Shown: positions 1 through 64,000 of the stretch, one piece after another
Layout of the letters: every line of letters starts with the position of its first letter
Numbering within the stretch: the first letter of the stretch is position 1
IMG/VR virus record: IMGVR_UViG_3300025405_000011
Span: 68,619 to 132,618 of that record
DNA length: 64,000 nucleotides
Source: a virus
Strand: one strand, 5' to 3'
The notes under the pieces: generated by a model
Seen by the model: the letters and a program-made list of their open reading frames with translations, nothing else
Database searches by the model: none
Told to the model about the DNA's origin: nothing
Made by a program: the position numbers and the translations under genes

Positions 1-359
1 GCTATAGAACCGGGACCCATTAGAACTAGGTTGGTAATTGCATCCCATAGCTTGTCTCGTTCTTCTGAGTGCATAGCCATAATTTGTAAGTCTATGCTAC
101 CTTCAAAATAACCTGCACGATAGTTTATCCAATCAGCACCACTGGGTAGATATTGATCTGGCATTAGTCCAGTCCATTGTACTTTTTCTGGTCTAAACTG
201 TACAAAAATTGCAGGCCATGCTACTTCTTCTAGAGGATATTCAATGGTAACACTATTGGGCACTAGCTCCAGCCCGGTATTGCTAGGGGAACTAGAGATC
301 TGTTGAAATCCTGCAATTAATGCTTCTACAATGGCAGTTTTAGTGGCGGTAATAAACAT
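1..359 (-). CDS. Partial gene (runs off window): probable tail-completion/neck protein
   Basis: Not in the ORF track. The ATG at 359 overlaps the previous stop (TAATG) and the frame stays open to the edge: MFITATKTAIVEAL...IEYPLEEVAWPAIFV...FEGSIDLQIMAMHSEERDKLWD. It lies after the neck genes. Confidence 0.5.
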   Translation of the reverse strand, partial: MFITATKTAIVEALIAGFQQISSSPSNTGLELVPNSVTIEYPLEEVAWPAIFVQFRPEKVQWTGLMPDQYLPSGADWINYRAGYFEGSIDLQIMAMHSEERDKLWDAITNLVLMGPGSI

Positions 360-856
360 TATTGAGGTCCTAGTAGGTTATTTACAGCATCTTTTGCATC
401 ACTATCTCTAAGCATACGAATGGTACTAGAATAGGTTAGTCCATTCTTCCATTCGGCAACTGCCATATTTACAGCTTTTTCAATAAAACCCATTGGAGCT
501 TCTCCCGGGTGAACCCACTGTACTTTAGAGCTAATGAGTTGACCCTGATTGGTTCGAGTGATTACTTTCTTTTGGCCTATAGTACTAGCACTCGCTCTAC
601 GAAAAGCTATACTACCGTCACTATTTCTAATCGGGATTACTTTTCCAGCTAGTCCAGTCATGGCATAAGGGTCCATACCCTTATCTTCATAGTACATATA
701 GGCTACATCTTGGGGTATGTCTATACCGACCATGCCATCATCTGATATAGGTACTAGTCTAGAAGCACCCTTACCACTCTTTTTGGGAGCAAACAATTGA
801 ACAAGTTCTCCAGCTCTACGAGAAATACTGAAAGTAACTGAACTAGGAAGTTTCAT
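359..856 (-). CDS. Virion morphogenesis protein (neck/tail-joining region), function uncertain
   Basis: 165-aa ORF abutting its neighbours, with a WVHPG motif, among head-tail joining genes. Confidence 0.45.
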   Translation of the reverse strand: MKLPSSVTFSISRRAGELVQLFAPKKSGKGASRLVPISDDGMVGIDIPQDVAYMYYEDKGMDPYAMTGLAGKVIPIRNSDGSIAFRRASASTIGQKKVITRTNQGQLISSKVQWVHPGEAPMGFIEKAVNMAVAEWKNGLTYSSTIRMLRDSDAKDAVNNLLGPQ

Positions 857-1615
857 TTAGATCACCGGAACCGAATAGTAAGGATGTCCAGGCCAAAGAT
901 TCTCTAGGGTTGCTGTTTGATTTACTATAATGGTAGTATTGGTATAAGGTTGTGACCCTACTCTATACGGGTATTGAGCACTAGGACCAGGACCAGTTCT
1001 AATAGTTACGGGACTAACCGCACTAACTTGAAAACGAGTAGAAGTAGCAGTAGCAGTATTGCCATTCCAACTTTCCACTCGAGTGACTAGATCACCGGTT
1101 CTAATCTGAGGATACCAAGAAAACTGCACTTGAGGGTTTTGTTGCCAAAATTGACCAGTAGAGAGATTTTTACGAACATCTGGAGTATCACTAGCCAGCA
1201 TATATAGATGATAGGCTACCGGTTGAAATCCACCAGTAAAAGTAGTGCCGTAACAAGCGGGACAATAGCTATTGCCACTCTGACGATAGACTTTACTAAC
1301 TCGTGCTTGAATTGCTGGATTAGGCATGGTAGGGTTGGGACTATCTTGACATTCTTGACAGTAAGTGACCAATCCTGCAGCAGCATCTTCAGCACGCCAA
1401 AGCAAACGAACTATACACTCTTCTCCAAACCATTGTAGAGTTTCATCATGAAATCTTTGCTGGTCTACCTGTGTCCAATTTTCTCTCTGCTTGATTACTA
1501 GTAGAGGACTCTCCACTTGATAAGATAGAGTTTGAACAGGTGGTGTTGGAGGTATTACTGGACCCGGTTGTGGGTCAATTGGGCTTAGAGCGGGGTCTAC
1601 CCAATTTGTAGACAC
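857..1615 (-). CDS. Probable neck/head-closure protein
   Basis: CQEC...CPACYGTTFTGGF motif and a beta-rich C-terminal half, typical of myovirus neck proteins. Coupled to the upstream gene. Confidence 0.5.
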   Translation of the reverse strand: MSTNWVDPALSPIDPQPGPVIPPTPPVQTLSYQVESPLLVIKQRENWTQVDQQRFHDETLQWFGEECIVRLLWRAEDAAAGLVTYCQECQDSPNPTMPNPAIQARVSKVYRQSGNSYCPACYGTTFTGGFQPVAYHLYMLASDTPDVRKNLSTGQFWQQNPQVQFSWYPQIRTGDLVTRVESWNGNTATATSTRFQVSAVSPVTIRTGPGPSAQYPYRVGSQPYTNTTIIVNQTATLENLWPGHPYYSVPVI

Positions 1616-2481
1616 TACATACCACCCATGTTTACAGCAGCATACTGGAAGTGAGGACGAGCTGGGTTAACAAACATACGAGGAATAAGTCCTCCAGCAA
1701 CAAGTAGACTTCTCTTGGAACCGACCATAAACCAACGCTTCATTTGTCGCAGTTGCTTGTCAGCAATCTCTTTTTCAAAAGTATAGAGACTCCACCAACG
1801 GTTATAGTAATCTCTACGATCCATCCAAGCGGCAGTCATACCTTGAGGAGTTGGCTGTTCAATGTAGTTACGAGCAATATGTTTGATAAAGTGAGCATAG
1901 GTTTGGGTAGCCAATACTCCATAGTACTGGATGGGCCATGGAGCCATTGCATTAATACCCACTTCATAGGCTGGTTGAAATACCGGCTGGAATTCATAGT
2001 TACAATAATCCATGACTTCTGTAGACATTAAGAATGCTGTATCTTCATACATAGCAAACCCACTTTGCTGTAGTTCTTGTAAGTAAGGACCACCACTAGT
2101 AGAATCAAAACTTCGGTCTAGTCTATGAACGATACCGGTAACTAGTTCTTGTTGTTCAGTGGTGAGATTTTGCCAATAGGGCATCTGACCACTAACAATA
2201 TAGTAGTCTTCATAGTATCTGACTACTCCATTGACATAATAAGTCCAGAATACTGTATAGTTGTCTTCTACTGAAGTTTGAGTAGAGTCTAGCATATAGT
2301 TATATACACCGGTACTCTCTCGTGTAGCCAGAGTGCCACTGGGCACTAGAACAGTATTATTGTTGGTATTGGTAATGGTTAGAGTAACTGAGTCAGCATC
2401 TGGGTCAGTGAGTACTCCATTTACATAGATCATAATACCTACGGGTTCAACCGCATATTGAGGGATTGGACGTACTCTCAT
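1615..2481 (-). CDS. Probable head-tail adaptor with N-terminal Ig-like domain
   Basis: N-terminal beta domain (TRESTGVYNY...YTVFWTY) followed by a helical domain (DRRDYYNRW). Synteny with neck genes. Confidence 0.5.
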   Translation of the reverse strand: MRVRPIPQYAVEPVGIMIYVNGVLTDPDADSVTLTITNTNNNTVLVPSGTLATRESTGVYNYMLDSTQTSVEDNYTVFWTYYVNGVVRYYEDYYIVSGQMPYWQNLTTEQQELVTGIVHRLDRSFDSTSGGPYLQELQQSGFAMYEDTAFLMSTEVMDYCNYEFQPVFQPAYEVGINAMAPWPIQYYGVLATQTYAHFIKHIARNYIEQPTPQGMTAAWMDRRDYYNRWWSLYTFEKEIADKQLRQMKRWFMVGSKRSLLVAGGLIPRMFVNPARPHFQYAAVNMGGM

Positions 2482-2483
2482 TT

Positions 2484-5276
2484 TTAGACTCCGTTTGTTG
2501 CTGTACTTAAATATCGAATTATAACTATGCCTTGGTAACCGGCTCCACCAGTATTACCACCACCAGAACTACCGGTAGTTCCACCACCGCCACCACTGCC
2601 GTAATAAGTGGCACTAGCACCTCCCGCCGAACCAATATACCCACCTCTACCACCACCACCAGTGCCACCAATACCGTTAACATACCCGCCACCACCACCG
2701 CCACCAGCGACTATTCCTAGAGAGAGTGTATTAGTATAGTACCAGCTTTGAAAAGCATTGGTTCCGGTCCCACCATCACCACCTTGAACATTGGCATTAT
2801 AACCATTGGAAGAGTTAGTGTCAATTCCAACAGTTCCAACTGCACCAGTTCCACCACCACCTCCACCAGCAGGACCTAGGTTTGCTCCACCATGTTGACC
2901 ATAAAAAGCGGTATAGCCTTGTGTAGAGCCCGGTTGATTGGCATTACCGCCGGTATCAGCACTAGAGCTATAGGCCACTACTCCACCACCACCTCCACCA
3001 CAGCCACCATCATTACCACTCTGTCCAGCGGGAGCACCACCACCACCAGCTTGACCATAGACAGTAATTCCAGTGTTGATTTCAACAAAACTAGAGCTAC
3101 TACCAGTGGCACCAGGGGTACCTGCTCCAGAACCACTTGATGCAGGTTGACCACCAGTAGTGCCACTACCTACAACAATATAGAAATTACCAGTATTTAG
3201 TATATATTTTTTATAACCAATTCCACCGGCTCCACCGCCACCACCACCACGACCACTAGCTGTAACAGTTCCACTAGTACCGGGACGATAACCGGCTCCT
3301 CCTCCACCGCCTGGACCCACTACCAGCACTTCTGCAAGTAATGAATTACCACTAAGACTAAAATTACTACTAACACTACCGACTGTAAATACTCGATAGA
3401 TGTAGCCGTCTCCAGGATTAACAATAGTTCCACCACTAGGCACTGGAAATACTCCAGTGACACTAAAGTTATAGCTAGTGGCATAAGTGAGCGAGTTTCC
3501 AGCACTATCGGTCACTTTAAAGGATATATTATTGGCACTAATTGTACTGGTTCCTGTATTGGCAGCAGTTCCAGTTAGTGCACCTGAACTATTAAGCCCC
3601 AGTCCCAGTGTACTTAGAGCAACTCCCCCACCGTCTACTTCAGCCCAAGTGTAACCGGAACCTGTACCACCTGTAGCACTAAAGCTACCACTAGCAGCAT
3701 CACCATTGTTATAAGAGGTCTTTATAGAGTTTGGAGTAATTACCAGTGCTGGGTAACCGCTTACAGTTACTGTAGTTACCACAGATGCTGCATAATTACC
3801 GTAGATATCAGTTGCTGTAAAGTATACACCAGTGGCAGTTTTACTACTAGTTGTTGTATTGGTAGCTGTTCCACTAATGGTTAGAGTCGAGTATGGACTA
3901 CTGCCAGCACTAAGGGTTAATCCCAGTGTACTAAGAGCAACTCCCCCAGTGTCTCCTTCAGCCCAAACATATGGAGATTGACCACCCGTAACACTAAAGC
4001 TACCGTTACCGGGATTACCATTACCATAACTACTGGACATACTTCCGGTAACTGACATTGCAGTTAAACTTGTTACACTAAAACTAATGGCACTAGAGAG
4101 GGCTGTCTGACCCAATCCGTCGGTTACACTAAAAGTTGTAGTATTACTTACACTACTGGTTGTATTGTTGGTTGCAGTTCCAGTTAATGCACCTGTACTG
4201 GTACTAAAACTTAGTCCCATATTGGTTAGACTAGTGCCAGTAGAACTATAGATTGCATAAGTATAAGTACCGGTACCGCCTGCTCCAGCTACACTGCCAT
4301 TATATGCAGTCTGTCTGGTTAGTGCAGTAGTACCGAGATTGTTAGTGAGTGTCACTCCCGGGTAGGCTTTGAAAGTTACAGTGCTACTGGTTGCAGTATT
4401 GTTGGTTGTAGTGTCAGTTACTGTAAAGGTTACCGGATAGCTAGTGATAGTGGCTGGAGCAGTGACTGTACCAGAAAAAGTACCACTAGAGGTAAGACTA
4501 ATTCCACTAGGCAGAGTGCCACTGACAGTATAGGTGTAGTTGCCACTACCACCACTTGCAGTAACTCTACCGGTCATACTACTGCCACTTATTAAGGTAG
4601 TATTAGCAGTGACATTTACTGCACTAGTATTGATGGATAGAATTGTTGGAGAGACTGTAAAGGTAACAGGGCTACTGTTACTAGTGGCTGCAGTAGTATT
4701 GTCAGTGACTCTAAAAGTTGCTGTAGAAGTAACGGGTACATATGATTGAGTCACTGTACCAGTAATGGCTCCTGTACTAGAACCGAGATTCATACCGGTA
4801 GGCAGTGTACCACTAACTATAGTATAGGTATAGCTATTACTACCACCAGTTGCTGTAAGAGTTCCAGCACTAGTAGTTCCACTGGTAAGAGTGGTAACTA
4901 GACTACTGGTACTAATAGTCAATTGAGCGGCAACATTGAAAGTAACTGGAGTACTAGTTGCACTCTGGTGAGTACTACTATCGGTTACTCCAAAAGTAAC
5001 AGTAAAACTAGTGGGACTGCCACTGGCAATTACTACCCCACTAATAACTCCGGTACTACTATTTATAGTCAATCCATTGGGTAGACTACCGGTAGCAACA
5101 CCATAGATGTAGGGTCCAGCTCCACCGGTTACTGAAACTTGCCCTCCACTGGTACTGCCACCGTATAGAGTGGTAGTGAACCCGGTAGCATTGACTACAA
5201 GTTTGGCATAGTGCTTTCCTGTATTTAGACCAAACCCTCTTGCGGAGTCAGCTCCAAAGCTACCCAGTAATGGCAT
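2484..5276 (-). CDS. Tail fibre/receptor-binding protein: tandem putative-Ig (He_PIG-like) repeats plus C-terminal glycine-rich domain
   Basis: About six repeats of GG...Y.Y....G.LP.G.....STG.I.G, then VLVVGPGGGGGAG...GAGYQGIVIIRY. Start moved to MPLLGSFG (5276) to remove the overlap. Confidence 0.75.
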   Translation of the reverse strand: MPLLGSFGADSARGFGLNTGKHYAKLVVNATGFTTTLYGGSTSGGQVSVTGGAGPYIYGVATGSLPNGLTINSSTGVISGVVIASGSPTSFTVTFGVTDSSTHQSATSTPVTFNVAAQLTISTSSLVTTLTSGTTSAGTLTATGGSNSYTYTIVSGTLPTGMNLGSSTGAITGTVTQSYVPVTSTATFRVTDNTTAATSNSSPVTFTVSPTILSINTSAVNVTANTTLISGSSMTGRVTASGGSGNYTYTVSGTLPSGISLTSSGTFSGTVTAPATITSYPVTFTVTDTTTNNTATSSTVTFKAYPGVTLTNNLGTTALTRQTAYNGSVAGAGGTGTYTYAIYSSTGTSLTNMGLSFSTSTGALTGTATNNTTSSVSNTTTFSVTDGLGQTALSSAISFSVTSLTAMSVTGSMSSSYGNGNPGNGSFSVTGGQSPYVWAEGDTGGVALSTLGLTLSAGSSPYSTLTISGTATNTTTSSKTATGVYFTATDIYGNYAASVVTTVTVSGYPALVITPNSIKTSYNNGDAASGSFSATGGTGSGYTWAEVDGGGVALSTLGLGLNSSGALTGTAANTGTSTISANNISFKVTDSAGNSLTYATSYNFSVTGVFPVPSGGTIVNPGDGYIYRVFTVGSVSSNFSLSGNSLLAEVLVVGPGGGGGAGYRPGTSGTVTASGRGGGGGGAGGIGYKKYILNTGNFYIVVGSGTTGGQPASSGSGAGTPGATGSSSSFVEINTGITVYGQAGGGGAPAGQSGNDGGCGGGGGGVVAYSSSADTGGNANQPGSTQGYTAFYGQHGGANLGPAGGGGGGTGAVGTVGIDTNSSNGYNANVQGGDGGTGTNAFQSWYYTNTLSLGIVAGGGGGGGYVNGIGGTGGGGRGGYIGSAGGASATYYGSGGGGGTTGSSGGGNTGGAGYQGIVIIRYLSTATNGV

Positions 5277-5277
5277 A

Positions 5278-6081
5278 TTAGTATGCAGTCCACGCAGCAA
5301 AGACTCTAACAGTTGAAGTACTATCCTTAGTAACTGTTATAGTATAAGTATCATATCCACTACTACTACCATAAGTTGGAGCAGCTCCTCCACCACCCCA
5401 ATAGACTGTAGCAACTCCACCATCTACAGTTACTGTTCCACAATAGCCATTATTGACAGCAGTTGCTACTACAGTAGTTATAGACTGATTGGTCTGTAGA
5501 TAGTTAATAAGACTTCCGGTACTGGCAGTAACATTAATAGTAAATCCCGTTACTGTAGTGGCTCCTGTAAACAAGTGTACACTAGTGCTATCAGCATTGA
5601 TTGATACCGAGTTTCCGATTGTACTAGCATGAGTAGTAAAGTTTTCTACCGGACTAGTGAGAGTTAAATTGTTGGTCCAATAAGGAAAACTAGCACCACT
5701 TGCAGTAGACATTAATAGTTGTCCACTTGCACTAGGGGTAGGAAAGTCTCCATTGACCATTCCACTCTGTACTGTAAAGTCACTGGCCAGTAGACCCGAA
5801 ACCCATGGAACAGAAGTTGCACTAGTAATACCACTAGTGGTCTCTTGTGCACGAGTAACTGAAGCAATTCCTACACTACCACTACTAGTGATACTATTAA
5901 CATAAACAATTTCTGGGTTTAGTACAGAACCTAGGTAACCTGGAGCCAAAATAATTGGTAAATAGGTACCACTAGGGACTGTAATTCCATAGAAACCTGA
6001 ACTAGTAATGGTAGTATCACTACTACTTATACCACTTGCAGTAAGTCCATAAAGAAAGTTTTTGCGAAATCTAGTGGTCAT
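5278..6081 (-). CDS. Tail-fibre-associated structural protein
   Basis: S/T/G-rich. N-terminal PEIVYV...VTRAQE.T module and C-terminal YWGGG.APT....YDTYTITV module, as seen upstream of phage fibre genes. Confidence 0.6.
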   Translation of the reverse strand: MTTRFRKNFLYGLTASGISSSDTTITSSGFYGITVPSGTYLPIILAPGYLGSVLNPEIVYVNSITSSGSVGIASVTRAQETTSGITSATSVPWVSGLLASDFTVQSGMVNGDFPTPSASGQLLMSTASGASFPYWTNNLTLTSPVENFTTHASTIGNSVSINADSTSVHLFTGATTVTGFTINVTASTGSLINYLQTNQSITTVVATAVNNGYCGTVTVDGGVATVYWGGGGAAPTYGSSSGYDTYTITVTKDSTSTVRVFAAWTAY

Positions 6082-6087
6082 TTAATC

Positions 6088-6579
6088 CTACTTAGTGGGT
6101 GGTGTGTGACTCGAATTTGCATTAATTGCATTAGTATTAAAACGTAGATAAGTTTGTGGTTTTCGTCCATCTTGATTAACATGGCAGTAGCTGGGGTCAC
6201 CCTGCTGACCCATTGAAATAGTCAAGGGATTAGAAGCATTAGCACCAGTTACATCTACAATTAGAGCAGTATGCCAACCGGTACCGGGTCCGTAGACAAT
6301 TACATCTCCGGGTTGTACGTCTTTAAGAGCAATCTTTTGCCCATGAGCAAGAAGTGTACCAGTATAGCCCGTGTGATTGTAGCTTTGACCGTTAGGGTCA
6401 GGAGCTCCAGCCCAGTTGTAGCAAAGAGTTACAAAGGCCGAGCAATCGGAGACAACTGGTAGTTTACCAGCATGTCCAATTCCAGACATACGCTGAGGAC
6501 CTTCTGAATAAGTAAATTTTGCATGATTAGTAGCAGCCCACTTGGCCCAAGCTACAATAACAGAACGAACATCTGACAT
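6088..6579 (-). CDS. NlpC/P60-family cysteine peptidase (cell-wall hydrolase/endolysin candidate)
   Basis: SDCSAFV, QPGDVIVYG and HTALIV motifs. RBS AAGGAG upstream. Confidence 0.8.
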   Translation of the reverse strand: MSDVRSVIVAWAKWAATNHAKFTYSEGPQRMSGIGHAGKLPVVSDCSAFVTLCYNWAGAPDPNGQSYNHTGYTGTLLAHGQKIALKDVQPGDVIVYGPGTGWHTALIVDVTGANASNPLTISMGQQGDPSYCHVNQDGRKPQTYLRFNTNAINANSSHTPPTK

Positions 6580-6637
6580 AATTCTCCTTATGGACTCGTA
6601 TAACTCTTATGTGAAAACAAGAGTCTAGTACATTCTA

Positions 6638-9600
6638 TTAACTAGTAGGTTCTGTGTGACTATTAGAATTTCCATTACCAGAAGAGTAGTTACCGGTAGT
6701 GTTATTGGGTTGTTGTTCAGCATAGTCAGCGACTCTGTTTTGGGTAAAGGTATTGACATCTGTATTTTCAACTAGTCTAACATTCATTAGTCTCTTGACA
6801 TTAAATCGTATTAGACTAGTGGCAGTGGCAATAGCTTGTCTAATTGCAGTTCTACGTCTACTAGTGCCAATCTGATAACTAACTGTTACACTAGCACCAC
6901 GATATTTACCCTTAGCCTTGGTAACAGTAGCACTAACCACTTGTGCTGCTTGAGCAGTCTTGTGTTTACCCTTACCTCTAAAGGCACGACCCAAGAATAC
7001 AGCTACAGGACGAACACTCCAGTAAATTCCACGGGTAAAAGCTCCAAGCATTACTACTGGAATTCTAACTGTAGTTCTTAATGCTTTATTGGAACGCACT
7101 AGAGAGAATGAAGTAGAAAATACAAGCTTGAGTCTATTAAAGATCTTGCTATTGGTTACTAGAGCCATAGAGTTTGCAATAGCGGTCTTGGGTCTATTTA
7201 TAGTCTTAGTTCCAAAGGCAATATTGATTAGATTTATTACCGAGCTTCTAAAACTATTGACTATCTTAAGTGAACGACCCACATTAACTCCTAATGCACG
7301 AGCCAAACGCAGATGAGTGGCTGTTCTAGATACCGTAGCTAGACCAAAGAAACGAGCTGTAGCCCATCGATAGAGTGCAGTAATAGGGCCCTGTACACTA
7401 GACTGTATTACTAGTGCACTAGCTCTACGGAAACTGACTACAGTTCTACTAGCTATGGCTCTATTTACTACACTTGCACTAGATCTACGAATTGCTCTTA
7501 CTAGTCGAGTATTACTGGTCAATTGTATTCCAGTGGCAATTGAATGTCTAAGCTTACGAGCAAAGTTAGTGGTCTGTACTATAGAGAACGATACTACTGT
7601 ACTGTTTCTAAACTTAACAGCATACTTGACTGTAGTTATTGCAAGTGAACTAGTAGCAATAGAGTATCTAAGTTTATTGGCTTTTTTAGTTGTAGAAATT
7701 AACTCTACAAAAGTGGCTCGAGCGTATCTATAGAGTCTGGTAAATGGAATTTCATAACCAGCAAGCAGTGTTTGTTGAGCAACTGAACTTCGTATCTTAG
7801 TTGCAAATTTATTACTAGATACTAAACCAAATACTCTAGCCTGGGCATATTTAAAGAAACGTCCAATGGGATTGTCACTAGCTAACGATACTACCGTAGC
7901 AATAGCATAACGTAATTTATTGGCAGTCTTGTTATTGTTGGCCAAGTTGACTAGTGTAGCTCGAGCATAACGAAATAGACGAGCAAAAGGAATCTCTGGA
8001 CTAGCAAGTAGTAGTGTTGTTACTCTACTGTAGCGAACTTTTTGAGCAAATTTATTGTTAAGTACTAGATTGAATAATGAAACTATAGAGTGTTTAAGTT
8101 TATTGGCAATCTTGATGTTACTGGACAGAGATATAAAAGTAATTCGAGCGTAACGAAGCAATCTATCAAATCTAAAATCCCCAGCTCTCTGTACCACAGT
8201 AGCTATAGCATAACGTAGTTTACGAGCGGTATTAGTAGAAGTAACTAGACTAACTAAGCTGGCTTGAGCAAATCTAAATAGACGAGTAAATGGTATTTCA
8301 GGACTGGCCAACCAAATTTGTAAGACTGTACTGTATCTAAGTTTTCGAGCAGTATTGGTAGTGGCTATAGAATTGATAATATTGACTACTGAGTGTCTAA
8401 ACTTGTTTGCTGTTTTATTCAAAGAGGCCAATGGAGTAAGAGCGGCTGTTCCTATTCGCAAGAATACTCCACGTTTACTGACACTAACTAGAGCAAATGC
8501 TCGAGCGGTAGCCCATCGGTATAGAGCAGTAATAGGGCCCTGTCGAGTGAGTGAGATTACAGTAGCTAGTGCTCTACGTAAGTATACACCAGTACGAGTT
8601 ACTTGTACGGTATTAATAACTGTACCTATACCCCTACGAACATACCGTCCAACTCTACTGGTCACTACAAAGCTAGTAGCAATAGCAGTTGCTCTACGAA
8701 CTTTGTTGGCTACTCTAGAACTACTAACTAACTGTATAGTAGAAGCAATAGCATAAGTAAAGAAGTGCCCAACTCTTACACATCTAGTAAGAGATATTTG
8801 TACTACTGCACTAGATCGAATCTTTCGAGCAAACTTAGAACTAGCTATAGTTGTAATAGATAGTGCACTAGAGAATCTAAAGCTAACAGTTCTACGAGTA
8901 GTAGAAGCAAGATATATAGCAGTTACTCTAGCACGACGAAGCAAACGGGTAAACGGTATTTCAGGACTAGCCAAAAATACTTGTATGATATTACTGTAGC
9001 GAAGTTTTTGAGCAAACTTATTATTACTTGTTAGAGATATAAAGGTGGCTCGAGCATATCTAAATAGTTTTGTAAACGGTATTTCTGGACTAGCTAGCAA
9101 TGTCTGTATTACTATACTAGAACGAATTTTTTGTGCATATTTATTATTGTTTACTAGACCAATTGCTAGTGCACGAGCATAACGGAATAATCTATCAAAT
9201 GGTTTTTCTGGAGAAACAAGCCAAACTTGTACTATATTGCTATAGCGTAGTTTATTAGCATACTTACTGTTAGTACTTAAAACAATGAAAGTTGCTCTAG
9301 CACGACGAAACAGTCTAGTAAATGGCACTTCAGGACTAGCAAGCCAAGTTTGAATTACTGTACCGTAACGAAGTTTTTGAGCATAGTTGTTAGTAACTAT
9401 AGAGTTAATATAGTTTACTACTGAGTATCTAAGCTTGTAAGCAAAATTGGTTGAAGCTACTGATAGTATATTGGTAATCGTAGAAAAACGAGAGTGAGTA
9501 GCAGTACGAGTAGTTGTTACTAGAGCAAATACTCGAGCGGTAGCACGTCGATAGAGTGCAGTAATAGGACCTTGTCGAGTGAGATTGACTACAGTAGACA

Positions 9601-20400: not shown

Positions 20401-20619
20401 TGAACCCAAACCATAGTCAACAACCAGTGTATAGGGTCCACTGGTTCCCAGAGGATTGGTGGTATTATAGCCATAGGGGCTAACTTCATACCAACCGGTG
20501 GTGTTGGCTACGGTTAATGTTTGGTTAGAAACATAACCACTAGCAACTGTAGCTACAAGATATGTAGGAGCCGCACCACCGGGGTATGAACGTATTACAC
20601 TGGAATCAGGAAGGGCCAT
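14446..20619 (-). CDS. Long tail fibre with trimeric coiled-coil segments
   Basis: 2057 aa. 7/14-aa repeats (NIATLSGQMVTANS, NIATISGKQVTDEA), repeated GGDLTG.YPNPT and GTYG....PVITTD..GR modules, LPKAGGTMSGAIAMG.NKITGLA motif. Confidence 0.8.
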   Translation of the reverse strand: MALPDSSVIRSYPGGAAPTYLVATVASGYVSNQTLTVANTTGWYEVSPYGYNTTNPLGTSGPYTLVVDYGLGSEEKILCASGAIALGLNTVINIYNVSGTNGRGYDGTLAQPHAAGFPDNFNVFPVSTAIEQAQFNYITADAVISGSVAGGDLVGSYPNPTLPPVSTSGTYGNNASSLTLTLDNKGRVIDTYVNEIEIAESQVTNLTTNLITISGNQTTMSGQIATISGKQVTDEDAITNLGIGLGIANDNIDLLNQNSVVLSGYVSTISGNQATDEDNIAVLSGQIIATNTKVATLSGNLTTLTNNFTTLSGQFVTLSGNQSIDESNIAALSGQVVIISGTLSGVVNNQITDEVNIATLSGQMVTANSNIATISGNQATDEDNIATLSGQMVTANSNIATNSGQIVTNSSNISTLSGQMVTANSNIATISGKQVTDESNFVTLSGQVANQGNSIGVISGKQVTDETNISTLSGQMVTANSNIATNSGNIVTLSGSLDITNNNIVSLSGRQAADAVNITALQNGTSTLSGYVATISGKQVTDEGNIATLSGLQITDASNIATISGKQAIDEANIATISGKQVTDESNIATISGNFVTLSGQYATTSGVVNTISGKQVTDEVNIATISGQVVTITNNVATISGNQITDESNIATLSGQMVTANTNIATNSGNISTLSGYWYTTNQNLILLEGDVSTDEANIATISGQVVTNTSNIASLSGSLATLSGQYVTTSGLVTDQSGYIATISGNQVTDEANIATISGNFTTLSGQYATTSGVVNTISGKQVTDEANISTVSGVAATNTINIATLSGQMVTANSNIATNSGNIVSLSGQFATTSGRTIFSGTNATGDLSGTYPGPTVAKIQGISISPTAPTNNQVLRYSTTSGTWYAGTGNALFPTTTKSGNYTAVPNDYVVCNATAGAMTVTLTNAPANGSVIAVASQTTSTYDVTIVASGSDNIAGDGSFVLAGNGVFNSVEFYYDSVRTEWLISSNNFGDTAGGDLTGTYPNPTVSYLNGTPVSSTPPNTGQVLASVGGVWTPITSSGVGTPGPGGANGYYGAFYDTTTTQTATSTTSGNVVAIGSTFTANGITRSASGTITFGYTGTYLVAYTVQLFTSSNASRNVDIWFRKNGVNVPNTNATFAVPNGPAGSAVTAAVTHIITASGNDNFQIMWMPTNTDTTIKTIASGANYPTAPGVFVSVSQIMYNQTGTYTVNAVAASGTNAATATPLTLSTYAPVTGATASGNTASGTGVILPTPTYNGQWMQIHNEDLTSWLLVYPQPTAYIDNGSTGAPIWLPPTSYWEGVATTTLSWDTAIQPLTSNSLAVNYLVAPGQTDIELQTYGTPGTYGTTSGIPVITTDTYGRSTVTVTGVQINQSQVTGLSGNLSALSGSITTTNSNLATLSGQYVTTSGIVTTNTSNIATLSGQMVTANANIASTSGSLVTLSGQYVTTSGVVNTISGKQVTDENNIATLSGNLVTLSGSLNTTNSNLASLSGQYATLSGQYATTSGVVNTISGKQVIDETNIATLSGQMVTANSNIATLSGQMITANNNIATNSGSIVTTNSNVSTISGKQITDESNIATLSGQMVTANSNIATLSGQMVTANTNIATVSGVAAAALPKAGGTMSGAIAMGSNKITGLANGSAASDAAAFGQIPTALPPNGTAGGDLTGSYPNPTLSGVGTAGTYGSATLVPVITTDSKGRVTGVTTSAPLDSTKLPLAGGSLTGPLYSNSSVTVTGNVTVTGILSVPYTVSASSGTNTPPINNGSLNYSDVNIMAGFSSNVGNYNQMVMQNTNSGTTSSTNFNVSNNLATASSYYGEFGMNSSNYAGTGGFNIPNAVYVGAANGDVTLGTYTANSIHFVNNNSSNDSMTITSAGLVVAASGLTVTGTLSASVGGDLTGTLPNPTVAKIQGVAISNTAPASGSVLTYNGTQWAPVNDIEYYGLVDLTTQSAAIGTTLIYSTPTAQLYNLNFYGKVTTAATTSSTLGPVSVIFTDPDGTTITLTDDSTSANTTSSAVYGSFQFYAKSGTNISYSVAYASSGATAMQYNLHMKLT

Positions 20620-20649
20620 TTAAATGGACTCCGAGGGTTTCGTATTCTC

Positions 20650-21201
20650 TTAGTAAGGGTACGAAGCCGACTGCCAGGTAGGAGTTACTGTAAGGGAGTC
20701 ACCACTAGCAAGTGTCACTGTTGAAAGGTCACTGAATGGAGCATACCATAGAACTGCACCGTCTCCACCAGGGCCCGAAGGGTTACCGGCACCATTAAAA
20801 GTAGCAACAAAGATACCGTTAATGTCACTAGCAGTATCTGGACCAGTATTAGTCCAAGTAAGTGCACCACTGTATGTAGTCTGCTCTACTGGAATGTTGC
20901 TTTCACCATTAATGGTAATTACTGTACTGGTAATGGCTTGCCATCCACTGGCAGCAAGAGGAATACGTGCATAACCATCAAGGTCACTCACTTCCAATAC
21001 ATCATAGCCGGAATCACCATTGTTTAGATAGATTGGAAGGTCTCCACCACTGACCCAACCACTAATTGTTGACCAAGGAGTTGCAGTAAGTCCAAGGTAG
21101 GTAGTGGTAGGAGCTGCTTGTGTTCCACGTGGAAGAACATTCAACATGTAGTCGAGTCCTTCAGCTGGGAAGAAGAAAGTAGAATTGAAGTTTGCTGTCA
21201 T
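20650..21201 (-). CDS. Minor tail/virion protein
   Basis: GYARIPL...W...LWYAPFS...TLASGDSLTVTP pattern common in minor tail proteins. RBS AGGAG. Confidence 0.55.
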   Translation of the reverse strand: MTANFNSTFFFPAEGLDYMLNVLPRGTQAAPTTTYLGLTATPWSTISGWVSGGDLPIYLNNGDSGYDVLEVSDLDGYARIPLAASGWQAITSTVITINGESNIPVEQTTYSGALTWTNTGPDTASDINGIFVATFNGAGNPSGPGGDGAVLWYAPFSDLSTVTLASGDSLTVTPTWQSASYPY

Positions 21202-21212
21202 AATTTTATCTC

Positions 21213-21818
21213 CTAGATAAATTGTATACTAACGTTGAACTGCATTGAGTCTCCGGGAGTTAAACTAACTACAGGAAAACTACTTTTTAAGAACATGGTT
21301 CCTGCAACTCCCGTTACCGGGGTATATGTAGGAATTATAGAAGTAGAACGGGTTGAACCGTTATACCCCCTTGTTACATAAAACGTATCGGTCCCATTGC
21401 CCGAAGTAACTAACATTACTTCAGTTGAAACCTGTACTTCAAACGGAAACGAGTTCCCGTAGGTACCATATAAGTTAACTCGAATACTGGTATCACCGGG
21501 ATTAACCTGTGAAGTTAACTGTCCATTAGGAGCAGTTAGACCACTATCGAATAGACCAATATTGCTAACCGTTTGGTATATATCAGAATTTATTGTTCCA
21601 ATACATAGATAAGTGTCTCCAGAAGTTACAATGGTCTCTTTCGAGATTGTGCACCTTACCGGATTAAGAGTTGGACTAAATAATGCTACATCTGTAGGTG
21701 AAACTGTTTGTGTTCCAGACCCCCACGCCATATATTGTATGGGTGCTAATCCGAAACCCGAACCTAGAATACAATTAACTAGACTAGTTCTGCCCTGTGT
21801 CGTTAGTAACGAGATCAT
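21213..21818 (-). CDS. Tail-collar/baseplate-type structural protein
   Basis: LLTTQGR...YMAWGSG...DVALF...NIGLFD...GDSMQF pattern. Likely start MISLL at 21818. Confidence 0.55.
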   Translation of the reverse strand: MISLLTTQGRTSLVNCILGSGFGLAPIQYMAWGSGTQTVSPTDVALFSPTLNPVRCTISKETIVTSGDTYLCIGTINSDIYQTVSNIGLFDSGLTAPNGQLTSQVNPGDTSIRVNLYGTYGNSFPFEVQVSTEVMLVTSGNGTDTFYVTRGYNGSTRSTSIIPTYTPVTGVAGTMFLKSSFPVVSLTPGDSMQFNVSIQFI

Positions 21819-21930
21819 TCTCTTCTTCAGTCCCAACCCTTACTAGGTCGATGTCACCATATACTTCTTGTGTGCCATCGGCTCTAGTAACAGTTGCGTT
21901 AACTTTTATAGTAAAGGGTTTGTAATTCAT
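21784..21930 (-). CDS. Small hypothetical protein (48 aa)
   Basis: MNYKPFTIKVNATVTRADGTQEVYG; the ATG lies right after the previous stop. Confidence 0.45.
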   Translation of the reverse strand: MNYKPFTIKVNATVTRADGTQEVYGDIDLVRVGTEEENDLVTNDTGQN

Positions 21931-21931
21931 A

Positions 21932-22615
21932 CTAGCACTGTTGTTGCTTAGTATTCCTCTGCTGAGTCTGATTAAGGTTACCCTGGTACTTAGTGTAATA
22001 AGCGGCCCATTGCTGAGTCTCTGATCCACCGTCTGGGCCTTCGCCTGTATTGATTTGACGAACTTGTACTTGAACTACCTTAGTAGTATCTTGTACTACA
22101 GCTCCACCACCGTTAACTGGGTAGGCGTGTACTGTAGCATCATCAATCCAAGTAGGATTAGCATTAGGAGTACCAACATAGTTAGGGTAAGAAACATTTT
22201 CACTAGCAAGTGTTATATTGGTAATAACTGGAGTACGACCAGTTCCACTAATTACTGTAAGTACATCTCCAGCACCAGCACCAAAAATGATGTCTGTCTT
22301 ATTACCGGCAAGGAATTGATTTCCATTGGTATCAGTAGTTAGATTTACTGTAGAAGGCTCAACTGCTTGAAGAGCTGTAATTAGATTTCCAGCAGTAGAG
22401 AGTCCACTTAGTGTACTAGTCTTTAGGTGAGTTGTACCACCACTAATAGTAAAAGTGCAAGTGGGGTCAGTTACAGACAATGACCAGAGTCCATTGGTTG
22501 CATAACCAGCATCAATTACACTTTTTGGATTAGCAGTATAGGAGTTGGCTCCACCACGAGTGTTGGAACGTACTGTCTGCTTGGTACTTTGTTCTAATGG
22601 GACATTAACAGTCAT
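21932..22615 (-). CDS. Hypothetical virion protein
   Basis: 227 aa, T/S/G/N-rich, tightly packed in the structural operon. Confidence 0.6.
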   Translation of the reverse strand: MTVNVPLEQSTKQTVRSNTRGGANSYTANPKSVIDAGYATNGLWSLSVTDPTCTFTISGGTTHLKTSTLSGLSTAGNLITALQAVEPSTVNLTTDTNGNQFLAGNKTDIIFGAGAGDVLTVISGTGRTPVITNITLASENVSYPNYVGTPNANPTWIDDATVHAYPVNGGGAVVQDTTKVVQVQVRQINTGEGPDGGSETQQWAAYYTKYQGNLNQTQQRNTKQQQC

Positions 22616-22617
22616 AA

Positions 22618-22905
22618 TTAGAATCCTCTCTGAGTTGTATTGTACTGACCAGCTTGATAAACAAAACCACCAAGGTTTTGACTACCGTAACCAGTGGCTT
22701 CTGGGTCTACTGTAAGTACATTATAGGTTTGTGGTAGCCATGGGTAAAACCAGTTAGTATTAGAATAGGTCAAAGTATCTTGATCTGCATCAACCACAAT
22801 CCCTACGGGACCAGCTGACTTTACTGGCTCGGCCTTGAGTTCAGAGACAGCCTTTTTTGGGGCCTCTGTCTCAATTACATTTGTGTTTACTGTCTCTTCG
22901 CTCAA
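22618..22905 (-). CDS. Hypothetical protein
   Basis: 95 aa, TTG start with AAGGAG RBS. Confidence 0.6.
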   Translation of the reverse strand: MSEETVNTNVIETEAPKKAVSELKAEPVKSAGPVGIVVDADQDTLTYSNTNWFYPWLPQTYNVLTVDPEATGYGSQNLGGFVYQAGQYNTTQRGF

Positions 22906-22943
22906 TTTAAGCTCCTTGTAGAACGGGAGCGGGCTCCCGATTA

Positions 22944-23498
22944 TTATTTAAGGTTTTGCGGTTTATTAGAGTCACCCCAGATTTGAGCTGGAGTTTGTCC
23001 TGGTCCCTTAGGTTCTGCTTCATCAGGCAATGAAATTTTGTACATTCCATTGTTCTCACTGGCAGTTGGTCCAAGAGACTCCATAAGGTGATTCAAGTGA
23101 TTTTCACTTTCACTTGACTCATCTGCGAGTTCATTAATTCTATTCATGGCATCATCATCATTCAAGAAGCGAATCTTACCACGTTGTACTGCTCGAAGAA
23201 TAAAAGGATCTCTTCTAAGTGCTTCATCAATAGTTTGTACACTACCGTGTAGACCGTTAGCCTTAAGTTTAAAGCTACCTTTAGGACTACTAAATACTGT
23301 ACTAGCTGTTGTTAGATTCTCAATCCAACCACCGGTTTCTACATCCTGCATTCCTTTAAAAGCAGTTGGAACTGGTGTTCTGGCTGCTGCTAAGTCTTGT
23401 GGATCTGCCTTGTGATCTTCGATGTAACCGTCCTCATAGGGGACTGCTACTGGAACACTTTGACCGTTATCTCCGGATCGTGATACTGTTTTTGCCAT
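22944..23498 (-). CDS. Hypothetical protein downstream of the capsid gene
   Basis: 184-aa ORF in the operon direction. Confidence 0.65.
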   Translation of the reverse strand: MAKTVSRSGDNGQSVPVAVPYEDGYIEDHKADPQDLAAARTPVPTAFKGMQDVETGGWIENLTTASTVFSSPKGSFKLKANGLHGSVQTIDEALRRDPFILRAVQRGKIRFLNDDDAMNRINELADESSESENHLNHLMESLGPTASENNGMYKISLPDEAEPKGPGQTPAQIWGDSNKPQNLK

Positions 23499-23610
23499 TT
23501 TATTTTCCTATCTTCAAGGGAGACTTTTTTTATCTCCTAAATAGGTACGAGATATTCATACCTAGTTGTTACATCAAGGGTATTTCTTTACTACAAAAAT
23601 TTTACAACTT

Positions 23611-23647
23611 AGTGGAGCTTGAGCCATTTATAGACCCAAGCTCCACC
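23611..23647 (-). terminator. Hairpin (likely terminator) after the major capsid gene
   Basis: GGTGGAGCTTGGGTC-TATAAAT-GGCTCAAGCTCCACT on the minus strand, 17 nt after the stop, followed by a T-rich run. Confidence 0.6.
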
Positions 23648-23664
23648 AAATGTAAATGTTAAGA

Positions 23665-24678
23665 CTAAGCCTTAACGATCTTACCAAGACCACGTGGGTT
23701 CAATACGATCTCTGAAACGAGCTCGTCCATTACCCATCCCTTGTGGAACTTCTCAGGGGTGTGGTTCTCTTCTACATCGAGTGAGTACATAACTGGGAAT
23801 ACACCGAGGAACTCTGGTGATGGAGTCATGTAAACTGTTCCCTGTGGAACTTCGATTGAACGCTGTACTTGGAAGCCACCGAACTGAACAATACGCTCAC
23901 CGGCAACAACACGGTCCTTAAAGGCCCAACCTGTTTGGTTAATGTCCCACTTGTAGAGGTCACGGTAGTCGATTGGGTTAAACAAAAGACGACTGGCTTC
24001 CAACTGGTGGACTTCAATCAATGCTACGAGGTCATAGAGCGAATCAGGAGTAATGTATCCTGAAAGTTCGTTAACTACGTGGTTAGGTGATACTGTGTGG
24101 TTAGGGTCGACAGCATAGTTGTTAATTGCAGCTTCAAGAACTGTAATTAGACGAGCGTCTTCCTGCATCATAATAGCCTGCTTGGACATGTCCTGAGCAT
24201 ATTCTACGATGTTAACACGCAAGTACCATAGGTCTTCCTTCTTAATTTGAGGGAATGTAGCGATACGGAACAAACGGACCGGAACCTTCTTACCTTCGAA
24301 TGGAGTAACGCGGACTTCGCCTTCGTTACCACTCAAGATGTAGGCCTGACCATATTCGTCAAGTACGTCGTACATAACTGGTACACCAGGTGTTAGTGGA
24401 TCTTCCAGAAGAACGTTACGAGTCATACCTTGGTAACGAAGCTTAAGCTGGATAGGACCAATCATACCCTGACCAAGACGAACCATGTAGTTGTCCTTGT
24501 CGGCGAGGATTCCAGCAAGACGACGCTGCTTTTCCTCACGGGTGGCTGTCTTACGACCAGTTGCAGCAGCGAGACGCTCTTGAGCCTCTACAATGTTTGC
24601 AACATAATCATCAGACTTCTTTGCGGTACGAGGAGCCAAGTGTTCAGCTACTGCACCATTAGGAGTGATTGAACTCAT
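23665..24678 (-). CDS. Major capsid protein (HK97 fold)
   Basis: 337 aa; GPIQLKLRYQGMTRNVLLED...FRIATFPQI...QEDARLI...GWVMDE...LNPRG. Strong RBS GAAAGGA, biased codon use, follows protease and scaffold. Confidence 0.85.
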   Translation of the reverse strand: MSSITPNGAVAEHLAPRTAKKSDDYVANIVEAQERLAAATGRKTATREEKQRRLAGILADKDNYMVRLGQGMIGPIQLKLRYQGMTRNVLLEDPLTPGVPVMYDVLDEYGQAYILSGNEGEVRVTPFEGKKVPVRLFRIATFPQIKKEDLWYLRVNIVEYAQDMSKQAIMMQEDARLITVLEAAINNYAVDPNHTVSPNHVVNELSGYITPDSLYDLVALIEVHQLEASRLLFNPIDYRDLYKWDINQTGWAFKDRVVAGERIVQFGGFQVQRSIEVPQGTVYMTPSPEFLGVFPVMYSLDVEENHTPEKFHKGWVMDELVSEIVLNPRGLGKIVKA

Positions 24679-24710
24679 TATGGATATTTCCTTTCTTTAC
24701 CAGTAACTAA

Positions 24711-25235
24711 CTAGTTCTGTGGGTTAACGTTGTTAACGAGGCGAATAACGATCTGTGTTGGACTAACAACATCGATCAATTCAGCAACGACTACACCGTA
24801 TTGGTTACTACCAGAAACACTTGTAAGAGCACCTGGGTTAACAGAGCTAGCATACAGGAACTGACGTGATCCGTTAGTTGGAACCGTGTAAGCCGCTGCA
24901 GTGTCGAATGCTGGAGCACCGATGGTGAAGAAAGCATTGCTTCCTCCGAGCCATACAGCCCAAGCATTTACACCAACTTGACTAATGTCGTCAATGTTAG
25001 GGTTACGGTCCAAGCATGAGAGTCCAAATGGTTGTGCAGCTGTACTTGTGCAAGCAGCTCCACCCAAAAGGGCCACTGTATCCGGGCCAGTCTTAGCCAT
25101 GATCATACCAGAGTAAACGTTACCGGTCTCTGCTGGATCAAGGAATGTGTTGTATGGTGTAGCCTCGTACTTTTCGTACAATGGAGTGCACGTACGGTGT
25201 ACCCCAACGTTTGCTACGCTATTAAGTTGCAGCAT
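24711..25235 (-). CDS. Probable capsid decoration/cement protein
   Basis: 174-aa beta-rich ORF between scaffold and capsid. RBS AAGGAG. Confidence 0.55.
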   Translation of the reverse strand: MLQLNSVANVGVHRTCTPLYEKYEATPYNTFLDPAETGNVYSGMIMAKTGPDTVALLGGAACTSTAAQPFGLSCLDRNPNIDDISQVGVNAWAVWLGGSNAFFTIGAPAFDTAAAYTVPTNGSRQFLYASSVNPGALTSVSGSNQYGVVVAELIDVVSPTQIVIRLVNNVNPQN

Positions 25236-25265
25236 AATTTATTTCTCCTTAGTAGGGGATTGTGG

Positions 25266-26543
25266 TTAAAGTGTCATCAACCAATCGTCAGACAAAAGGT
25301 CCTGACGAGTAACTGATGAGGCCGTCGTCATACGACCCATTTCGGGCAAACGGTTGTTACCGCTGGCCACTTTTTGGCTCCGAGGCTGACGGGCCCCAGA
25401 CTCTTCGAGCATATCGAGACTAGCTTTAAATCCTTCAAGCTTAGAATCTGACATTTGCTCAAACTTTGCGATGTGCTTAGCACGGTCATTATTGTTGACC
25501 ATTCCAAGCTTCTCGAGACGCTCTACAACTTGTAGGGCTTCAAAAATCTTTTCACGACTGGCCTGTACGGCAGCAACCGTTCCTTGATACCCAACGAGTG
25601 CAGGGTTAGTGCCATCGAAAGGCCAAGGGTTGTTGTCATCGTCGACCTGAGGAGTCTTACCAGTTTCGGCTCCGTCGTTGTAGTAGTCTACATAACCGGC
25701 ATCTTCTCCGTTTACATTTTCAGCTACTTCCACATTTGTTATGTGGTCAGGAGTCATTGCATCTTCTTTGGTAAAGTGACTGCCCGAATCATCCAAGTCA
25801 CGAACGTCAGTTACCTGAAGTGTCTCTTGGTTACCGTTAGTAGCAATACGCTTTTCACGTTCTGCAATACGATCGGCAATAGTTTCTGTCTTAGAAGCAG
25901 TGGCTTTCATGGCATCATCTTCGTCATTGTCACTCTTATCTTTCTCCATCATAGCATCTGCACTATCTGCAGCAACCTTATTAATGGTTTCGGTCAAACT
26001 TTCGAGTGCCTTAAGGTCTTCGTAGGCTTGCTTATAGTTAGAAGTAACTACTAGTTCGTTCTCAATGTCGTTAACAATACCGGCAATAGTACCTACAGTG
26101 TGTACTAGATCTTGCTCGGTAGAAGCTGTTCTTACAAAATCATTGGCTTCTGCAGCAGCAGTAAAGAGACCCGAGAAGTCAAAGTCTTGTTGAGCATCAA
26201 TAGCATCACGAATTTCACGACTAGCCTTATAGACCGAGTAGAGACTTTCTTCTACAGCAGCATACTGTGGTCCCTTTACAGTGTAGACTGCACTAGAACC
26301 AGGTCCACCAACAACATCAGTGTCCACTGAATCAAGATCAGTTACATCAATTGCTGATCCACCTGGGTCTCCGGCTTTCCAATCATCAAGCTCCTCAGCT
26401 ACAGGAAGTTGATCCGGAAGAATAGCTCCCGGGAAAGGGTTAGTAGTTTGGTCATAGTGCTCACCAGTTGTTGGCTTTGGTGCACCACTCTGTTGCCAAG
26501 CATTTTCTGCTGTCTTAGTTAGCTCGTTGTCGAATCGACTCAT
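25266..26543 (-). CDS. Probable scaffolding/prohead core protein
   Basis: Acidic, helical 425 aa between protease and capsid, with many [KR]xA(S) motifs. Confidence 0.6.
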   Translation of the reverse strand: MSRFDNELTKTAENAWQQSGAPKPTTGEHYDQTTNPFPGAILPDQLPVAEELDDWKAGDPGGSAIDVTDLDSVDTDVVGGPGSSAVYTVKGPQYAAVEESLYSVYKASREIRDAIDAQQDFDFSGLFTAAAEANDFVRTASTEQDLVHTVGTIAGIVNDIENELVVTSNYKQAYEDLKALESLTETINKVAADSADAMMEKDKSDNDEDDAMKATASKTETIADRIAEREKRIATNGNQETLQVTDVRDLDDSGSHFTKEDAMTPDHITNVEVAENVNGEDAGYVDYYNDGAETGKTPQVDDDNNPWPFDGTNPALVGYQGTVAAVQASREKIFEALQVVERLEKLGMVNNNDRAKHIAKFEQMSDSKLEGFKASLDMLEESGARQPRSQKVASGNNRLPEMGRMTTASSVTRQDLLSDDWLMTL

Positions 26544-26545
26544 CG

Positions 26546-27187
26546 CTACTCCTGTTCTTCGTCGGAGCCTTTTTGGCCCTCTTGCTTGTTCTTAAAAAAC
26601 TTTTGCTCTGCACTATCTCTTAATGCGTTCATGCCTCTGGTAATTTCAGCGTCACGAACCACACTAACATCATCTAGTTCATCACTGCCTAGACTTTGAT
26701 CTGCGGAAGACTTCTTATTGTTTAGTTTATCTTGTTGCTTTTTGATTTTAACTCCGGCAGGACTTAAAAATCTAAACTTTTTGCTCTTTAAAAGCTTTTC
26801 ACTAGGACCAATAAAAGTAGTATTGATGTCTAGTTGAAGCTTAGGGTTAGCATAATCTTTGACACATTGATCATCATCGCAACTAATGGCATCTTCATCC
26901 ATTTTGTGCCCACAAGGACCCTTGATCTTTTTTACCTTCTTTTGAGTATTTTCAAACAACATATCAGCAAAAGAAAATCTTGCTGCTGCTGCTTTCATAC
27001 CTTGAGACTGTTGCCAGGCTTGTATTGCCTGTAATACTTCTTCAGCAATATACTGACAATCTTCACAAACTCCATTACGATAAGCATTGCCTTGGCACTG
27101 TGGACAATCTCCAAGAATAGTAATGTTAAGTCTCATGACTTCCATTGCTATTTTTTCTAGGTCAGAAGATACTTTTAGAATTGGCAT
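26546..27187 (-). CDS. Head-region protein with Zn-ribbon (CPQC..CEDC)
   Basis: 213 aa, translationally coupled to the protease gene. Confidence 0.6.
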   Translation of the reverse strand: MPILKVSSDLEKIAMEVMRLNITILGDCPQCQGNAYRNGVCEDCQYIAEEVLQAIQAWQQSQGMKAAAARFSFADMLFENTQKKVKKIKGPCGHKMDEDAISCDDDQCVKDYANPKLQLDINTTFIGPSEKLLKSKKFRFLSPAGVKIKKQQDKLNNKKSSADQSLGSDELDDVSVVRDAEITRGMNALRDSAEQKFFKNKQEGQKGSDEEQE

Positions 27188-27849
27188 TAATTAACCATTC
27201 TTTTCTGTAGCAACCAAGCACTTTCGTCGGCCGGTTCGAATACAAAACTTAACTCGAAGAAGTTAGGCTTTACACACGATTCGTAAACCAAAGACTCAAT
27301 TCTCTTTCCCTGTTTATAAACCGTTACTGTACGTCCCTTTAATGCCGGGATGTGTGTACAATATTCTGCAGGCTTGCTAGCATACTTGCCACAAGCACTA
27401 CAAGCTGTTCCTTCTACGTCGGCTCCCATACTTACTGCATTTAGATTTCCTTCCATGATGGCTTTTGCCAACTTGGGGAAAGTCTGTGCATCTACTTCCA
27501 TAAGACAGTAGACACTTGCATCGGTAATTCCTGAAGCCAACTTCGTTTCTTTATACACTGCATCGAGGATTACTCCACGAGCACGATCTGGATCACTGTT
27601 ATTGTGCTCCACATAAATTGGTCTACCTACGAAGGTTTTATAGGACTGCTTAATCTCGTCTACGGGCCATCCGTCGTAGTTAGCATTGACTCTAGAACTA
27701 ATAGCTCTAGAAACTACATATAGATAACCACTGGCCATTTTAAAATCAAAATCGTCAAAAGTTACTGCATGTAGAGCAATGGGCTCCGAGTTTGCTGTGA
27801 GAGAACTACGTCCCATTAGGCTAACAGTCGGAGCACCAAATTTAATCAT
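27187..27849 (-). CDS. Prohead (capsid maturation) protease, assemblin/HK97-like fold
   Basis: N.NYDGW...TFVGRPIYVEH...GVILDA...VSMGA...CSACG...FFELSFV..PAD. Lies between portal and capsid. Confidence 0.8.
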   Translation of the reverse strand: MIKFGAPTVSLMGRSSLTANSEPIALHAVTFDDFDFKMASGYLYVVSRAISSRVNANYDGWPVDEIKQSYKTFVGRPIYVEHNNSDPDRARGVILDAVYKETKLASGITDASVYCLMEVDAQTFPKLAKAIMEGNLNAVSMGADVEGTACSACGKYASKPAEYCTHIPALKGRTVTVYKQGKRIESLVYESCVKPNFFELSFVFEPADESAWLLQKRMVN

Positions 27850-27916
27850 ATGTATACCTTAACTCTATTGGTTCTGAACACTCTTTACATTGTTGTAATC
27901 GTAAAAAGAACGAATC

Positions 27917-28234
27917 TTATAATTCTTCTGCTTCTTTTTGGCCTTTGTGCCAACCAATATGTTCGACTAAAATCTCTCGAGTCTTTGCACCTTCGGCTCT
28001 AAGTTCGGCTAATATTAACTTCATTTCAATTATTGAATCTTCTGTTCGTGCTGCGATGTCACCTATGTTCTGTGTATTTTTTCCATTGGGAGATACTTTG
28101 TAATTGATATCTTTAAGATCTGATGCAATTGTCTTAACAATGATTTTTTTAAGAAAGAAAAGAATAGAGCCCGCTGAAGTAATGATGATGAGTATATTGG
28201 CCCACCATGCTGAATTCCAGACAGTCCCTAACAT
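27917..28234 (-). CDS. Single-TM membrane protein with coiled-coil tail (lysis-accessory-like)
   Basis: N-terminal hydrophobic helix (WWANILIIITSAGSILFFL), then SPNG..D...R.E. Confidence 0.55.
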   Translation of the reverse strand: MLGTVWNSAWWANILIIITSAGSILFFLKKIIVKTIASDLKDINYKVSPNGKNTQNIGDIAARTEDSIIEMKLILAELRAEGAKTREILVEHIGWHKGQKEAEEL

Positions 28235-28235
28235 T

Positions 28236-28424
28236 CTACTCGTTCTCTATCTTTTCATAAATAGAGTTAGAGAGATCTAGCTTGGAGGCATTACGACATT
28301 TACGTCCTTCACCCTCTTTAATTATATCGAGCTTGATTAGAGGACTAACAATATTAAATGAAGTCTTGGCATAACCTACCTTGGGCAGTATGCGAGGCTT
28401 TGGGGAATTAAAGGGATTATTCAT
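28236..28424 (-). CDS. Small hypothetical protein
   Basis: 62-aa ORF that fills the gap between portal and the membrane gene. Confidence 0.45.
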   Translation of the reverse strand: MNNPFNSPKPRILPKVGYAKTSFNIVSPLIKLDIIKEGEGRKCRNASKLDLSNSIYEKIENE

Positions 28425-28463
28425 TATACCTCTTAGTTAGGGAAAGTAAAGGTATTACATTAT

Positions 28464-30806
28464 TTACTGAATAATGGTTGGACTATTAAATCCATCTGAG
28501 CCATCATGATGCTTTTCTGTCATGCCATCTAGGGCTACATTCCCGTCATTAACTGTAGGGATTTCCATTTCTTCTTGCTTACCAACAGTATCGGTCATAG
28601 TATCTAGTACACTGGCCAGGTGTTCTTTGAATTCGTCTTCATTGAACTTTTCATAACTATCGTCTACAATAATCTTCATACCCTTAGCAAGCTTCATACG
28701 CTTGCGTTTCTTTTGCTCGAAGGGTACAGCAAACTTCATACGATCACCATAGGTAACGGTCTCGAATGGGTCTTCGTCTTCATCATCCCAACCGGCTACA
28801 CTAGCTGTCTTCTTCTTGGGTCCATTCTTAGGACCTTTCTTGGATGGCTTAGGTTGACTCTTTTTCTGTTCGTAAGAGATCTCTGGACGTTGACGTTCTT
28901 GAGGACCACTAGGATACATATCGGGCACTTGACTAACATCACTAGCGGGACCATTTCCGGTCATATTAGGGGCAGCAGGCATACTGGTAAGTCCGGCCAT
29001 GGCTCCTGGAGCTAGTTGAGCAGCCATAGCAGGATCTTCTAGCATCATTAGGTAGGCCTGGTATTCCTGCATATATTCTGGCGGGATTGGAAGTCCTAGA
29101 GTCATTAGACGGTTAAAGAGGTCTTTCTTAAATTGCTGTTCAGCAATAACTGTCTTGATCTTTTCATCCTTACGAGCTTCAACTTCATCATCAAAGTCGA
29201 TTGGAATATTAACTGCAAGTGTAGCAAGAGAGATTGGGAACCCACTAGCCTGTAGTTGTTGTAGAAACCCTCGTTCTACTGATTCATCTCGGAGGTTCAT
29301 ACTACGGAATCGTACCTCTGGAATAGCCAACTTTGGACGTTCTTCTACAAACTCAGCACCAGTTTCTTCATCGACCATGAGAACAGTTTCCATAACTGGA
29401 ACCATCTGTCCACCAACATTACGGTACTCATAGTGTCCTTGTCGTTCTGCAACTGGTTCCATACGACTACGAATAAATTGCTCGATCTTGTGTTGATAAG
29501 TAGAGAGCATTTGAGTAATAAGTTCTCGGTTAAGAGCACCCGAAGCGTAAGTACCACCCTGTCCACCCTGAATAAGATCACTACCAATACCGAATACTCC
29601 CATAACATTGGTCTGTACTCGCATAAAGTCTTGATCTAGTCTAGGCATACTTTCACGACCAAAAGCATTCTGAATCTGTAATCCATGGTGATAGGTCATC
29701 AAACGGAAGTCCGAGTTAATGGCCATAGCTAGGTCATCTCTTAGACTCTGTAGTTCTTGAGCATCCGGAATCCATGGACCGTCTTGGTCTACATCTGGAA
29801 GTCCAAGTGTAGCTAGAATTAATGGGCTATATAGTCGGTCAGCAATGGCATCTTGAGCAGCATTGAGACTTTCTTCCAGCATAAGCATACGGAAAGCACG
29901 AAGTAGAATAGGAGTACCGTGTTCACTCCAAGGATTAGTCTTAAACTTGATCTGCTTCATAATGACATCAGAGACTGGAATCTCTTTGTCTTGACGAGCC
30001 CAAGCTACAACATCCGGGTAGAGTTGCATAAGCATAGCATACTCTTCAGGAGGGTCACGACGTTCAATTAGACGCTTGATCTCTTCTGGAACCTTAATGT
30101 GATATTGATAGGTTCTTAGTGCACGATTTTTAGCCACGATAACATCATTAGGATTAATGATTTCATCTTCTTCCCAAGCACCAATACCATCATGCCAAGA
30201 ACCCATAGCAAATACTTCTCCTACGGTCCAGTGTTCACGACCTAGGTCGAAGAGGAACTCTTGATAGTTAAGTCCATCGAAGAATAGTTCATTATAGAAT
30301 TCACTAATTCTCTTGTCCGGGTGTATTAGTTCAATGTCTAAGAGTGGGAATCTCGTATAGATATCAATAAGTCCAGGAACCAAATGATGAGTCGTGTAGA
30401 GAAGTCTGGCCCAGTCTCTAATTTTACGTGTTTGTTCATCTGGGTCCTCCATATTGAACCACCAGGTGCGTTCACGCCAGTATTCAAATGGGTCATGTAG
30501 TTTAGGCCAAGCCCACTGTGCATCACTACCAGTAGCAGCACCCGTTCTGCGGTTAGCAGTATTGGATACTCCACCTTCAAGAATCATATTGTTCTTAAGG
30601 CTATTAAGTCTCTCTCGACCCTGAGGAGGACCACCTAGTGCTGTAGCCATAGGGCCAATTTCACTAGCCATTGCACCTGGAGTTTTAGCTCTAGTGAGCA
30701 TATCTCTGGCGGCTACACGAGCGGCCATAGGATTTTTGGGGAGAGTAAGTCCCGCTTGCCTCATTCTATTAAACTCAGATGAAGCACTCCAGTCCTGAGG
30801 AGACAT
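28464..30806 (-). CDS. Portal protein
   Basis: 780 aa; IDIYTRFP...LGREHWTVGEVF...HGTPILLRAFR.LMLEE.L.AAQ.AIADRLYSP. Long disordered C-terminus. Upstream of the protease. Confidence 0.8.
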   Translation of the reverse strand: MSPQDWSASSEFNRMRQAGLTLPKNPMAARVAARDMLTRAKTPGAMASEIGPMATALGGPPQGRERLNSLKNNMILEGGVSNTANRRTGAATGSDAQWAWPKLHDPFEYWRERTWWFNMEDPDEQTRKIRDWARLLYTTHHLVPGLIDIYTRFPLLDIELIHPDKRISEFYNELFFDGLNYQEFLFDLGREHWTVGEVFAMGSWHDGIGAWEEDEIINPNDVIVAKNRALRTYQYHIKVPEEIKRLIERRDPPEEYAMLMQLYPDVVAWARQDKEIPVSDVIMKQIKFKTNPWSEHGTPILLRAFRMLMLEESLNAAQDAIADRLYSPLILATLGLPDVDQDGPWIPDAQELQSLRDDLAMAINSDFRLMTYHHGLQIQNAFGRESMPRLDQDFMRVQTNVMGVFGIGSDLIQGGQGGTYASGALNRELITQMLSTYQHKIEQFIRSRMEPVAERQGHYEYRNVGGQMVPVMETVLMVDEETGAEFVEERPKLAIPEVRFRSMNLRDESVERGFLQQLQASGFPISLATLAVNIPIDFDDEVEARKDEKIKTVIAEQQFKKDLFNRLMTLGLPIPPEYMQEYQAYLMMLEDPAMAAQLAPGAMAGLTSMPAAPNMTGNGPASDVSQVPDMYPSGPQERQRPEISYEQKKSQPKPSKKGPKNGPKKKTASVAGWDDEDEDPFETVTYGDRMKFAVPFEQKKRKRMKLAKGMKIIVDDSYEKFNEDEFKEHLASVLDTMTDTVGKQEEMEIPTVNDGNVALDGMTEKHHDGSDGFNSPTIIQ

Positions 30807-30818
30807 CGATTATCCTAT

Positions 30819-31004
30819 CTAGTTATTGCAGCAGCCAATGCCGGGAGCAAGTTCTGCCATGCAAGTCGGGCAGATACTAGCACCACGACCGAGCATAATA
30901 GTTCCACCACTACCCTCACCGGAAATAATTTCATTACCACCAAGAGTGAAGTTGGCACCAACTCTACGAGTATTAGCAGTACGTATATTTTGGTTTCTTT
31001 CCAT
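30819..31004 (-). CDS. Small Cys-containing protein (61 aa)
   Basis: Start MERNQNIRTAN at 31004 with AGGAG RBS. Contains CPTC and a terminal CC. Confidence 0.55.
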   Translation of the reverse strand: MERNQNIRTANTRRVGANFTLGGNEIISGEGSGGTIMLGRGASICPTCMAELAPGIGCCNN

Positions 31005-31032
31005 AATTAAATCAACTCCTATTATAGTATAT

Positions 31033-31722
31033 TTATTGACCGATGTAGGTGTGGTCAGCGTTGGTATTTGAATAAGGGGTTGGACCATCAATTTCACTAA
31101 CAATGGCTCCACCACTAATACTGATATTTTGAGGATTAGCAATATTCATTTGACCAATTCCACCATTGGCTGCAGTAGCATTCTTACCGACTCCCATAGC
31201 ACTAAGGTCGGTAAACATACCGCCCAGTGACCAATCGATAATTCCATTACCACCACTGGCGGTTAAACGATAGGCATTGTAGAGATTTCCACTAACACCA
31301 ACTAGACTAATAACATAGGGAACATTGGCACTAGTCACTGTAACTGAACCAAGAGTATGCCAGTTGGTGGAAGAGTAGACATTTAGTCCACCATAACGGT
31401 TACCGGTACCTTGTAGTCTAACTACACAAGAACCACTCCACGCAGTCTCTGCAGTAAGTACGGCACCAGTACATTCGATGTCTTGTATACTAGTAGTAGA
31501 GTCAGGGGTGCATACATACCCTACATCAGTTCCCCCACTTACAACTACTAGTCCTGGAACTAGACTTCCCGGTACATTTCCAGAGATTACTGGAGAAGTA
31601 GGATAGGGTACTGGGGCTGGGTTAACATTACTTGCACTTCCGTTACCATAAAGAGTAACAAACTGACCCAATACATATGGGGTCTTTGCTTGCTTGGGAC
31701 CTTTACCTTCTGCGAAATTCAT
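31033..31722 (-). CDS. Hypothetical virion protein (beta-rich, SG-rich)
   Basis: 229 aa, RBS AGGAG. Confidence 0.6.
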   Translation of the reverse strand: MNFAEGKGPKQAKTPYVLGQFVTLYGNGSASNVNPAPVPYPTSPVISGNVPGSLVPGLVVVSGGTDVGYVCTPDSTTSIQDIECTGAVLTAETAWSGSCVVRLQGTGNRYGGLNVYSSTNWHTLGSVTVTSANVPYVISLVGVSGNLYNAYRLTASGGNGIIDWSLGGMFTDLSAMGVGKNATAANGGIGQMNIANPQNISISGGAIVSEIDGPTPYSNTNADHTYIGQ

Positions 31723-31730
31723 AATTGCTC

Positions 31731-32327
31731 CTATAGACTTAGGTAGTCGATACCCAAATCATCACTTTGTGACTCTTGTAAAAATTTCATAGCATTTAAT
31801 GCTATTTGATCATCCGCAACTGAAGTCATCGGTACTTCTATCGACTCTCTGTTTTGCATAGACGGTTGTACTGTGCTAGGCTTAGGAGATGAAACTTCTG
31901 GTCTAGAAATCATTTGTGGACGAATAGTAGATGACTTCTCTATCTTATCTTCCAAGGCCTTGAGTCCTTTTGTAAGGGTTATGTCAAGGTTTTTATAGTG
32001 CTTCTCTAGGATAGGTTCTATCTTAGACTCAATCGTAGTTTCCGGATCACTAAACATCCCTTCTAGAACTCGAGTGGCACTATCCCAGATAAACTGTGAA
32101 GATAAGGAACCAACTAGTCTACACAGACGTTTCTGTTGATCGTCCCATTCGAATTCATATGTTCTACCGTCATAGTCTGTTACTGACCCATAGTGTATAT
32201 ACTTTACTGAACCTTCAACAGTTGCAAAGTCTATGGCTACGAGTTCTTTAGTGACGGGGACTTGCTTAACCTCAAGGACCTCTTCTACCGGGGTAGAAAC
32301 AATCTTAGTTTTTTTAAAGTTGAACAT
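31731..32327 (-). CDS. Hypothetical protein
   Basis: 198-aa ORF in the operon. Confidence 0.6.
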   Translation of the reverse strand: MFNFKKTKIVSTPVEEVLEVKQVPVTKELVAIDFATVEGSVKYIHYGSVTDYDGRTYEFEWDDQQKRLCRLVGSLSSQFIWDSATRVLEGMFSDPETTIESKIEPILEKHYKNLDITLTKGLKALEDKIEKSSTIRPQMISRPEVSSPKPSTVQPSMQNRESIEVPMTSVADDQIALNAMKFLQESQSDDLGIDYLSL

Positions 32328-32331
32328 TGTC

Positions 32332-32835
32332 TTAGTTCTGAACTACCAATTCATAGTCGTTTTTACGCTCTACTGAAGCCGTACGGTCATCCCAGATGAC
32401 GGCAAACTCTGCATCACCTACGGCAACTACAGTACCGGCAATCTTTACAGATGGAGTTTCTGTATAGACACGACTACCTACGAGAGTTGCAGCAGTTGAG
32501 CTGGCAATAACTCCCATTGTAAAGTCTTCACGAGTCTGTTGACGACTAAAACCTTTGCTTTGCATAACAAGCTGACCATAAGGTGCTGTCTGCTGTGCTG
32601 GGTTCTTAAATTCATTTACTTTGTCTGTGTGCTCTACAATAGCATCATTCTTGTCAAAGCGTTGTGCAAGACCTTGCTGTTGTTCTTTGTAAGCCTGCTC
32701 ATTTTGATCATAGTCAAGACTGTCAGCATCCATATAGTCATTGGGCATTTGCTTACCCGGCATAATGAAGTCTACGTCAACTGGACTAGGTCCGTCAAAT
32801 AGATCGGCGATTTTAATATTTAAACGTGGTTCCAT
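32332..32835 (-). CDS. Hypothetical protein with C-terminal SH3/Tudor-like beta barrel
   Basis: LVGSRVY...GTVVAVG..EFAVIWDD...E...YELV. Confidence 0.55.
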   Translation of the reverse strand: MEPRLNIKIADLFDGPSPVDVDFIMPGKQMPNDYMDADSLDYDQNEQAYKEQQQGLAQRFDKNDAIVEHTDKVNEFKNPAQQTAPYGQLVMQSKGFSRQQTREDFTMGVIASSTAATLVGSRVYTETPSVKIAGTVVAVGDAEFAVIWDDRTASVERKNDYELVVQN

Positions 32836-32904
32836 GATTTCTCTTTCACTAGTATAGATTGAGATCTATACGCTATAGTTAACTACTACCTTAAATTACA
32901 TTTA

Positions 32905-33315
32905 TTATTGGTGAGGCGGGATAAACTTACCGGGCTGTGGTGGTTTGGCTTTAGGAGTTGGTGCAGGGACTCCTACCCCATCTTCCATATTAGTTGCTTC
33001 TACTGAAGTCATAGGGGATACTTCAGGAGAAGCATAGGTCATGTGTTCTACTTTTAGTACATCTCCGAGACTAGTAAGAAACGGTGGTTCTATTGGAGTT
33101 GGGGGAATGTGTCTAAAGTTTTGCATAAAAGCAAACGGATCAGACTCACATTCAGTGTGTGCAAATAATGCAGTTCCATCAGGGGCAGTAGAGGTTTGCT
33201 TTACTGCTCCTTTACCATTGTCATTAGGCGGATCATCACAAAATCTACAAGGCTGAGCTATACTCTGCTCTGAGTTAAGATCTTTGGGTTTCATATAACC
33301 GATTTTTTCTATCAT
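32905..33315 (-). CDS. Hypothetical Pro-rich protein with CxxC..HxxC
   Basis: CRFC...AHTEC; ATGA overlap with the upstream gene. Confidence 0.55.
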   Translation of the reverse strand: MIEKIGYMKPKDLNSEQSIAQPCRFCDDPPNDNGKGAVKQTSTAPDGTALFAHTECESDPFAFMQNFRHIPPTPIEPPFLTSLGDVLKVEHMTYASPEVSPMTSVEATNMEDGVGVPAPTPKAKPPQPGKFIPPHQ

Positions 33316-36300
33316 ACTCGACTATTAAACTTTCTACTAGAGGTCCTAGGTTTAAAACTATCTACGATGTCTTCGACTTTATGACCCCTATTAACTAGTC
33401 TATCGGCAACATCCATTTTTTCTTCTAGACTAAGATCACGACCAATTGATTTGGAAACATGCTCTACGGCTTCACTACCAGACATGGTGGCTTTTGGAGC
33501 TTCTGTACTAGTTGTGGAGCTAGGAGTACTAGGAGTAAACTTTTTAAACTTAGGCGACATATGTCCGGTGTCTCCCATAAGACCTGTTTCTGGACTAGTT
33601 TCCACTGCTCGAGTAAACCCACTACGATCATTGTGCTCTTGTGCAGCACTAAGTATACCGGTAACCCCATTGCGTATTTCTGGGTCAGGGTGTCTAGTAG
33701 CTAGATCACGAAGAGCGTCACCACCGAATGGGTTAGGTGCTATACTACGCTCTTCTCCTGTTATATTCTTGTCTAGTTCTTCATTTGTAGGTGGAGTCTG
33801 TCTTCTACGCCCTGGAAAAGTACGAGCAGGAGCTGTAATTGTATGAGTACCAAAGTCTAGCAAGTGAGGTAATACAGCATTGTCAACGTGTACTACATCA
33901 TCTTTGTGAACTCCTCTAACAATATTATATTGCCAGTTGCTTGCTGCTTTTACCTTGTCGGGGTTAACATTCTTAGGGAAGTTTCTACGTGATTCACTAG
34001 GTATATAGGCTTGTAGAACATCATGAGTACCATTATCATATGTATGTAGAATCATACCTAGAGTACGTTCTCCACTAGAAGCAAACTCAGCAGGATTTTG
34101 ACCCAAGTGACCTGGCATATGTACTACGTGACCTGGAGTACAAGCTTTACCATCAGTGGGATCATGCTCAGTGTGTCTGGCTAGTCCTACTGGGATGGGA
34201 TCAAAACTACCACTAATACGATATGGTCTTTGATAGTGTGTATCAGATTTATGTAATTTTGCACCGGGGATAGACAATATCTTGTTACGTATTTTATCTA
34301 GCTTAGATCTATATGGGCAGTCAGCCATACAACCTACACTACGTCTACCAGAAGAAAGCATTCTACCCGGTTCACAGTAGTTCATGTGATAGTCTAGATC
34401 TGCATTGTTTTTAATCATTGTACTTCTACGAACAGTCTCACCTGAACGAGGTTCATAACCTGTACCACCACAGCTAGGGCAGTTTGATTTATCAGTCCCT
34501 AGACAACTGAGGCAAGGACTATTCTTTTTAAGTGACTTAGTAATACCACTATAGGTTTCACGTAGTCCAGACATATATTTGGCTACACCTTGACGCCAAC
34601 TTTCACGAGCATCTTGGTTAGCAGCCACATCTGGACGAGTGGCTCTTAAATGTCTACTCTGTTCATCAAGTGAACGCAAACGATCTTCATAACCGGGTTC
34701 ACCCTTTTTAAGTACAGTCGGTCCTGGAATACTTACTTCTTGTTGACCTTCTCCATAGTCTTTTAGAGTAGGGGTAAGCTTTACTGAAGGAGTATTGGAG
34801 CTTGAACTTTCTTCCATTTCATCTTCATAGCCAGATGCAAGCTTGAGAGCATTAAATATTCTACGGAAGTAAGAGCCTACCTTTTGTGAAGTAGACATAG
34901 TGTAAGGGTTTTCAGTACTAGGAACAGCCATGGGAAGTGTTCCATTATTCCTACTTAAAAAACCTCTTAGGCTCTTTAGATATCTACCGGTCTTACCGTA
35001 CTGTGAGCCAGAACTAATTGAAGTCTCTTTCTTTAATTCTGAATCATTCCAGTCTACTCCGGGAGTTAGAAAGCCAGTAGGGATTCTCTCTCTACTTCTA
35101 GTACCAAAGTTTTTTTCTGAACGATCTTCTAGTTGTATACGTGAACGAGGGGTTATAGATGTACCAGTAGCATTCTGCTCTGTATCATTACTGGGTAGAC
35201 TCTCTGTACTAAGATGGGTCTGTACAGATTCTGGTGAACTAGCAAAGTGCTTTATAAAGGCCATTGGAACAGCATTTCCAGGCATATCGGGTACATAGGC
35301 TCTATTAGGTTTTGACTTGCCTTCCTCAACATGACCTGAGTGACCGGCTCTACAGCTACAAGGTTTTCCATTGCTCTTGACATAATCGTCATTACCCTTA
35401 CAAACTGGGCATTCTGGGTTAGCTGTGTCTTTATAATGAACATCTTGCTCATCATGAGGGCATCTAATAGAAGTAATAGGGTTACCGAACCCAGTAATAC
35501 GTTGTAGTATTTTTTTAGCACGGTGTTTAACAATTTTTGTTATTGCTCCAGTGCCACCACAAGGTTTGTGGGTATTGTCTGGAGTAGTAGAAATTGAACC
35601 AGTAGAAGACATAGAACCTTCACTGTCCGGTTGTGAACAGTTTTCACAAGAGTGTAGTCCATTCCCTAGTGTTGGTTCAAATCCTTCACCTTTACATTCA
35701 GGGCATCTTACATATTTACCAGCAGGAGAGAATTTGGTTCCTGGTTCATAAACTTCACCATGATGAGATGCATCACCGTGTGTTGAAATACAAGTTTTGC
35801 ATTTACGAGGAGCAACTTCTTGACCTTGCTCGTTAAGAACTGGTTTTACTAGTCCAGGACCAGCACCTGTACTAACATGCTCTAGAGTAGTCTTACCTTC
35901 ATCACTAGTTACTGGACGATAATTTTTATGACCAAGTGTACATTCATCACAAGGCTCTGAATTTTCTCTGGCATTATTATTGGTTTTACCACTCTTACAA
36001 CTACACTGCTCAGTTTTAGTAGTATCCGGCTTACCTTCCAGTCTAGTCTGCCATCTTTGAAACCATCTAGGGCTTCCAGTACTTACTACTTCAATACGAT
36101 TAGATTTTTGATATTCGTGCCTTGCAGGGTCCTTGTGTTCTTCTTTGAGTTTTCCACAAGAACAAGGAGCTGCCCAGTTACCATTAGAGTCTTTTTCAGT
36201 ATCGTGTAGCCAACAACTGTCATTTCTATCAGCAGACTTTTCAGATCCTATGTAGGGGTGTGGTCCTACTGTACCATCTACTTCATGTATGTTGGGGTGA

Positions 36301-36923
36301 GCTTCTTTAGGATGTCCACACTCTAGACAACCAGTCTTCTTTTCAGGAGTAGAGTCATTAGAAGAGATACCTCTAAGTACACTCTTAAATAGTCCCTTAG
36401 GATTAAAGTTTGTAGTTAGTGTAGCTTTTTTAGTTACGATTCGAGTTTGTTGAGCACTAACGGGAATAAAGGCTGGAAGATGCTCATAGCCTTCGATCCC
36501 ATGACCCGTGTGCTCTGTATAGCGGTTTGTGTCTTTAAGCCCTGAAATAACTTGTTCATAGTTGGGCTTAATTCTTTCATCACTAGGGTCTATGTGTACC
36601 CAAGTAGGTGGACGCACTGACCCTTCAGAAAAAGTAGTGTCTATATCTGATTTAAAATCTGGGTGACCAGTAAGTAAGAGTACACCCTTACTGTATGGAG
36701 CCATACGTTCTTTACTGGGTCGATTTTGTCTACGACGCTCTACTGGTTGAGTTACTGAACGCTCTAGTTCAAGTCTCTGTTCTCCTCTAGGGCTAACATA
36801 TCGACTGGGTCCTTTATTTAGAAAAGTACGAGTGGGGACCGAAGTCTCTTCACGCCATTGTTGCTCTTCTGCTTTGACCTTTTTCTTTTTGGCCGAGTCT
36901 TTGTTAAAAGTGAATCTAGCCAT
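33312..36923 (-). CDS. Large multi-zinc-finger protein (DnaJ-type CxxCxGxG and Cys/His motifs)
   Basis: CPECKGEG, CPVCKG, CLSCLG, CPSCGGTG, CGHPKEAH and CGKLKEEH within 1203 aa. Confidence 0.7.
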   Translation of the reverse strand: MARFTFNKDSAKKKKVKAEEQQWREETSVPTRTFLNKGPSRYVSPRGEQRLELERSVTQPVERRRQNRPSKERMAPYSKGVLLLTGHPDFKSDIDTTFSEGSVRPPTWVHIDPSDERIKPNYEQVISGLKDTNRYTEHTGHGIEGYEHLPAFIPVSAQQTRIVTKKATLTTNFNPKGLFKSVLRGISSNDSTPEKKTGCLECGHPKEAHPNIHEVDGTVGPHPYIGSEKSADRNDSCWLHDTEKDSNGNWAAPCSCGKLKEEHKDPARHEYQKSNRIEVVSTGSPRWFQRWQTRLEGKPDTTKTEQCSCKSGKTNNNARENSEPCDECTLGHKNYRPVTSDEGKTTLEHVSTGAGPGLVKPVLNEQGQEVAPRKCKTCISTHGDASHHGEVYEPGTKFSPAGKYVRCPECKGEGFEPTLGNGLHSCENCSQPDSEGSMSSTGSISTTPDNTHKPCGGTGAITKIVKHRAKKILQRITGFGNPITSIRCPHDEQDVHYKDTANPECPVCKGNDDYVKSNGKPCSCRAGHSGHVEEGKSKPNRAYVPDMPGNAVPMAFIKHFASSPESVQTHLSTESLPSNDTEQNATGTSITPRSRIQLEDRSEKNFGTRSRERIPTGFLTPGVDWNDSELKKETSISSGSQYGKTGRYLKSLRGFLSRNNGTLPMAVPSTENPYTMSTSQKVGSYFRRIFNALKLASGYEDEMEESSSSNTPSVKLTPTLKDYGEGQQEVSIPGPTVLKKGEPGYEDRLRSLDEQSRHLRATRPDVAANQDARESWRQGVAKYMSGLRETYSGITKSLKKNSPCLSCLGTDKSNCPSCGGTGYEPRSGETVRRSTMIKNNADLDYHMNYCEPGRMLSSGRRSVGCMADCPYRSKLDKIRNKILSIPGAKLHKSDTHYQRPYRISGSFDPIPVGLARHTEHDPTDGKACTPGHVVHMPGHLGQNPAEFASSGERTLGMILHTYDNGTHDVLQAYIPSESRRNFPKNVNPDKVKAASNWQYNIVRGVHKDDVVHVDNAVLPHLLDFGTHTITAPARTFPGRRRQTPPTNEELDKNITGEERSIAPNPFGGDALRDLATRHPDPEIRNGVTGILSAAQEHNDRSGFTRAVETSPETGLMGDTGHMSPKFKKFTPSTPSSTTSTEAPKATMSGSEAVEHVSKSIGRDLSLEEKMDVADRLVNRGHKVEDIVDSFKPRTSSRKFNSRV

Positions 36924-37381
36924 TAGCTCTCATCCCCACTTATTCGATCGTTTTCTTCTCTTAGTTTGTCTTTTGCTTTGAGTTTACGGTTACGGAATTT
37001 TTTAATAGTAGCATCTTCACTACCCTGTAGACCTTCTAGTTCCTTGTCCATCTCATAGTCCATACGTCTAGATTCATTTTTATTGCCTCTACCCACTAGA
37101 CTACGAACTATATCCATACTGCCAGAGCCTTGTGGATTTGGGAAGAATGCATTTTTTAATAGTGCATGATGTTCACGACAAACTGGAATACCATTGTCTC
37201 TAATTGTAAATAGTTCTGAGCTAGGGCGATTGCTATTGAATCGTCCTTGTTCTTCATCCTGAGCTCCATATCTACAAGGAGTAAGCTCTCCATCTCCAAT
37301 AACTGATTTTAGTAGAGTTGGGTGATCACGAAGTTCATCAAAAATGCATGGACTTTTTTCGTCATGTATGTGATCTGTCAT
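36923..37381 (-). CDS. Hypothetical protein
   Basis: Likely start MTDHIHD at 37381 (TAATG coupling). Contains VCREH. Confidence 0.6.
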   Translation of the reverse strand: MTDHIHDEKSPCIFDELRDHPTLLKSVIGDGELTPCRYGAQDEEQGRFNSNRPSSELFTIRDNGIPVCREHHALLKNAFFPNPQGSGSMDIVRSLVGRGNKNESRRMDYEMDKELEGLQGSEDATIKKFRNRKLKAKDKLREENDRISGDES

Positions 37382-38790
37382 TATTGTTCTCCACCCGAGC
37401 ATTCAGTGCAGGCTAGATTCTTTCGTACTATACCAGGCATTTCACTAACAGGAGCATTTTTAATCTGACTCTTGAATTCTGGACTTTGTTCTATTTCTCG
37501 ATAATTAGATTTTTTACCGGAACCATTACAGGTACCACAAGAACTCTTAATAGAAGTAGTAGGCCTAGTTCCAGATTCTGCAGGTTCTTCTTCAGGTTCT
37601 TCTTCAGGTTTTTCTTCTAGAGTACGAGGGTTATCTAGTCCAGGTCCTTCTATTTCTTTTTTAGGAGCTTCTACCTTAGTTTTAGGAGCTTCATATTCCG
37701 GCTCATTACCGTCTTCATCTAGTAAAGGCAAGTCCTCTTCGTCATCTTCATCTTCATCTTGTCTACTCTCTTCGTGAGGTATAGAAGCAGGAGTTTTGTG
37801 TACTGCTGGAGTAAACTTTTTCTTTTCCAAAATCTCAGAAGATACCTTGTTGCCTTGACAAGTAGGACATACATCTGGGTGATCAGGGAGTGAGCAGTTG
37901 CTACAAGCGGTCTTGCCCTTCTTAGGGTCTATAACAAGTCCAGAACCTTCACAGTTCTTACACTTACCCCAGTTGCCATCTTTATCTTGTTCTAAGTGAT
38001 GATTTTTTCCACTACCCAGACAGTTTTCACATTCAGGGGTATCCGAAGCGACTGAACCAGTATTTTTACAAGCTGGACAGCCTTCTTCCCCCGTAGGGCG
38101 ATGATAAGTATAGGTCTTGCCTTCGTCTAGAATTTTTTGTCCTGAAAATTCACTAAGTCCTTTGCAGGCTGGGCATTCTTTGTAGTCTTCATGTTCTACT
38201 TCAGGGCTGTGGTGTTCTTCAAGCTCTACTTGATGGAATCCTCCAGGGCCTTCTCCAATACCACCAGCATGCTCTATTGGGTGTTCAACTTGAAACCAGG
38301 GTTCAGAAGTGTCTTCTTCGTCAAAGTTGGGTTCTATGTCAGAGTTGGCTGTAAAATGAAATTTGACATTGGCACGACGTATAGTTCCGTTCAATACTAA
38401 GTCGTCTTTTAGAATCTTATCGTAAGCACCGGTTCCATAGTCACTAGAGTCTAGTCTAGTGTGTGGACCCTCTCTATGGGTTCTACCTTCCATACCTCGA
38501 ACTCCAAATTGCAAAGGAGCATTACGATGTCTAGGCATACAGGTATTGGAACCGTTTACAAAAGGATTACATATAGTTGTCTTGCCCAGAGTAATCAGTA
38601 CCGGTTGGCTACGAGGGTGGTCATCAGGAGCATGCATTTCTTGCTGTCCACAAAATTCACAAGTTCTTCCAGAGACACTAGAGACAGGTCCTTCAGGAGA
38701 ATATTGAGCAGGATACTTGTTCCACCAAACATTCGGGTGAAGGGTGGCTCCTTCTTCTAATTCAGAGGATGCATTGCGTGAATTAAACAC
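37381..38790 (-). CDS. Acidic protein with DnaJ-type CxxCxGxG repeats
   Basis: CPACKG, CPACKNTG, CENCLGSG, CKNCEGSG, CPTCQG, CGTCNGSG. GTG start. Confidence 0.7.
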   Translation of the reverse strand: MFNSRNASSELEEGATLHPNVWWNKYPAQYSPEGPVSSVSGRTCEFCGQQEMHAPDDHPRSQPVLITLGKTTICNPFVNGSNTCMPRHRNAPLQFGVRGMEGRTHREGPHTRLDSSDYGTGAYDKILKDDLVLNGTIRRANVKFHFTANSDIEPNFDEEDTSEPWFQVEHPIEHAGGIGEGPGGFHQVELEEHHSPEVEHEDYKECPACKGLSEFSGQKILDEGKTYTYHRPTGEEGCPACKNTGSVASDTPECENCLGSGKNHHLEQDKDGNWGKCKNCEGSGLVIDPKKGKTACSNCSLPDHPDVCPTCQGNKVSSEILEKKKFTPAVHKTPASIPHEESRQDEDEDDEEDLPLLDEDGNEPEYEAPKTKVEAPKKEIEGPGLDNPRTLEEKPEEEPEEEPAESGTRPTTSIKSSCGTCNGSGKKSNYREIEQSPEFKSQIKNAPVSEMPGIVRKNLACTECSGGEQ

Positions 38791-38815
38791 TTGACTAATC
38801 TATCTGGTCTAGTGA

Positions 38816-39364
38816 TTAGTTGTCAGAAGACTTGGCTGAGTTTGCTTTTTCTTCTTTAATGGCTTTATCAACTGCACCAGCATGTTCTTCTTCACTGGAC
38901 TCTAGCTCTCCATCACCATCATAGTCTTTATCAGCTTTATCAGCTTTAGAAGCTTTCCTAGATTGACAACCAGCGCCTGATGGACAGTGCCATCCCTGGC
39001 TGGATTTATGTCCAGTATTGCCCTTACAAGATGCACAAGAGCCTACATTATCACCAAAGTTGTGAGAATCAGCAAGTTTACACATTTGACAATTGGCATG
39101 ACGAATCTTCCACTCTTCATGAAGTGCTCTTACAAGCTTGGCTTTAGAGTCACTTACCGTAGCCATACGTCTACGAGCAACACGCTCAATATCTTCTTCA
39201 ATCATTTGACAACGAAAAGCAAACTCTTTGTCACTGTGAGCGAGAAACAAAAATTCTCCGGTTTGTGTTAGTAATTCATGTTTTGCAGTGATAATGTTCT
39301 TGCCGGCCGTTTTGGCTTCAAAAACAAGATTGACTGAATCGTCATAATCGAACATCGAGGTCAT
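38816..39364 (-). CDS. Hypothetical head-region protein
   Basis: 182 aa with KTAG, RKAS and CASC..HCPSGAGC. RBS GGAG. Confidence 0.65.
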   Translation of the reverse strand: MTSMFDYDDSVNLVFEAKTAGKNIITAKHELLTQTGEFLFLAHSDKEFAFRCQMIEEDIERVARRRMATVSDSKAKLVRALHEEWKIRHANCQMCKLADSHNFGDNVGSCASCKGNTGHKSSQGWHCPSGAGCQSRKASKADKADKDYDGDGELESSEEEHAGAVDKAIKEEKANSAKSSDN

Positions 39365-39459
39365 GATGTGCTCCGTATTCTGCCATTTCTGGCGCTGGAC
39401 TAAAGTAATACACTACCTAGTCTATTGTCACTAGTAGTTTACATGGTAGAAGGTACTAT

Positions 39460-39741
39460 TTACTCTTCTTTTTCAAGGTTTGGTATATCTGGGTGGTGTT
39501 TAATAATATGGTTTAGTTTATTGTGTAGTTCTTCGTGCTCAGACTTAATGTGTCTTTTTACAAAAGCTTCAATTGCTCTACGAACTGTTGGGTAGACTAT
39601 GCTAGTGACAGTGGCTACGATTACTGCCCACCAAACTCCAGCACCAATATTGGTTTTAACTGGTTCCCAAGCCATAGTAGAAATAGTTTCATGCCTAAGT
39701 AAGTCGAGATAGTGTATAAATAGATGGAAATACCAATGCAT
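39460..39741 (-). CDS. Small membrane protein
   Basis: One hydrophobic segment (IGAGVWWAVIVATVTSIVY). Confidence 0.55.
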   Translation of the reverse strand: MHWYFHLFIHYLDLLRHETISTMAWEPVKTNIGAGVWWAVIVATVTSIVYPTVRRAIEAFVKRHIKSEHEELHNKLNHIIKHHPDIPNLEKEE

Positions 39742-39773
39742 ATTACTAAATTGACACTATTAGAGTTTTACAG

Positions 39774-39844
39774 TTCCGGGGCTAGGGCTCGAACCTAGAA
39801 TGACAGATTCAAAGTCTGTAGTGTTGCCATTACACTACCCCGGA
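39774..39844 (-). tRNA. tRNA-Gln (TTG), CCA not encoded
   Basis: TCCGGGG acceptor stem, anticodon arm ACAGA-CTTTGAA-TCTGT, T-loop TTCGAGC, trailer A-CTG. Confidence 0.93.
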
Positions 39845-39849
39845 TTGCC

Positions 39850-40608
39850 CTAACGATAACTTTTTTTCTTCCAGATGTTTTTACGGTACCAACCGTCTAG
39901 TAGTTCATCTAATTTAGGTGAAGATGAACTCCACGTCTCTGATCTACTTTCATGCCACATACTGGGATTTTGTTTAAGTTTCCACTCTTCACGTCTAAAA
40001 GGTATAACTTGAGCGATTGGAGTTCCAGCTGGAATAGTCCCTTCAAAGTCTTTTCTAAGGTAAAAACTGGCATTTGCTCCAGGCATGGCATAGTCATCCA
40101 CTACTCCAGTAAGAGTATAGAAAGGTAACTCAAATCGATTAAACGGATGAGTTATAATCATACTATAACCGTCTGGGGGTCTAATACTTACATGTAGGAA
40201 CCAATGAAAATGTTCAAATTCATCTCCATATCCTGCAGGACCCACCATGGGGTTGGTAACATGTGGTGGCCTAGCTTCTAGTGGGCGGCCTAGTTCATCT
40301 TCTAGTTTTTTGTCCCATTCAACAACTATACGTCCATCTACTCTCTTAAAAGTTACATCTTGATCTAGTAATATATAATACCCTAAACCAAGAGCATCAA
40401 GGAAGGGCATACAGTGCTTAAGACCCGGCCACTCAGGCATTCCATAATTTAAATCTTCTGGTATTTCTACCCAACGCTTGGTTTGTTTATACCAGTCAGG
40501 AGTCATAGTTACTGCTGGGCGTACTATTTTACTATACCCACTACTCGAGTCATATTCTAGAATAGTTTTGGGTACAGTTAGTTTTTGTTGTTTCTTCTTT
40601 TTAAACAT
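39850..40608 (-). CDS. Conserved phage protein, possibly dUTPase-like beta fold (paralogue 1)
   Basis: K.CMPFLDA...GY, HPFNRFELPFYTL.GVVD, F.G.IP.GTPI.QVIPF.RE.W. Confidence 0.6.
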   Translation of the reverse strand: MFKKKKQQKLTVPKTILEYDSSSGYSKIVRPAVTMTPDWYKQTKRWVEIPEDLNYGMPEWPGLKHCMPFLDALGLGYYILLDQDVTFKRVDGRIVVEWDKKLEDELGRPLEARPPHVTNPMVGPAGYGDEFEHFHWFLHVSIRPPDGYSMIITHPFNRFELPFYTLTGVVDDYAMPGANASFYLRKDFEGTIPAGTPIAQVIPFRREEWKLKQNPSMWHESRSETWSSSSPKLDELLDGWYRKNIWKKKSYR

Positions 40609-41291
40609 TATTTATAGCTCTTTTTCTTCCAACCAAGTCTACGATACCAGTCATGTGGCCCTTTTCTTTCATGATCTCTAGCTTCTCGTACTAGATTCTT
40701 GTCTTCTTTACTGACCCATTCTTCTCTCTTAAAAGGTATCACTTGAATAATTGGAGTACCTTTGGGTATTAACCCTTCAAACCCTTGCTTTAGATACCAG
40801 GGCACATTACCCCCAGGTATAGCAGCATCACCATCAATAATTGCACTTAGAGTATAGAATGGTAAATCAGTTCTATTTAAAGGGTGTGTATAGAGTGCAC
40901 TATAGCCATCGGGAAGTTTAATTGCTGCTCCATAAATCCAAGTAAAATGATAATCCTCATAGCCAGTAGGAGTAGGCATAGGGTCAGTCTGTAGACTGCT
41001 TCTAGCACCTATTCTACCGCTCTTAAATCTTATAATGGGCTCATTGTCTTCGTTTCTTTCAACTAGTATATCGGTCCATAGATTGATAGTATAGCCAGTT
41101 GTTAGTGAATCAAGAAAGGGTACACATGCTTTTACTGATAACTGTTCTTCATGTTCTCCAGAAATTATGACCTTACGAGGTATTTTTCTATACCAGTCTG
41201 GGGTATTTTTAACTGCAGGAGTAAACTCATCTGGAAAATGTTCACTGTGATAGAATACTATTTGTTTAGTGTTAGTTTCTTTTTTTGACAT
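40608..41291 (-). CDS. Conserved phage protein, possibly dUTPase-like beta fold (paralogue 2)
   Basis: Same motifs as its neighbour: KACVPFLD, HPLNRTDLPFYTL, GTPIIQVIPFKRE, WKKKSY. Confidence 0.6.
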   Translation of the reverse strand: MSKKETNTKQIVFYHSEHFPDEFTPAVKNTPDWYRKIPRKVIISGEHEEQLSVKACVPFLDSLTTGYTINLWTDILVERNEDNEPIIRFKSGRIGARSSLQTDPMPTPTGYEDYHFTWIYGAAIKLPDGYSALYTHPLNRTDLPFYTLSAIIDGDAAIPGGNVPWYLKQGFEGLIPKGTPIIQVIPFKREEWVSKEDKNLVREARDHERKGPHDWYRRLGWKKKSYK

Positions 41292-41292
41292 A

Positions 41293-41709
41293 CTAACCTA
41301 ACTCTCTCATAACTAGTTCTACTTCTTCATCTATAGTTAGCCCATCTTTAATGTGAACATTAACCATATTAGAAGGGTCTTGCCACATTAAGTTGGTATC
41401 TTCATATCTACCGGCCTTGATGCGATCTACCCATACTACTAGATCAGATTCTCCAAATGCTCTTCTAGTGTCTTCAGTAGGGCAAATAAAATCTACTACT
41501 ACATAGTAGTCTTGTTCTTTTAATAAACGAGCCATTCCACCCAAACGACGAGAATGTTCAATTCGATCTTCATGAGAGAAACCTAAATCATAATTGACAA
41601 AATCTCTTACCTGATCGGCATTAAGATGTATTGCTTTGATCTGCTCTGCTAGTGCTTGTGCAAGAGATGTCTTACCGGCTCCGGGCAGTCCAATAATTTG
41701 AATAATCAT
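41293..41709 (-). CDS. cysC: Adenylylsulfate (APS) kinase-like P-loop protein
   Basis: GLPGAGKT P-loop, LNADQVR..DLGFS.EDR.E..RR, DFICP. True start MIIQ at 41709 with AAGGAG RBS; the longer ORF-track start overlaps the tRNA. Shorter than canonical CysC. Confidence 0.7.
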   Translation of the reverse strand: MIIQIIGLPGAGKTSLAQALAEQIKAIHLNADQVRDFVNYDLGFSHEDRIEHSRRLGGMARLLKEQDYYVVVDFICPTEDTRRAFGESDLVVWVDRIKAGRYEDTNLMWQDPSNMVNVHIKDGLTIDEEVELVMRELG

Positions 41710-41726
41710 ATTGCTCCTTTTGACAG

Positions 41727-41798
41727 CTCCCTGGGATGGATTCGAACCACCGACCAAGTCATTAACAGTGACCCGCTCTGCCGCTGAGCTACCAGGGA
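41727..41798 (-). tRNA. tRNA-Asn (GTT), CCA not encoded
   Basis: TCCCTGG/CCAGGGA acceptor, anticodon loop CTGTTAA, T-loop TTCGAAT, trailer G-CTG. Confidence 0.93.
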
Positions 41799-41808
41799 AT
41801 AAAACTAT

Positions 41809-42420
41809 TTATGAATTTGAAAGAATTTGAGCCACAATTGGGTTGGGTATACCCTTGGGAGCTTCTGTCCAAGTTCTAGTGCCAAACTTAATTGGTTTGT
41901 TGTTAATATTCTCCATCATAGGACCTTTACAGATTGCAACTCTAAACTTAGTTCCATCGGTTGCAGTTAATGTTCTGGGCTCTACTACACAAGGAAAAGA
42001 CCATTGATTACTACTTCCACCACCAGGTGTTATAGTGTTTTTAAAGTTACGGTGTACCGGGGTCATATTGACCCAACTGCCATCGGTTTGCTTGATGGGG
42101 AAAGTACTAGGCACTCCAAACAATGACCATACTGTTGCAAATGTTCCGTCTGGAGTTAGTTTACTATTAGTAAGATCTAGATTAGCAAATGAAGCACCCG
42201 TAGTGATAATTGGGCACTCAGAAAGTCCTAGTCGATACCTAACACCATTAATAATAATGTGTTGATTAAGAGGTTTAGTGCCACTAGCAGCACAAAGTGC
42301 ATAAGGTAGATCATTATACTGCTTTAGTTTAATACCTGTACTTTTTGTAGAGATACCGACTGTAAATACTCCTACAGCAATAAGTATAACCGTAGCTATA
42401 GCAATTATTCTTTTTGACAT
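41809..42420 (-). CDS. Secreted/membrane-anchored Cys-containing protein of unknown function
   Basis: Start MSKRIIAIATVILIAVGVF (signal/TM) at 42420; four spaced Cys. Confidence 0.65.
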   Translation of the reverse strand: MSKRIIAIATVILIAVGVFTVGISTKSTGIKLKQYNDLPYALCAASGTKPLNQHIIINGVRYRLGLSECPIITTGASFANLDLTNSKLTPDGTFATVWSLFGVPSTFPIKQTDGSWVNMTPVHRNFKNTITPGGGSSNQWSFPCVVEPRTLTATDGTKFRVAICKGPMMENINNKPIKFGTRTWTEAPKGIPNPIVAQILSNS

Positions 42421-42440
42421 ATTGATTTCTTTCTTTAAAG

Positions 42441-42517
42441 TGGCGACCTTGATGGGACTTGAACCCACGACATCCAGCTTGACAAGCTGGCGCTCTAACC
42501 AACTGAGCTACAAGGCC
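42441..42517 (-). tRNA. tRNA-Asp (GTC), CCA encoded
   Basis: GGCCTTG acceptor, anticodon arm CCAGC-TTGTCAA-GCTGG, T-loop TTCAAGT, ends GCCA. Confidence 0.95.
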
Positions 42518-42523
42518 TAAAAA

Positions 42524-42802
42524 CTAAGCCTTCTTTGTAGCTGCAGCTTTCTTAGCAGGAGCTGGTACTGGAGCAACAGCTGGAGCTGCTGGAAGTGCAC
42601 CAAGAAGCCATGAAAGCTTTGGGTATTTCTTTTCTGCAGCACGAATGGCACCATAGTAAACTGTTGAGAATACTGGAGCAAGAACAGCAAACTGTCCACT
42701 CTTGAGACTCCAACCTTTACTTGCAAACCAGGCCACTACTGTACCTACTGCAACTGGAACACCAGTTCTTACAACATTACGGATATACGCTTGTGTATTC
42801 AT
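42524..42802 (-). CDS. Probable holin (two TM, actinophage type)
   Basis: VRTGVPVAVGTVVAWF...YYGAIR..E..YP..SWLLG, with a basic A/K/P tail. Confidence 0.6.
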   Translation of the reverse strand: MNTQAYIRNVVRTGVPVAVGTVVAWFASKGWSLKSGQFAVLAPVFSTVYYGAIRAAEKKYPKLSWLLGALPAAPAVAPVPAPAKKAAATKKA

Positions 42803-42814
42803 ATTTTCTTCTTT

Positions 42815-42973
42815 CTATTGATCTTTGTATTTCAAAGAAACTTGGACATTGTTCACTTGGGTTCTGAGGCTATTGGCCAGTCCAGTGATAGTTTCGGTAA
42901 TTTCAGAATTAGCGAGTTCATCACTTTGTAGATTCATAGCATCATAACTAATTGTAATGGTTATTTTTTTCAT
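42815..42973 (-). CDS. Small hypothetical protein (52 aa)
   Basis: MKKITITISYDAMN...; fills the gap; preceded by TTGATT-17-TAAGTT. Confidence 0.45.
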   Translation of the reverse strand: MKKITITISYDAMNLQSDELANSEITETITGLANSLRTQVNNVQVSLKYKDQ

Positions 42974-43023
42974 AAAACTAACTTAATACCTTATTTTAAA
43001 GAAATCAAGTTTTTTAAGAATTT

Positions 43024-43575
43024 TTAATTTTCATTAACTTTAGTGCTGTCTACATCAAAAGCTGAAGCAAGGTCAGCTGGCATCATCTGGTATGGATTGC
43101 GGTTAAAGACTATTCCACCGGCCCAGAGACTTTGTGCAACTACAGCACTACAAATCATACTGTTGTTTAAAGAAAATTGCAATTTAATTCCGGTTAAAAG
43201 TTCTAGAGTAATACTGGCAATAGTGAACCAACCGTATTGGTCTTTAAGAAAACTCTTACAGGCCAATACTGCTTGATCTCTACTCTGCTTGTTGAGCTTG
43301 GTGTTAACCAGATAGTATTGAACATTTTTGTATTCGTCAATATGACCATAGCTAACTCCACGGCCTACTGCTTCTATAAGAGCGCCATCTTCACTTACTA
43401 TCATAGCAGCATGGTTCCAAAAAGAAAAGTTTTTCATCTTGCCATGATATCTAAGAAACTGACCTAGTCTAATGATCTTGGCTGGAATACCATTGGTACT
43501 AACCAGTATAAAGTCTCCCGGGGTAAATTTCTTAGGACTAGTACCGGCTTCGTATACCTTATAGTTCTGAGTCAT
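43024..43575 (-). CDS. Permuted papain-like amidase (YiiX/YebB-like NlpC/P60)
   Basis: PGDFILV, WNHAAMI (His before Cys), ICSAVVA. Confidence 0.7.
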   Translation of the reverse strand: MTQNYKVYEAGTSPKKFTPGDFILVSTNGIPAKIIRLGQFLRYHGKMKNFSFWNHAAMIVSEDGALIEAVGRGVSYGHIDEYKNVQYYLVNTKLNKQSRDQAVLACKSFLKDQYGWFTIASITLELLTGIKLQFSLNNSMICSAVVAQSLWAGGIVFNRNPYQMMPADLASAFDVDSTKVNEN

Positions 43576-44653
43576 CTATATCACTTTCATATGTATAGTA
43601 TTCGTTTATTCCAAAGTGTACTGAACCGGTTGTAGCTTCATTACTGAACCAACCTTCTACATCACTGCCATTGCCCAGAGTGGGTCTAGGCCCCATTTCG
43701 GCTGAATCATTAACTACTTCTAGCCCTTCATGCTTTTCTGTACTAGCACCAATACCGAACTGTAAGGGAGCACTCTTGGCTCTACTCTTGGTAGCGAAAC
43801 TATCATCCTGTACATTTCCTACAGGTTGTTCATCATAAAAACTACCAAAGTTTATAGCAGGAGCAGTGCCTAAATCTGGGTCATCTTTTAGTCGTCTAGT
43901 GGGTCCTGTAGTTTTGGGTGGGCCAGCTGTTACATCTATTCCATACTCGTGAGCTACTGCAGCAGGATCTCCAAAAAAACCACCTTCGGCATCTCCACCA
44001 CCGAGTGCAGTGTGTACGGAGCCTATAGGCATTATCTTAGATACTGGTTCAGCAGTGTCTTTTTTGAGATCGGTAATGTCACTTAGTACTTCAGGGTTAA
44101 CGGGTTCTCCTACTTCATTATGAGCAAAAGGAATCATATCAGTTTCTGTGGGGTCAGCATAACGACTATTAAAGCTTCTAGTTCTAGAGCCCTTACGTCT
44201 TAATGGAGGCCCATCTGGACGATCACCCATGTCTATTTTATATTCTGTATGTTCCATGGGTTCTCCATCAATCCACATAACCTCGTCTACACCGGTCCTG
44301 CGTTCAGGTCCAACTTCAGGTCCGAAACCACCTACTGAACCTTCGCCTAACTCTCTTGATTCCTTGTTCCAGGAAGTCGTCTTGGGGAGTCTAAGTATCT
44401 GTATAGATCTTATAGCTTCTTGTGTAGAAACAGTTTGGATAAAATAATTCCATAGTAGTTTTTCACGAATTCCAGAGGGAGTTAGATCACTACTAGTGTT
44501 TATGGAGATAATTAATCCATCATCCAGTACGGTAACCTCAGGGTCAGCATCATAGCCTTGGAATTGTGCAATTAGACTCTTTACAACTGAGTCACGATTC
44601 TCTGAAGTAACATAAGGGTTAAATTTACACTTAAAGTTTTTACGACCAGCCAT
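43559..44653 (-). CDS. Hypothetical acidic head-region protein
   Basis: 364 aa, RBS AGGAG, internal FNSRYA motif. Confidence 0.65.
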   Translation of the reverse strand: MAGRKNFKCKFNPYVTSENRDSVVKSLIAQFQGYDADPEVTVLDDGLIISINTSSDLTPSGIREKLLWNYFIQTVSTQEAIRSIQILRLPKTTSWNKESRELGEGSVGGFGPEVGPERRTGVDEVMWIDGEPMEHTEYKIDMGDRPDGPPLRRKGSRTRSFNSRYADPTETDMIPFAHNEVGEPVNPEVLSDITDLKKDTAEPVSKIMPIGSVHTALGGGDAEGGFFGDPAAVAHEYGIDVTAGPPKTTGPTRRLKDDPDLGTAPAINFGSFYDEQPVGNVQDDSFATKSRAKSAPLQFGIGASTEKHEGLEVVNDSAEMGPRPTLGNGSDVEGWFSNEATTGSVHFGINEYYTYESDIDDSEL

Positions 44654-44693
44654 AGTACTCCTAGATTACAAACTTATTGAGTTCGTAGAGTTT

Positions 44694-45548
44694 TTACAGG
44701 TTGGGATACTTTTTAGACATAAAGTTCTCTAGACTAGAACCTTCATAGCGTCGGCATAAGTAGTCTAGAGAAATAAACATAGGGTCATAACTACCATTCT
44801 TGACTTGATGTTTAACTATGATTCCTCGCCAGTGGGCATTTCCTTGAGGTCCTTTGTAGTCTTCGTCGTGAAGATAACACGCGCCTGCAACCAATCCGTG
44901 TTGTGATTTTCCCGCCACGAACCGCAAACCGTACATAAGGGTCTGTTGATGTCCCATACTGAATGTATGCCCAATTGTCTTGAGTCTTGTTTCGATGTTT
45001 TGTCCACCATAGGGTTTTCCAGTCATAGGGTTATAGAAATAGTGACTATAGAAGACTCCGTCTAAACAGATGGGCTGAGTATAGTCACTGACTCTCCAAC
45101 CACTCTTTTCATAGTCTAGTTTATCTAGAGAAAGCATTCCCTCTAGTTGAGGATTAGCATCTATGGTACGATTGATTCTATCTTCATGATTACCGAGTGT
45201 AATATAGCGTTCAGGGTTCCAGATTTTTTGTTTGGTCTTTTTACGTCCTTCATTAAAATCATAAAGAGGTTGATTAAGAACTCTCCAGGCTTCATTAGCC
45301 GAGTCAAGGTCGTCTTGATAACGACGTCCTTCCATCTTCTTTTTACCGGCATCCCAGTGTGATAGAGAAGGCATATCTGCATGATCACCAATATGGACTA
45401 TTTTAATATTTTTATTGTGATACTCTTCAACAATAAACATACCAATCCAATTGAGGTGGTCTGTAGGTACATCAAGCTTGGCTTGTGTATCTGGAATCAT
45501 AATGTGTGTTACGGGTAAGGCTTCTACTTCGGAAATCGGTTCGGTCAC
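44694..45548 (-). CDS. Calcineurin-like metallophosphoesterase
   Basis: IPDTQ, IGDHADM, LGNHEDR, SHYF and GHQQ motifs. Confidence 0.85.
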   Translation of the reverse strand: MTEPISEVEALPVTHIMIPDTQAKLDVPTDHLNWIGMFIVEEYHNKNIKIVHIGDHADMPSLSHWDAGKKKMEGRRYQDDLDSANEAWRVLNQPLYDFNEGRKKTKQKIWNPERYITLGNHEDRINRTIDANPQLEGMLSLDKLDYEKSGWRVSDYTQPICLDGVFYSHYFYNPMTGKPYGGQNIETRLKTIGHTFSMGHQQTLMYGLRFVAGKSQHGLVAGACYLHDEDYKGPQGNAHWRGIIVKHQVKNGSYDPMFISLDYLCRRYEGSSLENFMSKKYPNL

Positions 45549-45556
45549 TATATTCC

Positions 45557-45706
45557 TTAGCTTGGTAGATTATCCCCATCAGCATTGGGGTCATTAGTAT
45601 TGTCTGGGTCTTCTGCTTGAGCTTTTGTTACTTTCTGATCAGTAAGTGTTGCACTATTTGGGTCTAGTGGTTGACTATACTTAATTGGTTGGCTGTATCT
45701 AATCAT
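45557..45706 (-). CDS. Small hypothetical peptide (49 aa)
   Basis: MIRYSQPIKYSQPLDPN...; fills the gap exactly. Confidence 0.45.
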   Translation of the reverse strand: MIRYSQPIKYSQPLDPNSATLTDQKVTKAQAEDPDNTNDPNADGDNLPS

Positions 45707-45711
45707 AGAAT

Positions 45712-46005
45712 TTAATGCCTTTCTAAATGGAAATCAACTTTTTTCTTTAATGCATCTTGCAGAAACTTTTCTGCTTTATTTTTATCTTTGGGTAAAGCAC
45801 CCTGCCAAGAAATGGCTTGGTTACCTGAAACTTTTATCTGGCCTGAATGTCTGCCACCTTCTCCGATGAGTAGTGCTTCGAACTGTAGTTCACACTTGGG
45901 ACATTTCCAAATTTGAGTGGTATCAAATGGAAGTTCAATAGAGGTGTCTACGGCATTATACTTATTAAAAGTGACACCCTCAGGCAATTGTAAAGGTTCT
46001 GACAT
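45712..46005 (-). CDS. Hypothetical protein with CxxC/HxxxH
   Basis: CPKC...HLERH, 97 aa. Confidence 0.55.
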   Translation of the reverse strand: MSEPLQLPEGVTFNKYNAVDTSIELPFDTTQIWKCPKCELQFEALLIGEGGRHSGQIKVSGNQAISWQGALPKDKNKAEKFLQDALKKKVDFHLERH

Positions 46006-46006
46006 A

Positions 46007-46237
46007 CTAGATGGACTTAAATGCCGACATTCCTAGATCTTCGAGATAGTCCTGTACAGTACGTCCATTGGAATCAGCAATGGCATTTAATGCACTAAGT
46101 AAAATTCCAGTCAAGCAACTGAATAGTTCAATCGGGTCCGACTCCAATACCATTTCGTAAGCTAGTTCTTCTTGCTCACTAAGTATTGCTGTTAGGATTC
46201 CAACAACATTCCTGATGTTTTCTGCGGTGGTATCCAT
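46007..46237 (-). CDS. Small helical hypothetical protein
   Basis: Start MDTTAEN coupled (TAATG) to the dps stop. Confidence 0.55.
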   Translation of the reverse strand: MDTTAENIRNVVGILTAILSEQEELAYEMVLESDPIELFSCLTGILLSALNAIADSNGRTVQDYLEDLGMSAFKSI

Positions 46238-46740
46238 TATCTCTCCCCTAAAGAAGCTTTGAGCTGCCAATCCCACTTTTGATGCATATCAATTCGTTCA
46301 GCTATAAAGTTAGCTACACCTTGTTCATTCTCTTTATTGGCAATATCAAAAGTCTTCTTGAGTGTTTCTATTACTCTGGTATTCTTCTCTTTAAGATTAC
46401 GAGCTAATATTATAGGCTCGGTCTCCGTAGTTACAACTTCAGTGATATTGGCCATCTCGACTAGAGATTTTAGAGAGATGGGCGCACTGTAACCGAGTTT
46501 TAAAATGTTTTCAGCAATAGCATCAATGCTCTCGTATACATCAGAATAGATGGCTTCAAAAAGAGCGTGATACTGAGCAAAGTCAGTGCCTTTAACATTC
46601 CAGTGTGAAGAATGAGACATATAATAGAAAACAGTAACATCTGATAGAGTTACTTGAAGTGAATGAACTAGAGAATCTTTTGAAGACTCTTCTTGAGGTT
46701 CCTCAGCGGCTAGAACCTTAAACCCGTTCCATTGTTCCAT
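46237..46740 (-). CDS. dps: Dps/ferritin-like DNA protection protein
   Basis: HWNVKG.DF..YH.LFE.IY....D.IAE.I..LG ferroxidase signature and H.K..W.L C-terminus. Confidence 0.9.
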   Translation of the reverse strand: MEQWNGFKVLAAEEPQEESSKDSLVHSLQVTLSDVTVFYYMSHSSHWNVKGTDFAQYHALFEAIYSDVYESIDAIAENILKLGYSAPISLKSLVEMANITEVVTTETEPIILARNLKEKNTRVIETLKKTFDIANKENEQGVANFIAERIDMHQKWDWQLKASLGER

Positions 46741-47450
46741 TATAGCCAGTTAAGGTCTTCTCCGAAAGATTCATTGACTGAATTCTCTACAAAAGTAGCA
46801 GCCAACTTGTTTATACGTCCGGCTTCAATACTTCTAAGAGTGCTACCTTCTTTTTTAGCTCTACGGCAAATCTCTGCATTGTCTACAAAATTGTCGATGA
46901 TTGCTGCTCGCTTTTCTACATCGAGAATTGGCAGTGTCTTTTGCTCTACATAGAATACAGCAGCTTCACGAGTGTTAATCTGATCACTGAGAAGTTGTGA
47001 AGTCTGATCTTCTACCCAAACTTCTGCACCGGCAGTTACAAAATTAATCCAGTCGGCATCTTCAAACTCATCTTCAATTGATCTTGCTGTACGGTATAGA
47101 AGTGAGCCATCGTCTTCTCCGAGGTCACTGGTACCGGCACTACTAACACGATAGACACTGGCAACAGTTCCACCTGGAAGACTCTGTAAGTAGTCTTCAG
47201 TGTCAAAGTCTACCCATTCACTGGCTACTTTTTCTAGTGCTTCTTTTTCGGCATCTGTAGCAGTAATAATGTTAGTGAACTCATCTAGTTCGGCTTGACT
47301 AACATTAGGGTTAGAAGCGGCCATACGTGTAGTTTCGAGTAGTTCTTGTAGTCGGTCTAGTCTATTAAAGATACTGTCCGAGCTGCCATTGAACCACTGG
47401 GTATCTGCGGTCACTTTACTGGCTGTTCTTAGGAGATCATTATTGTCCAT
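46740..47450 (-). CDS. Acidic helical head-region protein (scaffold/core-like)
   Basis: RTAS, KVTA, RMAAS, KVAS, RTAR and KLAA motifs. Confidence 0.6.
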   Translation of the reverse strand: MDNNDLLRTASKVTADTQWFNGSSDSIFNRLDRLQELLETTRMAASNPNVSQAELDEFTNIITATDAEKEALEKVASEWVDFDTEDYLQSLPGGTVASVYRVSSAGTSDLGEDDGSLLYRTARSIEDEFEDADWINFVTAGAEVWVEDQTSQLLSDQINTREAAVFYVEQKTLPILDVEKRAAIIDNFVDNAEICRRAKKEGSTLRSIEAGRINKLAATFVENSVNESFGEDLNWL

Positions 47451-47512
47451 GTCAGATTCTTTCTCTGTTCTTGTTGTCTATAGGTTAGTGCGAATAAAAA
47501 TTACAATACAGC

Positions 47513-48103
47513 TTACATATTTTGATTAAGTGTAGATTCAGAACCATTTTGATTACTGAGTCCTTGGATACCATTTGCATCTACGCCTATACCGGCTCCA
47601 CCGGCTCCACCACCACCAGGACCAAACTGTCCTATACCTGGATTAGATACTGTAGAGGGTCTAGGGGGTTGATGGGCATCAAGACCGGGGTCAGTTTGTG
47701 CAGCCATATTGGCTGCGGGTGCAACTGATTCAAAATTGGTATTACTAGTGTCAAGAGGCATAGCGGTAGAACCACCACCAAACTGTCCTGCTTGTCGAGC
47801 TAAAGAGGCAACATGGCTTTTCTTTTGTTTCATGTAGGCCGATTGCTGAGCTTTTTGCATTGCCTTTTTCTTTTGTTCATCATTGCCCTGAGTATAGCCA
47901 TGGCATACTGCTTTATCTCCGGGTCCCTTGTAGCCTGGAAAACCATCAGCAGTCTGACATTCAGTAACACCAACACCAGTAGCAAATTTAAAGTCTAGAG
48001 TCACTGAGGATAGAACCGCTTTACAGCCTATGCACCAAGCGTCTTCTCCAATACTACTGACTCTAACTATTACTTGTCCGTCACAAAGTGGGCAGTTATT
48101 CAT
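47513..48103 (-). CDS. Hypothetical protein with N-terminal Zn ribbon
   Basis: CPLC..CIGC, then C...GFPGYKGP...CH.Y. Confidence 0.6.
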   Translation of the reverse strand: MNNCPLCDGQVIVRVSSIGEDAWCIGCKAVLSSVTLDFKFATGVGVTECQTADGFPGYKGPGDKAVCHGYTQGNDEQKKKAMQKAQQSAYMKQKKSHVASLARQAGQFGGGSTAMPLDTSNTNFESVAPAANMAAQTDPGLDAHQPPRPSTVSNPGIGQFGPGGGGAGGAGIGVDANGIQGLSNQNGSESTLNQNM

Positions 48104-48960
48104 TAGTTCTCCAAAAACTTTAAGACTACATCAATAGGGAGACCCTTACCGGCAGTTGCACGGTTAGTGCCATCAGTTAGTTCATTAGGGCCACGATCTG
48201 CATCTGTTTGCATTATAGGCTTTCTAGGGATATTATTACTATTGGGCTTAATATCAAAAAGCTTTTGTTCAGCACTAACTTGAGCTGGTTGGTGGTAATA
48301 CTTGGCCTGGTCATATCCATGGAAATAGTCATCACTCAATAGAGCTAGATCTTCATCTAGTGTCTTACCGTCAATTCCATCCATATAACCCTTGTAGTAG
48401 AGTTCACTGTCACTAGAGGTTTTTTGAAATAGATCTATATAGTCACTGGTACTGGCCAATACAGTATCTGGCTTTTTAGGGGCTTCTTTGATAATGTCTT
48501 CTTGGTTCACTTCGGGTTCCTCTGCTAGGTCTCTGGCCACTAGTGTAAAGTGGTCGATGTTCTTTTTAGGTATGTATTGTCCATCTTCTTCAGTATAGTC
48601 TGTAAAACCTTCGGCATCCGGACAGTCCGGAAAACCACAATGGGCTGTGTGTATATGTCTACTGGCCGTTTCTATCATTGTAGATAGACTGCCAATGTTA
48701 GGACTACTTAGTCCATCATTTCTTGTCTTTTTAGGTTCTCCTATAAGATCAATAGTGTCTACTCCAGTAGGTGCTGTAACTTCTGTAGCATTTTCATCTT
48801 GGTTAAAACGATCTGCAACTACTAGTGAACCAGTAATTACTGTACCCGGTAACCTAAAACCTTCTTCGTCTTCTATCGCTTGACCGTCTTCTTTTGAAAG
48901 AGTGTCATTATTAGTAGTAGGCATATTAGCCTGTCTATAACGCTCTTCAAATTTATTCAT
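48103..48960 (-). CDS. Hypothetical acidic head-region protein
   Basis: 285 aa, starts MNKFEERYRQA. Confidence 0.65.
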   Translation of the reverse strand: MNKFEERYRQANMPTTNNDTLSKEDGQAIEDEEGFRLPGTVITGSLVVADRFNQDENATEVTAPTGVDTIDLIGEPKKTRNDGLSSPNIGSLSTMIETASRHIHTAHCGFPDCPDAEGFTDYTEEDGQYIPKKNIDHFTLVARDLAEEPEVNQEDIIKEAPKKPDTVLASTSDYIDLFQKTSSDSELYYKGYMDGIDGKTLDEDLALLSDDYFHGYDQAKYYHQPAQVSAEQKLFDIKPNSNNIPRKPIMQTDADRGPNELTDGTNRATAGKGLPIDVVLKFLEN

Positions 48961-49009
48961 CTATTGTCCTAGTTCTTAATTATAGTATAAACTATACCCG
49001 TGATTACAT

Positions 49010-49933
49010 TTATCTAAAGTCGTCTTCAACAGACTCATCAGAATATGTAGGGTCACCGAACTCATCTTCATTCGACTTACCGGCATCATCGTCATCACCA
49101 TCATGTTCATGAGCTGTTACCCAAGTGCTAATTTTACTAGCAGCTAGACCTAGTGGAGCTTCCGGCTTATTGCTTTCTCCTGGCATAGCAAACTGACCGT
49201 GATTGGTTTTTGCAGCCCAGTCATCGTGTTCACTATTGTGCTTTAGAATTTCTGGTAGAGTTTCTCCTGTACCCATAAATCCTTTATTGCAACCTTGACC
49301 TGGAGCACAGATTGACATACCGTGAAAAGTACCGGCTGCACTAGGATCTCCACAAGAACCACAGTTGTCACTATTTTGTGTAGAATTAGAGCAACAGCCT
49401 TCTCCAGGAGTACAGTGAGGCATATTATTAAACATACTGTGAGCTTTTTGCCCACAACCACAAATCATACTCTCTAGTTTTTCTACTAGTTGCATTAGTG
49501 GGTTGGCTCTCTTAGAGGCCAGTGCTGGCTCTTTTAGAGGAGCCCATTCTGGTGGTACAGTGTCTGGGACTACTGGACCTTTAGGAACTACATAGGGAGT
49601 CTGTGTAGTTCCTGCATTACCCGATGGTCCTTGCTGTACAGAAATTGGTATAACTGTACTCGGGACTCGAAATTTAGCATTTTCTGTTTGAGGTGGCATA
49701 GGCTTTGTAGCTACAGGTTCAGTTGACTTAGGCTTTGAAATGTTCTCTTTACCGTCATCAGCTCCAAGGTTGCCTTTGCCTTTATTGTATAGAGGGACAT
49801 GTTGAGCACCCGTTAGGTTGGTCCACTGCTCCAACATATTATTAGTGTGATTGGTAACATCAAGTCCAAGTAGTGCTGTTTTGGCCTCTAGATGTTCTTG
49901 TAATACTTCTTCTGTTCTCTTGGGTATAGTCAT
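49010..49933 (-). CDS. Hypothetical protein with two Cys modules
   Basis: CGCG...HCTPGEGC and CGSCG...ICAPGQGC. Confidence 0.6.
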   Translation of the reverse strand: MTIPKRTEEVLQEHLEAKTALLGLDVTNHTNNMLEQWTNLTGAQHVPLYNKGKGNLGADDGKENISKPKSTEPVATKPMPPQTENAKFRVPSTVIPISVQQGPSGNAGTTQTPYVVPKGPVVPDTVPPEWAPLKEPALASKRANPLMQLVEKLESMICGCGQKAHSMFNNMPHCTPGEGCCSNSTQNSDNCGSCGDPSAAGTFHGMSICAPGQGCNKGFMGTGETLPEILKHNSEHDDWAAKTNHGQFAMPGESNKPEAPLGLAASKISTWVTAHEHDGDDDDAGKSNEDEFGDPTYSDESVEDDFR

Positions 49934-50709
49934 TATAATTGCTCTATATCTGCTAGTAGTTCAGCCAAACGAAGTTGTCCGTATTGACCTTTGGTTACGA
50001 TTTCTGGAGCTATAATAGCCCAACTCTCTTGCATATAGCTTAGGAGCCAGTTCCATTCAATGGCTTGTACTTTGCCCCAGGTAATACCATATACATAATC
50101 TTTATCATATCCAACAAGTATAATACAGTGTCCACCAAGAATATTATCATCGGCTGGAGTATTGGTCAATGCCCAAGGTTTATGTTCAGCAAATTGTCTT
50201 TCACATGGTGCGGGTACTTCTATACCGATATACACTAGACCATAGGCTGCAATAATACTTTTTAGTTCATCATGATCTGCTGGGTCAGTGGGTGCATATG
50301 CAGCAACTTTACCGCTAAAGATTTCATTTTGTTGCCAAAATTTAAGTAGGTTGGCCTCTACTGCCCCTACATCTTGTCCATTAGTAAAAGACAAGTAGGC
50401 TTTAACCACTTGATCGGTAGTGGGACCTGGTTCAGTGAGCCCTAGAACTTGTGCAATAGCCATTTCAGCATGAGCTATACCGGCAAAAGTACAGTCTCCG
50501 TATTTGTCATTACCCAGCATACCCCAGTCAGCAACTGCTGGAACAGCTACACTGTCTGGAGCTTTGGGTAGAGGGTTGTGCTGATAGAATGACAGCATAT
50601 GTAGTCCTTGAGGACGTTGGGCCGGTAGACGGCCTAGTAAACCAACTTTACGATCGGTCATATTATTTTCCCACATTCTTTCTCGAATATATTTTTCATT
50701 CCACTGCAT
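49933..50709 (-). CDS. Papain-like (C1-type) cysteine peptidase
   Basis: WGMLGND.YGDCTFAG, GGHCIILVGYD, ITWG. Start at 50709 (MQWNEKY) or 50661 (MTDRK). Confidence 0.75.
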   Translation of the reverse strand: MQWNEKYIRERMWENNMTDRKVGLLGRLPAQRPQGLHMLSFYQHNPLPKAPDSVAVPAVADWGMLGNDKYGDCTFAGIAHAEMAIAQVLGLTEPGPTTDQVVKAYLSFTNGQDVGAVEANLLKFWQQNEIFSGKVAAYAPTDPADHDELKSIIAAYGLVYIGIEVPAPCERQFAEHKPWALTNTPADDNILGGHCIILVGYDKDYVYGITWGKVQAIEWNWLLSYMQESWAIIAPEIVTKGQYGQLRLAELLADIEQL

Positions 50710-50710
50710 A

Positions 50711-51130
50711 CTAGAATAAGCTAGGTCCCGAAGTTCCAGGCATCCACCCGTTATTCTCTTCTCCACCAACATAGCCGGGAGAATATTTCATTCGTTCATT
50801 ATTGATACGTCTTTTTTGTGCCGGAAACTGTGCGGGAGTTTCTGATTCTTTGGGTAGTTCAGTGGCTGCAGAAGCTTCATGGGCCTCTCTTAGTTCTCCC
50901 CACCAGTTGGCTATTGCATGATCTAAGCCATGTCCACCATTTCGTGCATTATCACGAATTCTATTTTGATTGTCTTGGGAGATTTCGGCTTTGGAAGAGT
51001 GCCCATCGGCTCTGTGATATTGATCAAGAGCAGTCAGGTGTTGAGGAGTTATAGATCTCTGAGTAATTTTATCAACCAAGGTACTGATACTATCACCCTT
51101 GGCCATAGAGTAGCGTTCATTCCAGTTCAT
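50711..51130 (-). CDS. Hypothetical protein
   Basis: 139 aa, starts MNWNERYSMA. Confidence 0.6.
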   Translation of the reverse strand: MNWNERYSMAKGDSISTLVDKITQRSITPQHLTALDQYHRADGHSSKAEISQDNQNRIRDNARNGGHGLDHAIANWWGELREAHEASAATELPKESETPAQFPAQKRRINNERMKYSPGYVGGEENNGWMPGTSGPSLF

Positions 51131-51162
51131 ATCTCTATGATGGGCTATACCCGAAAATACAT

Positions 51163-51807
51163 TTATGCTGGGATGTAGTAATCGTCTACACTAGAGACAG
51201 ATTCAAAGATTCGCTTGTAACCTTTACGTGTCATTAGATCAAATAGTCTAGTTCGATTTTCTTGATGATGATTGTGCTCTACTGTAACTAATCCAAAAGT
51301 TCTACTAAAATCATAGGCATTGAGTATTTCGAACTCACTACCTTCAGTGTCCACAGACATATAGTCAATGTGTTTTGGGGCTTCATATTCATCGAGTAAA
51401 TCACCGAGACTCACGGTTGGGACATAGTAACTACGGATTCCGGTATCCCATGGAAAGAACTCCTTAATCCCGGAATGACCACTTGTAGAACTCTCTTGGA
51501 ACTCTATCGTACTATTGCTCTCGGTATAGACACATCTACTATCAGTGTAACAAGTTCTATTGTCACGTAATGCCGGTAAATAACTACTCTGAGGTTCAGC
51601 CAGTATACCGGTCCAGTTGTATTCTCGTTCCAAAAGTAGAGTGTTGGAGTTTTCTATTCCATCACTGGCTCCAAACTCTACAAAATAACCGTCGGTTTTA
51701 AATTCAGTGAGGTACAGAGCCAATATATCTTGTCCAAATTGTGAATGGCGCTCTCTGTGGTTTTTATAGAATTCAAATTCTGCCTGTAATAGACTAGTCT
51801 TCGTCAT
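51163..51807 (-). CDS. FkbM-family SAM-dependent methyltransferase
   Basis: SQFGQD, GYFVEFGASDG...SNT..LE...WTGILAEP, IDYMSVDTEGSE, VEHN. Confidence 0.88.
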   Translation of the reverse strand: MTKTSLLQAEFEFYKNHRERHSQFGQDILALYLTEFKTDGYFVEFGASDGIENSNTLLLEREYNWTGILAEPQSSYLPALRDNRTCYTDSRCVYTESNSTIEFQESSTSGHSGIKEFFPWDTGIRSYYVPTVSLGDLLDEYEAPKHIDYMSVDTEGSEFEILNAYDFSRTFGLVTVEHNHHQENRTRLFDLMTRKGYKRIFESVSSVDDYYIPA

Positions 51808-52225
51808 CGTCCATGTCTTCGATTAGACTGTCCAAGTCTACTAAACCTACAACTGGGTAGAGAGTTTCATCGTCTTCTTCTTCGTAACCGATGTCAATCT
51901 GTAGTCCAAAATATTCTGCAAGTATATTGGCAAAATCAAAGACATCGATGTCCTGCTCAAAACGTATGTGATACCCGTCGGAAGTGCCACCATCGGTTAA
52001 TATGATTTTATAGGTTTTAGGAGTTTTTTTACCTAAAAACAATGATTTATTACTAAAATTCTTGGAAAACTCCTGAAAATTAAACTTTTTTGCCTGATTT
52101 TCATTATTTTTAGGTAATTTTTCACGAATTTCTTCGATTTCTTCCTTATAGGATGCCTTTATATTTGGGTCATTTTTAAGGGATTTTTTACAGGTACAAT
52201 CGTTACAATTACAATCTTCAGGCAT
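51794..52225 (-). CDS. Hypothetical protein overlapping the phased A-tract array
   Basis: 143 aa with AGGAG RBS; K/N/F-rich middle segment. Confidence 0.55.
   Translation of the reverse strand: MPEDCNCNDCTCKKSLKNDPNIKASYKEEIEEIREKLPKNNENQAKKFNFQEFSKNFSNKSLFLGKKTPKTYKIILTDGGTSDGYHIRFEQDIDVFDFANILAEYFGLQIDIGYEEEDDETLYPVVGLVDLDSLIEDMDDDED
52005..52140. other. Phased A/T-tract array (intrinsically bent DNA)
   Basis: 14 A/T tracts spaced about 10 bp apart. Confidence 0.7.
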
Positions 52226-52258
52226 CTACTTATCTCCTGTTAGAGTTTCTTAAGTTTT

Positions 52259-52289
52259 ATTATATATGTAGCCCGTGATAAAAAATCAA
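52259..52289 (-). promoter_or_regulatory. Sigma70/SigA-like promoter candidate
   Basis: TTGATT-17-TATATA (or -19-TATAAT) upstream of the 52225 start. Confidence 0.45.
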
Positions 52290-52299
52290 CCCGTTATTT

Positions 52300-53574
52300 T
52301 TATCTGGGGCCACCGTCACTAATTTTGGGAGTAGGAGTAACTTCGTCATTGGTCTCATAGTCTTTGAAGCCTTTAGGCGGAACCATAGTTGGAGTAGGCT
52401 TGCCCTTAGCAACTTCATCACGTACAGTTTCGGCCAGACGCTTGCCACCTAGTTGGTGACTTGTATACTTCTCGTGTGGGTGATCTCCAAAGTATTTGGG
52501 TCCGATCTCTCGAAGTATAGGGTCACTGCTATTGTGCATTTCAGCGTGAGCACTACGATCTGTTACTGTTCGTAGTCCCTCTTGACCTTCTCTTAATGCA
52601 CAGTGTTGACATTGACAGAAATGAGGGTCAAAAGTGTCTAGTTCACTGGCTACATCACGGTCATGATAGTGCCAGGGTCTAAACTGACTTCTAATGCCTT
52701 TGATTACAGTTTTAAGGTTGGTGTCCAATCTCCAGGGTTTATTGTCATCTAGTCCTTGCCAGCTCTCTACTCGAGAGACACTACGACCGGTAGCGGGATC
52801 TGTTTGCATACTGCGATTGGCTATTCCGTGTACTTTGGCATGTACCGCTTCTCGAGCCTGGGAGAGACGTGAGTGTATATTGCCCACTCCACGAGTCAAG
52901 GCTGTTTGATGAGCTAGAGTTCTAAGAGCCACTGCTTTACCGAGCTGTGACATAGGATTACTTCCCTTTACTCCACGAGCGGTTTCTGTCGGATTACCGA
53001 GTTCGGTTCCGCCTTCTGGTTTGGAAAAAGGATTACTGAGTAGTTCGTGTAGACTAAAGTGATTGCGTCCACTGTACATACCGGGAGCTTCAAATCCACG
53101 AGTGCCACCGGGGGCTTGAAAACGAATGGAAGCATACTCGCTCAATCTCTTGCCAATGAGTCGTGGGTCGCATGTACGTCTAGTACCCGGCATCCATTCT
53201 CCGGTTTTGGGATGCTGTCTAAGTCCCAGTTTGCTTATGGCCTCTTCACTGGGCTCTTGTCCGGCTTCTGCAGCACTCTGTAGATAGTGTCTTCCAGCAC
53301 GACGCACTTGCCAAGCGTTAAAGTTTTCCGGACGATCTCGCAATAGACGAAAGTCACTGTTGCCTTGTTGAGTATTGCCGCCTGCAACATTGGGACTCTC
53401 AATGCTCTTGCCCGTAGTCCAACGAGGAGCCTTGCGAACGCCCGTAGAGGCATCGTCAGTTTGTACACTCGGGGTCGATGTGGGTTCGGGCGCGGACTGT
53501 ACCTCTTGCATCATCTGGCTCAGTGGCTTACCGCCGGGTCCTATGATCTCGCCGGCTATTCGACTATTAAACAT
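52300..53574 (-). CDS. Hypothetical protein, first gene of the minus-strand block
   Basis: True start MFNSRIAG at 53574 with GGAG RBS. Contains HFCQCQHC. Confidence 0.65.
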   Translation of the reverse strand: MFNSRIAGEIIGPGGKPLSQMMQEVQSAPEPTSTPSVQTDDASTGVRKAPRWTTGKSIESPNVAGGNTQQGNSDFRLLRDRPENFNAWQVRRAGRHYLQSAAEAGQEPSEEAISKLGLRQHPKTGEWMPGTRRTCDPRLIGKRLSEYASIRFQAPGGTRGFEAPGMYSGRNHFSLHELLSNPFSKPEGGTELGNPTETARGVKGSNPMSQLGKAVALRTLAHQTALTRGVGNIHSRLSQAREAVHAKVHGIANRSMQTDPATGRSVSRVESWQGLDDNKPWRLDTNLKTVIKGIRSQFRPWHYHDRDVASELDTFDPHFCQCQHCALREGQEGLRTVTDRSAHAEMHNSSDPILREIGPKYFGDHPHEKYTSHQLGGKRLAETVRDEVAKGKPTPTMVPPKGFKDYETNDEVTPTPKISDGGPR

Positions 53575-54037
53575 ACTGTCTCCGTTCTTGTTGTTCCGGT
53601 GCTGCATTAAAAAGGGGCCCCGCGCGTAGTTTCGGCATTTTTATTTTGCTTAGCTCGAGTCTTCCCCGAAAATCGGGAAAACAGACGTGACCATGTACGG
53701 GGTCTGTAGGCCGCCTACTGCCGGCGGCGTGCGCTGTAAATACACACGTACAAGTCCCGTACATACTCGTGTAGTCTAGGGCCGAGAGTACATTAGAGAC
53801 ACCCCACGCAGGATTCCGAGATCCCGCTCGCACGTTTTTTTGAGACCCCGTGTCGTCCCTCTCGTGCCCACTGTATAGGTACTACAAGTACCCGCCGCCC
53901 ACATGAGACATGTAGAACCCGTTGTCCACGGAATTGGTGCTCCCGCTCGTGGTTTTAGAAAGCTTACATTGGCAGATACAACTGTCGATTGGAGAGGTTA
54001 TGAACTTCTCTCAGACATCCCATGAAAGGGGATAACA
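53575..54037. other. Divergent GC-rich non-coding region (strand switch)
   Basis: No credible ORF; genes diverge on both sides; CpG-rich compared with the flanks. Confidence 0.6.
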
Positions 54038-54412
54038 ATGAAGCGAGACATCAATACATCAGTGCAGTTGCGTGCTGGATCTTGTGGTATGGAGGTAGCA
54101 GAGCAACTAACTAAGGTTGATGCAGTACCATGTGTGGGCCTTGGTGCCTACTGGCTGGACTCCAGGACTCAGTTCCAGGACCACGAGGTAGTCATTAGGG
54201 ACATTGTAAGGTCACCCAAAGGCAAAGTCAACAACTATCTGTTGAGTTTCCGTGCAGTTGACCCCTACACCGCACAACCCGTTGGTGGCTGGATTGAGGC
54301 CAAGAGCAAGTACACTTGGAACCAACTCAACGGTCACTTTTACACCATGGCCTCGTTTGTGGCCTTGGTTGAACGCATCAATGAACGGACAGTTGAAAAC
54401 TTGATAAAGTGA
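54038..54412 (+). CDS. Hypothetical early protein
   Basis: RBS AAAGGGG, 124 aa. Confidence 0.7.
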   Translation: MKRDINTSVQLRAGSCGMEVAEQLTKVDAVPCVGLGAYWLDSRTQFQDHEVVIRDIVRSPKGKVNNYLLSFRAVDPYTAQPVGGWIEAKSKYTWNQLNGHFYTMASFVALVERINERTVENLIK

Positions 54413-54431
54413 TCAACTAGGCAATTGGTCG

Positions 54432-54461
54432 GGGTGGTGGTTGTTCGCGCAACCATCATCC
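54432..54461 (+). repeat. 12-bp intergenic hairpin, copy 1
   Basis: GGGTGGTGGTTG-TTCGCG-CAACCATCATCC, then ACTATG. Confidence 0.75.
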
Positions 54462-54534
54462 ACTATGTTCTGGTACAAAGCCAGGCAGAAGGTAGCCCAT
54501 GCCTCCCATGGGCACAACAACAAGGGAGATAACC

Positions 54535-55086
54535 GTGTCAATTGCTATTGATGGCGTTATTTACAAGGCAGCTGGAAGCCAGACGATTGCTCGTCAGGCC
54601 AACCAGAAGGGCATCAACTTGACCGCTGAGTTGGAGACAGCCACAGTCAGTAACCTGGTAACAGGTGAACTGTACTATTGGTTTGACTACAGCACACAGC
54701 GTGAGTTGAAGGCGCTTCAGTCAGACGAGACATACACTGATGGTGGTGTCTCTGTCCCTGAAGTATTCCAGTTGGCAGGCCAGCCGGCTGCACGCAAGAA
54801 GAGCATCATTGTGCCTCTTAACTTTGCACGTGTCAATGTTGCAGATGGATCACTAACATGGTTCACCAATGACGATGGCACACTCAAGGTGTACGAGCGC
54901 ACAGTGAAGCTCATTGCTGACCGTGCACGTGATTACTTCCGGAGCATTGCTGTTCTGCAGCGTGTGCTTGACACGGAAGTGGTGGACTCTGACAGTGGTT
55001 TGTCAGGTACATATGTCATGTTCGACACTGCCATGGGTACAGTGGGATCAATCACTGACGCTGAAGCAGAAGTCAGCACAAAGTAG
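54535..55086 (+). CDS. Hypothetical early protein
   Basis: GTG start at 54535 after AACAAGGGAG, 183 aa. Confidence 0.75.
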   Translation: MSIAIDGVIYKAAGSQTIARQANQKGINLTAELETATVSNLVTGELYYWFDYSTQRELKALQSDETYTDGGVSVPEVFQLAGQPAARKKSIIVPLNFARVNVADGSLTWFTNDDGTLKVYERTVKLIADRARDYFRSIAVLQRVLDTEVVDSDSGLSGTYVMFDTAMGTVGSITDAEAEVSTK

Positions 55087-55092
55087 TACAAA

Positions 55093-55123
55093 GCCATGGG
55101 ACGTTGTCATGACGTCTCATGGC
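55093..55123 (+). repeat. 12-bp intergenic hairpin, copy 2
   Basis: GCCATGGGACGT-TGTCATG-ACGTCTCATGGC, then CCTG. Confidence 0.7.
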
Positions 55124-55451
55124 CCTGGGACAGTGTGTGTGTTGCGGTGTGTTCGACACGCGGGCACATGTGTCATATTGTATGGAGACAATGGTAAGCA
55201 TTGCACTATACAAGCGTACATGTATTCATATGGACACTGTACAAACAGCAACCGTACACTGTACAGACAACAACCGTACAGACACACGTGTATCCATGGT
55301 ACAATATTCCAATGTGGCCATGTGTATGCGACACCATGATCAGTGGGTTCACTTCACCCTTTCGTGAGCTCATTCATCCGTTTCGCATACACATGAGCAT
55401 GCTGGGAAGCATCTGTTTGCAGTACAATCAAACAATAACAAGGGAGCAAAT

Positions 55452-55835
55452 ATGATACAAACATTGGTCAAGAGCCATTGTCAACATTGGACATGTGGTG
55501 GGCTAGAAGATGGGAATCCATTCCATTCACTCACTGCAGAACGTCATGTACATTTGTATCTCAATGCTGAGGTAGATGCCATGTTTGGTCTCTACACAGT
55601 GGAGAGTGGTACATTTGGCAATGAGTCTCAACCATGGAACATAAGCAATGGGATATTTGTGCCCTCCATAGTTCAGGCCCAGAACTTGTTCTTTTCAGCG
55701 GTCAAGATGTTGAGTGACAGCCGCAAGAGCAGTGTCAATGTCCATAACTTGGAGTGGTGCAAGACCCAAGAATATTTACAGTTGCTGAATGCAACCATTG
55801 ATTTACAGATGGCCATTCAAGCGTACAGACTGTAG
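55452..55835 (+). CDS. Hypothetical early protein
   Basis: AACAAGGGAG RBS, 127 aa. Confidence 0.7.
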   Translation: MIQTLVKSHCQHWTCGGLEDGNPFHSLTAERHVHLYLNAEVDAMFGLYTVESGTFGNESQPWNISNGIFVPSIVQAQNLFFSAVKMLSDSRKSSVNVHNLEWCKTQEYLQLLNATIDLQMAIQAYRL

Positions 55836-55841
55836 GTCAAT

Positions 55842-56012
55842 ATGTTTACATGGATCAATAAAAAGATAACATTGCGCCGCATTAGTATGGTGGATGAAAT
55901 CGAAGAACAAATCATTCTCAACTTGGGACGCAATGTTAAGATTGCTGAGCTCAAGCGTATAAATGATGCCTTTGAGCTGATCAGACAGGAACTATTGTTC
56001 TCGATCAGTTGA
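55842..56012 (+). CDS. Small hypothetical protein (56 aa)
   Basis: MFTWINKKITLRR...; follows the previous stop by 6 nt. Confidence 0.5.
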   Translation: MFTWINKKITLRRISMVDEIEEQIILNLGRNVKIAELKRINDAFELIRQELLFSIS

Positions 56013-56133
56013 AAGATGCAACCATTGAAGGTTGCATGGGATACATATGTAATTGATCTAATCAATGTCCCCCCAGGACACATATGTATCCCATGGGATC
56101 TTCAAAAATCCCAAACAAACAAGAAGGAGCACC

Positions 56134-56667
56134 ATGGATGCACTGCGAAAAATGTGTATTTGTGCTCTATTGACAATTGGTATACTAGTTCCATCTGTTG
56201 CGGGAGCAACTGACAAATGGAAAGTTCAAAATGGACATGTATATCAAGTTCAGACAGTGACTAAGTCCAACTTACACTGGTATAGTAACATTATGCCAAC
56301 AGTGGTTAAGAATGAATCACATGCTCTGATGCAATGGAACACAACTAGCACAGATGTAACAGCCACGTGGCCTGATGCAACTGACCCTACAAGAAAGTTA
56401 CCAATAAAAGCACAAGTAACATTTGCTTGTATTAGGTATCATGAAAGTAGAAATCATCTGACCAGTGTTGAGATACACTCTTATGCCGGTGGATGGTATC
56501 AGTTTATTCCATATATATGGAATTTTGCAAGAGGACACATACCTGGGCTACCAGCAAAACCCCAAATGGCTACAGCACATCAACAATCTGCTGTGGCTGT
56601 CTGGTATTACCAACGCAATCATGGTTTTTACCCAGAATGGGGTGGAGACATGAAAGTTTGTGGCTAA
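56134..56667 (+). CDS. Secreted Rpf-like lytic transglycosylase
   Basis: Signal peptide MDALRKMCICALLTIGILVPSVAGA; CIRYHES...GGWYQF...W...A....Q..VA...W motif; RBS AAGGAG. Confidence 0.7.
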   Translation: MDALRKMCICALLTIGILVPSVAGATDKWKVQNGHVYQVQTVTKSNLHWYSNIMPTVVKNESHALMQWNTTSTDVTATWPDATDPTRKLPIKAQVTFACIRYHESRNHLTSVEIHSYAGGWYQFIPYIWNFARGHIPGLPAKPQMATAHQQSAVAVWYYQRNHGFYPEWGGDMKVCG

Positions 56668-56670
56668 TGG

Positions 56671-56700
56671 AGGTGGTATGGAGTCAAATCCATACCATCT
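56671..56700 (+). repeat. 12-bp intergenic hairpin, copy 3
   Basis: AGGTGGTATGGA-GTCAAA-TCCATACCATCT, then ACTATG. Confidence 0.8.
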
Positions 56701-56734
56701 ACTATGCAGAAATGCATAATAACAAGGAGAATGT

Positions 56735-57241
56735 ATGAGTGACATGAATACACTAACCTGGTTTAGTGAGAGATGGTATGGTGAACCCAAATACAGATCT
56801 ACAAGGTATACAAATGCCAAAGTGGATCTTGGTTTTACCATACAAGAAGATGTCAAGGGTGATGTCTTTTTACAAATTAGATCAGTGAGGACAGGTAAAA
56901 AGAATGCTGACTGGGAAGTTGGTATTTTTAAATGTCTCAATGAAACTATGTCTTCTGCTAAAAAAGCCATTAAAAAAGCATGGGTGACTATGCAGAATTC
57001 TAGTGAAGATGAGATGAAATCATTCAATACCTTTTGGGATACATTGGTATCATATGGGTGGCTTCCAGCAATGGAGATGCCTTGCCATCATGGTATGATG
57101 TCAGTTTGTTTTTGTGGTAGAAAGGCAATTGCTTCATGGGCCACTACTCGTAGTACAATTCATCATACTACATTGAAGACAGTGTTGGAAGTTGAAGAAG
57201 AAAACAAGCTTGAACCATTGATCTTTGCATGGCCTGAGTGA
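56735..57241 (+). CDS. Hypothetical early protein
   Basis: AACAAGGAG RBS, 168 aa. Confidence 0.7.
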   Translation: MSDMNTLTWFSERWYGEPKYRSTRYTNAKVDLGFTIQEDVKGDVFLQIRSVRTGKKNADWEVGIFKCLNETMSSAKKAIKKAWVTMQNSSEDEMKSFNTFWDTLVSYGWLPAMEMPCHHGMMSVCFCGRKAIASWATTRSTIHHTTLKTVLEVEEENKLEPLIFAWPE

Positions 57242-57245
57242 TAAA

Positions 57246-57275
57246 GGATGGTATGGAGTCAAATTCATACCATCC
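57246..57275 (+). repeat. 12-bp intergenic hairpin, copy 4
   Basis: GGATGGTATGGA-GTCAAA-TTCATACCATCC, then ACTATG. Confidence 0.8.
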
Positions 57276-57341
57276 ACTATGTACTTGACAGTACAGAAGG
57301 TGATCATTGCCTACCAATGATAAATAACAAGGGAGATTAGT

Positions 57342-57773
57342 GTGAAAACTAACACTTCAATCCAATCAGCAACCGAACAGATTGACAAGGCACGTAACAA
57401 GGCCAGTCGAGTGCTTGGGGTGAAAGTTTCACGAGTGCAATTTCTGCACTTGGTGGACATTATCACTGGAGAATCTGTAGAGCCAACTGTAAAATCAGTT
57501 GAATCTCAGAGTTCAGGCACTGTTCAGGTTAAGAAGACACGTGCCAAGTACCCAACATTTGCTCGCCAACAGTGGGATGCAATGTTTGACTGGAATGTGT
57601 TAATGAATGGAGCAGTACACCAAATTGACTTGACTACTATTCCCAACACCAACTGGAACCGTTTTGTCCAGAAGTCATGGGGTATGGGTAAAAAGAATGG
57701 TCTTAAGGCAATTACACGCAAGACAGGTGCCAAGTCAGGCACAATTCAATATGTATTGCGTGAAGCACAGTAG
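57342..57773 (+). CDS. Hypothetical basic early protein
   Basis: GTG start after AACAAGGGAG, 143 aa. Confidence 0.7.
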   Translation: MKTNTSIQSATEQIDKARNKASRVLGVKVSRVQFLHLVDIITGESVEPTVKSVESQSSGTVQVKKTRAKYPTFARQQWDAMFDWNVLMNGAVHQIDLTTIPNTNWNRFVQKSWGMGKKNGLKAITRKTGAKSGTIQYVLREAQ

Positions 57774-57791
57774 TAAGTTGTAGTGTAGTAA

Positions 57792-57821
57792 GGTCAGTGG
57801 GGAGTCATGTCCCCATTGACC
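57792..57821 (+). repeat. 12-bp intergenic hairpin, copy 5
   Basis: GGTCAGTGGGGA-GTCATG-TCCCCATTGACC, then ACGATG. Confidence 0.8.
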
Positions 57822-57877
57822 ACGATGGAATTAATCGATCCATTGAAGTACAGTAGATTAATAACAAGGGAGATAAC

Positions 57878-58615
57878 ATGAGCGAGACAAGCTACATGGG
57901 TATGCCAATTCCAAAGTGCTATCAAACACTCAATAAGGTGTTTGAGGCTGGACTAGACCGTGTGATTCTATATGGTCCTCCAGGCACAGGCAAGACATAT
58001 GCTGGACTCACTAGCCATATTGGTGAGAGTCAATCATTCCGTCTTGTTTGCACTGAAGACATGACTTCTGCCGAAGTATCAGGTGCTTTTATGCCTAGTG
58101 CTGATGGTGGGTTTCATTGGATGGATGGCTTAGCCACTAAAGCATGGCGAACTGGTGGACGTTTGGTAATTGATGAGATTGACAAGGCAAGTGGAGATGT
58201 TTTTGCTCTACTATTGTCTTTCACTGACTCGATTGCTAGTGCTTCCCTGGACTTGCCTACTGGTGAAAGGATTGTTCCTGCACCTGGCTTCAGTGTGATT
58301 ATGACATCTAACATTGAACACCCTGATGAGCTTCCAGTTGCTCTTCGTGACCGATTTCCAGTTGCACTTAAGATTGATTCTGCACATCCTGCAGCATTAG
58401 TCCAATTGCCTGAGGAATTGCGTATGGTTGCTGCTACTATTGTAGCAAGTAAGCCTGGACGACGTGCTAGTTTGCGTGCTTTTTATGCATTCCAGCAATT
58501 GCGTCAAGTCATGGATGTGATGGAGGCAGCAGAGCAAATCTTTGGACCTAACTTGGCTTCCAGCATTGTTGATGCTGTGAAGATAGGTACAATGTCTATT
58601 GAAGTAACTCTGTAG
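57878..58615 (+). CDS. MoxR/CbbQ-type AAA+ ATPase
   Basis: Walker A GPPGTGKT, W.DG, Walker B LVIDEID, TSN, ALRDRF. Confidence 0.88.
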   Translation: MSETSYMGMPIPKCYQTLNKVFEAGLDRVILYGPPGTGKTYAGLTSHIGESQSFRLVCTEDMTSAEVSGAFMPSADGGFHWMDGLATKAWRTGGRLVIDEIDKASGDVFALLLSFTDSIASASLDLPTGERIVPAPGFSVIMTSNIEHPDELPVALRDRFPVALKIDSAHPAALVQLPEELRMVAATIVASKPGRRASLRAFYAFQQLRQVMDVMEAAEQIFGPNLASSIVDAVKIGTMSIEVTL

Positions 58616-58617
58616 TC

Positions 58618-60174
58618 ATGAGTATGTCTACTAATGATCGGAAGGACTCACCACCTTTACCAGAGGTAGTGGTGTCCTTCCGACAGGACATATCAGACCC
58701 TATTGATTGGGATGTTCGCAATACTCCAAGTTCATCTATGGGTGTTAACACTGACTTACTCAAAGGTCAAATGACGGTTCCGTTTTTTGATGATGAAGTT
58801 AGTCGGTTTGTTCGTGCACGAGAATTAACCAAGGCACGAATTACACCTATTGATACTAGAATATATGATGCTGTATGTTCTAGTTCCAGAGATGTTAAGC
58901 CACATGTGTTGGCTGCTGCTGAGAACTTGAGAATATCTAGTGTGACTACTAAACTTGAATATGATAACATTGCTCTTGTTAAGGGCAGTGAAAAGAATTT
59001 GGGTATGCAGTTAGCACAAGCGGGTACACCTGAAGCATGGGAGTTTGCTTTAGTGACTGCAATTGAGTTGATAGGCTCCAAAGCCTTTGACTCTTTTGCA
59101 TCTGGTATTCGGAGTGTAAAACCCGAATGGTCCAAGTCACTAAGGGGTATGGTAAAACATGTGAAGCCTCATCTAGAAATTGCATTGACTGTACTTAGTG
59201 ATACTGCACCCAGTCTTTATGACTTTAAAGGTGAACATATTAACTATCCAAGAGGTTTTAATACATCTATGAGATTAGCACAGATATTAGATCATTGGAG
59301 TGGTTATGGGCCAATGGTTCCAGATGATGTTGCTGAAGTAGTTCGTGAAGAAATGTTTGAAAAGGCCATGAGTTCTGATGGTGATTCTGATGATGATGGT
59401 GATGATGATGGTGATGATGCCCAAGGTGAATCTGCCTCAGGCAAAACCAAGCCTTTTGGTGAAGGTACACCTGACTACAAACTATCTGTTAAGAATGTAC
59501 CTGATGACTTTGAGTTTGATACTGGTGCTGCAGGACAATTTGCTGATTTACGTATTGATGATACTATGCCCTTGATCCAAGAGGTCAGTGGCTATCTACA
59601 TCGACGTAAGTCAGCAATGACTACTGGGCGTAGAGTATTGTACCCAAGCCGTTTGCTTACTGACCCTCAAAAGAGAATTTTTGGTAGCAAAGTGAGAGTG
59701 AAAGGTGGTATTGTAGTTGTTGATATCTCTGGATCTATGAGCTTGACTAATGAAAATATTGAGGACATTTTGACATCAGCACCTGCTGCTGTTATCTTGG
59801 CCTATTCTCAGAGAGAGTTAGATCAACCCAATGCTTGGATTTTGGCGTCTCGTGGACGTCGTGTAGATCCCAAGCATATTGGAGATATTGGTAGAGCAGG
59901 CAATGGTGTTGACGGACCTGCCTTAACATGGGCTATTCGCAAGCGTAAGCATGGTGAACCCATCATCTGGATTAGTGACGGAATGGTTACTAGTTCAAGT
60001 GATGGTTGGTCTGACGAGTTGTTCCTTGATTGTGTTAAGTTAGTCAAGAAGCACAAGATCATCTGCTATGCAGATACACCTACTGCAGTTAAGGCATTCA
60101 AGCGTGGTGTTCATAGGAGCAATCCTCCTCACATCATTCGTGAAGCTTTAATTACAGGCAAGAGTCCACGCTAG
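58618..60174 (+). CDS. VWA (MIDAS) domain protein, partner of the AAA ATPase
   Basis: VVVDISGSM and WISDG motifs; acidic DGDDD linker. Confidence 0.8.
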   Translation: MSMSTNDRKDSPPLPEVVVSFRQDISDPIDWDVRNTPSSSMGVNTDLLKGQMTVPFFDDEVSRFVRARELTKARITPIDTRIYDAVCSSSRDVKPHVLAAAENLRISSVTTKLEYDNIALVKGSEKNLGMQLAQAGTPEAWEFALVTAIELIGSKAFDSFASGIRSVKPEWSKSLRGMVKHVKPHLEIALTVLSDTAPSLYDFKGEHINYPRGFNTSMRLAQILDHWSGYGPMVPDDVAEVVREEMFEKAMSSDGDSDDDGDDDGDDAQGESASGKTKPFGEGTPDYKLSVKNVPDDFEFDTGAAGQFADLRIDDTMPLIQEVSGYLHRRKSAMTTGRRVLYPSRLLTDPQKRIFGSKVRVKGGIVVVDISGSMSLTNENIEDILTSAPAAVILAYSQRELDQPNAWILASRGRRVDPKHIGDIGRAGNGVDGPALTWAIRKRKHGEPIIWISDGMVTSSSDGWSDELFLDCVKLVKKHKIICYADTPTAVKAFKRGVHRSNPPHIIREALITGKSPR

Positions 60175-60180
60175 ACTCAA

Positions 60181-60210
60181 CCCCAGGTTGCCGTCATTGG
60201 TGACCTGGGG
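60181..60210 (+). repeat. 12-bp intergenic hairpin, copy 6
   Basis: CCCCAGGTTGCC-GTCATT-GGTGACCTGGGG, then ACTATG. Confidence 0.8.
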
Positions 60211-60524
60211 ACTATGTAGTTAATACATAACCCAAGTTGCTATGGGTTGTAACCACTTGTATATGAGTGCTCAAACATATACCCAATAGCCAGTATGAGG
60301 ACAACAATCTGGCCTACCATGGATAACTGTAGTAAACGAATCCACTATGTCCATGATGGTAAGGCACACTAAGAACCCATCAAAACTCATCATATGGGGA
60401 AGCATATGGGAGAAATTTCCAATCTCTGAGTGGAACTACCTGTTAGTGTAAGTTGTAGGTCAACTATCTATCTGTGGGTGTATTGACTCGTAACCCTCCA
60501 TCCTGAGTTGATGATAACTACTCA

Positions 60525-60554
60525 TCCCATAATGAGGTCAAACTTATTATGGGA
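60525..60554 (+). repeat. 12-bp hairpin, copy 7
   Basis: TCCCATAATGAG-GTCAAA-CTTATTATGGGA, then CCTATG. Confidence 0.8.
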
Positions 60555-60773
60555 CCTATGTGGCTAATAAGCCCACATACCCATGTCATGAGGGTAACAT
60601 GGCTATCTTGTAAGTGGGTGTATAGGAACTTTCACAGGATAATGGTCACTGTTAGCCTAACCCATTCAAGAGACAACTTGTAAAACAATCCAGTGTATTG
60701 GGAAAGCATACACAAACTAAGTCCTGGGTATGACTGAAACTACCCACTTAAACAACAATACAAGGGAGGGCAT

Positions 60774-61079
60774 ATGCCTGAATTTGACTTTAAACTAGAT
60801 GATGAAACCAAAATCAGAGCTGAGTTTGGTGACTTTATCATGTCTATACATGAATGGGCTAGTCATACTGCAGAAGTAACTGTAGGATTTCTTGCACTTT
60901 CAGAAGGATGGGAAGAGTTTCCAGGTGATGATGGAGATCGTAAGACATTTATCAAGTTTGGAACTCATGCTTTAATGCAGCAAATGAATGAATTAGTGGA
61001 TATTTTCCAGAAAGCTCACACTGCACTCTTTGGGGAACCATTAGAGCACAAGTGTGATGATCCAGATCACGATCACTAA
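60774..61079 (+). CDS. Hypothetical early protein
   Basis: AAGGGAGG RBS; His/Cys/Asp tail (HKCDDPDHDH). Confidence 0.7.
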   Translation: MPEFDFKLDDETKIRAEFGDFIMSIHEWASHTAEVTVGFLALSEGWEEFPGDDGDRKTFIKFGTHALMQQMNELVDIFQKAHTALFGEPLEHKCDDPDHDH

Positions 61080-61083
61080 TCAA

Positions 61084-61114
61084 ACCTCAGGTGGGTTCAT
61101 TGCCTGCCTGGGGT
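61084..61114 (+). repeat. 12-bp intergenic hairpin, copy 8
   Basis: ACCTCAGGTGGG-TTCATTG-CCTGCCTGGGGT, then GCTC and a TCCC-GAAA-GGGA hairpin. Confidence 0.75.
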
Positions 61115-61153
61115 GCTCCCGAAAGGGAAATTAAAACAAACAAGGGAGTAAAT

Positions 61154-61501
61154 ATGAAAGACAAGTTACCTGACCTACGTCAACTGTCTACTTATGAAGA
61201 AGCATTAGATCACATCTTCAAGTGCCATGGTGAAGAGGGCAAGAAAATTGCAACTGATGAAAATCAAGCACCATTTATGTGGCATGAGATAGTTGGACAT
61301 GGTCCTGATAATGACTCAGATCATGATCACTATGGAAATGCTATGGGTAATATATCAGAAATGATGGAACTGGTGAACAAAATTATTGAAGACCCAGAAT
61401 TCCGTGCAAAATTTGAAGCCCAATTGAGTAGTGAAGAGGCACTTGAGGCCAAGAAACGTATTGATGAAAAGACACGATCTTTGCTTGAAGGTGACAAATG
61501 A
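61154..61501 (+). CDS. Hypothetical His-rich early protein
   Basis: Start MKDKLP at 61154 after AACAAGGGAG. Confidence 0.7.
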   Translation: MKDKLPDLRQLSTYEEALDHIFKCHGEEGKKIATDENQAPFMWHEIVGHGPDNDSDHDHYGNAMGNISEMMELVNKIIEDPEFRAKFEAQLSSEEALEAKKRIDEKTRSLLEGDK

Positions 61502-61761
61502 TTATAGTCAAAGGTGTTCTATCTGAAAAACATTGGATAGATGTCTCATACTTTAATGATGAGTATTTGACTGTTAACTGCAAATGTAATGGTTGTGAAG
61601 TAAGTGAATCCTATCTTGTAGAACAAAGTCTATTTGACAAATGGGCTAAGGGTGCACTGCTTCAAGATGTCTTCCCATTACTAACTCCAGGGCAAAGAGA
61701 GATGTTAATCTCAGGTACCTGTGATGCATGTTGGGATAAAAAATGGGCTGACTTAGATTAG
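61498..61761 (+). CDS. Conserved-looking phage hypothetical protein with CxxC pairs
   Basis: W..GALLQDVFPLLT..QREMLISG.C..CWD; ATGA overlap. Confidence 0.7.
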   Translation: MIIVKGVLSEKHWIDVSYFNDEYLTVNCKCNGCEVSESYLVEQSLFDKWAKGALLQDVFPLLTPGQREMLISGTCDACWDKKWADLD

Positions 61762-61766
61762 TCCAA

Positions 61767-61797
61767 ACTCCAGTTGAATTCAAATTTCTTCTGGAGT
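61767..61797 (+). repeat. 12-bp intergenic hairpin, copy 9 (canonical T-loop)
   Basis: ACTCCAGTTGAA-TTCAAAT-TTCTTCTGGAGT (tandem U.U), then GCTC and a CCTCA-GAAA-TGAGG hairpin. Confidence 0.75.
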
Positions 61798-61849
61798 GCT
61801 CCTCAGAAATGAGGTATAATAAGTAATAACCAATAACAAGGGAGTAAGT

Positions 61850-62053
61850 ATGGATGAAGTAAAAGTAACAACTGAAAGTCTTAAAAAGTTACTTGATGAT
61901 GCCTATGCAATGTACATAAAAGCATCTGAGAGTTATCTTGAGACTTTGAAGTTAGCAAGTCAAAAAGCTGCTACTTTTGAACAAGTAAAAGTCATCTGGG
62001 AGCGAACTACAAAGCTATGCCAAGACTTTATTGACTTACAGGAAGGAGAGTAG
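61850..62053 (+). CDS. Small hypothetical protein
   Basis: AACAAGGGAG RBS, 67 aa. Confidence 0.65.
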   Translation: MDEVKVTTESLKKLLDDAYAMYIKASESYLETLKLASQKAATFEQVKVIWERTTKLCQDFIDLQEGE

Positions 62054-62208
62054 TGCCAACTATTGTTCAAGATGATGATAACCGCAGCCGTGAAGATTTG
62101 ATAGAAGAAATTCATAGCCTTAGATATGAAATGATTATGATGTCTGAGGAGAATAGTATTCTTTTTAACAAATTGAAGGCCATCCGTTCCATCCTTGAAA
62201 TAAGTTAA
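62053..62208 (+). CDS. Small hypothetical protein (51 aa)
   Basis: GTG overlapping the previous stop, AAGGAG upstream; MPTIVQDDDNRSRED... Confidence 0.55.
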   Translation: MPTIVQDDDNRSREDLIEEIHSLRYEMIMMSEENSILFNKLKAIRSILEIS

Positions 62209-62209
62209 G

Positions 62210-62395
62210 ATGGAGCAATTGGGAACTATCCTAAGTGACTACATGATGAACCTTAAGAACAAGGTTTTAAGGTTTGTTGACGGTGAACCACAAGTATGCC
62301 CGTCATGCGGTGGATATATAAGACAGGATGAAGAGATAACTGCCAACAGTAAGTATGAAAAGGCAGTTCATCTTCGTTGTGCCTATTGGAAGTAA
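62210..62395 (+). CDS. Small Zn-finger-like protein
   Basis: CPSC...H..C, 61 aa. Confidence 0.55.
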   Translation: MEQLGTILSDYMMNLKNKVLRFVDGEPQVCPSCGGYIRQDEEITANSKYEKAVHLRCAYWK

Positions 62396-62403
62396 TGTAG
62401 TAA

Positions 62404-62433
62404 ACCTCACATAGAGTCAAGTTTATGTGAGGT
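62404..62433 (+). repeat. 12-bp intergenic hairpin, copy 10
   Basis: ACCTCACATAGA-GTCAAG-TTTATGTGAGGT, then GCTC and a TCTC-GGAA-GAGA hairpin. Confidence 0.8.
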
Positions 62434-62466
62434 GCTCTCGGAAGAGATAAACAATTAAGGAGCAAT

Positions 62467-62829
62467 ATGAGTAAGCAAGATTATGGTACAGTGTTAGGTG
62501 CTGACATTCTCAAAAGTTTGGCCTATAAGGACATAACTGAAGTGAAGGTTGGTGACTTTGTTACCTTTATTGATGCTCGTCATCTTGGATTGCAGAAAGG
62601 CACAACTCGATACCACTATCGTGGAGAAGTAATTGAGATTAATGCCCTTAGTGCAACTCCAGTTAAGGCCAGACTACAAAAGTTTGACCCTGTTACTGGA
62701 GACAAGTTTGATGATAGTTTCACAGAAGAGTCATTTGCAGTCAATAGATGGGCTCCATATGAAACAGTTATTCGTGCATTCCGGACAACCCTTGCGGTTG
62801 CTGGAGCAATACACGAATCAGAGGAGTAA
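62467..62829 (+). CDS. Hypothetical protein (SH3/KOW-like beta pattern)
   Basis: VKVGDFVTF...RGEVIEI; AAGGAG RBS. Confidence 0.65.
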   Translation: MSKQDYGTVLGADILKSLAYKDITEVKVGDFVTFIDARHLGLQKGTTRYHYRGEVIEINALSATPVKARLQKFDPVTGDKFDDSFTEESFAVNRWAPYETVIRAFRTTLAVAGAIHESEE

Positions 62830-62836
62830 TCCTCAA

Positions 62837-62869
62837 TCCTGGTAATGGTTTGATGTTCTATTACCAGGA
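62837..62869 (+). repeat. 12-bp intergenic hairpin, copy 11 (deviant 9-nt loop)
   Basis: TCCTGGTAATGG-TTTGATGTT-CTATTACCAGGA, then ACTAG. Confidence 0.65.
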
Positions 62870-62937
62870 ACTAGCCTCCCTTGGTGAACTCCTGGGCAAG
62901 AGTGTAAACTACCCACTCAACAAGTAAGGAGAAAGTA

Positions 62938-63267
62938 ATGAATAAGACAGGATTAAACTTGGAAATTATTGGCAAAGATGGTAATGCTTTTAACATCTTG
63001 GCTATTGCTTCTAAAACTCTCAAACGAAATGGGATGTCATCTTTAGTTGATGAATTTATAACTGAAGCAACTAGTGGTGACTATGATCATTTGTTAATGA
63101 CTTGTATGGAATGGTTTAATGTAACTGGTGATGAAGAAATTGAAATAGATGACTTCGAAGTGGATCTAGATGCACAAGAACTATTATTATGTGAAGTATG
63201 TGGAGATTCTACAGACGGAACTGGTATTCTATGTGATGATTGTTTCGATAGTGAGATGAGTGAATAG
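62938..63267 (+). CDS. Conserved phage hypothetical protein plus C-terminal Zn finger
   Basis: GKDGNAFNIL...ATSGDYDHLL motif; CEVC..CDDC. Confidence 0.7.
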   Translation: MNKTGLNLEIIGKDGNAFNILAIASKTLKRNGMSSLVDEFITEATSGDYDHLLMTCMEWFNVTGDEEIEIDDFEVDLDAQELLLCEVCGDSTDGTGILCDDCFDSEMSE

Positions 63268-63281
63268 TAAGGGAGAATAGT

Positions 63282-63878
63282 ATGGCCAAGACAAAAAAGA
63301 TGATGCATCCAGAGTATCATGGTACATTTAATGGTTATAGTAACTATGGTTGTAGATGTGATCTTTGTAAACTTGCTGGTAGGGAATCTAATAAGATTCA
63401 AAAGGCCAAGAGAATAGCCAGACCCAAAGACGGAACTGAATGGTATCATGGTACAGTCAATGGTTATCGTAATTGGGGTTGTCGTTGTGAGCCTTGTCAT
63501 GAGGCATTTAAAATTGATCAACGAAAAGTTGCTGCTAGAAATAGAAAACGTCAAGGCTTTTTGACTCGTGAAGAAAAAAGACAAGTACAACTTGATATAC
63601 AAAATAAAGTTACACTAAGTGACTCCCATGGGACAGAATTGGGTATCCAAATGGGATGTAAGTGTAAGTTGTGTACTAACAAAAAAGCATCCATGAAAAG
63701 AATAGTAAGACTGAATACTCCCAAAACTGGACTTGAACCATGGCATGGTACACAAGTTGGTTATCAAGGTTGGGGTTGTCGTTGTGAAAGATGCTACAAA
63801 GCCAATAGCCACTATCGTAAGATACAATATGCGAATGGTGGTAATGGGGCTCATAAGTATAGACACAAAGACAAATAA
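63282..63878 (+). CDS. Basic protein with four HGT..GY..GC[RK]C..C repeats (putative Zn-binding DNA-binding protein)
   Basis: HGTFNGYSNYGCRCDLC, HGTVNGYRNWGCRCEPC, HGTELGIQMGCKCKLC, HGTQVGYQGWGCRCERC. Confidence 0.75.
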   Translation: MAKTKKMMHPEYHGTFNGYSNYGCRCDLCKLAGRESNKIQKAKRIARPKDGTEWYHGTVNGYRNWGCRCEPCHEAFKIDQRKVAARNRKRQGFLTREEKRQVQLDIQNKVTLSDSHGTELGIQMGCKCKLCTNKKASMKRIVRLNTPKTGLEPWHGTQVGYQGWGCRCERCYKANSHYRKIQYANGGNGAHKYRHKDK

Positions 63879-63908
63879 CTTCTTGTGGGCTCAATACCCA
63901 CTTGAAGT
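63878..63908 (+). repeat. 12-bp intergenic hairpin, copy 12
   Basis: ACTTCTTGTGGG-CTCAATA-CCCACTTGAAGT (tandem U.U), then GCTA and an ACTCT-GGGA-AGAGT hairpin. Confidence 0.75.
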
Positions 63909-63954
63909 GCTACTCTGGGAAGAGTTAAAATATACATAACAAGTAAGGAGAAAT

Positions 63955-64000
63955 ATGAAATATAGATTGGTTGACTATACTAGCTGTCGAGGTGACTTTA
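63955..64000 (+). CDS. Start of a gene running off the window
   Basis: AAGTAAGGAG RBS, then MKYRLVDYTSCRGDF. Confidence 0.55.
   Translation, partial: MKYRLVDYTSCRGDF

Follow-up and report, generated by a model that had tools for sequence, protein, structure and literature searches.

Hairpins between the genes of a phage early operon as candidate tRNA-derived processing signals

The twelve hairpins that punctuate the plus-strand early operon of this phage are, with a probability of roughly 0.55, the most reduced members of a tRNA-derived family of intercistronic RNAs, and would mark a long polycistronic early transcript for processing. They lie in a 64,000-nucleotide stretch of viral DNA (the window), and all twelve copies given in a preliminary description of this DNA were found again by reading and by a scan. 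Their coordinates, and those of the small second hairpins of their modules, are as follows.

54432..54461, plus strand: hairpin 1, 12 bp (2 G-U), loop TTCGCG, trailer ACTA; 20 nt past ORF end 54412
55093..55123, plus strand: hairpin 2, 12 bp, loop TGTCATG, trailer CCTG; 7 nt past ORF end 55086
56671..56700, plus strand: hairpin 3, 12 bp, loop GTCAAA, trailer ACTA; 4 nt past ORF end 56667
56703..56718, plus strand: module 3 second hairpin, 6 bp, GAAA loop; then ribosome-binding site and start codon 56735
57246..57275, plus strand: hairpin 4, 12 bp, loop GTCAAA, trailer ACTA
57280..57295, plus strand: module 4 second hairpin
57792..57821, plus strand: hairpin 5, 12 bp, loop GTCATG, trailer ACGA; upstream of AAA_5 ATPase gene
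57823..57845, plus strand: module 5 second hairpin
60181..60210, plus strand: hairpin 6, 12 bp, loop GTCATT, trailer ACTA; 7 nt past the end of a vWA-like gene
60213..60229, plus strand: module 6 second hairpin
60525..60554, plus strand: hairpin 7, 12 bp, loop GTCAAA, trailer CCTA; the sole copy without an ORF before it
60557..60579, plus strand: module 7 second hairpin
61084..61114, plus strand: hairpin 8, 12 bp (3 G-U), loop TTCATTG, trailer GCTC
61117..61128, plus strand: module 8 second hairpin, 4 bp, GAAA loop; its CTCCC could alternatively pair with the downstream Shine-Dalgarno sequence
61767..61797, plus strand: hairpin 9, 12 positions, tandem U.U, canonical 7-nt T-loop-type loop TTCAAAT, trailer GCTC
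61801..61814, plus strand: module 9 second hairpin, 5 bp, GAAA loop
62404..62433, plus strand: hairpin 10, 12 bp, loop GTCAAG, trailer GCTC
62436..62447, plus strand: module 10 second hairpin, 4 bp, GGAA loop
62837..62869, plus strand: hairpin 11, 12 bp, 9-nt loop, trailer ACTA
63878..63908, plus strand: hairpin 12, 12 positions, tandem U.U, loop CTCAATA, trailer GCTA; starts on the final base of the stop codon
63912..63925, plus strand: module 12 second hairpin, 5 bp, GGGA loop

Every stem has 12 positions, and ten of the twelve are fully paired by Watson-Crick or G-U pairs; the hairpins at 61767 and 63878 each contain two adjacent U.U. These features, the loops (GTCAAA three times, GTCATG, GTCATT, GTCAAG, TTCATTG, TTCAAAT, CTCAATA, TGTCATG, TTCGCG and one of 9 nt) and the N-C-T trailer of 11/12 copies, with ACGA in the remaining one, agree exactly with the preliminary description. 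So does the position of eleven copies, which begin 0-20 nt past the stop codon of a plus-strand ORF; the exception, at 60525, lies in an ORF-poor stretch. An ORF-poor stretch of 328 nt also lies downstream of hairpin 2. In the near-identical contig L088 the operon extends 4.4 kb beyond the window and carries three further copies, giving a set of 15. A 7-nt loop of the N-T-C-R-A-N-N (T-loop) type is present in only two of the 15, most loops having 6 nt, and T-C-R-A is retained in seven. Hairpins 3 and 4 are near-copies, and the module of hairpin 8 recurs identically at a different junction, as L088 6294.

The hairpins are neither random nor symmetrical between the strands. Perfect stems of at least 12 bp number 13 on the operon's plus strand, ten of them among the hairpins described earlier and three weaker and intragenic, and the same scan found none on the minus strand. 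In 200 dinucleotide shuffles such stems numbered 0.19 on average and two at most; elsewhere in the window, over 53.6 kb of sense strand, there is one. The non-standard pairs over the 15 copies are 19 G-U and 5 U.U with no A.C, and therefore the fold is specific to the transcribed strand, in line with the earlier view that the stem wobbles point to RNA. Paired cells account for 96.5% among the copies against 57.9% in shuffles; double changes occur at 12/12 pairs, and all 12 stem pairs covary among the copies. A covariance model, proposed as a check in the preliminary description, was built from seven copies and recovered the remaining five (E 0.0025-0.6); otherwise only the reverse strands of two copies fell below E 0.6 in the window.

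The spacing of the modules bears on how the operon is expressed. The distance from hairpin to next start codon is only 33-39 nt in three modules, and promoter-like sites were not enriched (30 vs 25.7 +/- 4.7 in shuffles); the downstream genes must therefore depend on read-through and not on re-initiation. The absence of a U-tract claimed earlier holds for 11/12 hairpins, but a consensus scan flagged the hairpin at 54432 as terminator-like.

We then compared the equivalent junctions of related phages, which carry elements of three types. Type A elements are full cloverleaf tRNA look-alikes with crippled anticodon arms (48-65 bits with the Rfam tRNA model, gathering score 29 bits), in which ARAGORN reads impossible or shifting 'anticodons' (23 of 54 loci gave 27 calls, every one on the sense strand). 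In the reduced type B elements the acceptor stem is accompanied by a mini D arm and a canonical T arm; their D stem, of 2-3 bp with a GG loop, covaries, and their T loop is invariant. Type C elements are either perfect acceptor plus T-arm minihelices or type II hammerhead ribozymes. An Rfam scan of 24 loci gave 19 sense-strand hammerhead II matches and none on the opposite strand, every match sitting between a stop codon and a ribosome-binding site, and in L153, L130, L140 and L156 the ribozyme lies immediately 5' of the AAA_5 gene. A detector for an acceptor stem, an insert and a T arm, applied to 160 loci and the genome, returned 211 sense-strand matches against 49 on the opposite strand, with insert lengths peaking at 0, 10, 13-14, 16, 18-19 and 38-42 nt. 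The window and the relatives have one architecture in common: element, unpaired purine, C, small second hairpin and ribosome-binding site.

At the AAA_5 junction, occupied in the window by hairpin 5, 88 distinct upstream sequences from 145 loci were compared. Under strict criteria they included 20 tRNA-like elements (10 of cloverleaf size, 10 reduced), three hammerheads and 17 plain hairpins, and 48 regions were without any recognised element. This junction displays a graded series from cloverleaf (e.g. L006 9078) through acceptor stem, 13-nt remnant and T arm (L002 5402) to the plain hairpin of the window. Orthologues of the genes behind hairpins 3, 5, 8, 10, 11 and 12, and behind the L088 7663 copy, are preceded in relatives by a hammerhead or a tRNA-like element. 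Hairpin 8 corresponds in position to a canonical minihelix at L089 8193, the outer 7 bp of hairpin 9 differ from the relatives' tRNA-like acceptor stem by one compensated pair, and hairpin 7 has counterparts that share its stem base in L006, L008, L009, L014 and L091.

These elements lend strong independent support to the suggestion that the minihelix look-alikes are candidate processing marks, but the strict code of 12 bp and a T loop is not conserved. Variation of stem length and loop in relatives, named in the preliminary description as speaking against such a code, was partly found: the counterparts of hairpin 6 behind the vWA-like gene have 11-18 bp and the trailer N-CCATG or N-CTATG, and in L091, the closest long relative, the helices have 13-14 bp throughout with TAAC/TCAC loops, so that T-loop identity and exactly 12 bp are dispensable. 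Loop type is genome-specific (GTCAAA-type here, YY-TAAC-RR in L091, TTCGTT-type in L006, L009 and L014), and the helix spans 30-32 nt in 41 of 63 unique family members. Given this variability and the two T-loop-type loops among 15, the '12 bp + TTCRANY' code is more plausibly a legacy of descent from a tRNA-like ancestor than a measure that is strictly kept.

The 3' context connects the hairpins with both the reduced elements and the tRNAs of this phage. The base after the unpaired one is C in 69 of 74 reduced elements and in all 15 hairpins, the unpaired base is a purine in 69/74 and 13/15, and N-C-[CT] is found in 54/74 and 13/15, respectively; the same two classes of trailer and second hairpin occur in both. 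As noted earlier, the CCA-less tRNAs for Gln (A-CTG) and Asn (G-CTG) have the trailer of the hairpins, and two more elsewhere in the genome end in A-CTT and T-CTG, so that the N-C-T trailer is present in 4/4. From the element types of the relatives, the common architecture and these tRNA trailers, we read the hairpins as probable relics of tRNA top halves in RNA-cutting slots.

Each module begins with a stop codon and a 12-bp helix, the latter probably made up of a 7-bp acceptor relic on a 5-bp T-stem relic with a decayed T loop. One unpaired base at the discriminator position, usually a purine, comes next, and after it C and, in most modules, U. A small second hairpin, whose loop is often of the GNRA type, is followed by an A-rich linker, the Shine-Dalgarno sequence and the start codon. 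A host tRNA-maturation endonuclease may cut at the helix, cleavage by host RNase Z and/or RNase P being the best reading. An acceptor plus T-arm minihelix is a minimal substrate of RNase P, RNase Z and the CCA-enzyme, and CCA-less tRNAs require RNase Z. The likeliest cut would be of the RNase Z type, directly 3' of the unpaired base, the same cut that the CCA-less tRNAs with an N-C-U trailer would need; RNase P might make a further cut, at the helix's 5' base. The upstream mRNA would then end in a stable 12-bp hairpin and the downstream mRNA begin with the second hairpin, and thus each mRNA, of one or a few genes, would be hairpin-capped at both ends. A type II hammerhead in the same slot of a relative would have the same outcome, leaving stem III on the upstream 3' end and stem I on the downstream 5' end.

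Several observations count against tRNA-type processing. The hairpins have no D-loop/T-loop elbow, which RNase P normally reads, and minihelices are poorer substrates than tRNAs. None of the 15 copies has a CCA trailer, few have a T-loop-type loop, hairpin 7 has no preceding ORF, and 48/88 AAA_5-junction regions lack recognised elements; the loops and 13-14-bp helices of L091 and the 11-18 bp behind the vWA-like gene are counted likewise. The invariant C also suits actinobacterial RNase E, and the same punctuation could rely on another enzyme: bare hairpins no longer recognised by tRNA enzymes might be cut by RNase E in the N|C linker, or the 12-bp helix might block 3' exonucleases, the mRNAs being hairpin-capped either way. 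We regard this as possible but rather unlikely. The operon contains a WhiB gene, which points to an actinobacterial host, and mycobacterial RNase E cuts directly 5' of cytidines (RN|CNU), its sites being more numerous between genes, according to PMC10641625. The loops here and in L091 are T loops no more, and L091 has the stable tetraloop-type caps expected of a stability element. However, apart from the C the copies match RN|CNU poorly (most have C or U at -2 and A or C at +3), 1-3 nt of linker is very little for an enzyme that recognises single-stranded RNA, and both the trailer common to the CCA-less tRNAs and the 30-32-nt helix spans are left unexplained.

It is very unlikely that the hairpins serve as transcription terminators, either partial or lacking a U-tract, which a phage antiterminator might override and which would grade expression of the early operon. 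They are stable (-16 to -23 kcal/mol) and lie directly behind stop codons, U-less terminators have reportedly been described in the early region of actinophage phiC31, and the put antiterminator RNAs of HK022 are two adjacent hairpins, much as the modules are two neighbouring hairpins one base apart. Yet 11/12 lack the U-tract that mycobacterial RNA polymerase is reported, in PMC3993855, to need, the 33-39-nt gaps leave no promoter room, so that efficient termination would silence downstream genes, and the replacement by hammerhead or tRNA-like elements at the same junctions goes unexplained. Sites for a phage RNA-binding protein or nuclease which reads the genome-specific loop, whether as translational repressor, as antiterminator or as a Cas6-like or RegB-like endonuclease, are very unlikely: loops alike within a genome and different between genomes are expected from co-evolution with a phage factor, but recent module duplication (hairpins 3/4; hairpin 8/L088 6294) explains the likeness equally well, and Pfam found no RNA-binding or nuclease domain in the 20 window and seven L088 ORFs scanned. 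DNA-level cassette boundaries at which early genes would more readily recombine and be shuffled, on the model of the PeSLs of T4-type phages or integron attC sites, seem highly improbable. The relatives are mosaic in the genes that lie between modules, identical modules stand at different junctions, and similar stems occur at non-orthologous junctions of different genomes; against this, the 19 G-U with no A.C and the lack of opposite-strand hairpins show that selection acts on the transcript and not on duplex or cruciform DNA, no enrichment of promoter-like sites was seen, and recombination may be a mere by-product of repeated modules.

Of this theme, the literature that we searched yielded only the hammerhead half: clustered hammerheads flanking phage genes were proposed, in PMC3088659, to cut long transcripts into gene-length mRNAs. 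Read as tRNA-derived processing signals, the hairpins would mark the points at which the long early message of this phage is divided into single-gene pieces, at junctions where related phages assign the cutting to full tRNA look-alikes or to self-cutting hammerhead RNAs.

Crude gene calling placed minus-strand genes at positions 120-122,225 of the 132,618-bp virus record, whose final 64 kb form the window, and a sole plus-strand block at genome 122,656-132,618 (window 54,038-64,000). This block houses all 12 hairpins, and reading of the sequence together with a mechanical scan confirmed the coordinates, stem, loop and trailer (the bases 3' of the helix) of every one listed in the preliminary description.

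Hairpins of the plus-strand operon (window start position, strand, identity)
54432, plus strand, hairpin 1
55093, plus strand, hairpin 2
56671, plus strand, hairpin 3
57246, plus strand, hairpin 4
57792, plus strand, hairpin 5, upstream of the AAA_5 ATPase gene
60181, plus strand, hairpin 6, after the vWA-like gene
60525, plus strand, hairpin 7, within an ORF-poor stretch
61084, plus strand, hairpin 8
61767, plus strand, hairpin 9
62404, plus strand, hairpin 10
62837, plus strand, hairpin 11
63878, plus strand, hairpin 12

Eleven of the 12 start 0-20 nt past a plus-strand stop codon, hairpin 7 being the exception. No hairpin occurs where genes overlap or abut (55835/55842, 58615/58618, 61501/61498, 62053/62053, 62208/62210 and 63267/63282), and the hairpins therefore bound units of one to three genes. 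The operon continues past the window in L088, a contig that matches genome 127,183-132,618 at 98.7% identity, runs through 4.4 kb absent from the record, and then joins genome 120-1,827. As L088 bridges the end and the start of the record, the record is incomplete and belongs to a circular or circularly permuted genome. The additional stretch (L088 5468-9902, past window position 64000) contains three further 12-position hairpins at L088 6294, 7026 and 7663, and encodes WhiB (PF02467, 44.3 bits), DUF3846 and DUF2786 genes; the WhiB gene points to an actinobacterial host.

Other features of the operon were recorded alongside. An ORF-poor stretch inside it, at window 55124-55451, carries many GTACA/ACATGT-type short repeats, and another at 60211-60773 holds hairpin 7 and other conserved hairpins that recur in five loci of related phages (L006, L008, L009, L014 and L091). 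Both stretches could have a regulatory function or give rise to non-coding RNAs. A 198-aa ORF at window 63282-63878 contains four H-G-T-x-x-G-Y-x-x-(W)-G-C-R-C-x-x-C-type repeats whose residue pattern appears to resemble a zinc ribbon, and Pfam returned nothing above threshold for this ORF.

We then asked how far the stems depart from chance. On the operon plus strand, 13 perfect stems of at least 12 bp were found (10 already described, and three weaker ones within genes), compared with 0 on the minus strand and, over 200 dinucleotide-shuffled sequences, an average of 0.19 (at most 2); the other 53.6 kb of the window gave one on the sense strand. The 12-position stem was present in all 15 copies (12 in the window, three in L088), 11 being paired throughout and four containing one or two U.U. 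Within the window, 10 of 12 stems are paired throughout by Watson-Crick or G-U pairs, and the two exceptions, 61767 and 63878, both contain a tandem U.U. A hand count from the scans gave 19 G-U, 5 U.U and 0 A.C over the 15 copies. A covariance model seeded on seven copies with 6-nt loops recovered the remaining five, and across the whole window (E <0.6) it matched, beyond the copies, only the reverse strands of two of them. In the model-fitted alignment (A5), which includes three stray rows (the two reverse-strand matches and an unrelated one at 39898), 96.5% of cells were paired compared with 57.9% when shuffled, and two-sided changes occurred at 12 of 12 pairs. The analysis shows that the hairpins sit between cistrons and that selection acts on the transcript.

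The loops agreed less well with a tRNA minihelix. The 7-nt T loop of such a minihelix (consensus T-T-C-R-A-N-N, closed by G-C) is not general here, and only 61767 and 63878 (2/15) have 7-nt loops of the form N-T-C-R-A-N-N. T-C-R-A is retained in 7 of 15 loops, the loop-closing pair is G-C in 5 of 12 window copies, and a CCA trailer was found in 0 of 15 hairpins. Pairing between a GTCAA loop and a downstream TTGAC was dropped as a general feature, being seen in module 4 alone. Rfam searches of the operon came back empty both with the gathering score and with E relaxed to 5, the tRNA family (RF00005) included, and no type II hammerhead (RF02276) was found on the window operon at E up to 5. Since this phage is without the ribozyme, any cut would need a host or phage enzyme.

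The bases 3' of the helix proved more constant. A purine occupies the unpaired base next to the helix (the discriminator position) in 13 of 15 copies, the next base is C in all 15, and the one after is T in 13. The trailer is followed by a small second hairpin (loop GAAA, GGAA or GGGA in five window modules), and then by an A-rich linker, an AAGGGAG-type Shine-Dalgarno sequence and the start codon. In three modules the helix lies 33-39 nt from the next start codon. Promoter-like sites numbered 30, compared with 25.7 +/- 4.7 in shuffles, and did not recur at the hairpins, in a simple sigma-70-type scan that actinobacterial promoters may escape. Given these short gaps and unenriched promoter-like sites, downstream genes must be reached by read-through past the hairpins. 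At hairpins 8 and 10, CTCCC/CTCT trailers are complementary to the downstream Shine-Dalgarno sequence (window 61115-61150 and 62434-62462), and RNAfold prefers this pairing over the local second hairpin; the predicted pairing could act as an anti-SD switch on translation of the next gene.

The phage's own tRNAs end in a similar way. The genome has seven true tRNAs, all on the minus strand, at window 39773-42517 and genome 6500-6750 and 40085-40156. N-C-T follows the acceptor stem in all four CCA-less tRNAs, bearing out the earlier remark that two of them have this trailer in common with the hairpins, and the other three carry N-CCA. The genome gave no match to a CCA-adding enzyme domain (PF01743), the record being only about 83% complete. 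On the phage genome, a detector built as [7-bp acceptor]-insert-[5-bp stem + T-loop consensus]-[acceptor 3' strand] found the true tRNAs (other strand) and two non-tRNA plus-strand sites, at genome 6313 and 108370.

Among deposited phages, megablast and tblastn found no close DNA or protein relatives, and a single-protein scan of viral contigs found no relatives. A later, alignment-based scan with the vWA-like protein beside the AAA_5 ATPase succeeded, gathering 160 related loci. In 23 of 54 loci, ARAGORN called 27 tRNA-shaped genes, all on the sense strand and 14 with unreadable anticodons, and the Rfam tRNA model scored 14 ARAGORN-called elements at 48-65 bits (gathering score 29). In the tRNA look-alikes immediately 5' of the AAA_5 gene, the slot occupied here by hairpin 5, the acceptor, D and T arms are normal, the anticodon-arm loops measure 3-5 nt, and the 'anticodons' vary among orthologues. 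At this junction 88 distinct upstream sequences, from 145 loci, were compared and their elements classified by strict criteria.

Elements at the AAA_5 junction in 88 distinct upstream sequences
Cloverleaf-size tRNA-like element: 10/88
Reduced tRNA-like element: 10/88
Hammerhead: 3/88
Plain hairpin: 17/88
None of these elements: 48/88

An intermediate form occupies this junction in L002, in which a 13-nt remnant separates the acceptor from a canonical T arm and G-C-C comes after the acceptor 3' strand. Across the 160 loci and the phage genome the detector matched 211 times on the sense strand versus 49 on the other, with insert lengths bunched at 0, 10, 13-14, 16, 18-19 and 38-42 nt. Reduced forms with a 16-19-nt insert have a covarying 2-3-bp D stem, a GG loop, an invariant T loop and no anticodon arm, and show compensatory changes at 12 of 14 predicted pairs; their scores stay below the gathering threshold of every Rfam family. 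In all, 74 unique reduced forms were present in the loci gathered. Anticodon-arm-less elements of 47-50 nt were seen in L004, L006, L014, L093, L103, L105, L109, L122, L124 and others (alignment A6). Zero-insert forms are perfect acceptor plus T-arm minihelices, such as that at L089 8193, upstream of the orthologue of the gene after hairpin 8, and canonical T loops are present in the relatives' minihelices (e.g., L089 8193 and L002 2871).

Trailers of the relatives' reduced elements and of the hairpins here
C next to the unpaired base: reduced elements 69/74; hairpins 15/15
Purine discriminator: reduced elements 69/74; hairpins 13/15
N-C-[CT]: reduced elements 54/74; hairpins 13/15

N-CCA was found in 8 of the 74 reduced elements. 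Two classes of trailer plus second hairpin are common to both sets, namely N-CTCCC with a GNRA-type loop and N-C[CT]A[CT]G, and cloverleaf, reduced and hairpin forms share one junction among the relatives, with a common trailer and second hairpin. The unpaired base and C between two hairpins is the junction common to the elements. Comparison with the relatives shows that the hairpins derive from tRNA-like elements.

Hammerheads occupy the same kind of position. At the gathering score, Rfam type II hammerheads numbered 19 on the sense strand versus 0 on the other (24 loci), and a looser hammerhead pattern gave 73 versus 2 (160 loci). They are placed between the stop codon and the ribosome-binding site. 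A type II hammerhead confirmed by Rfam lies immediately 5' of the AAA_5 gene in L153, L130, L140 and L156, and hammerheads occupy most junctions in L089 (10478-16555) and L153 (3901-14773), with 14 and about 17 pattern matches (4 and 6 above the Rfam gathering score); those before an MKYRL-type gene (L153, L140) were recognized by regular expression only and score below the gathering threshold. Orthologues of the genes after hairpins 3, 5, 8, 10, 11 and 12 and L088 7663 have a hammerhead or tRNA-like element upstream in relatives. The hairpin slots thus interchange with self-cleaving ribozymes among relatives.

The top half of a tRNA comprises 7 + 5 = 12 bp and a 7-nt loop, giving a span of 31 nt, and the 15 copies span 30-33 nt. 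In L091 (55% protein identity) there are more than 20 copies with spans of 31-32 nt, made up of 13-14 bp and 4-6-nt TAAC/TCAC-type loops. The junction hairpins of this closest long relative (L091 5560-20519) are capped by a conserved YY-TAAC/TCAC-RR apex, not a T loop, which we take to be a UMAC-like tetraloop. Compared with the window loops, these caps indicate that loops are uniform inside one genome and different between genomes. Covariance model R1, run on 80 loci with default filters, which lose hairpins this short, gave three weak matches only, and the relatives' hairpins were instead surveyed by descriptor scans. Trailer-anchored unique hairpins span 30-32 nt in 41 of 63 cases (125 G-U versus 2 A.C mismatches), a peak that arises only with, and depends on, this choice of hairpins; the span histogram of all post-stop hairpins pooled from the first 80 loci has no peak at 30-31. 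The 12-bp code proposed earlier therefore survives only in part: 12 positions are found in 15 of 15 copies, but counterparts of hairpin 6 after the vWA-like gene have 11-18 bp. Considering these lengths, those of L091 and the 30-33-nt spans, helix length is best explained as an inheritance from the tRNA top half, maintained by the need for pairing. A stem of exactly 12 bp is not strictly imposed, and the loops have drifted away from T-loop identity.

We propose, with a probability of roughly one half, that the early operon is punctuated at its at least 15 junctions: host RNase Z, RNase P or both would cut at bare remnants of the tRNA top half, with R-C-U as signal, yielding hairpin-capped mRNAs, and these remnants would be swappable with hammerheads. 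The transcript would be cut at the module, most likely by RNase Z just 3' of the unpaired base, so that the upstream mRNA would end, and the downstream mRNA begin, with a hairpin; RNase P may make a further cut where the stem starts on its 5' side. A type II hammerhead would produce the same geometry by cutting 3' of stem III and 5' of stem I, a position read from the Rfam matches on the basis of the hammerhead core layout. The relatives' series would run from cloverleaf through an elbow-only element without anticodon arm and a canonical minihelix to the bare hairpin. Free swapping of the elements with hammerheads among relatives would make punctuation by enzymes and punctuation by self-cleavage exchangeable within a single system. 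The R-C-U trailer common to the hairpins and the CCA-less tRNAs may be the cut and recognition signal. R73-C74-C75 of a tRNA pairs with the L15 loop of RNase P RNA, and a purine-C-pyrimidine trailer is compatible with this pairing. The invariant C is compatible also with actinobacterial RNase E, which, according to one study (PMC10641625), cuts 5' of C.

A role of the hairpins as transcription terminators is disfavoured, as only 1 of 12 passed the T-run criterion, the gaps to the next gene are short, and hammerheads exchange into the same slots. Sites for a phage-encoded binder would account for the genome-specific loops, but Pfam gave no candidate domain among 20 window ORFs and 7 L088 ORFs. 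DNA-level cassette boundaries would leave the asymmetry between G-U and A.C unexplained. Two phage precedents were rejected, PeSL-type promoter stem-loops because the required early promoter overlapping each stem-loop was not seen in the sigma-70-type scan, and the T7-type RNase III site (dsRNA of about two helical turns, in many cases interrupted by an internal loop) because the helices are only 12 bp; together with the 4-6-bp second hairpin they would provide 16-18 discontinuous bp. A T-run hairpin near L088 9060-9085 was dropped as a canonical terminator, not being flagged by the terminator scan.

Punctuation by tRNA-processing enzymes has counterparts elsewhere. In the mitochondrial tRNA-punctuation model, tRNAs in polycistronic transcripts mark processing sites. 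The t-elements of plant mitochondria are described as tRNA-like structures between or beside coding regions at which RNase P and RNase Z set mRNA 5'/3' ends (PMC1920247). The hairpins would be analogous to both in being tRNA-like structures within polycistronic transcripts, between coding regions. They differ from t-elements in belonging to a bacterial virus, in being bare 12-bp hairpins with a decayed T loop and a candidate cut site, and in being joined to a second hairpin and ribosome-binding site and exchangeable with hammerheads in relatives. Clustered type II hammerheads flank genes in prophages, and cutting into gene-length mRNAs was proposed for them by Perreault et al. (2011; PMC3088659); the arrangement there is likewise a structured RNA at nearly every gene junction of a phage operon. 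The hammerheads of our relatives occupy the very junctions where this phage, which has none, carries hairpins.

Like the minihelices and model hairpins on which RNase P, RNase Z and the CCA-adding enzyme act, the hairpins have 12 stacked bp and a capping loop, with an unpaired base and a C where a tRNA has its discriminator and C74. An RCCA-type 3' motif matters for RNase P cleavage of small substrates, according to one report (PMC12710915). The hairpins differ from minihelices in their mostly 6-nt loops, off the T-loop consensus, in a trailer that is R-C-U and not R-C-C-A, and in that the RNA continues. The tRNA-like domain of tmRNA has an acceptor stem, a T arm, a small D-loop remnant and no anticodon arm, a layout matched by the relatives' reduced elements with their GG D-loop remnant. 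Unlike tmRNA and armless tRNAs, our elements are embedded in mRNA, many per operon, with no sign of aminoacylation identity; the lack of CCA is a further difference, and the window copies are without even a D remnant. In MALAT1/mascRNA, RNase P and RNase Z define RNA ends at a tRNA-like structure to which they are recruited within a longer transcript; that system differs in being eukaryotic and nuclear, with one site per transcript and an upstream RNA shielded by a triple helix and not by the tRNA-like helix. Hairpins between phage early genes are found also in the actinophage phiC31, as terminators without a U-tract, and in T7, where upstream mRNAs owe their stability to the 3' hairpins that RNase III cleavage creates. 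In contrast to these, the present helices are too short at 12 bp for classical RNase III and are tRNA-derived, and termination misfits the short gaps.

A search of open-access main texts for phage operons punctuated by tRNA-like elements or minihelices, or for an exchange of such elements with hammerheads, returned only mitochondrial or plant cases and PMC3088659. Processing signals of tRNA-like form in organelles (PMC1920247) and MALAT1, and hammerhead arrays in phages (PMC3088659), are already known; the present case stands out by its 15 copies in one operon, its degree of reduction and the graded series among relatives. That series, at one junction, would be an unusually clear record of a structured RNA decaying while its role persists. 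If the proposal is true, it would reveal how far a tRNA can shrink and yet be read by RNase P or Z, and would bring in a large family of tRNA-like elements, covarying and anticodon-less, that Rfam lacks. It would also supply compact natural parts for splitting synthetic operons into separately stabilised mRNAs, and phage hammerhead arrays, long unexplained, would gain a tested function. Should the cut be real, actinobacterial phages would run early expression by RNA punctuation, through either ribozymes or the tRNA enzymes of the host.

What the first reader, a model, noticed from the sequence alone, without database searches (positions are those of the whole stretch)
54462..62915. Covarying H-type pseudoknots and second hairpins between each 12-bp hairpin and the RBS
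Seen: family A at 54490-54513 (AGGTA-GCCCA-TGCCT-CCCA-TGGGC) and 57298-57321 (AGGTG-ATCAT-TGCCT-ACCA-ATGAT) have identical spacing. Their loop/downstream pairing changes in a compensated way (GCCCA/TGGGC versus ATCAT/ATGAT). Family B at 60720-60746 (AGTC-CTGGGTAT-GACT-GAAAC-TACCCA) and 62888-62915 (ACTC-CTGGGCAA-GAGT-GTAAAC-TACCCA) shows a compensated stem 1. A third case lies at about 57825-57861 (ATGGA/TCCAT stem whose loop ATTAATC can pair with downstream GATTAAT). Other leaders carry GNRA-capped hairpins instead. Most end in an A/C-rich AACAAGGGAG-type RBS. Inference: these are interchangeable 5' stabilisers, for example blocks to the 5'-3' exonuclease RNase J after upstream cleavage, or translational control elements.
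Basis: partly seen in the sequence, partly recalled or inferred. Interest (0 to 1): 0.7.

Follow-up and report, generated by a model that had tools for sequence, protein, structure and literature searches.

The report
Coremin-like RNA knots in phage leaders
Two of the proposed RNA knots are genuine copies of a tiny, uncatalogued pseudoknot shared by many unrelated phages, which looks like a plant-virus element that stops RNA-degrading enzymes; the other proposed knots are plain hairpins.

Summary
The window is the end of a 132.6-kb freshwater phage contig, probably an actinophage. Its + strand block (54038-64000) has modular leaders: a 12-bp hairpin, a second small hairpin 1-4 nt later, sometimes a third element, then an AACAAGGGAG-type RBS.

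Family B (60720-60746, 62888-62915) is a real H-type pseudoknot. A pattern scan found at least 120 copies in IMG/VR. Stem 1 covaries (95 and 92 of 98 Watson-Crick). In stem 2, all 11 changes of the three central G-C pairs are changed on both sides. It matches no Rfam 15 family. Its stem and spacer resemble the plant-virus coremin element (xrRNA-C/WCC). This scan has already reported the same knot on many other genomes.

Family A (54490, 57298) is two paralogous plain 7-bp hairpins; the knot reading is not supported and no homologues were found. The third knot (57825) is within chance. Five GNRA hairpins and the RBS are confirmed.

Function is untested. Best guess: RNA roadblocks that shield message ends from exonucleases. 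Contexts before tRNAs and leaderless promoters argue against pure translational control.

The parts
60720..60746 (+). Family B pseudoknot, copy 1. S1 AGUC/GACU (60720-23 with 60732-35); L1 C; S2 UGGGUA (60725-30) with UACCCA (60741-46); L2 U; L3 GAAAC. The SD begins 14 nt downstream.
   Evidence: (43.3 bits, though it was in the training set).
62888..62915 (+). Family B pseudoknot, copy 2. S1 ACUC/GAGU; loop C-UGGGCA-A; L3 GUAAAC; S2 3' strand UACCCA. One C.A mismatch in S2.
   Evidence: 36.5 bits; the only unpaired cell at pair 13-33.
54495..54513 (+). Family A, copy 1: plain 7-bp hairpin GCCCAUG-CCUCC-CAUGGGC, preceded by conserved CAGAAGGUA (54486-94).
   Evidence: MFE; -10.5 kcal/mol; no homologues.
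57303..57321 (+). Family A, copy 2: plain 7-bp hairpin AUCAUUG-CCUAC-CAAUGAU, preceded by CAGAAGGUG (57294-302).
   Evidence: -4.6 kcal/mol.
57825..57862 (+). Third case: hairpin AUGGA-AUUAAUCGA-UCCAU (MFE extends it to 7 bp from 57823), plus downstream GAUUAAU (57856-62) complementary to the loop. The knot is unproven.
   Evidence: (P = 0.0087 per leader).
54466..54487 (+). Second hairpin (H2) of the 54.4-kb leader (core CUGGU/GCCAG). It starts 4 nt after the 12-bp hairpin.
56703..56718 (+). H2 with GAAA tetraloop (UAUGCA-GAAA-UGCAUA), 2 nt after the 12-bp hairpin.
   Evidence: z = -3.5; 0 of 200 shuffles fold as well.
57280..57295 (+). H2 UGUACU-UGAC-AGUACA, 4 nt after the 12-bp hairpin.
61117..61128 (+). 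H2 UCCC-GAAA-GGGA after GUGCU.
   Evidence: z = -2.5.
61801..61814 (+). H2 CCUCA-GAAA-UGAGG after GUGCU.
62436..62447 (+). H2 UCUC-GGAA-GAGA after GUGCU.
63912..63925 (+). H2 ACUCU-GGGA-AGAGU after GUGCU.
54432..54461 (+). 12-bp-class hairpin H1 (context), followed by ACUAUG.
56671..56700 (+). H1, loop GUCAAA, followed by ACUAUG.
57246..57275 (+). H1, loop GUCAAA, followed by ACUAUG.
57792..57821 (+). H1, loop GUCAUG, followed by ACGAUG.
60181..60210 (+). H1, followed by ACUAUG and hairpin AUGUA-GUUAA-UACAU.
60525..60554 (+). H1, loop GUCAAA, followed by CCUAUG.
61084..61114 (+). H1, followed by GCUCC.
61767..61797 (+). Imperfect H1, loop UUCAAAU, followed by GCUCC.
62404..62433 (+). H1, loop GUCAAG, followed by GCUCU.
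62837..62869 (+). H1, followed by 18 unpaired nt and then pseudoknot copy 2.
63879..63907 (+). Imperfect H1, followed by UGCU.

Best explanation
The stretch is the set of intercistronic leaders of a + strand operon of small, mostly ORFan genes in a freshwater phage, probably of Actinomycetota. Each leader is built from RNA structure modules.

Shown:
(1) A 12-bp hairpin follows each stop codon.
(2) A second small hairpin, often GNRA-capped, begins 1-4 nt after it in 10 of 11 leaders.
(3) Two leaders carry a 27-28-nt H-type pseudoknot. It belongs to a family spread over many unrelated phages and is built like the plant-virus coremin/xrRNA-WCC element.

Inferred:
- The polycistronic RNA is cut at or next to the 12-bp hairpin.
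- That hairpin stays as the 3' cap of the upstream message.
- The next structure (second hairpin or knot) lies at or near the new 5' end.
- There it acts as a mechanical roadblock to 5'-end-dependent decay (RNase J exonuclease, RNase E entry), so each cistron gets its own stability.
- The knot's A-rich loop 3, lying along stem 1, would give the directional resistance known from coremin and luteovirus knots.

Family A and the third case are ordinary members of the second- or third-hairpin class, not knots.
For: STRUCTURE OF THE KNOT
- Stem 1 is 95/98 and 92/98 Watson-Crick at pairs that were not in the search pattern.
- Stem 2: 11 of 11 changes of the central G-C pairs are compensated. Overall, 94.8% of cells pair against 80.0% in shuffles, and 28.6-47.3% when the 3' partners are slid by 1-3 columns.
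- Loop 1 C is invariant in 113/113 copies. Two A's of loop 3 that were not in the pattern are at least 90% conserved.

RNA SENSE
The knot is co-oriented with the upstream gene in 73 cases against 6.

RESEMBLANCE TO COREMIN
- Stem 1 is GUC/GAC in 50/113 copies. The spacer holds TAAACT in 36/113 and AAAACT in 59/113.
- The published minimal coremin reads GUC-CGAA-GAC-GUUAAACUAC (PMC10520033 passages).
- Coremin and its Watson-Crick variant stall Xrn1 and ribosomes (PMC10520033 and PMC10321173 passages).
- An xrRNA stops RNase J1 (PMC5760640 passages).

ARRANGEMENT IN THIS WINDOW
- In the 62.8-kb leader the order is stop, 12-bp hairpin, 18 unpaired nt, knot, 10 nt, SD.
- H2 starts 1-4 nt after H1 in 10 of 11 leaders. 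By contrast, 42 of 111 unrelated intergenic stretches have any 4-bp hairpin starting within 5 nt.

HOSTS
- Isolated phages with the knot infect Microbacterium, Corynebacterium, Rhodococcus, Moorella, Geobacillus, Nostoc and Synechococcus.
- None was found by blastn in 5,426 E. coli genomes.
- That these phyla have RNase J and E. coli lacks it is recalled knowledge.
Against: - No RNA ends, cleavage or stability were observed.
- Across the family the tightest anchor is the upstream stop codon (4-8 nt in 47 of 114). Some copies lie upstream of promoters of leaderless genes, so they cannot cap those transcripts.
- Eleven copies have an opposite-strand gene downstream. This fits a gene-end (3') role at least as well.
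- The hairpin hp2, which coremin needs to stall Xrn1, is not enriched after the knot (42/111 vs 42/111).
- The coremin loop rule YGAD/YGNNAD is not met.
- The host survey rests on three short blastn queries, and on 2 vs 0 real hits in 151 + 151 genomes. That is too few to count.
- The second window copy has a stem-2 mismatch.
- Nested folding z-scores of the leaders are modest (-1.2 to -3.5; two are near 0).
Confidence: 0.35

Rival explanations
1. Gene-end cap. The knot (and in this phage the 12-bp hairpin) belongs to the upstream message. After cleavage just downstream (RNase P at a tRNA, or an endonuclease in the G-poor stretch), it seals the 3' end against 3'-5' exonucleases.
For: - The stop codon lies 4-8 nt upstream in 47 of 114 copies and within 20 nt in 65.
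- tRNA 5' ends lie 2-6 nt downstream in several copies, including the third copy of this genome before tRNA-Ser.
- The six bases after the knot hold 2-10% G against 21% background. The 20 upstream bases show no such depletion.
- The knot lies upstream of leaderless promoters at variable spacing of 3-18 nt.
- In isolates, phage Count CDS 110 ends 4 nt before the knot.
Against: - Both window copies are not at gene ends: one lies 545 nt and the other 58 nt after the stop. The 12-bp hairpin holds that place and an RBS lies 10-14 nt behind the knot.
- Ordinary hairpins suffice against 3' exonucleases, so a conserved knot with invariant loop bases seems over-built (inference).
- Coremin-type knots are known to act from the 5' side (PMC10520033 passages).
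Confidence: 0.25
2. Ribosome-directed element. The knot stalls, insulates or parks ribosomes, either blocking post-termination sliding or readthrough from the upstream cistron, or serving as a standby or control site for the next RBS.
For: - The stop-to-knot spacing of 4-8 nt equals the spacer of frameshift and readthrough knots (recalled).
- Coremin stalls scanning ribosomes and drives -1 frameshifting in vitro (PMC10520033 and PMC10321173 passages).
- The next ORF starts 11-40 nt after the knot in 58 of 114 copies.
Against: - Copies sit before tRNAs and before promoters.
- The window copies have no ORF ending nearby and no overlapping frame.
- Tandem stops in several frames precede many copies.
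Confidence: 0.15
3. Transcription-level signals. The 12-bp hairpins are weak terminators or pause sites. The GUGCU + GNRA hairpins are nut-like (boxA-boxB-like) antitermination sites, and the knot is an RNA that acts on RNA polymerase.
For: - Four leaders read GUGCU(C/A) followed at once by a GNRA hairpin with four different stems.
- This recalls lambda boxA plus boxB (recalled, not tested).
- The hairpins lie after every stop codon.
Against: - No U-tract follows the 12-bp hairpins or the knot; T is 30-48% downstream.
- tRNAs 2-6 nt behind knots need read-through.
- GUGCU + GNRA was found only in this phage among 200 loci. The loose scan found 31 matches against 54 in reversed controls.
- No N-like protein was sought.
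Confidence: 0.1
4. Family A, the third case and some second hairpins have no specific role. They are local hairpins that arose by duplication of leader segments, or chance complementarity.
For: - There were no family A homologues in 31 pattern hits, nor in 200 loci, where 2 of 48 control matches also had 5/5 stems.
- The third-case complement has a family-wise chance near 0.08.
- Strain variants in four metagenome runs do not touch these elements, so they give no test.
Against: - Four doubly compensated pairs separate the two family A copies while the flanks stay identical.
- H2 is regularly placed 1-4 nt after H1 in 10 of 11 leaders.
Confidence: 0.15

Closest known systems
Coremin motif (xrRNA-C) of beny-, cucumo- and other eukaryotic RNA viruses, and its Watson-Crick variant xrRNA-WCC (Dilweg et al. 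2019 PMC6546385, abstract; 2023 PMC10520033 and PMC10321173, passages)
   Same: - A 3-4-bp first hairpin, most often GUC/GAC.
- An A-rich spacer ...UAAACUAC right behind it.
- A loop-spacer interaction that makes a small H-type knot; this is Watson-Crick in xrRNA-WCC.
- A size of about 20-28 nt.
- Location in untranslated or intergenic RNA of viruses.
   Different: - The phage loop is the 8-nt C-UGGGUA-U, not YGAD/YGNNAD.
- Stem 2 has 5-6 Watson-Crick pairs instead of 0-3.
- No second hairpin (hp2) follows.
- The hosts are bacteria, which lack Xrn1.
- No stalling has been shown.
Luteovirus-type -1 frameshifting pseudoknots (BWYV, PLRV), as discussed in PMC10321173
   Same: Compact H-type knot with short loop 1, one junction base and an A-rich loop over stem 1. 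Many family members sit 4-8 nt after the codon in the A site.
   Different: There is no slippery heptamer and no overlapping frame. The window copies lie in non-coding leaders, and other copies sit before tRNAs.
RNase III-processed hairpins between the early genes of phage T7, and 5' stabilisers of Bacillus phage SP82 and ermC-type leaders (recalled, not read here)
   Same: A structure after each early gene; processing leaves hairpins at message ends that set stability.
   Different: Here the hairpins are perfect 12-bp stems with T-loop-like loops. Cleavage, the enzyme involved and stability are all unknown.
preQ1-I riboswitch (RF00522) and Rfam GP20-b (RF03003)
   Same: Small H-type knot with an A-rich tail (preQ1-I); a phage-associated candidate RNA (GP20-b).
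   Different: Neither model matches: nothing at E <= 10 in 53800-64000, and RF03003 has no match in the genome at E <= 10. The SD is not part of the knot.

Membership tests
Coremin / xrRNA-C | First hairpin hp1 of 3-4 bp (GUC/GAC in BNYVV) | tested here: met
   Stem 1 has 3-4 covarying pairs. GTC/GAC occurs in 50 of 113 copies. The window copies read AGUC/GACU and ACUC/GAGU.
Coremin / xrRNA-C | Loop 1 follows YGAD (4 nt) or YGNNAD (6 nt) | tested here: not met
   The loop is C-UGGGUA-U (8 nt). The second base is U in 113/113 copies. An octaloop was tolerated in one construct (PMC10520033 passages).
Coremin / xrRNA-C | Conserved 10-nt spacer GUUAAACUAC | tested here: inconclusive
   Exact GTTAAACT(A/G)C occurs in 6 of 113 copies, TAAACT in 36 and AAAACT in 59. 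The CU(A/G)C part is paired here.
Coremin / xrRNA-C | Second hairpin hp2 directly after the spacer | tested here: not met
   42 of 111 copies have a hairpin of at least 4 bp starting within 5 nt, the same as 42 of 111 at a control offset.
Coremin / xrRNA-C | Stalls a 5'-3' exoribonuclease | not testable with these tools
   No RNA run holds the stretch. This needs an RNase J or Xrn1 assay.
xrRNA-WCC | Antiparallel Watson-Crick stem 2 between loop 1 and the spacer | tested here: met
   Pairs 10-36, 11-35 and 12-34: 11 of 11 changes are on both sides. Pair 13-33: UG 70, UA 33, CG 9, other 1. Stem 2 is 5-6 bp here against 3 bp in xrRNA-WCC.
Luteovirus-type -1 frameshift signal | Slippery heptamer 5-9 nt upstream and an overlapping -1 frame | tested here: not met
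   The window knots lie 545 and 58 nt after the previous stop, in ORF-free leaders. Elsewhere stop codons, often tandem, precede the knot.
Rfam families (all 4227, including preQ1-I RF00522, pistol RF02679, GP20-b RF03003) | Match to the covariance model | tested here: not met
   - Window at gathering score: 3 tRNAs only.
- 53800-64000 at E <= 10: four chance miRNA/snoRNA hits, none on a leader element.
- 15 knot-bearing loci at E <= 1: none at the knot.
- RF03003 in the genome at E <= 10: none.
Lambda-type nut site (for GUGCU + GNRA hairpins) | boxA consensus followed by a boxB hairpin bound by an N-type protein | not tested
   Only a resemblance was noted: UGCUC plus a GNRA hairpin in four leaders. 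The boxA consensus is recalled, and no N-like protein was sought.
   - Stem 1 shows only a one-sided A-to-G change.
- L1 = L2 = 0 nt.
- The plain hairpin (-10.5/-4.6 kcal/mol) is at least as good as S1 + S2 (-10.0/-3.0) before any penalty.
- MFE picks the hairpin.

The most novel reading that the evidence does not exclude
The phage knot is a true prokaryotic exoribonuclease-resistant RNA. It would be an RNA-only roadblock to RNase J (and to ribosomes or helicases), with the same fold as plant-virus coremin. Phages of Gram-positive bacteria and cyanobacteria would use it, together with tRNA-like hairpins, as a punctuation code that cuts operon transcripts and gives each cistron or tRNA its own lifetime. 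That would make xrRNAs a cross-kingdom viral device and give bacteria-ready RNA stabiliser parts.
Probability: 0.3. Interest if true: 0.85.

Novelty: new variant of a known kind. Interest (0 to 1): 0.62.

Why it matters
Exonuclease-resistant RNAs are so far known only from eukaryotic viruses. Here a 28-nt knot with the coremin core is spread over phages of several bacterial phyla and is not in Rfam 15. It also did not turn up in four literature searches.

If it stops RNase J or seals message ends, it would explain how phages tune the stability of single cistrons within long transcripts. It would also help with the unsolved coremin fold, because the phage version has clear Watson-Crick pairs and more than a hundred natural variants. 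And it would supply a tiny stabiliser part for Gram-positive and cyanobacterial engineering.

It can be tested directly, because isolated phages carry it: Microbacterium phage Count, Corynebacterium phages phi673/phi674, Rhodococcus phage Trina and Nostoc phage NMeng1.

For this window the result also corrects the picture: only two of the five proposed knots are knots.

Tried and rejected
- **Close relatives for covariation.** blastn of 54400-62300 against isolated phages found nothing. The nearest IMG/VR relatives share only the AAA ATPase (at most 60% identity) and the following gene. In one search, three of my 18 queries (genes starting at 54535, 56134 and 61154) were mis-framed by one base, so their 'no hit' is void.
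- **Strain variants.** Four metagenome runs were laid on the stretch. 40 differences were listed and 25 more not shown. None of those listed falls in a claimed element, so there is no test.
- **RNA evidence.** No RNA holder was listed.
- **Family A homologues.** Pattern AGAAGGTRNNNNNTGCCTNCCA gave 31 stretches, with stem complementarity of 0-3 of 5 in all; many lie in a conserved coding region. Looser scans of 200 loci found only the two window copies.
- **A wider family for CAGNAANAGG or GUGCU + GNRA.** Only L010/L012 share the first. The second is confined to this phage, and the loose scan was no richer than controls (31 vs 54).
- **Promoter reading of the knot.** Rejected, because stem 2 covaries and the spacing to TATAAT boxes varies from 3 to 18 nt.
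- **Intrinsic terminator.** Rejected: there is no U-tract.
- **Extra knot copies in the window.** The weak hits at 48087-48122 and 34474-34523 (- strand) encode CxxC peptides.
- **Host survey by genome samples.** 5 of 151 Actinomycetota and 5 of 151 Gammaproteobacteria genomes had hits at E <= 0.001. By eye, 2 and 0 of these are real knots, which is too few.
- **Genome contigs pattern scan.** 120 rows (limit reached). Only 30 have stem-1 pairs 2 and 3 Watson-Crick, so most rows are chance.
- **Literature.** A string search for the loop returned primers only. Two 2026 language-model preprints were read as passages and neither mentions this knot. GP20-b is not in the main text of PMC5737381. Its supplements, which may describe it, were closed.
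- **Rows dropped.** Two of the 116 scan hits (L096 at 148, L187 at 3608) were dropped as likely false. Stem-1 pairs 2 and 3 were required by the scan, so their counts are biased. The unbiased counts are those.

Full report
**Setting**

The window is the last 64 kb of a 132,618-base IMG/VR virus record, estimated 83% complete. About 122 kb is coded on the - strand. From 54038 to the contig end, a block of 18 small genes runs on the + strand. Only an AAA_5 ATPase (57878-58615) has a Pfam match above cut-off among the 10 proteins scanned.

tblastn of that ATPase against isolated phages hit 22 records. Twenty-one are phages of Actinomycetota (Gordonia, Microbacterium, Brevibacterium and one 'Actinomycetia' phage), at 27-32% identity. 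Twenty-four freshwater or lake metagenome runs hold the stretch. A freshwater actinophage is therefore the likely source; this is an inference.

**Leader anatomy**

Every long gap in the block has the same build.
- A perfect or near-perfect hairpin of 12-13 bp begins 0-21 nt after the stop codon. There are eleven such hairpins, at 54432, 56671, 57246, 57792, 60181, 60525, 61084, 61767, 62404, 62837 and 63879. Their loops are mostly GUCAAA-like or UUCAAAU-like.
- Next comes ACUAUG, ACGAUG or CCUAUG, or else GCUC (read with the last stem bases as GUGCU).
- A second small hairpin begins 1-4 nt after the first in 10 of 11 leaders. The exception is 62837, where 18 unpaired bases precede the knot.
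- Some leaders then have a third element.
- Last is an A/C-rich RBS.

AACAAGGGAG occurs 6 times forward and 0 times reverse in the whole record, all in this block. None of the 12-bp-class hairpins occurs outside the block.

Nested folding of the ten post-hairpin segments gave z-scores from -3.5 to +0.06. Of 200 shuffles, those folding at least as well numbered 7, 0, 8, 28, 73, 3, 11, 8, 94 and 24. The two values near zero are the knot-bearing segments, which nested folding cannot capture.

**Family B is a real pseudoknot**

The two window copies share the plan [stem]-C-UGGGUA-U-[stem']-A-rich-ACUACCCA. I saw the same plan in loci of distant relatives. I then scanned IMG/VR with CCTGGGTATGN{6,11}ACTRCCC, which leaves stem 1 free.

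*Stem 1.* In 98 unique copies:
- Pair 2 is Watson-Crick in 95 (UA 59, AU 26, GC 6, CG 4).
- Pair 3 is Watson-Crick in 92 (GC 57, CG 18, AU 11, UA 6).
- Pair 4 is Watson-Crick in 62, plus 11 G.U.

*Stem 2.* To test stem 2 without assuming it, I scanned all loci held and the genome for copies with up to three mismatches to the conserved letters. I required only stem-1 pairs 2 and 3. This gave 116 unique hits, against 7 in reversed controls. The variant copies carry matched changes:
- UGAGUA with UACUCA.
- UUGG.. with ..CCAG.
- UAGG with CCUA.
- GGCC with GGCC.
- GGAC with GUCC.
- UGGGCA always with UGCCCA.

On the alignment of 113 copies (two likely false hits dropped), the three central G-C pairs change 11 times. 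All 11 are changed on both sides; none is one-sided or unpaired. Pair 13-33 reads UG 70, UA 33, CG 9, other 1. The outermost pair is formed in 79 of 113. Overall, 94.8% of cells pair, against 80.0% in 500 shuffles (0 of 500 reach the observed value) and 28.6-47.3% when the 3' partners are slid by 1-3 columns.

The closing C-G of stem 1 flips to G-C in two copies. The single unpaired cell at pair 13-33 is the window copy at 62888 (UGGGCA with UACCCA, a C.A mismatch). That copy is a slightly defective member.

The genome has a third copy on the - strand. It lies 14 nt after a stop codon and 2 nt before the first of three tRNAs. The covariance model built from the family finds only the two copies in the window. 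The next hits, at 11.6 bits or less, lie in CxxC-coding sequence.

**Where the knot sits elsewhere**

- It is co-oriented with the upstream gene in 73 cases against 6. With the downstream gene the count is 63 against 11.
- The distance from the nearest upstream stop to stem 1 is 4-8 nt in 47 of 114 copies, and within 20 nt in 65. The stop codons are TAA 47, TAG 17 and TGA 1.
- Downstream comes one of three things: an SD and start codon (ORF start 11-40 nt away in 58 of 114); a tRNA 2-6 nt away; or a TGnTATAAT box followed after 6-7 nt by ATG, which indicates a leaderless gene. The knot-to-box spacing varies from 3 to 18 nt.
- The six bases after the knot hold 2-10% G against 21% further on. 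The 20 bases before it show no such depletion.
- No second hairpin is enriched behind it (42 of 111, against 42 of 111 at a control offset).

Isolated phages carry the knot in annotated intergenic DNA, on the sense strand:
- Microbacterium phage Count, where CDS 110 ends 4 nt before it.
- Corynebacterium phages phi673 and phi674.
- Rhodococcus phage Trina.
- Moorella phage MTATph1.
- Deep-sea thermophilic phage D6E.
- Nostoc phage NMeng1, where a tRNA follows.
- Cyanophage S-RIM4.
- A microvirus.

One blastn query found nothing in 5,426 E. coli genomes. In bacterial genome contigs, 30 of 120 pattern rows have a paired stem 1, against about 6% expected by chance. Many of these lie in MAGs of diverse phyla. 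Samples of 151 Actinomycetota and 151 Gammaproteobacteria genomes gave 2 and 0 convincing copies, too few to compare.

**What the knot is like**

No Rfam 15 family matches it.
- The window at gathering score gives three tRNAs only.
- Fifteen knot-bearing loci at E <= 1 give nothing at the knot.
- Region 53800-64000 at E <= 10 gives four chance miRNA/snoRNA hits.
- GP20-b (RF03003) has no match in the genome at E <= 10.

Earlier notes of this scan report the same gene-end or leader knot on many other genomes, and they gave me the coremin lead. I checked that lead in the papers.
- Coremin (xrRNA-C) is a 3-4-bp hairpin, GUC-CGAA-GAC in BNYVV.
- It has a conserved spacer, GUUAAACUAC, and a second hairpin.
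- Its loop must read YGAD or YGNNAD, although an octaloop was tolerated.
- It stalls Xrn1 one base before the hairpin and stalls scanning ribosomes (PMC6546385 abstract; PMC10520033 passages).
- It stimulates -1 frameshifting. A Watson-Crick variant, xrRNA-WCC, forms a 3-bp stem 2 between loop and spacer (PMC10321173 passages).

The phage knot shares the GUC/GAC stem (50 of 113) and the ...(U/A)AAACU(A/G)C spacer. It has a longer Watson-Crick stem 2. It fails the loop rule and lacks hp2. It works like, or at least looks like, xrRNA-WCC, but I do not file it as a member.

A flaviviral xrRNA blocks bacterial RNase J1 in vitro (PMC5760640 passages). An RNA-only block to the bacterial enzyme is therefore possible in principle.

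**Family A**

The compensated segment, however, is part of a plain 7-bp hairpin with loop CCUCC or CCUAC. Four of its seven pairs are changed on both sides between the copies.
- MFE and centroid folds choose this hairpin.
- The hairpin scores -10.5 and -4.6 kcal/mol.
- A scan of IMG/VR with the conserved letters gave 31 stretches, none with more than 3 of 5 complementary stem bases.
- Among 200 loci, only the two window copies fit, and 2 of 48 control matches also showed 5/5 pairing.

Family A is thus a pair of paralogous hairpins special to this phage. The knot is not supported.

**Third case**

The hairpin at 57825 is real. A perfect 7-nt loop-to-downstream complement exists (AUUAAUC with GAUUAAU; both contain the palindrome AUUAAU). 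Shuffling the downstream 34 nt gives a complement of at least 7 nt in 0.87% of 20,000 trials, or about 0.08 over roughly ten leaders. Loop 1 would be 0 nt. No relative is available, so the case is unproven.

**GNRA hairpins**

Five are confirmed: 56703-18 GAAA, 61117-28 GAAA, 61801-14 GAAA, 62436-47 GGAA and 63912-25 GGGA. Four follow GUGCU and have four different stems. I found this module in no other locus.

**How it most likely works**

*Shown:* the structures and their order.

*Inferred:* the operon RNA is processed at the 12-bp hairpins. Their 12-bp stems and T-loop-like loops recall tRNA minihelices, which is the reading of a sister note that I did not test. In relative L010, a tRNA-like element followed by CGAUGG stands in the same place.

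Cutting at the 3' side of that hairpin would leave a 5'-monophosphate RNA whose first 1-4 bases are followed by the second hairpin. In one leader, 18 bases are followed by the knot. 5'-proximal structures protect against RNase J and RNase E; this is recalled knowledge from work on E. coli ompA and B. subtilis model mRNAs.

I give it 0.35.

The family-wide anchoring to stop codons, the tRNA and promoter contexts and the G-poor 3' flank favour a gene-end 3' cap (0.25). The two readings are not exclusive: a roadblock between cistrons can serve both neighbours.

Ribosome-directed roles (0.15), transcriptional roles (0.10) and no specific role for the non-B elements (0.15) remain open.

**Novelty and verdict**

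In four literature searches and the passages I read, I found no description of a coremin-like knot in phages. Supplements were closed and may hold motif lists that I could not see.

This scan has reported the same knot repeatedly on other DNA, so it is not new to the scan. As far as I could check, it is new to print and to Rfam.

For this finding:
- Interest is 0.62.

Noticed in passing
window 60175-60773: A 599-nt ORF-poor gap holds two 12-bp-class hairpins (60181, 60525), further hairpins (for example GUGUAU...AUACAC at 60693-60714) and the knot at its 3' end. Only a 44-aa ORF without an RBS (60549-60683) lies inside. It may encode small RNAs.
   Followed up: no
window 63282-63878: A 198-aa protein with four repeats of the motif HGT.NGY..(Y/W)GCRC..C. 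There is no Pfam match above cut-off.
   Followed up: partly
L221, L225, L242, L244, L252, L258, L286, L362, L363 (just upstream of the knot): In nine bacterial MAG or genome contigs of several phyla, the knot directly follows a short ORF ending ...HC(K/S/G)(E/D)G(C/H)xx-stop. Third-codon variation suggests it is coding. The gene was not identified.
   Followed up: partly
L135, L163, L173, L176, L186, L158, L170, L121, L182, L308 (downstream of the knot): The knot is followed by TGnTATAAT and, 6-7 nt later, ATG. These are probably leaderless genes, typical of Actinomycetota hosts.
   Followed up: no
L010:3085-3150 and L012:5079-5144: A tRNA-like element (T arm GGGGUUCAACUCCCC, paired ends), followed by CGAUGG, stands before the AAA ATPase gene of the closest relatives. 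The window has a 12-bp hairpin plus ACGAUG/ACUAUG in that position. In L013 a full tRNA is followed by GUGCUGG.
   Followed up: no
window 55087-55451: A 365-nt non-coding gap with a 14-bp hairpin (55093-55123), direct repeats of GUACA(G/A)ACA(A/G)CAACCGUACA type and a very stable fold (-136.6 kcal/mol).
   Followed up: no
window 54501 and 62874: The anti-SD-like heptamer GCCTCCC occurs only twice on the + strand of the whole genome and never on the - strand. Both copies are in leaders: the family A loop and the spacer before knot copy 2.
   Followed up: no
genome 6497-6790, - strand (outside the window): The third knot copy lies 2 nt before a tRNA-Ser/Tyr/Met array. The genome has 7 tRNAs in all.
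   Followed up: partly
many loci (L097, L120, L125, L138, L148, L162, L181) and window about 41700 (- strand): A P-loop kinase-like gene starting MIIQIIGLPG(S/A)GKT often follows the knot in AT-rich phage contigs. In this genome it follows tRNA-Asn instead.
   Followed up: no
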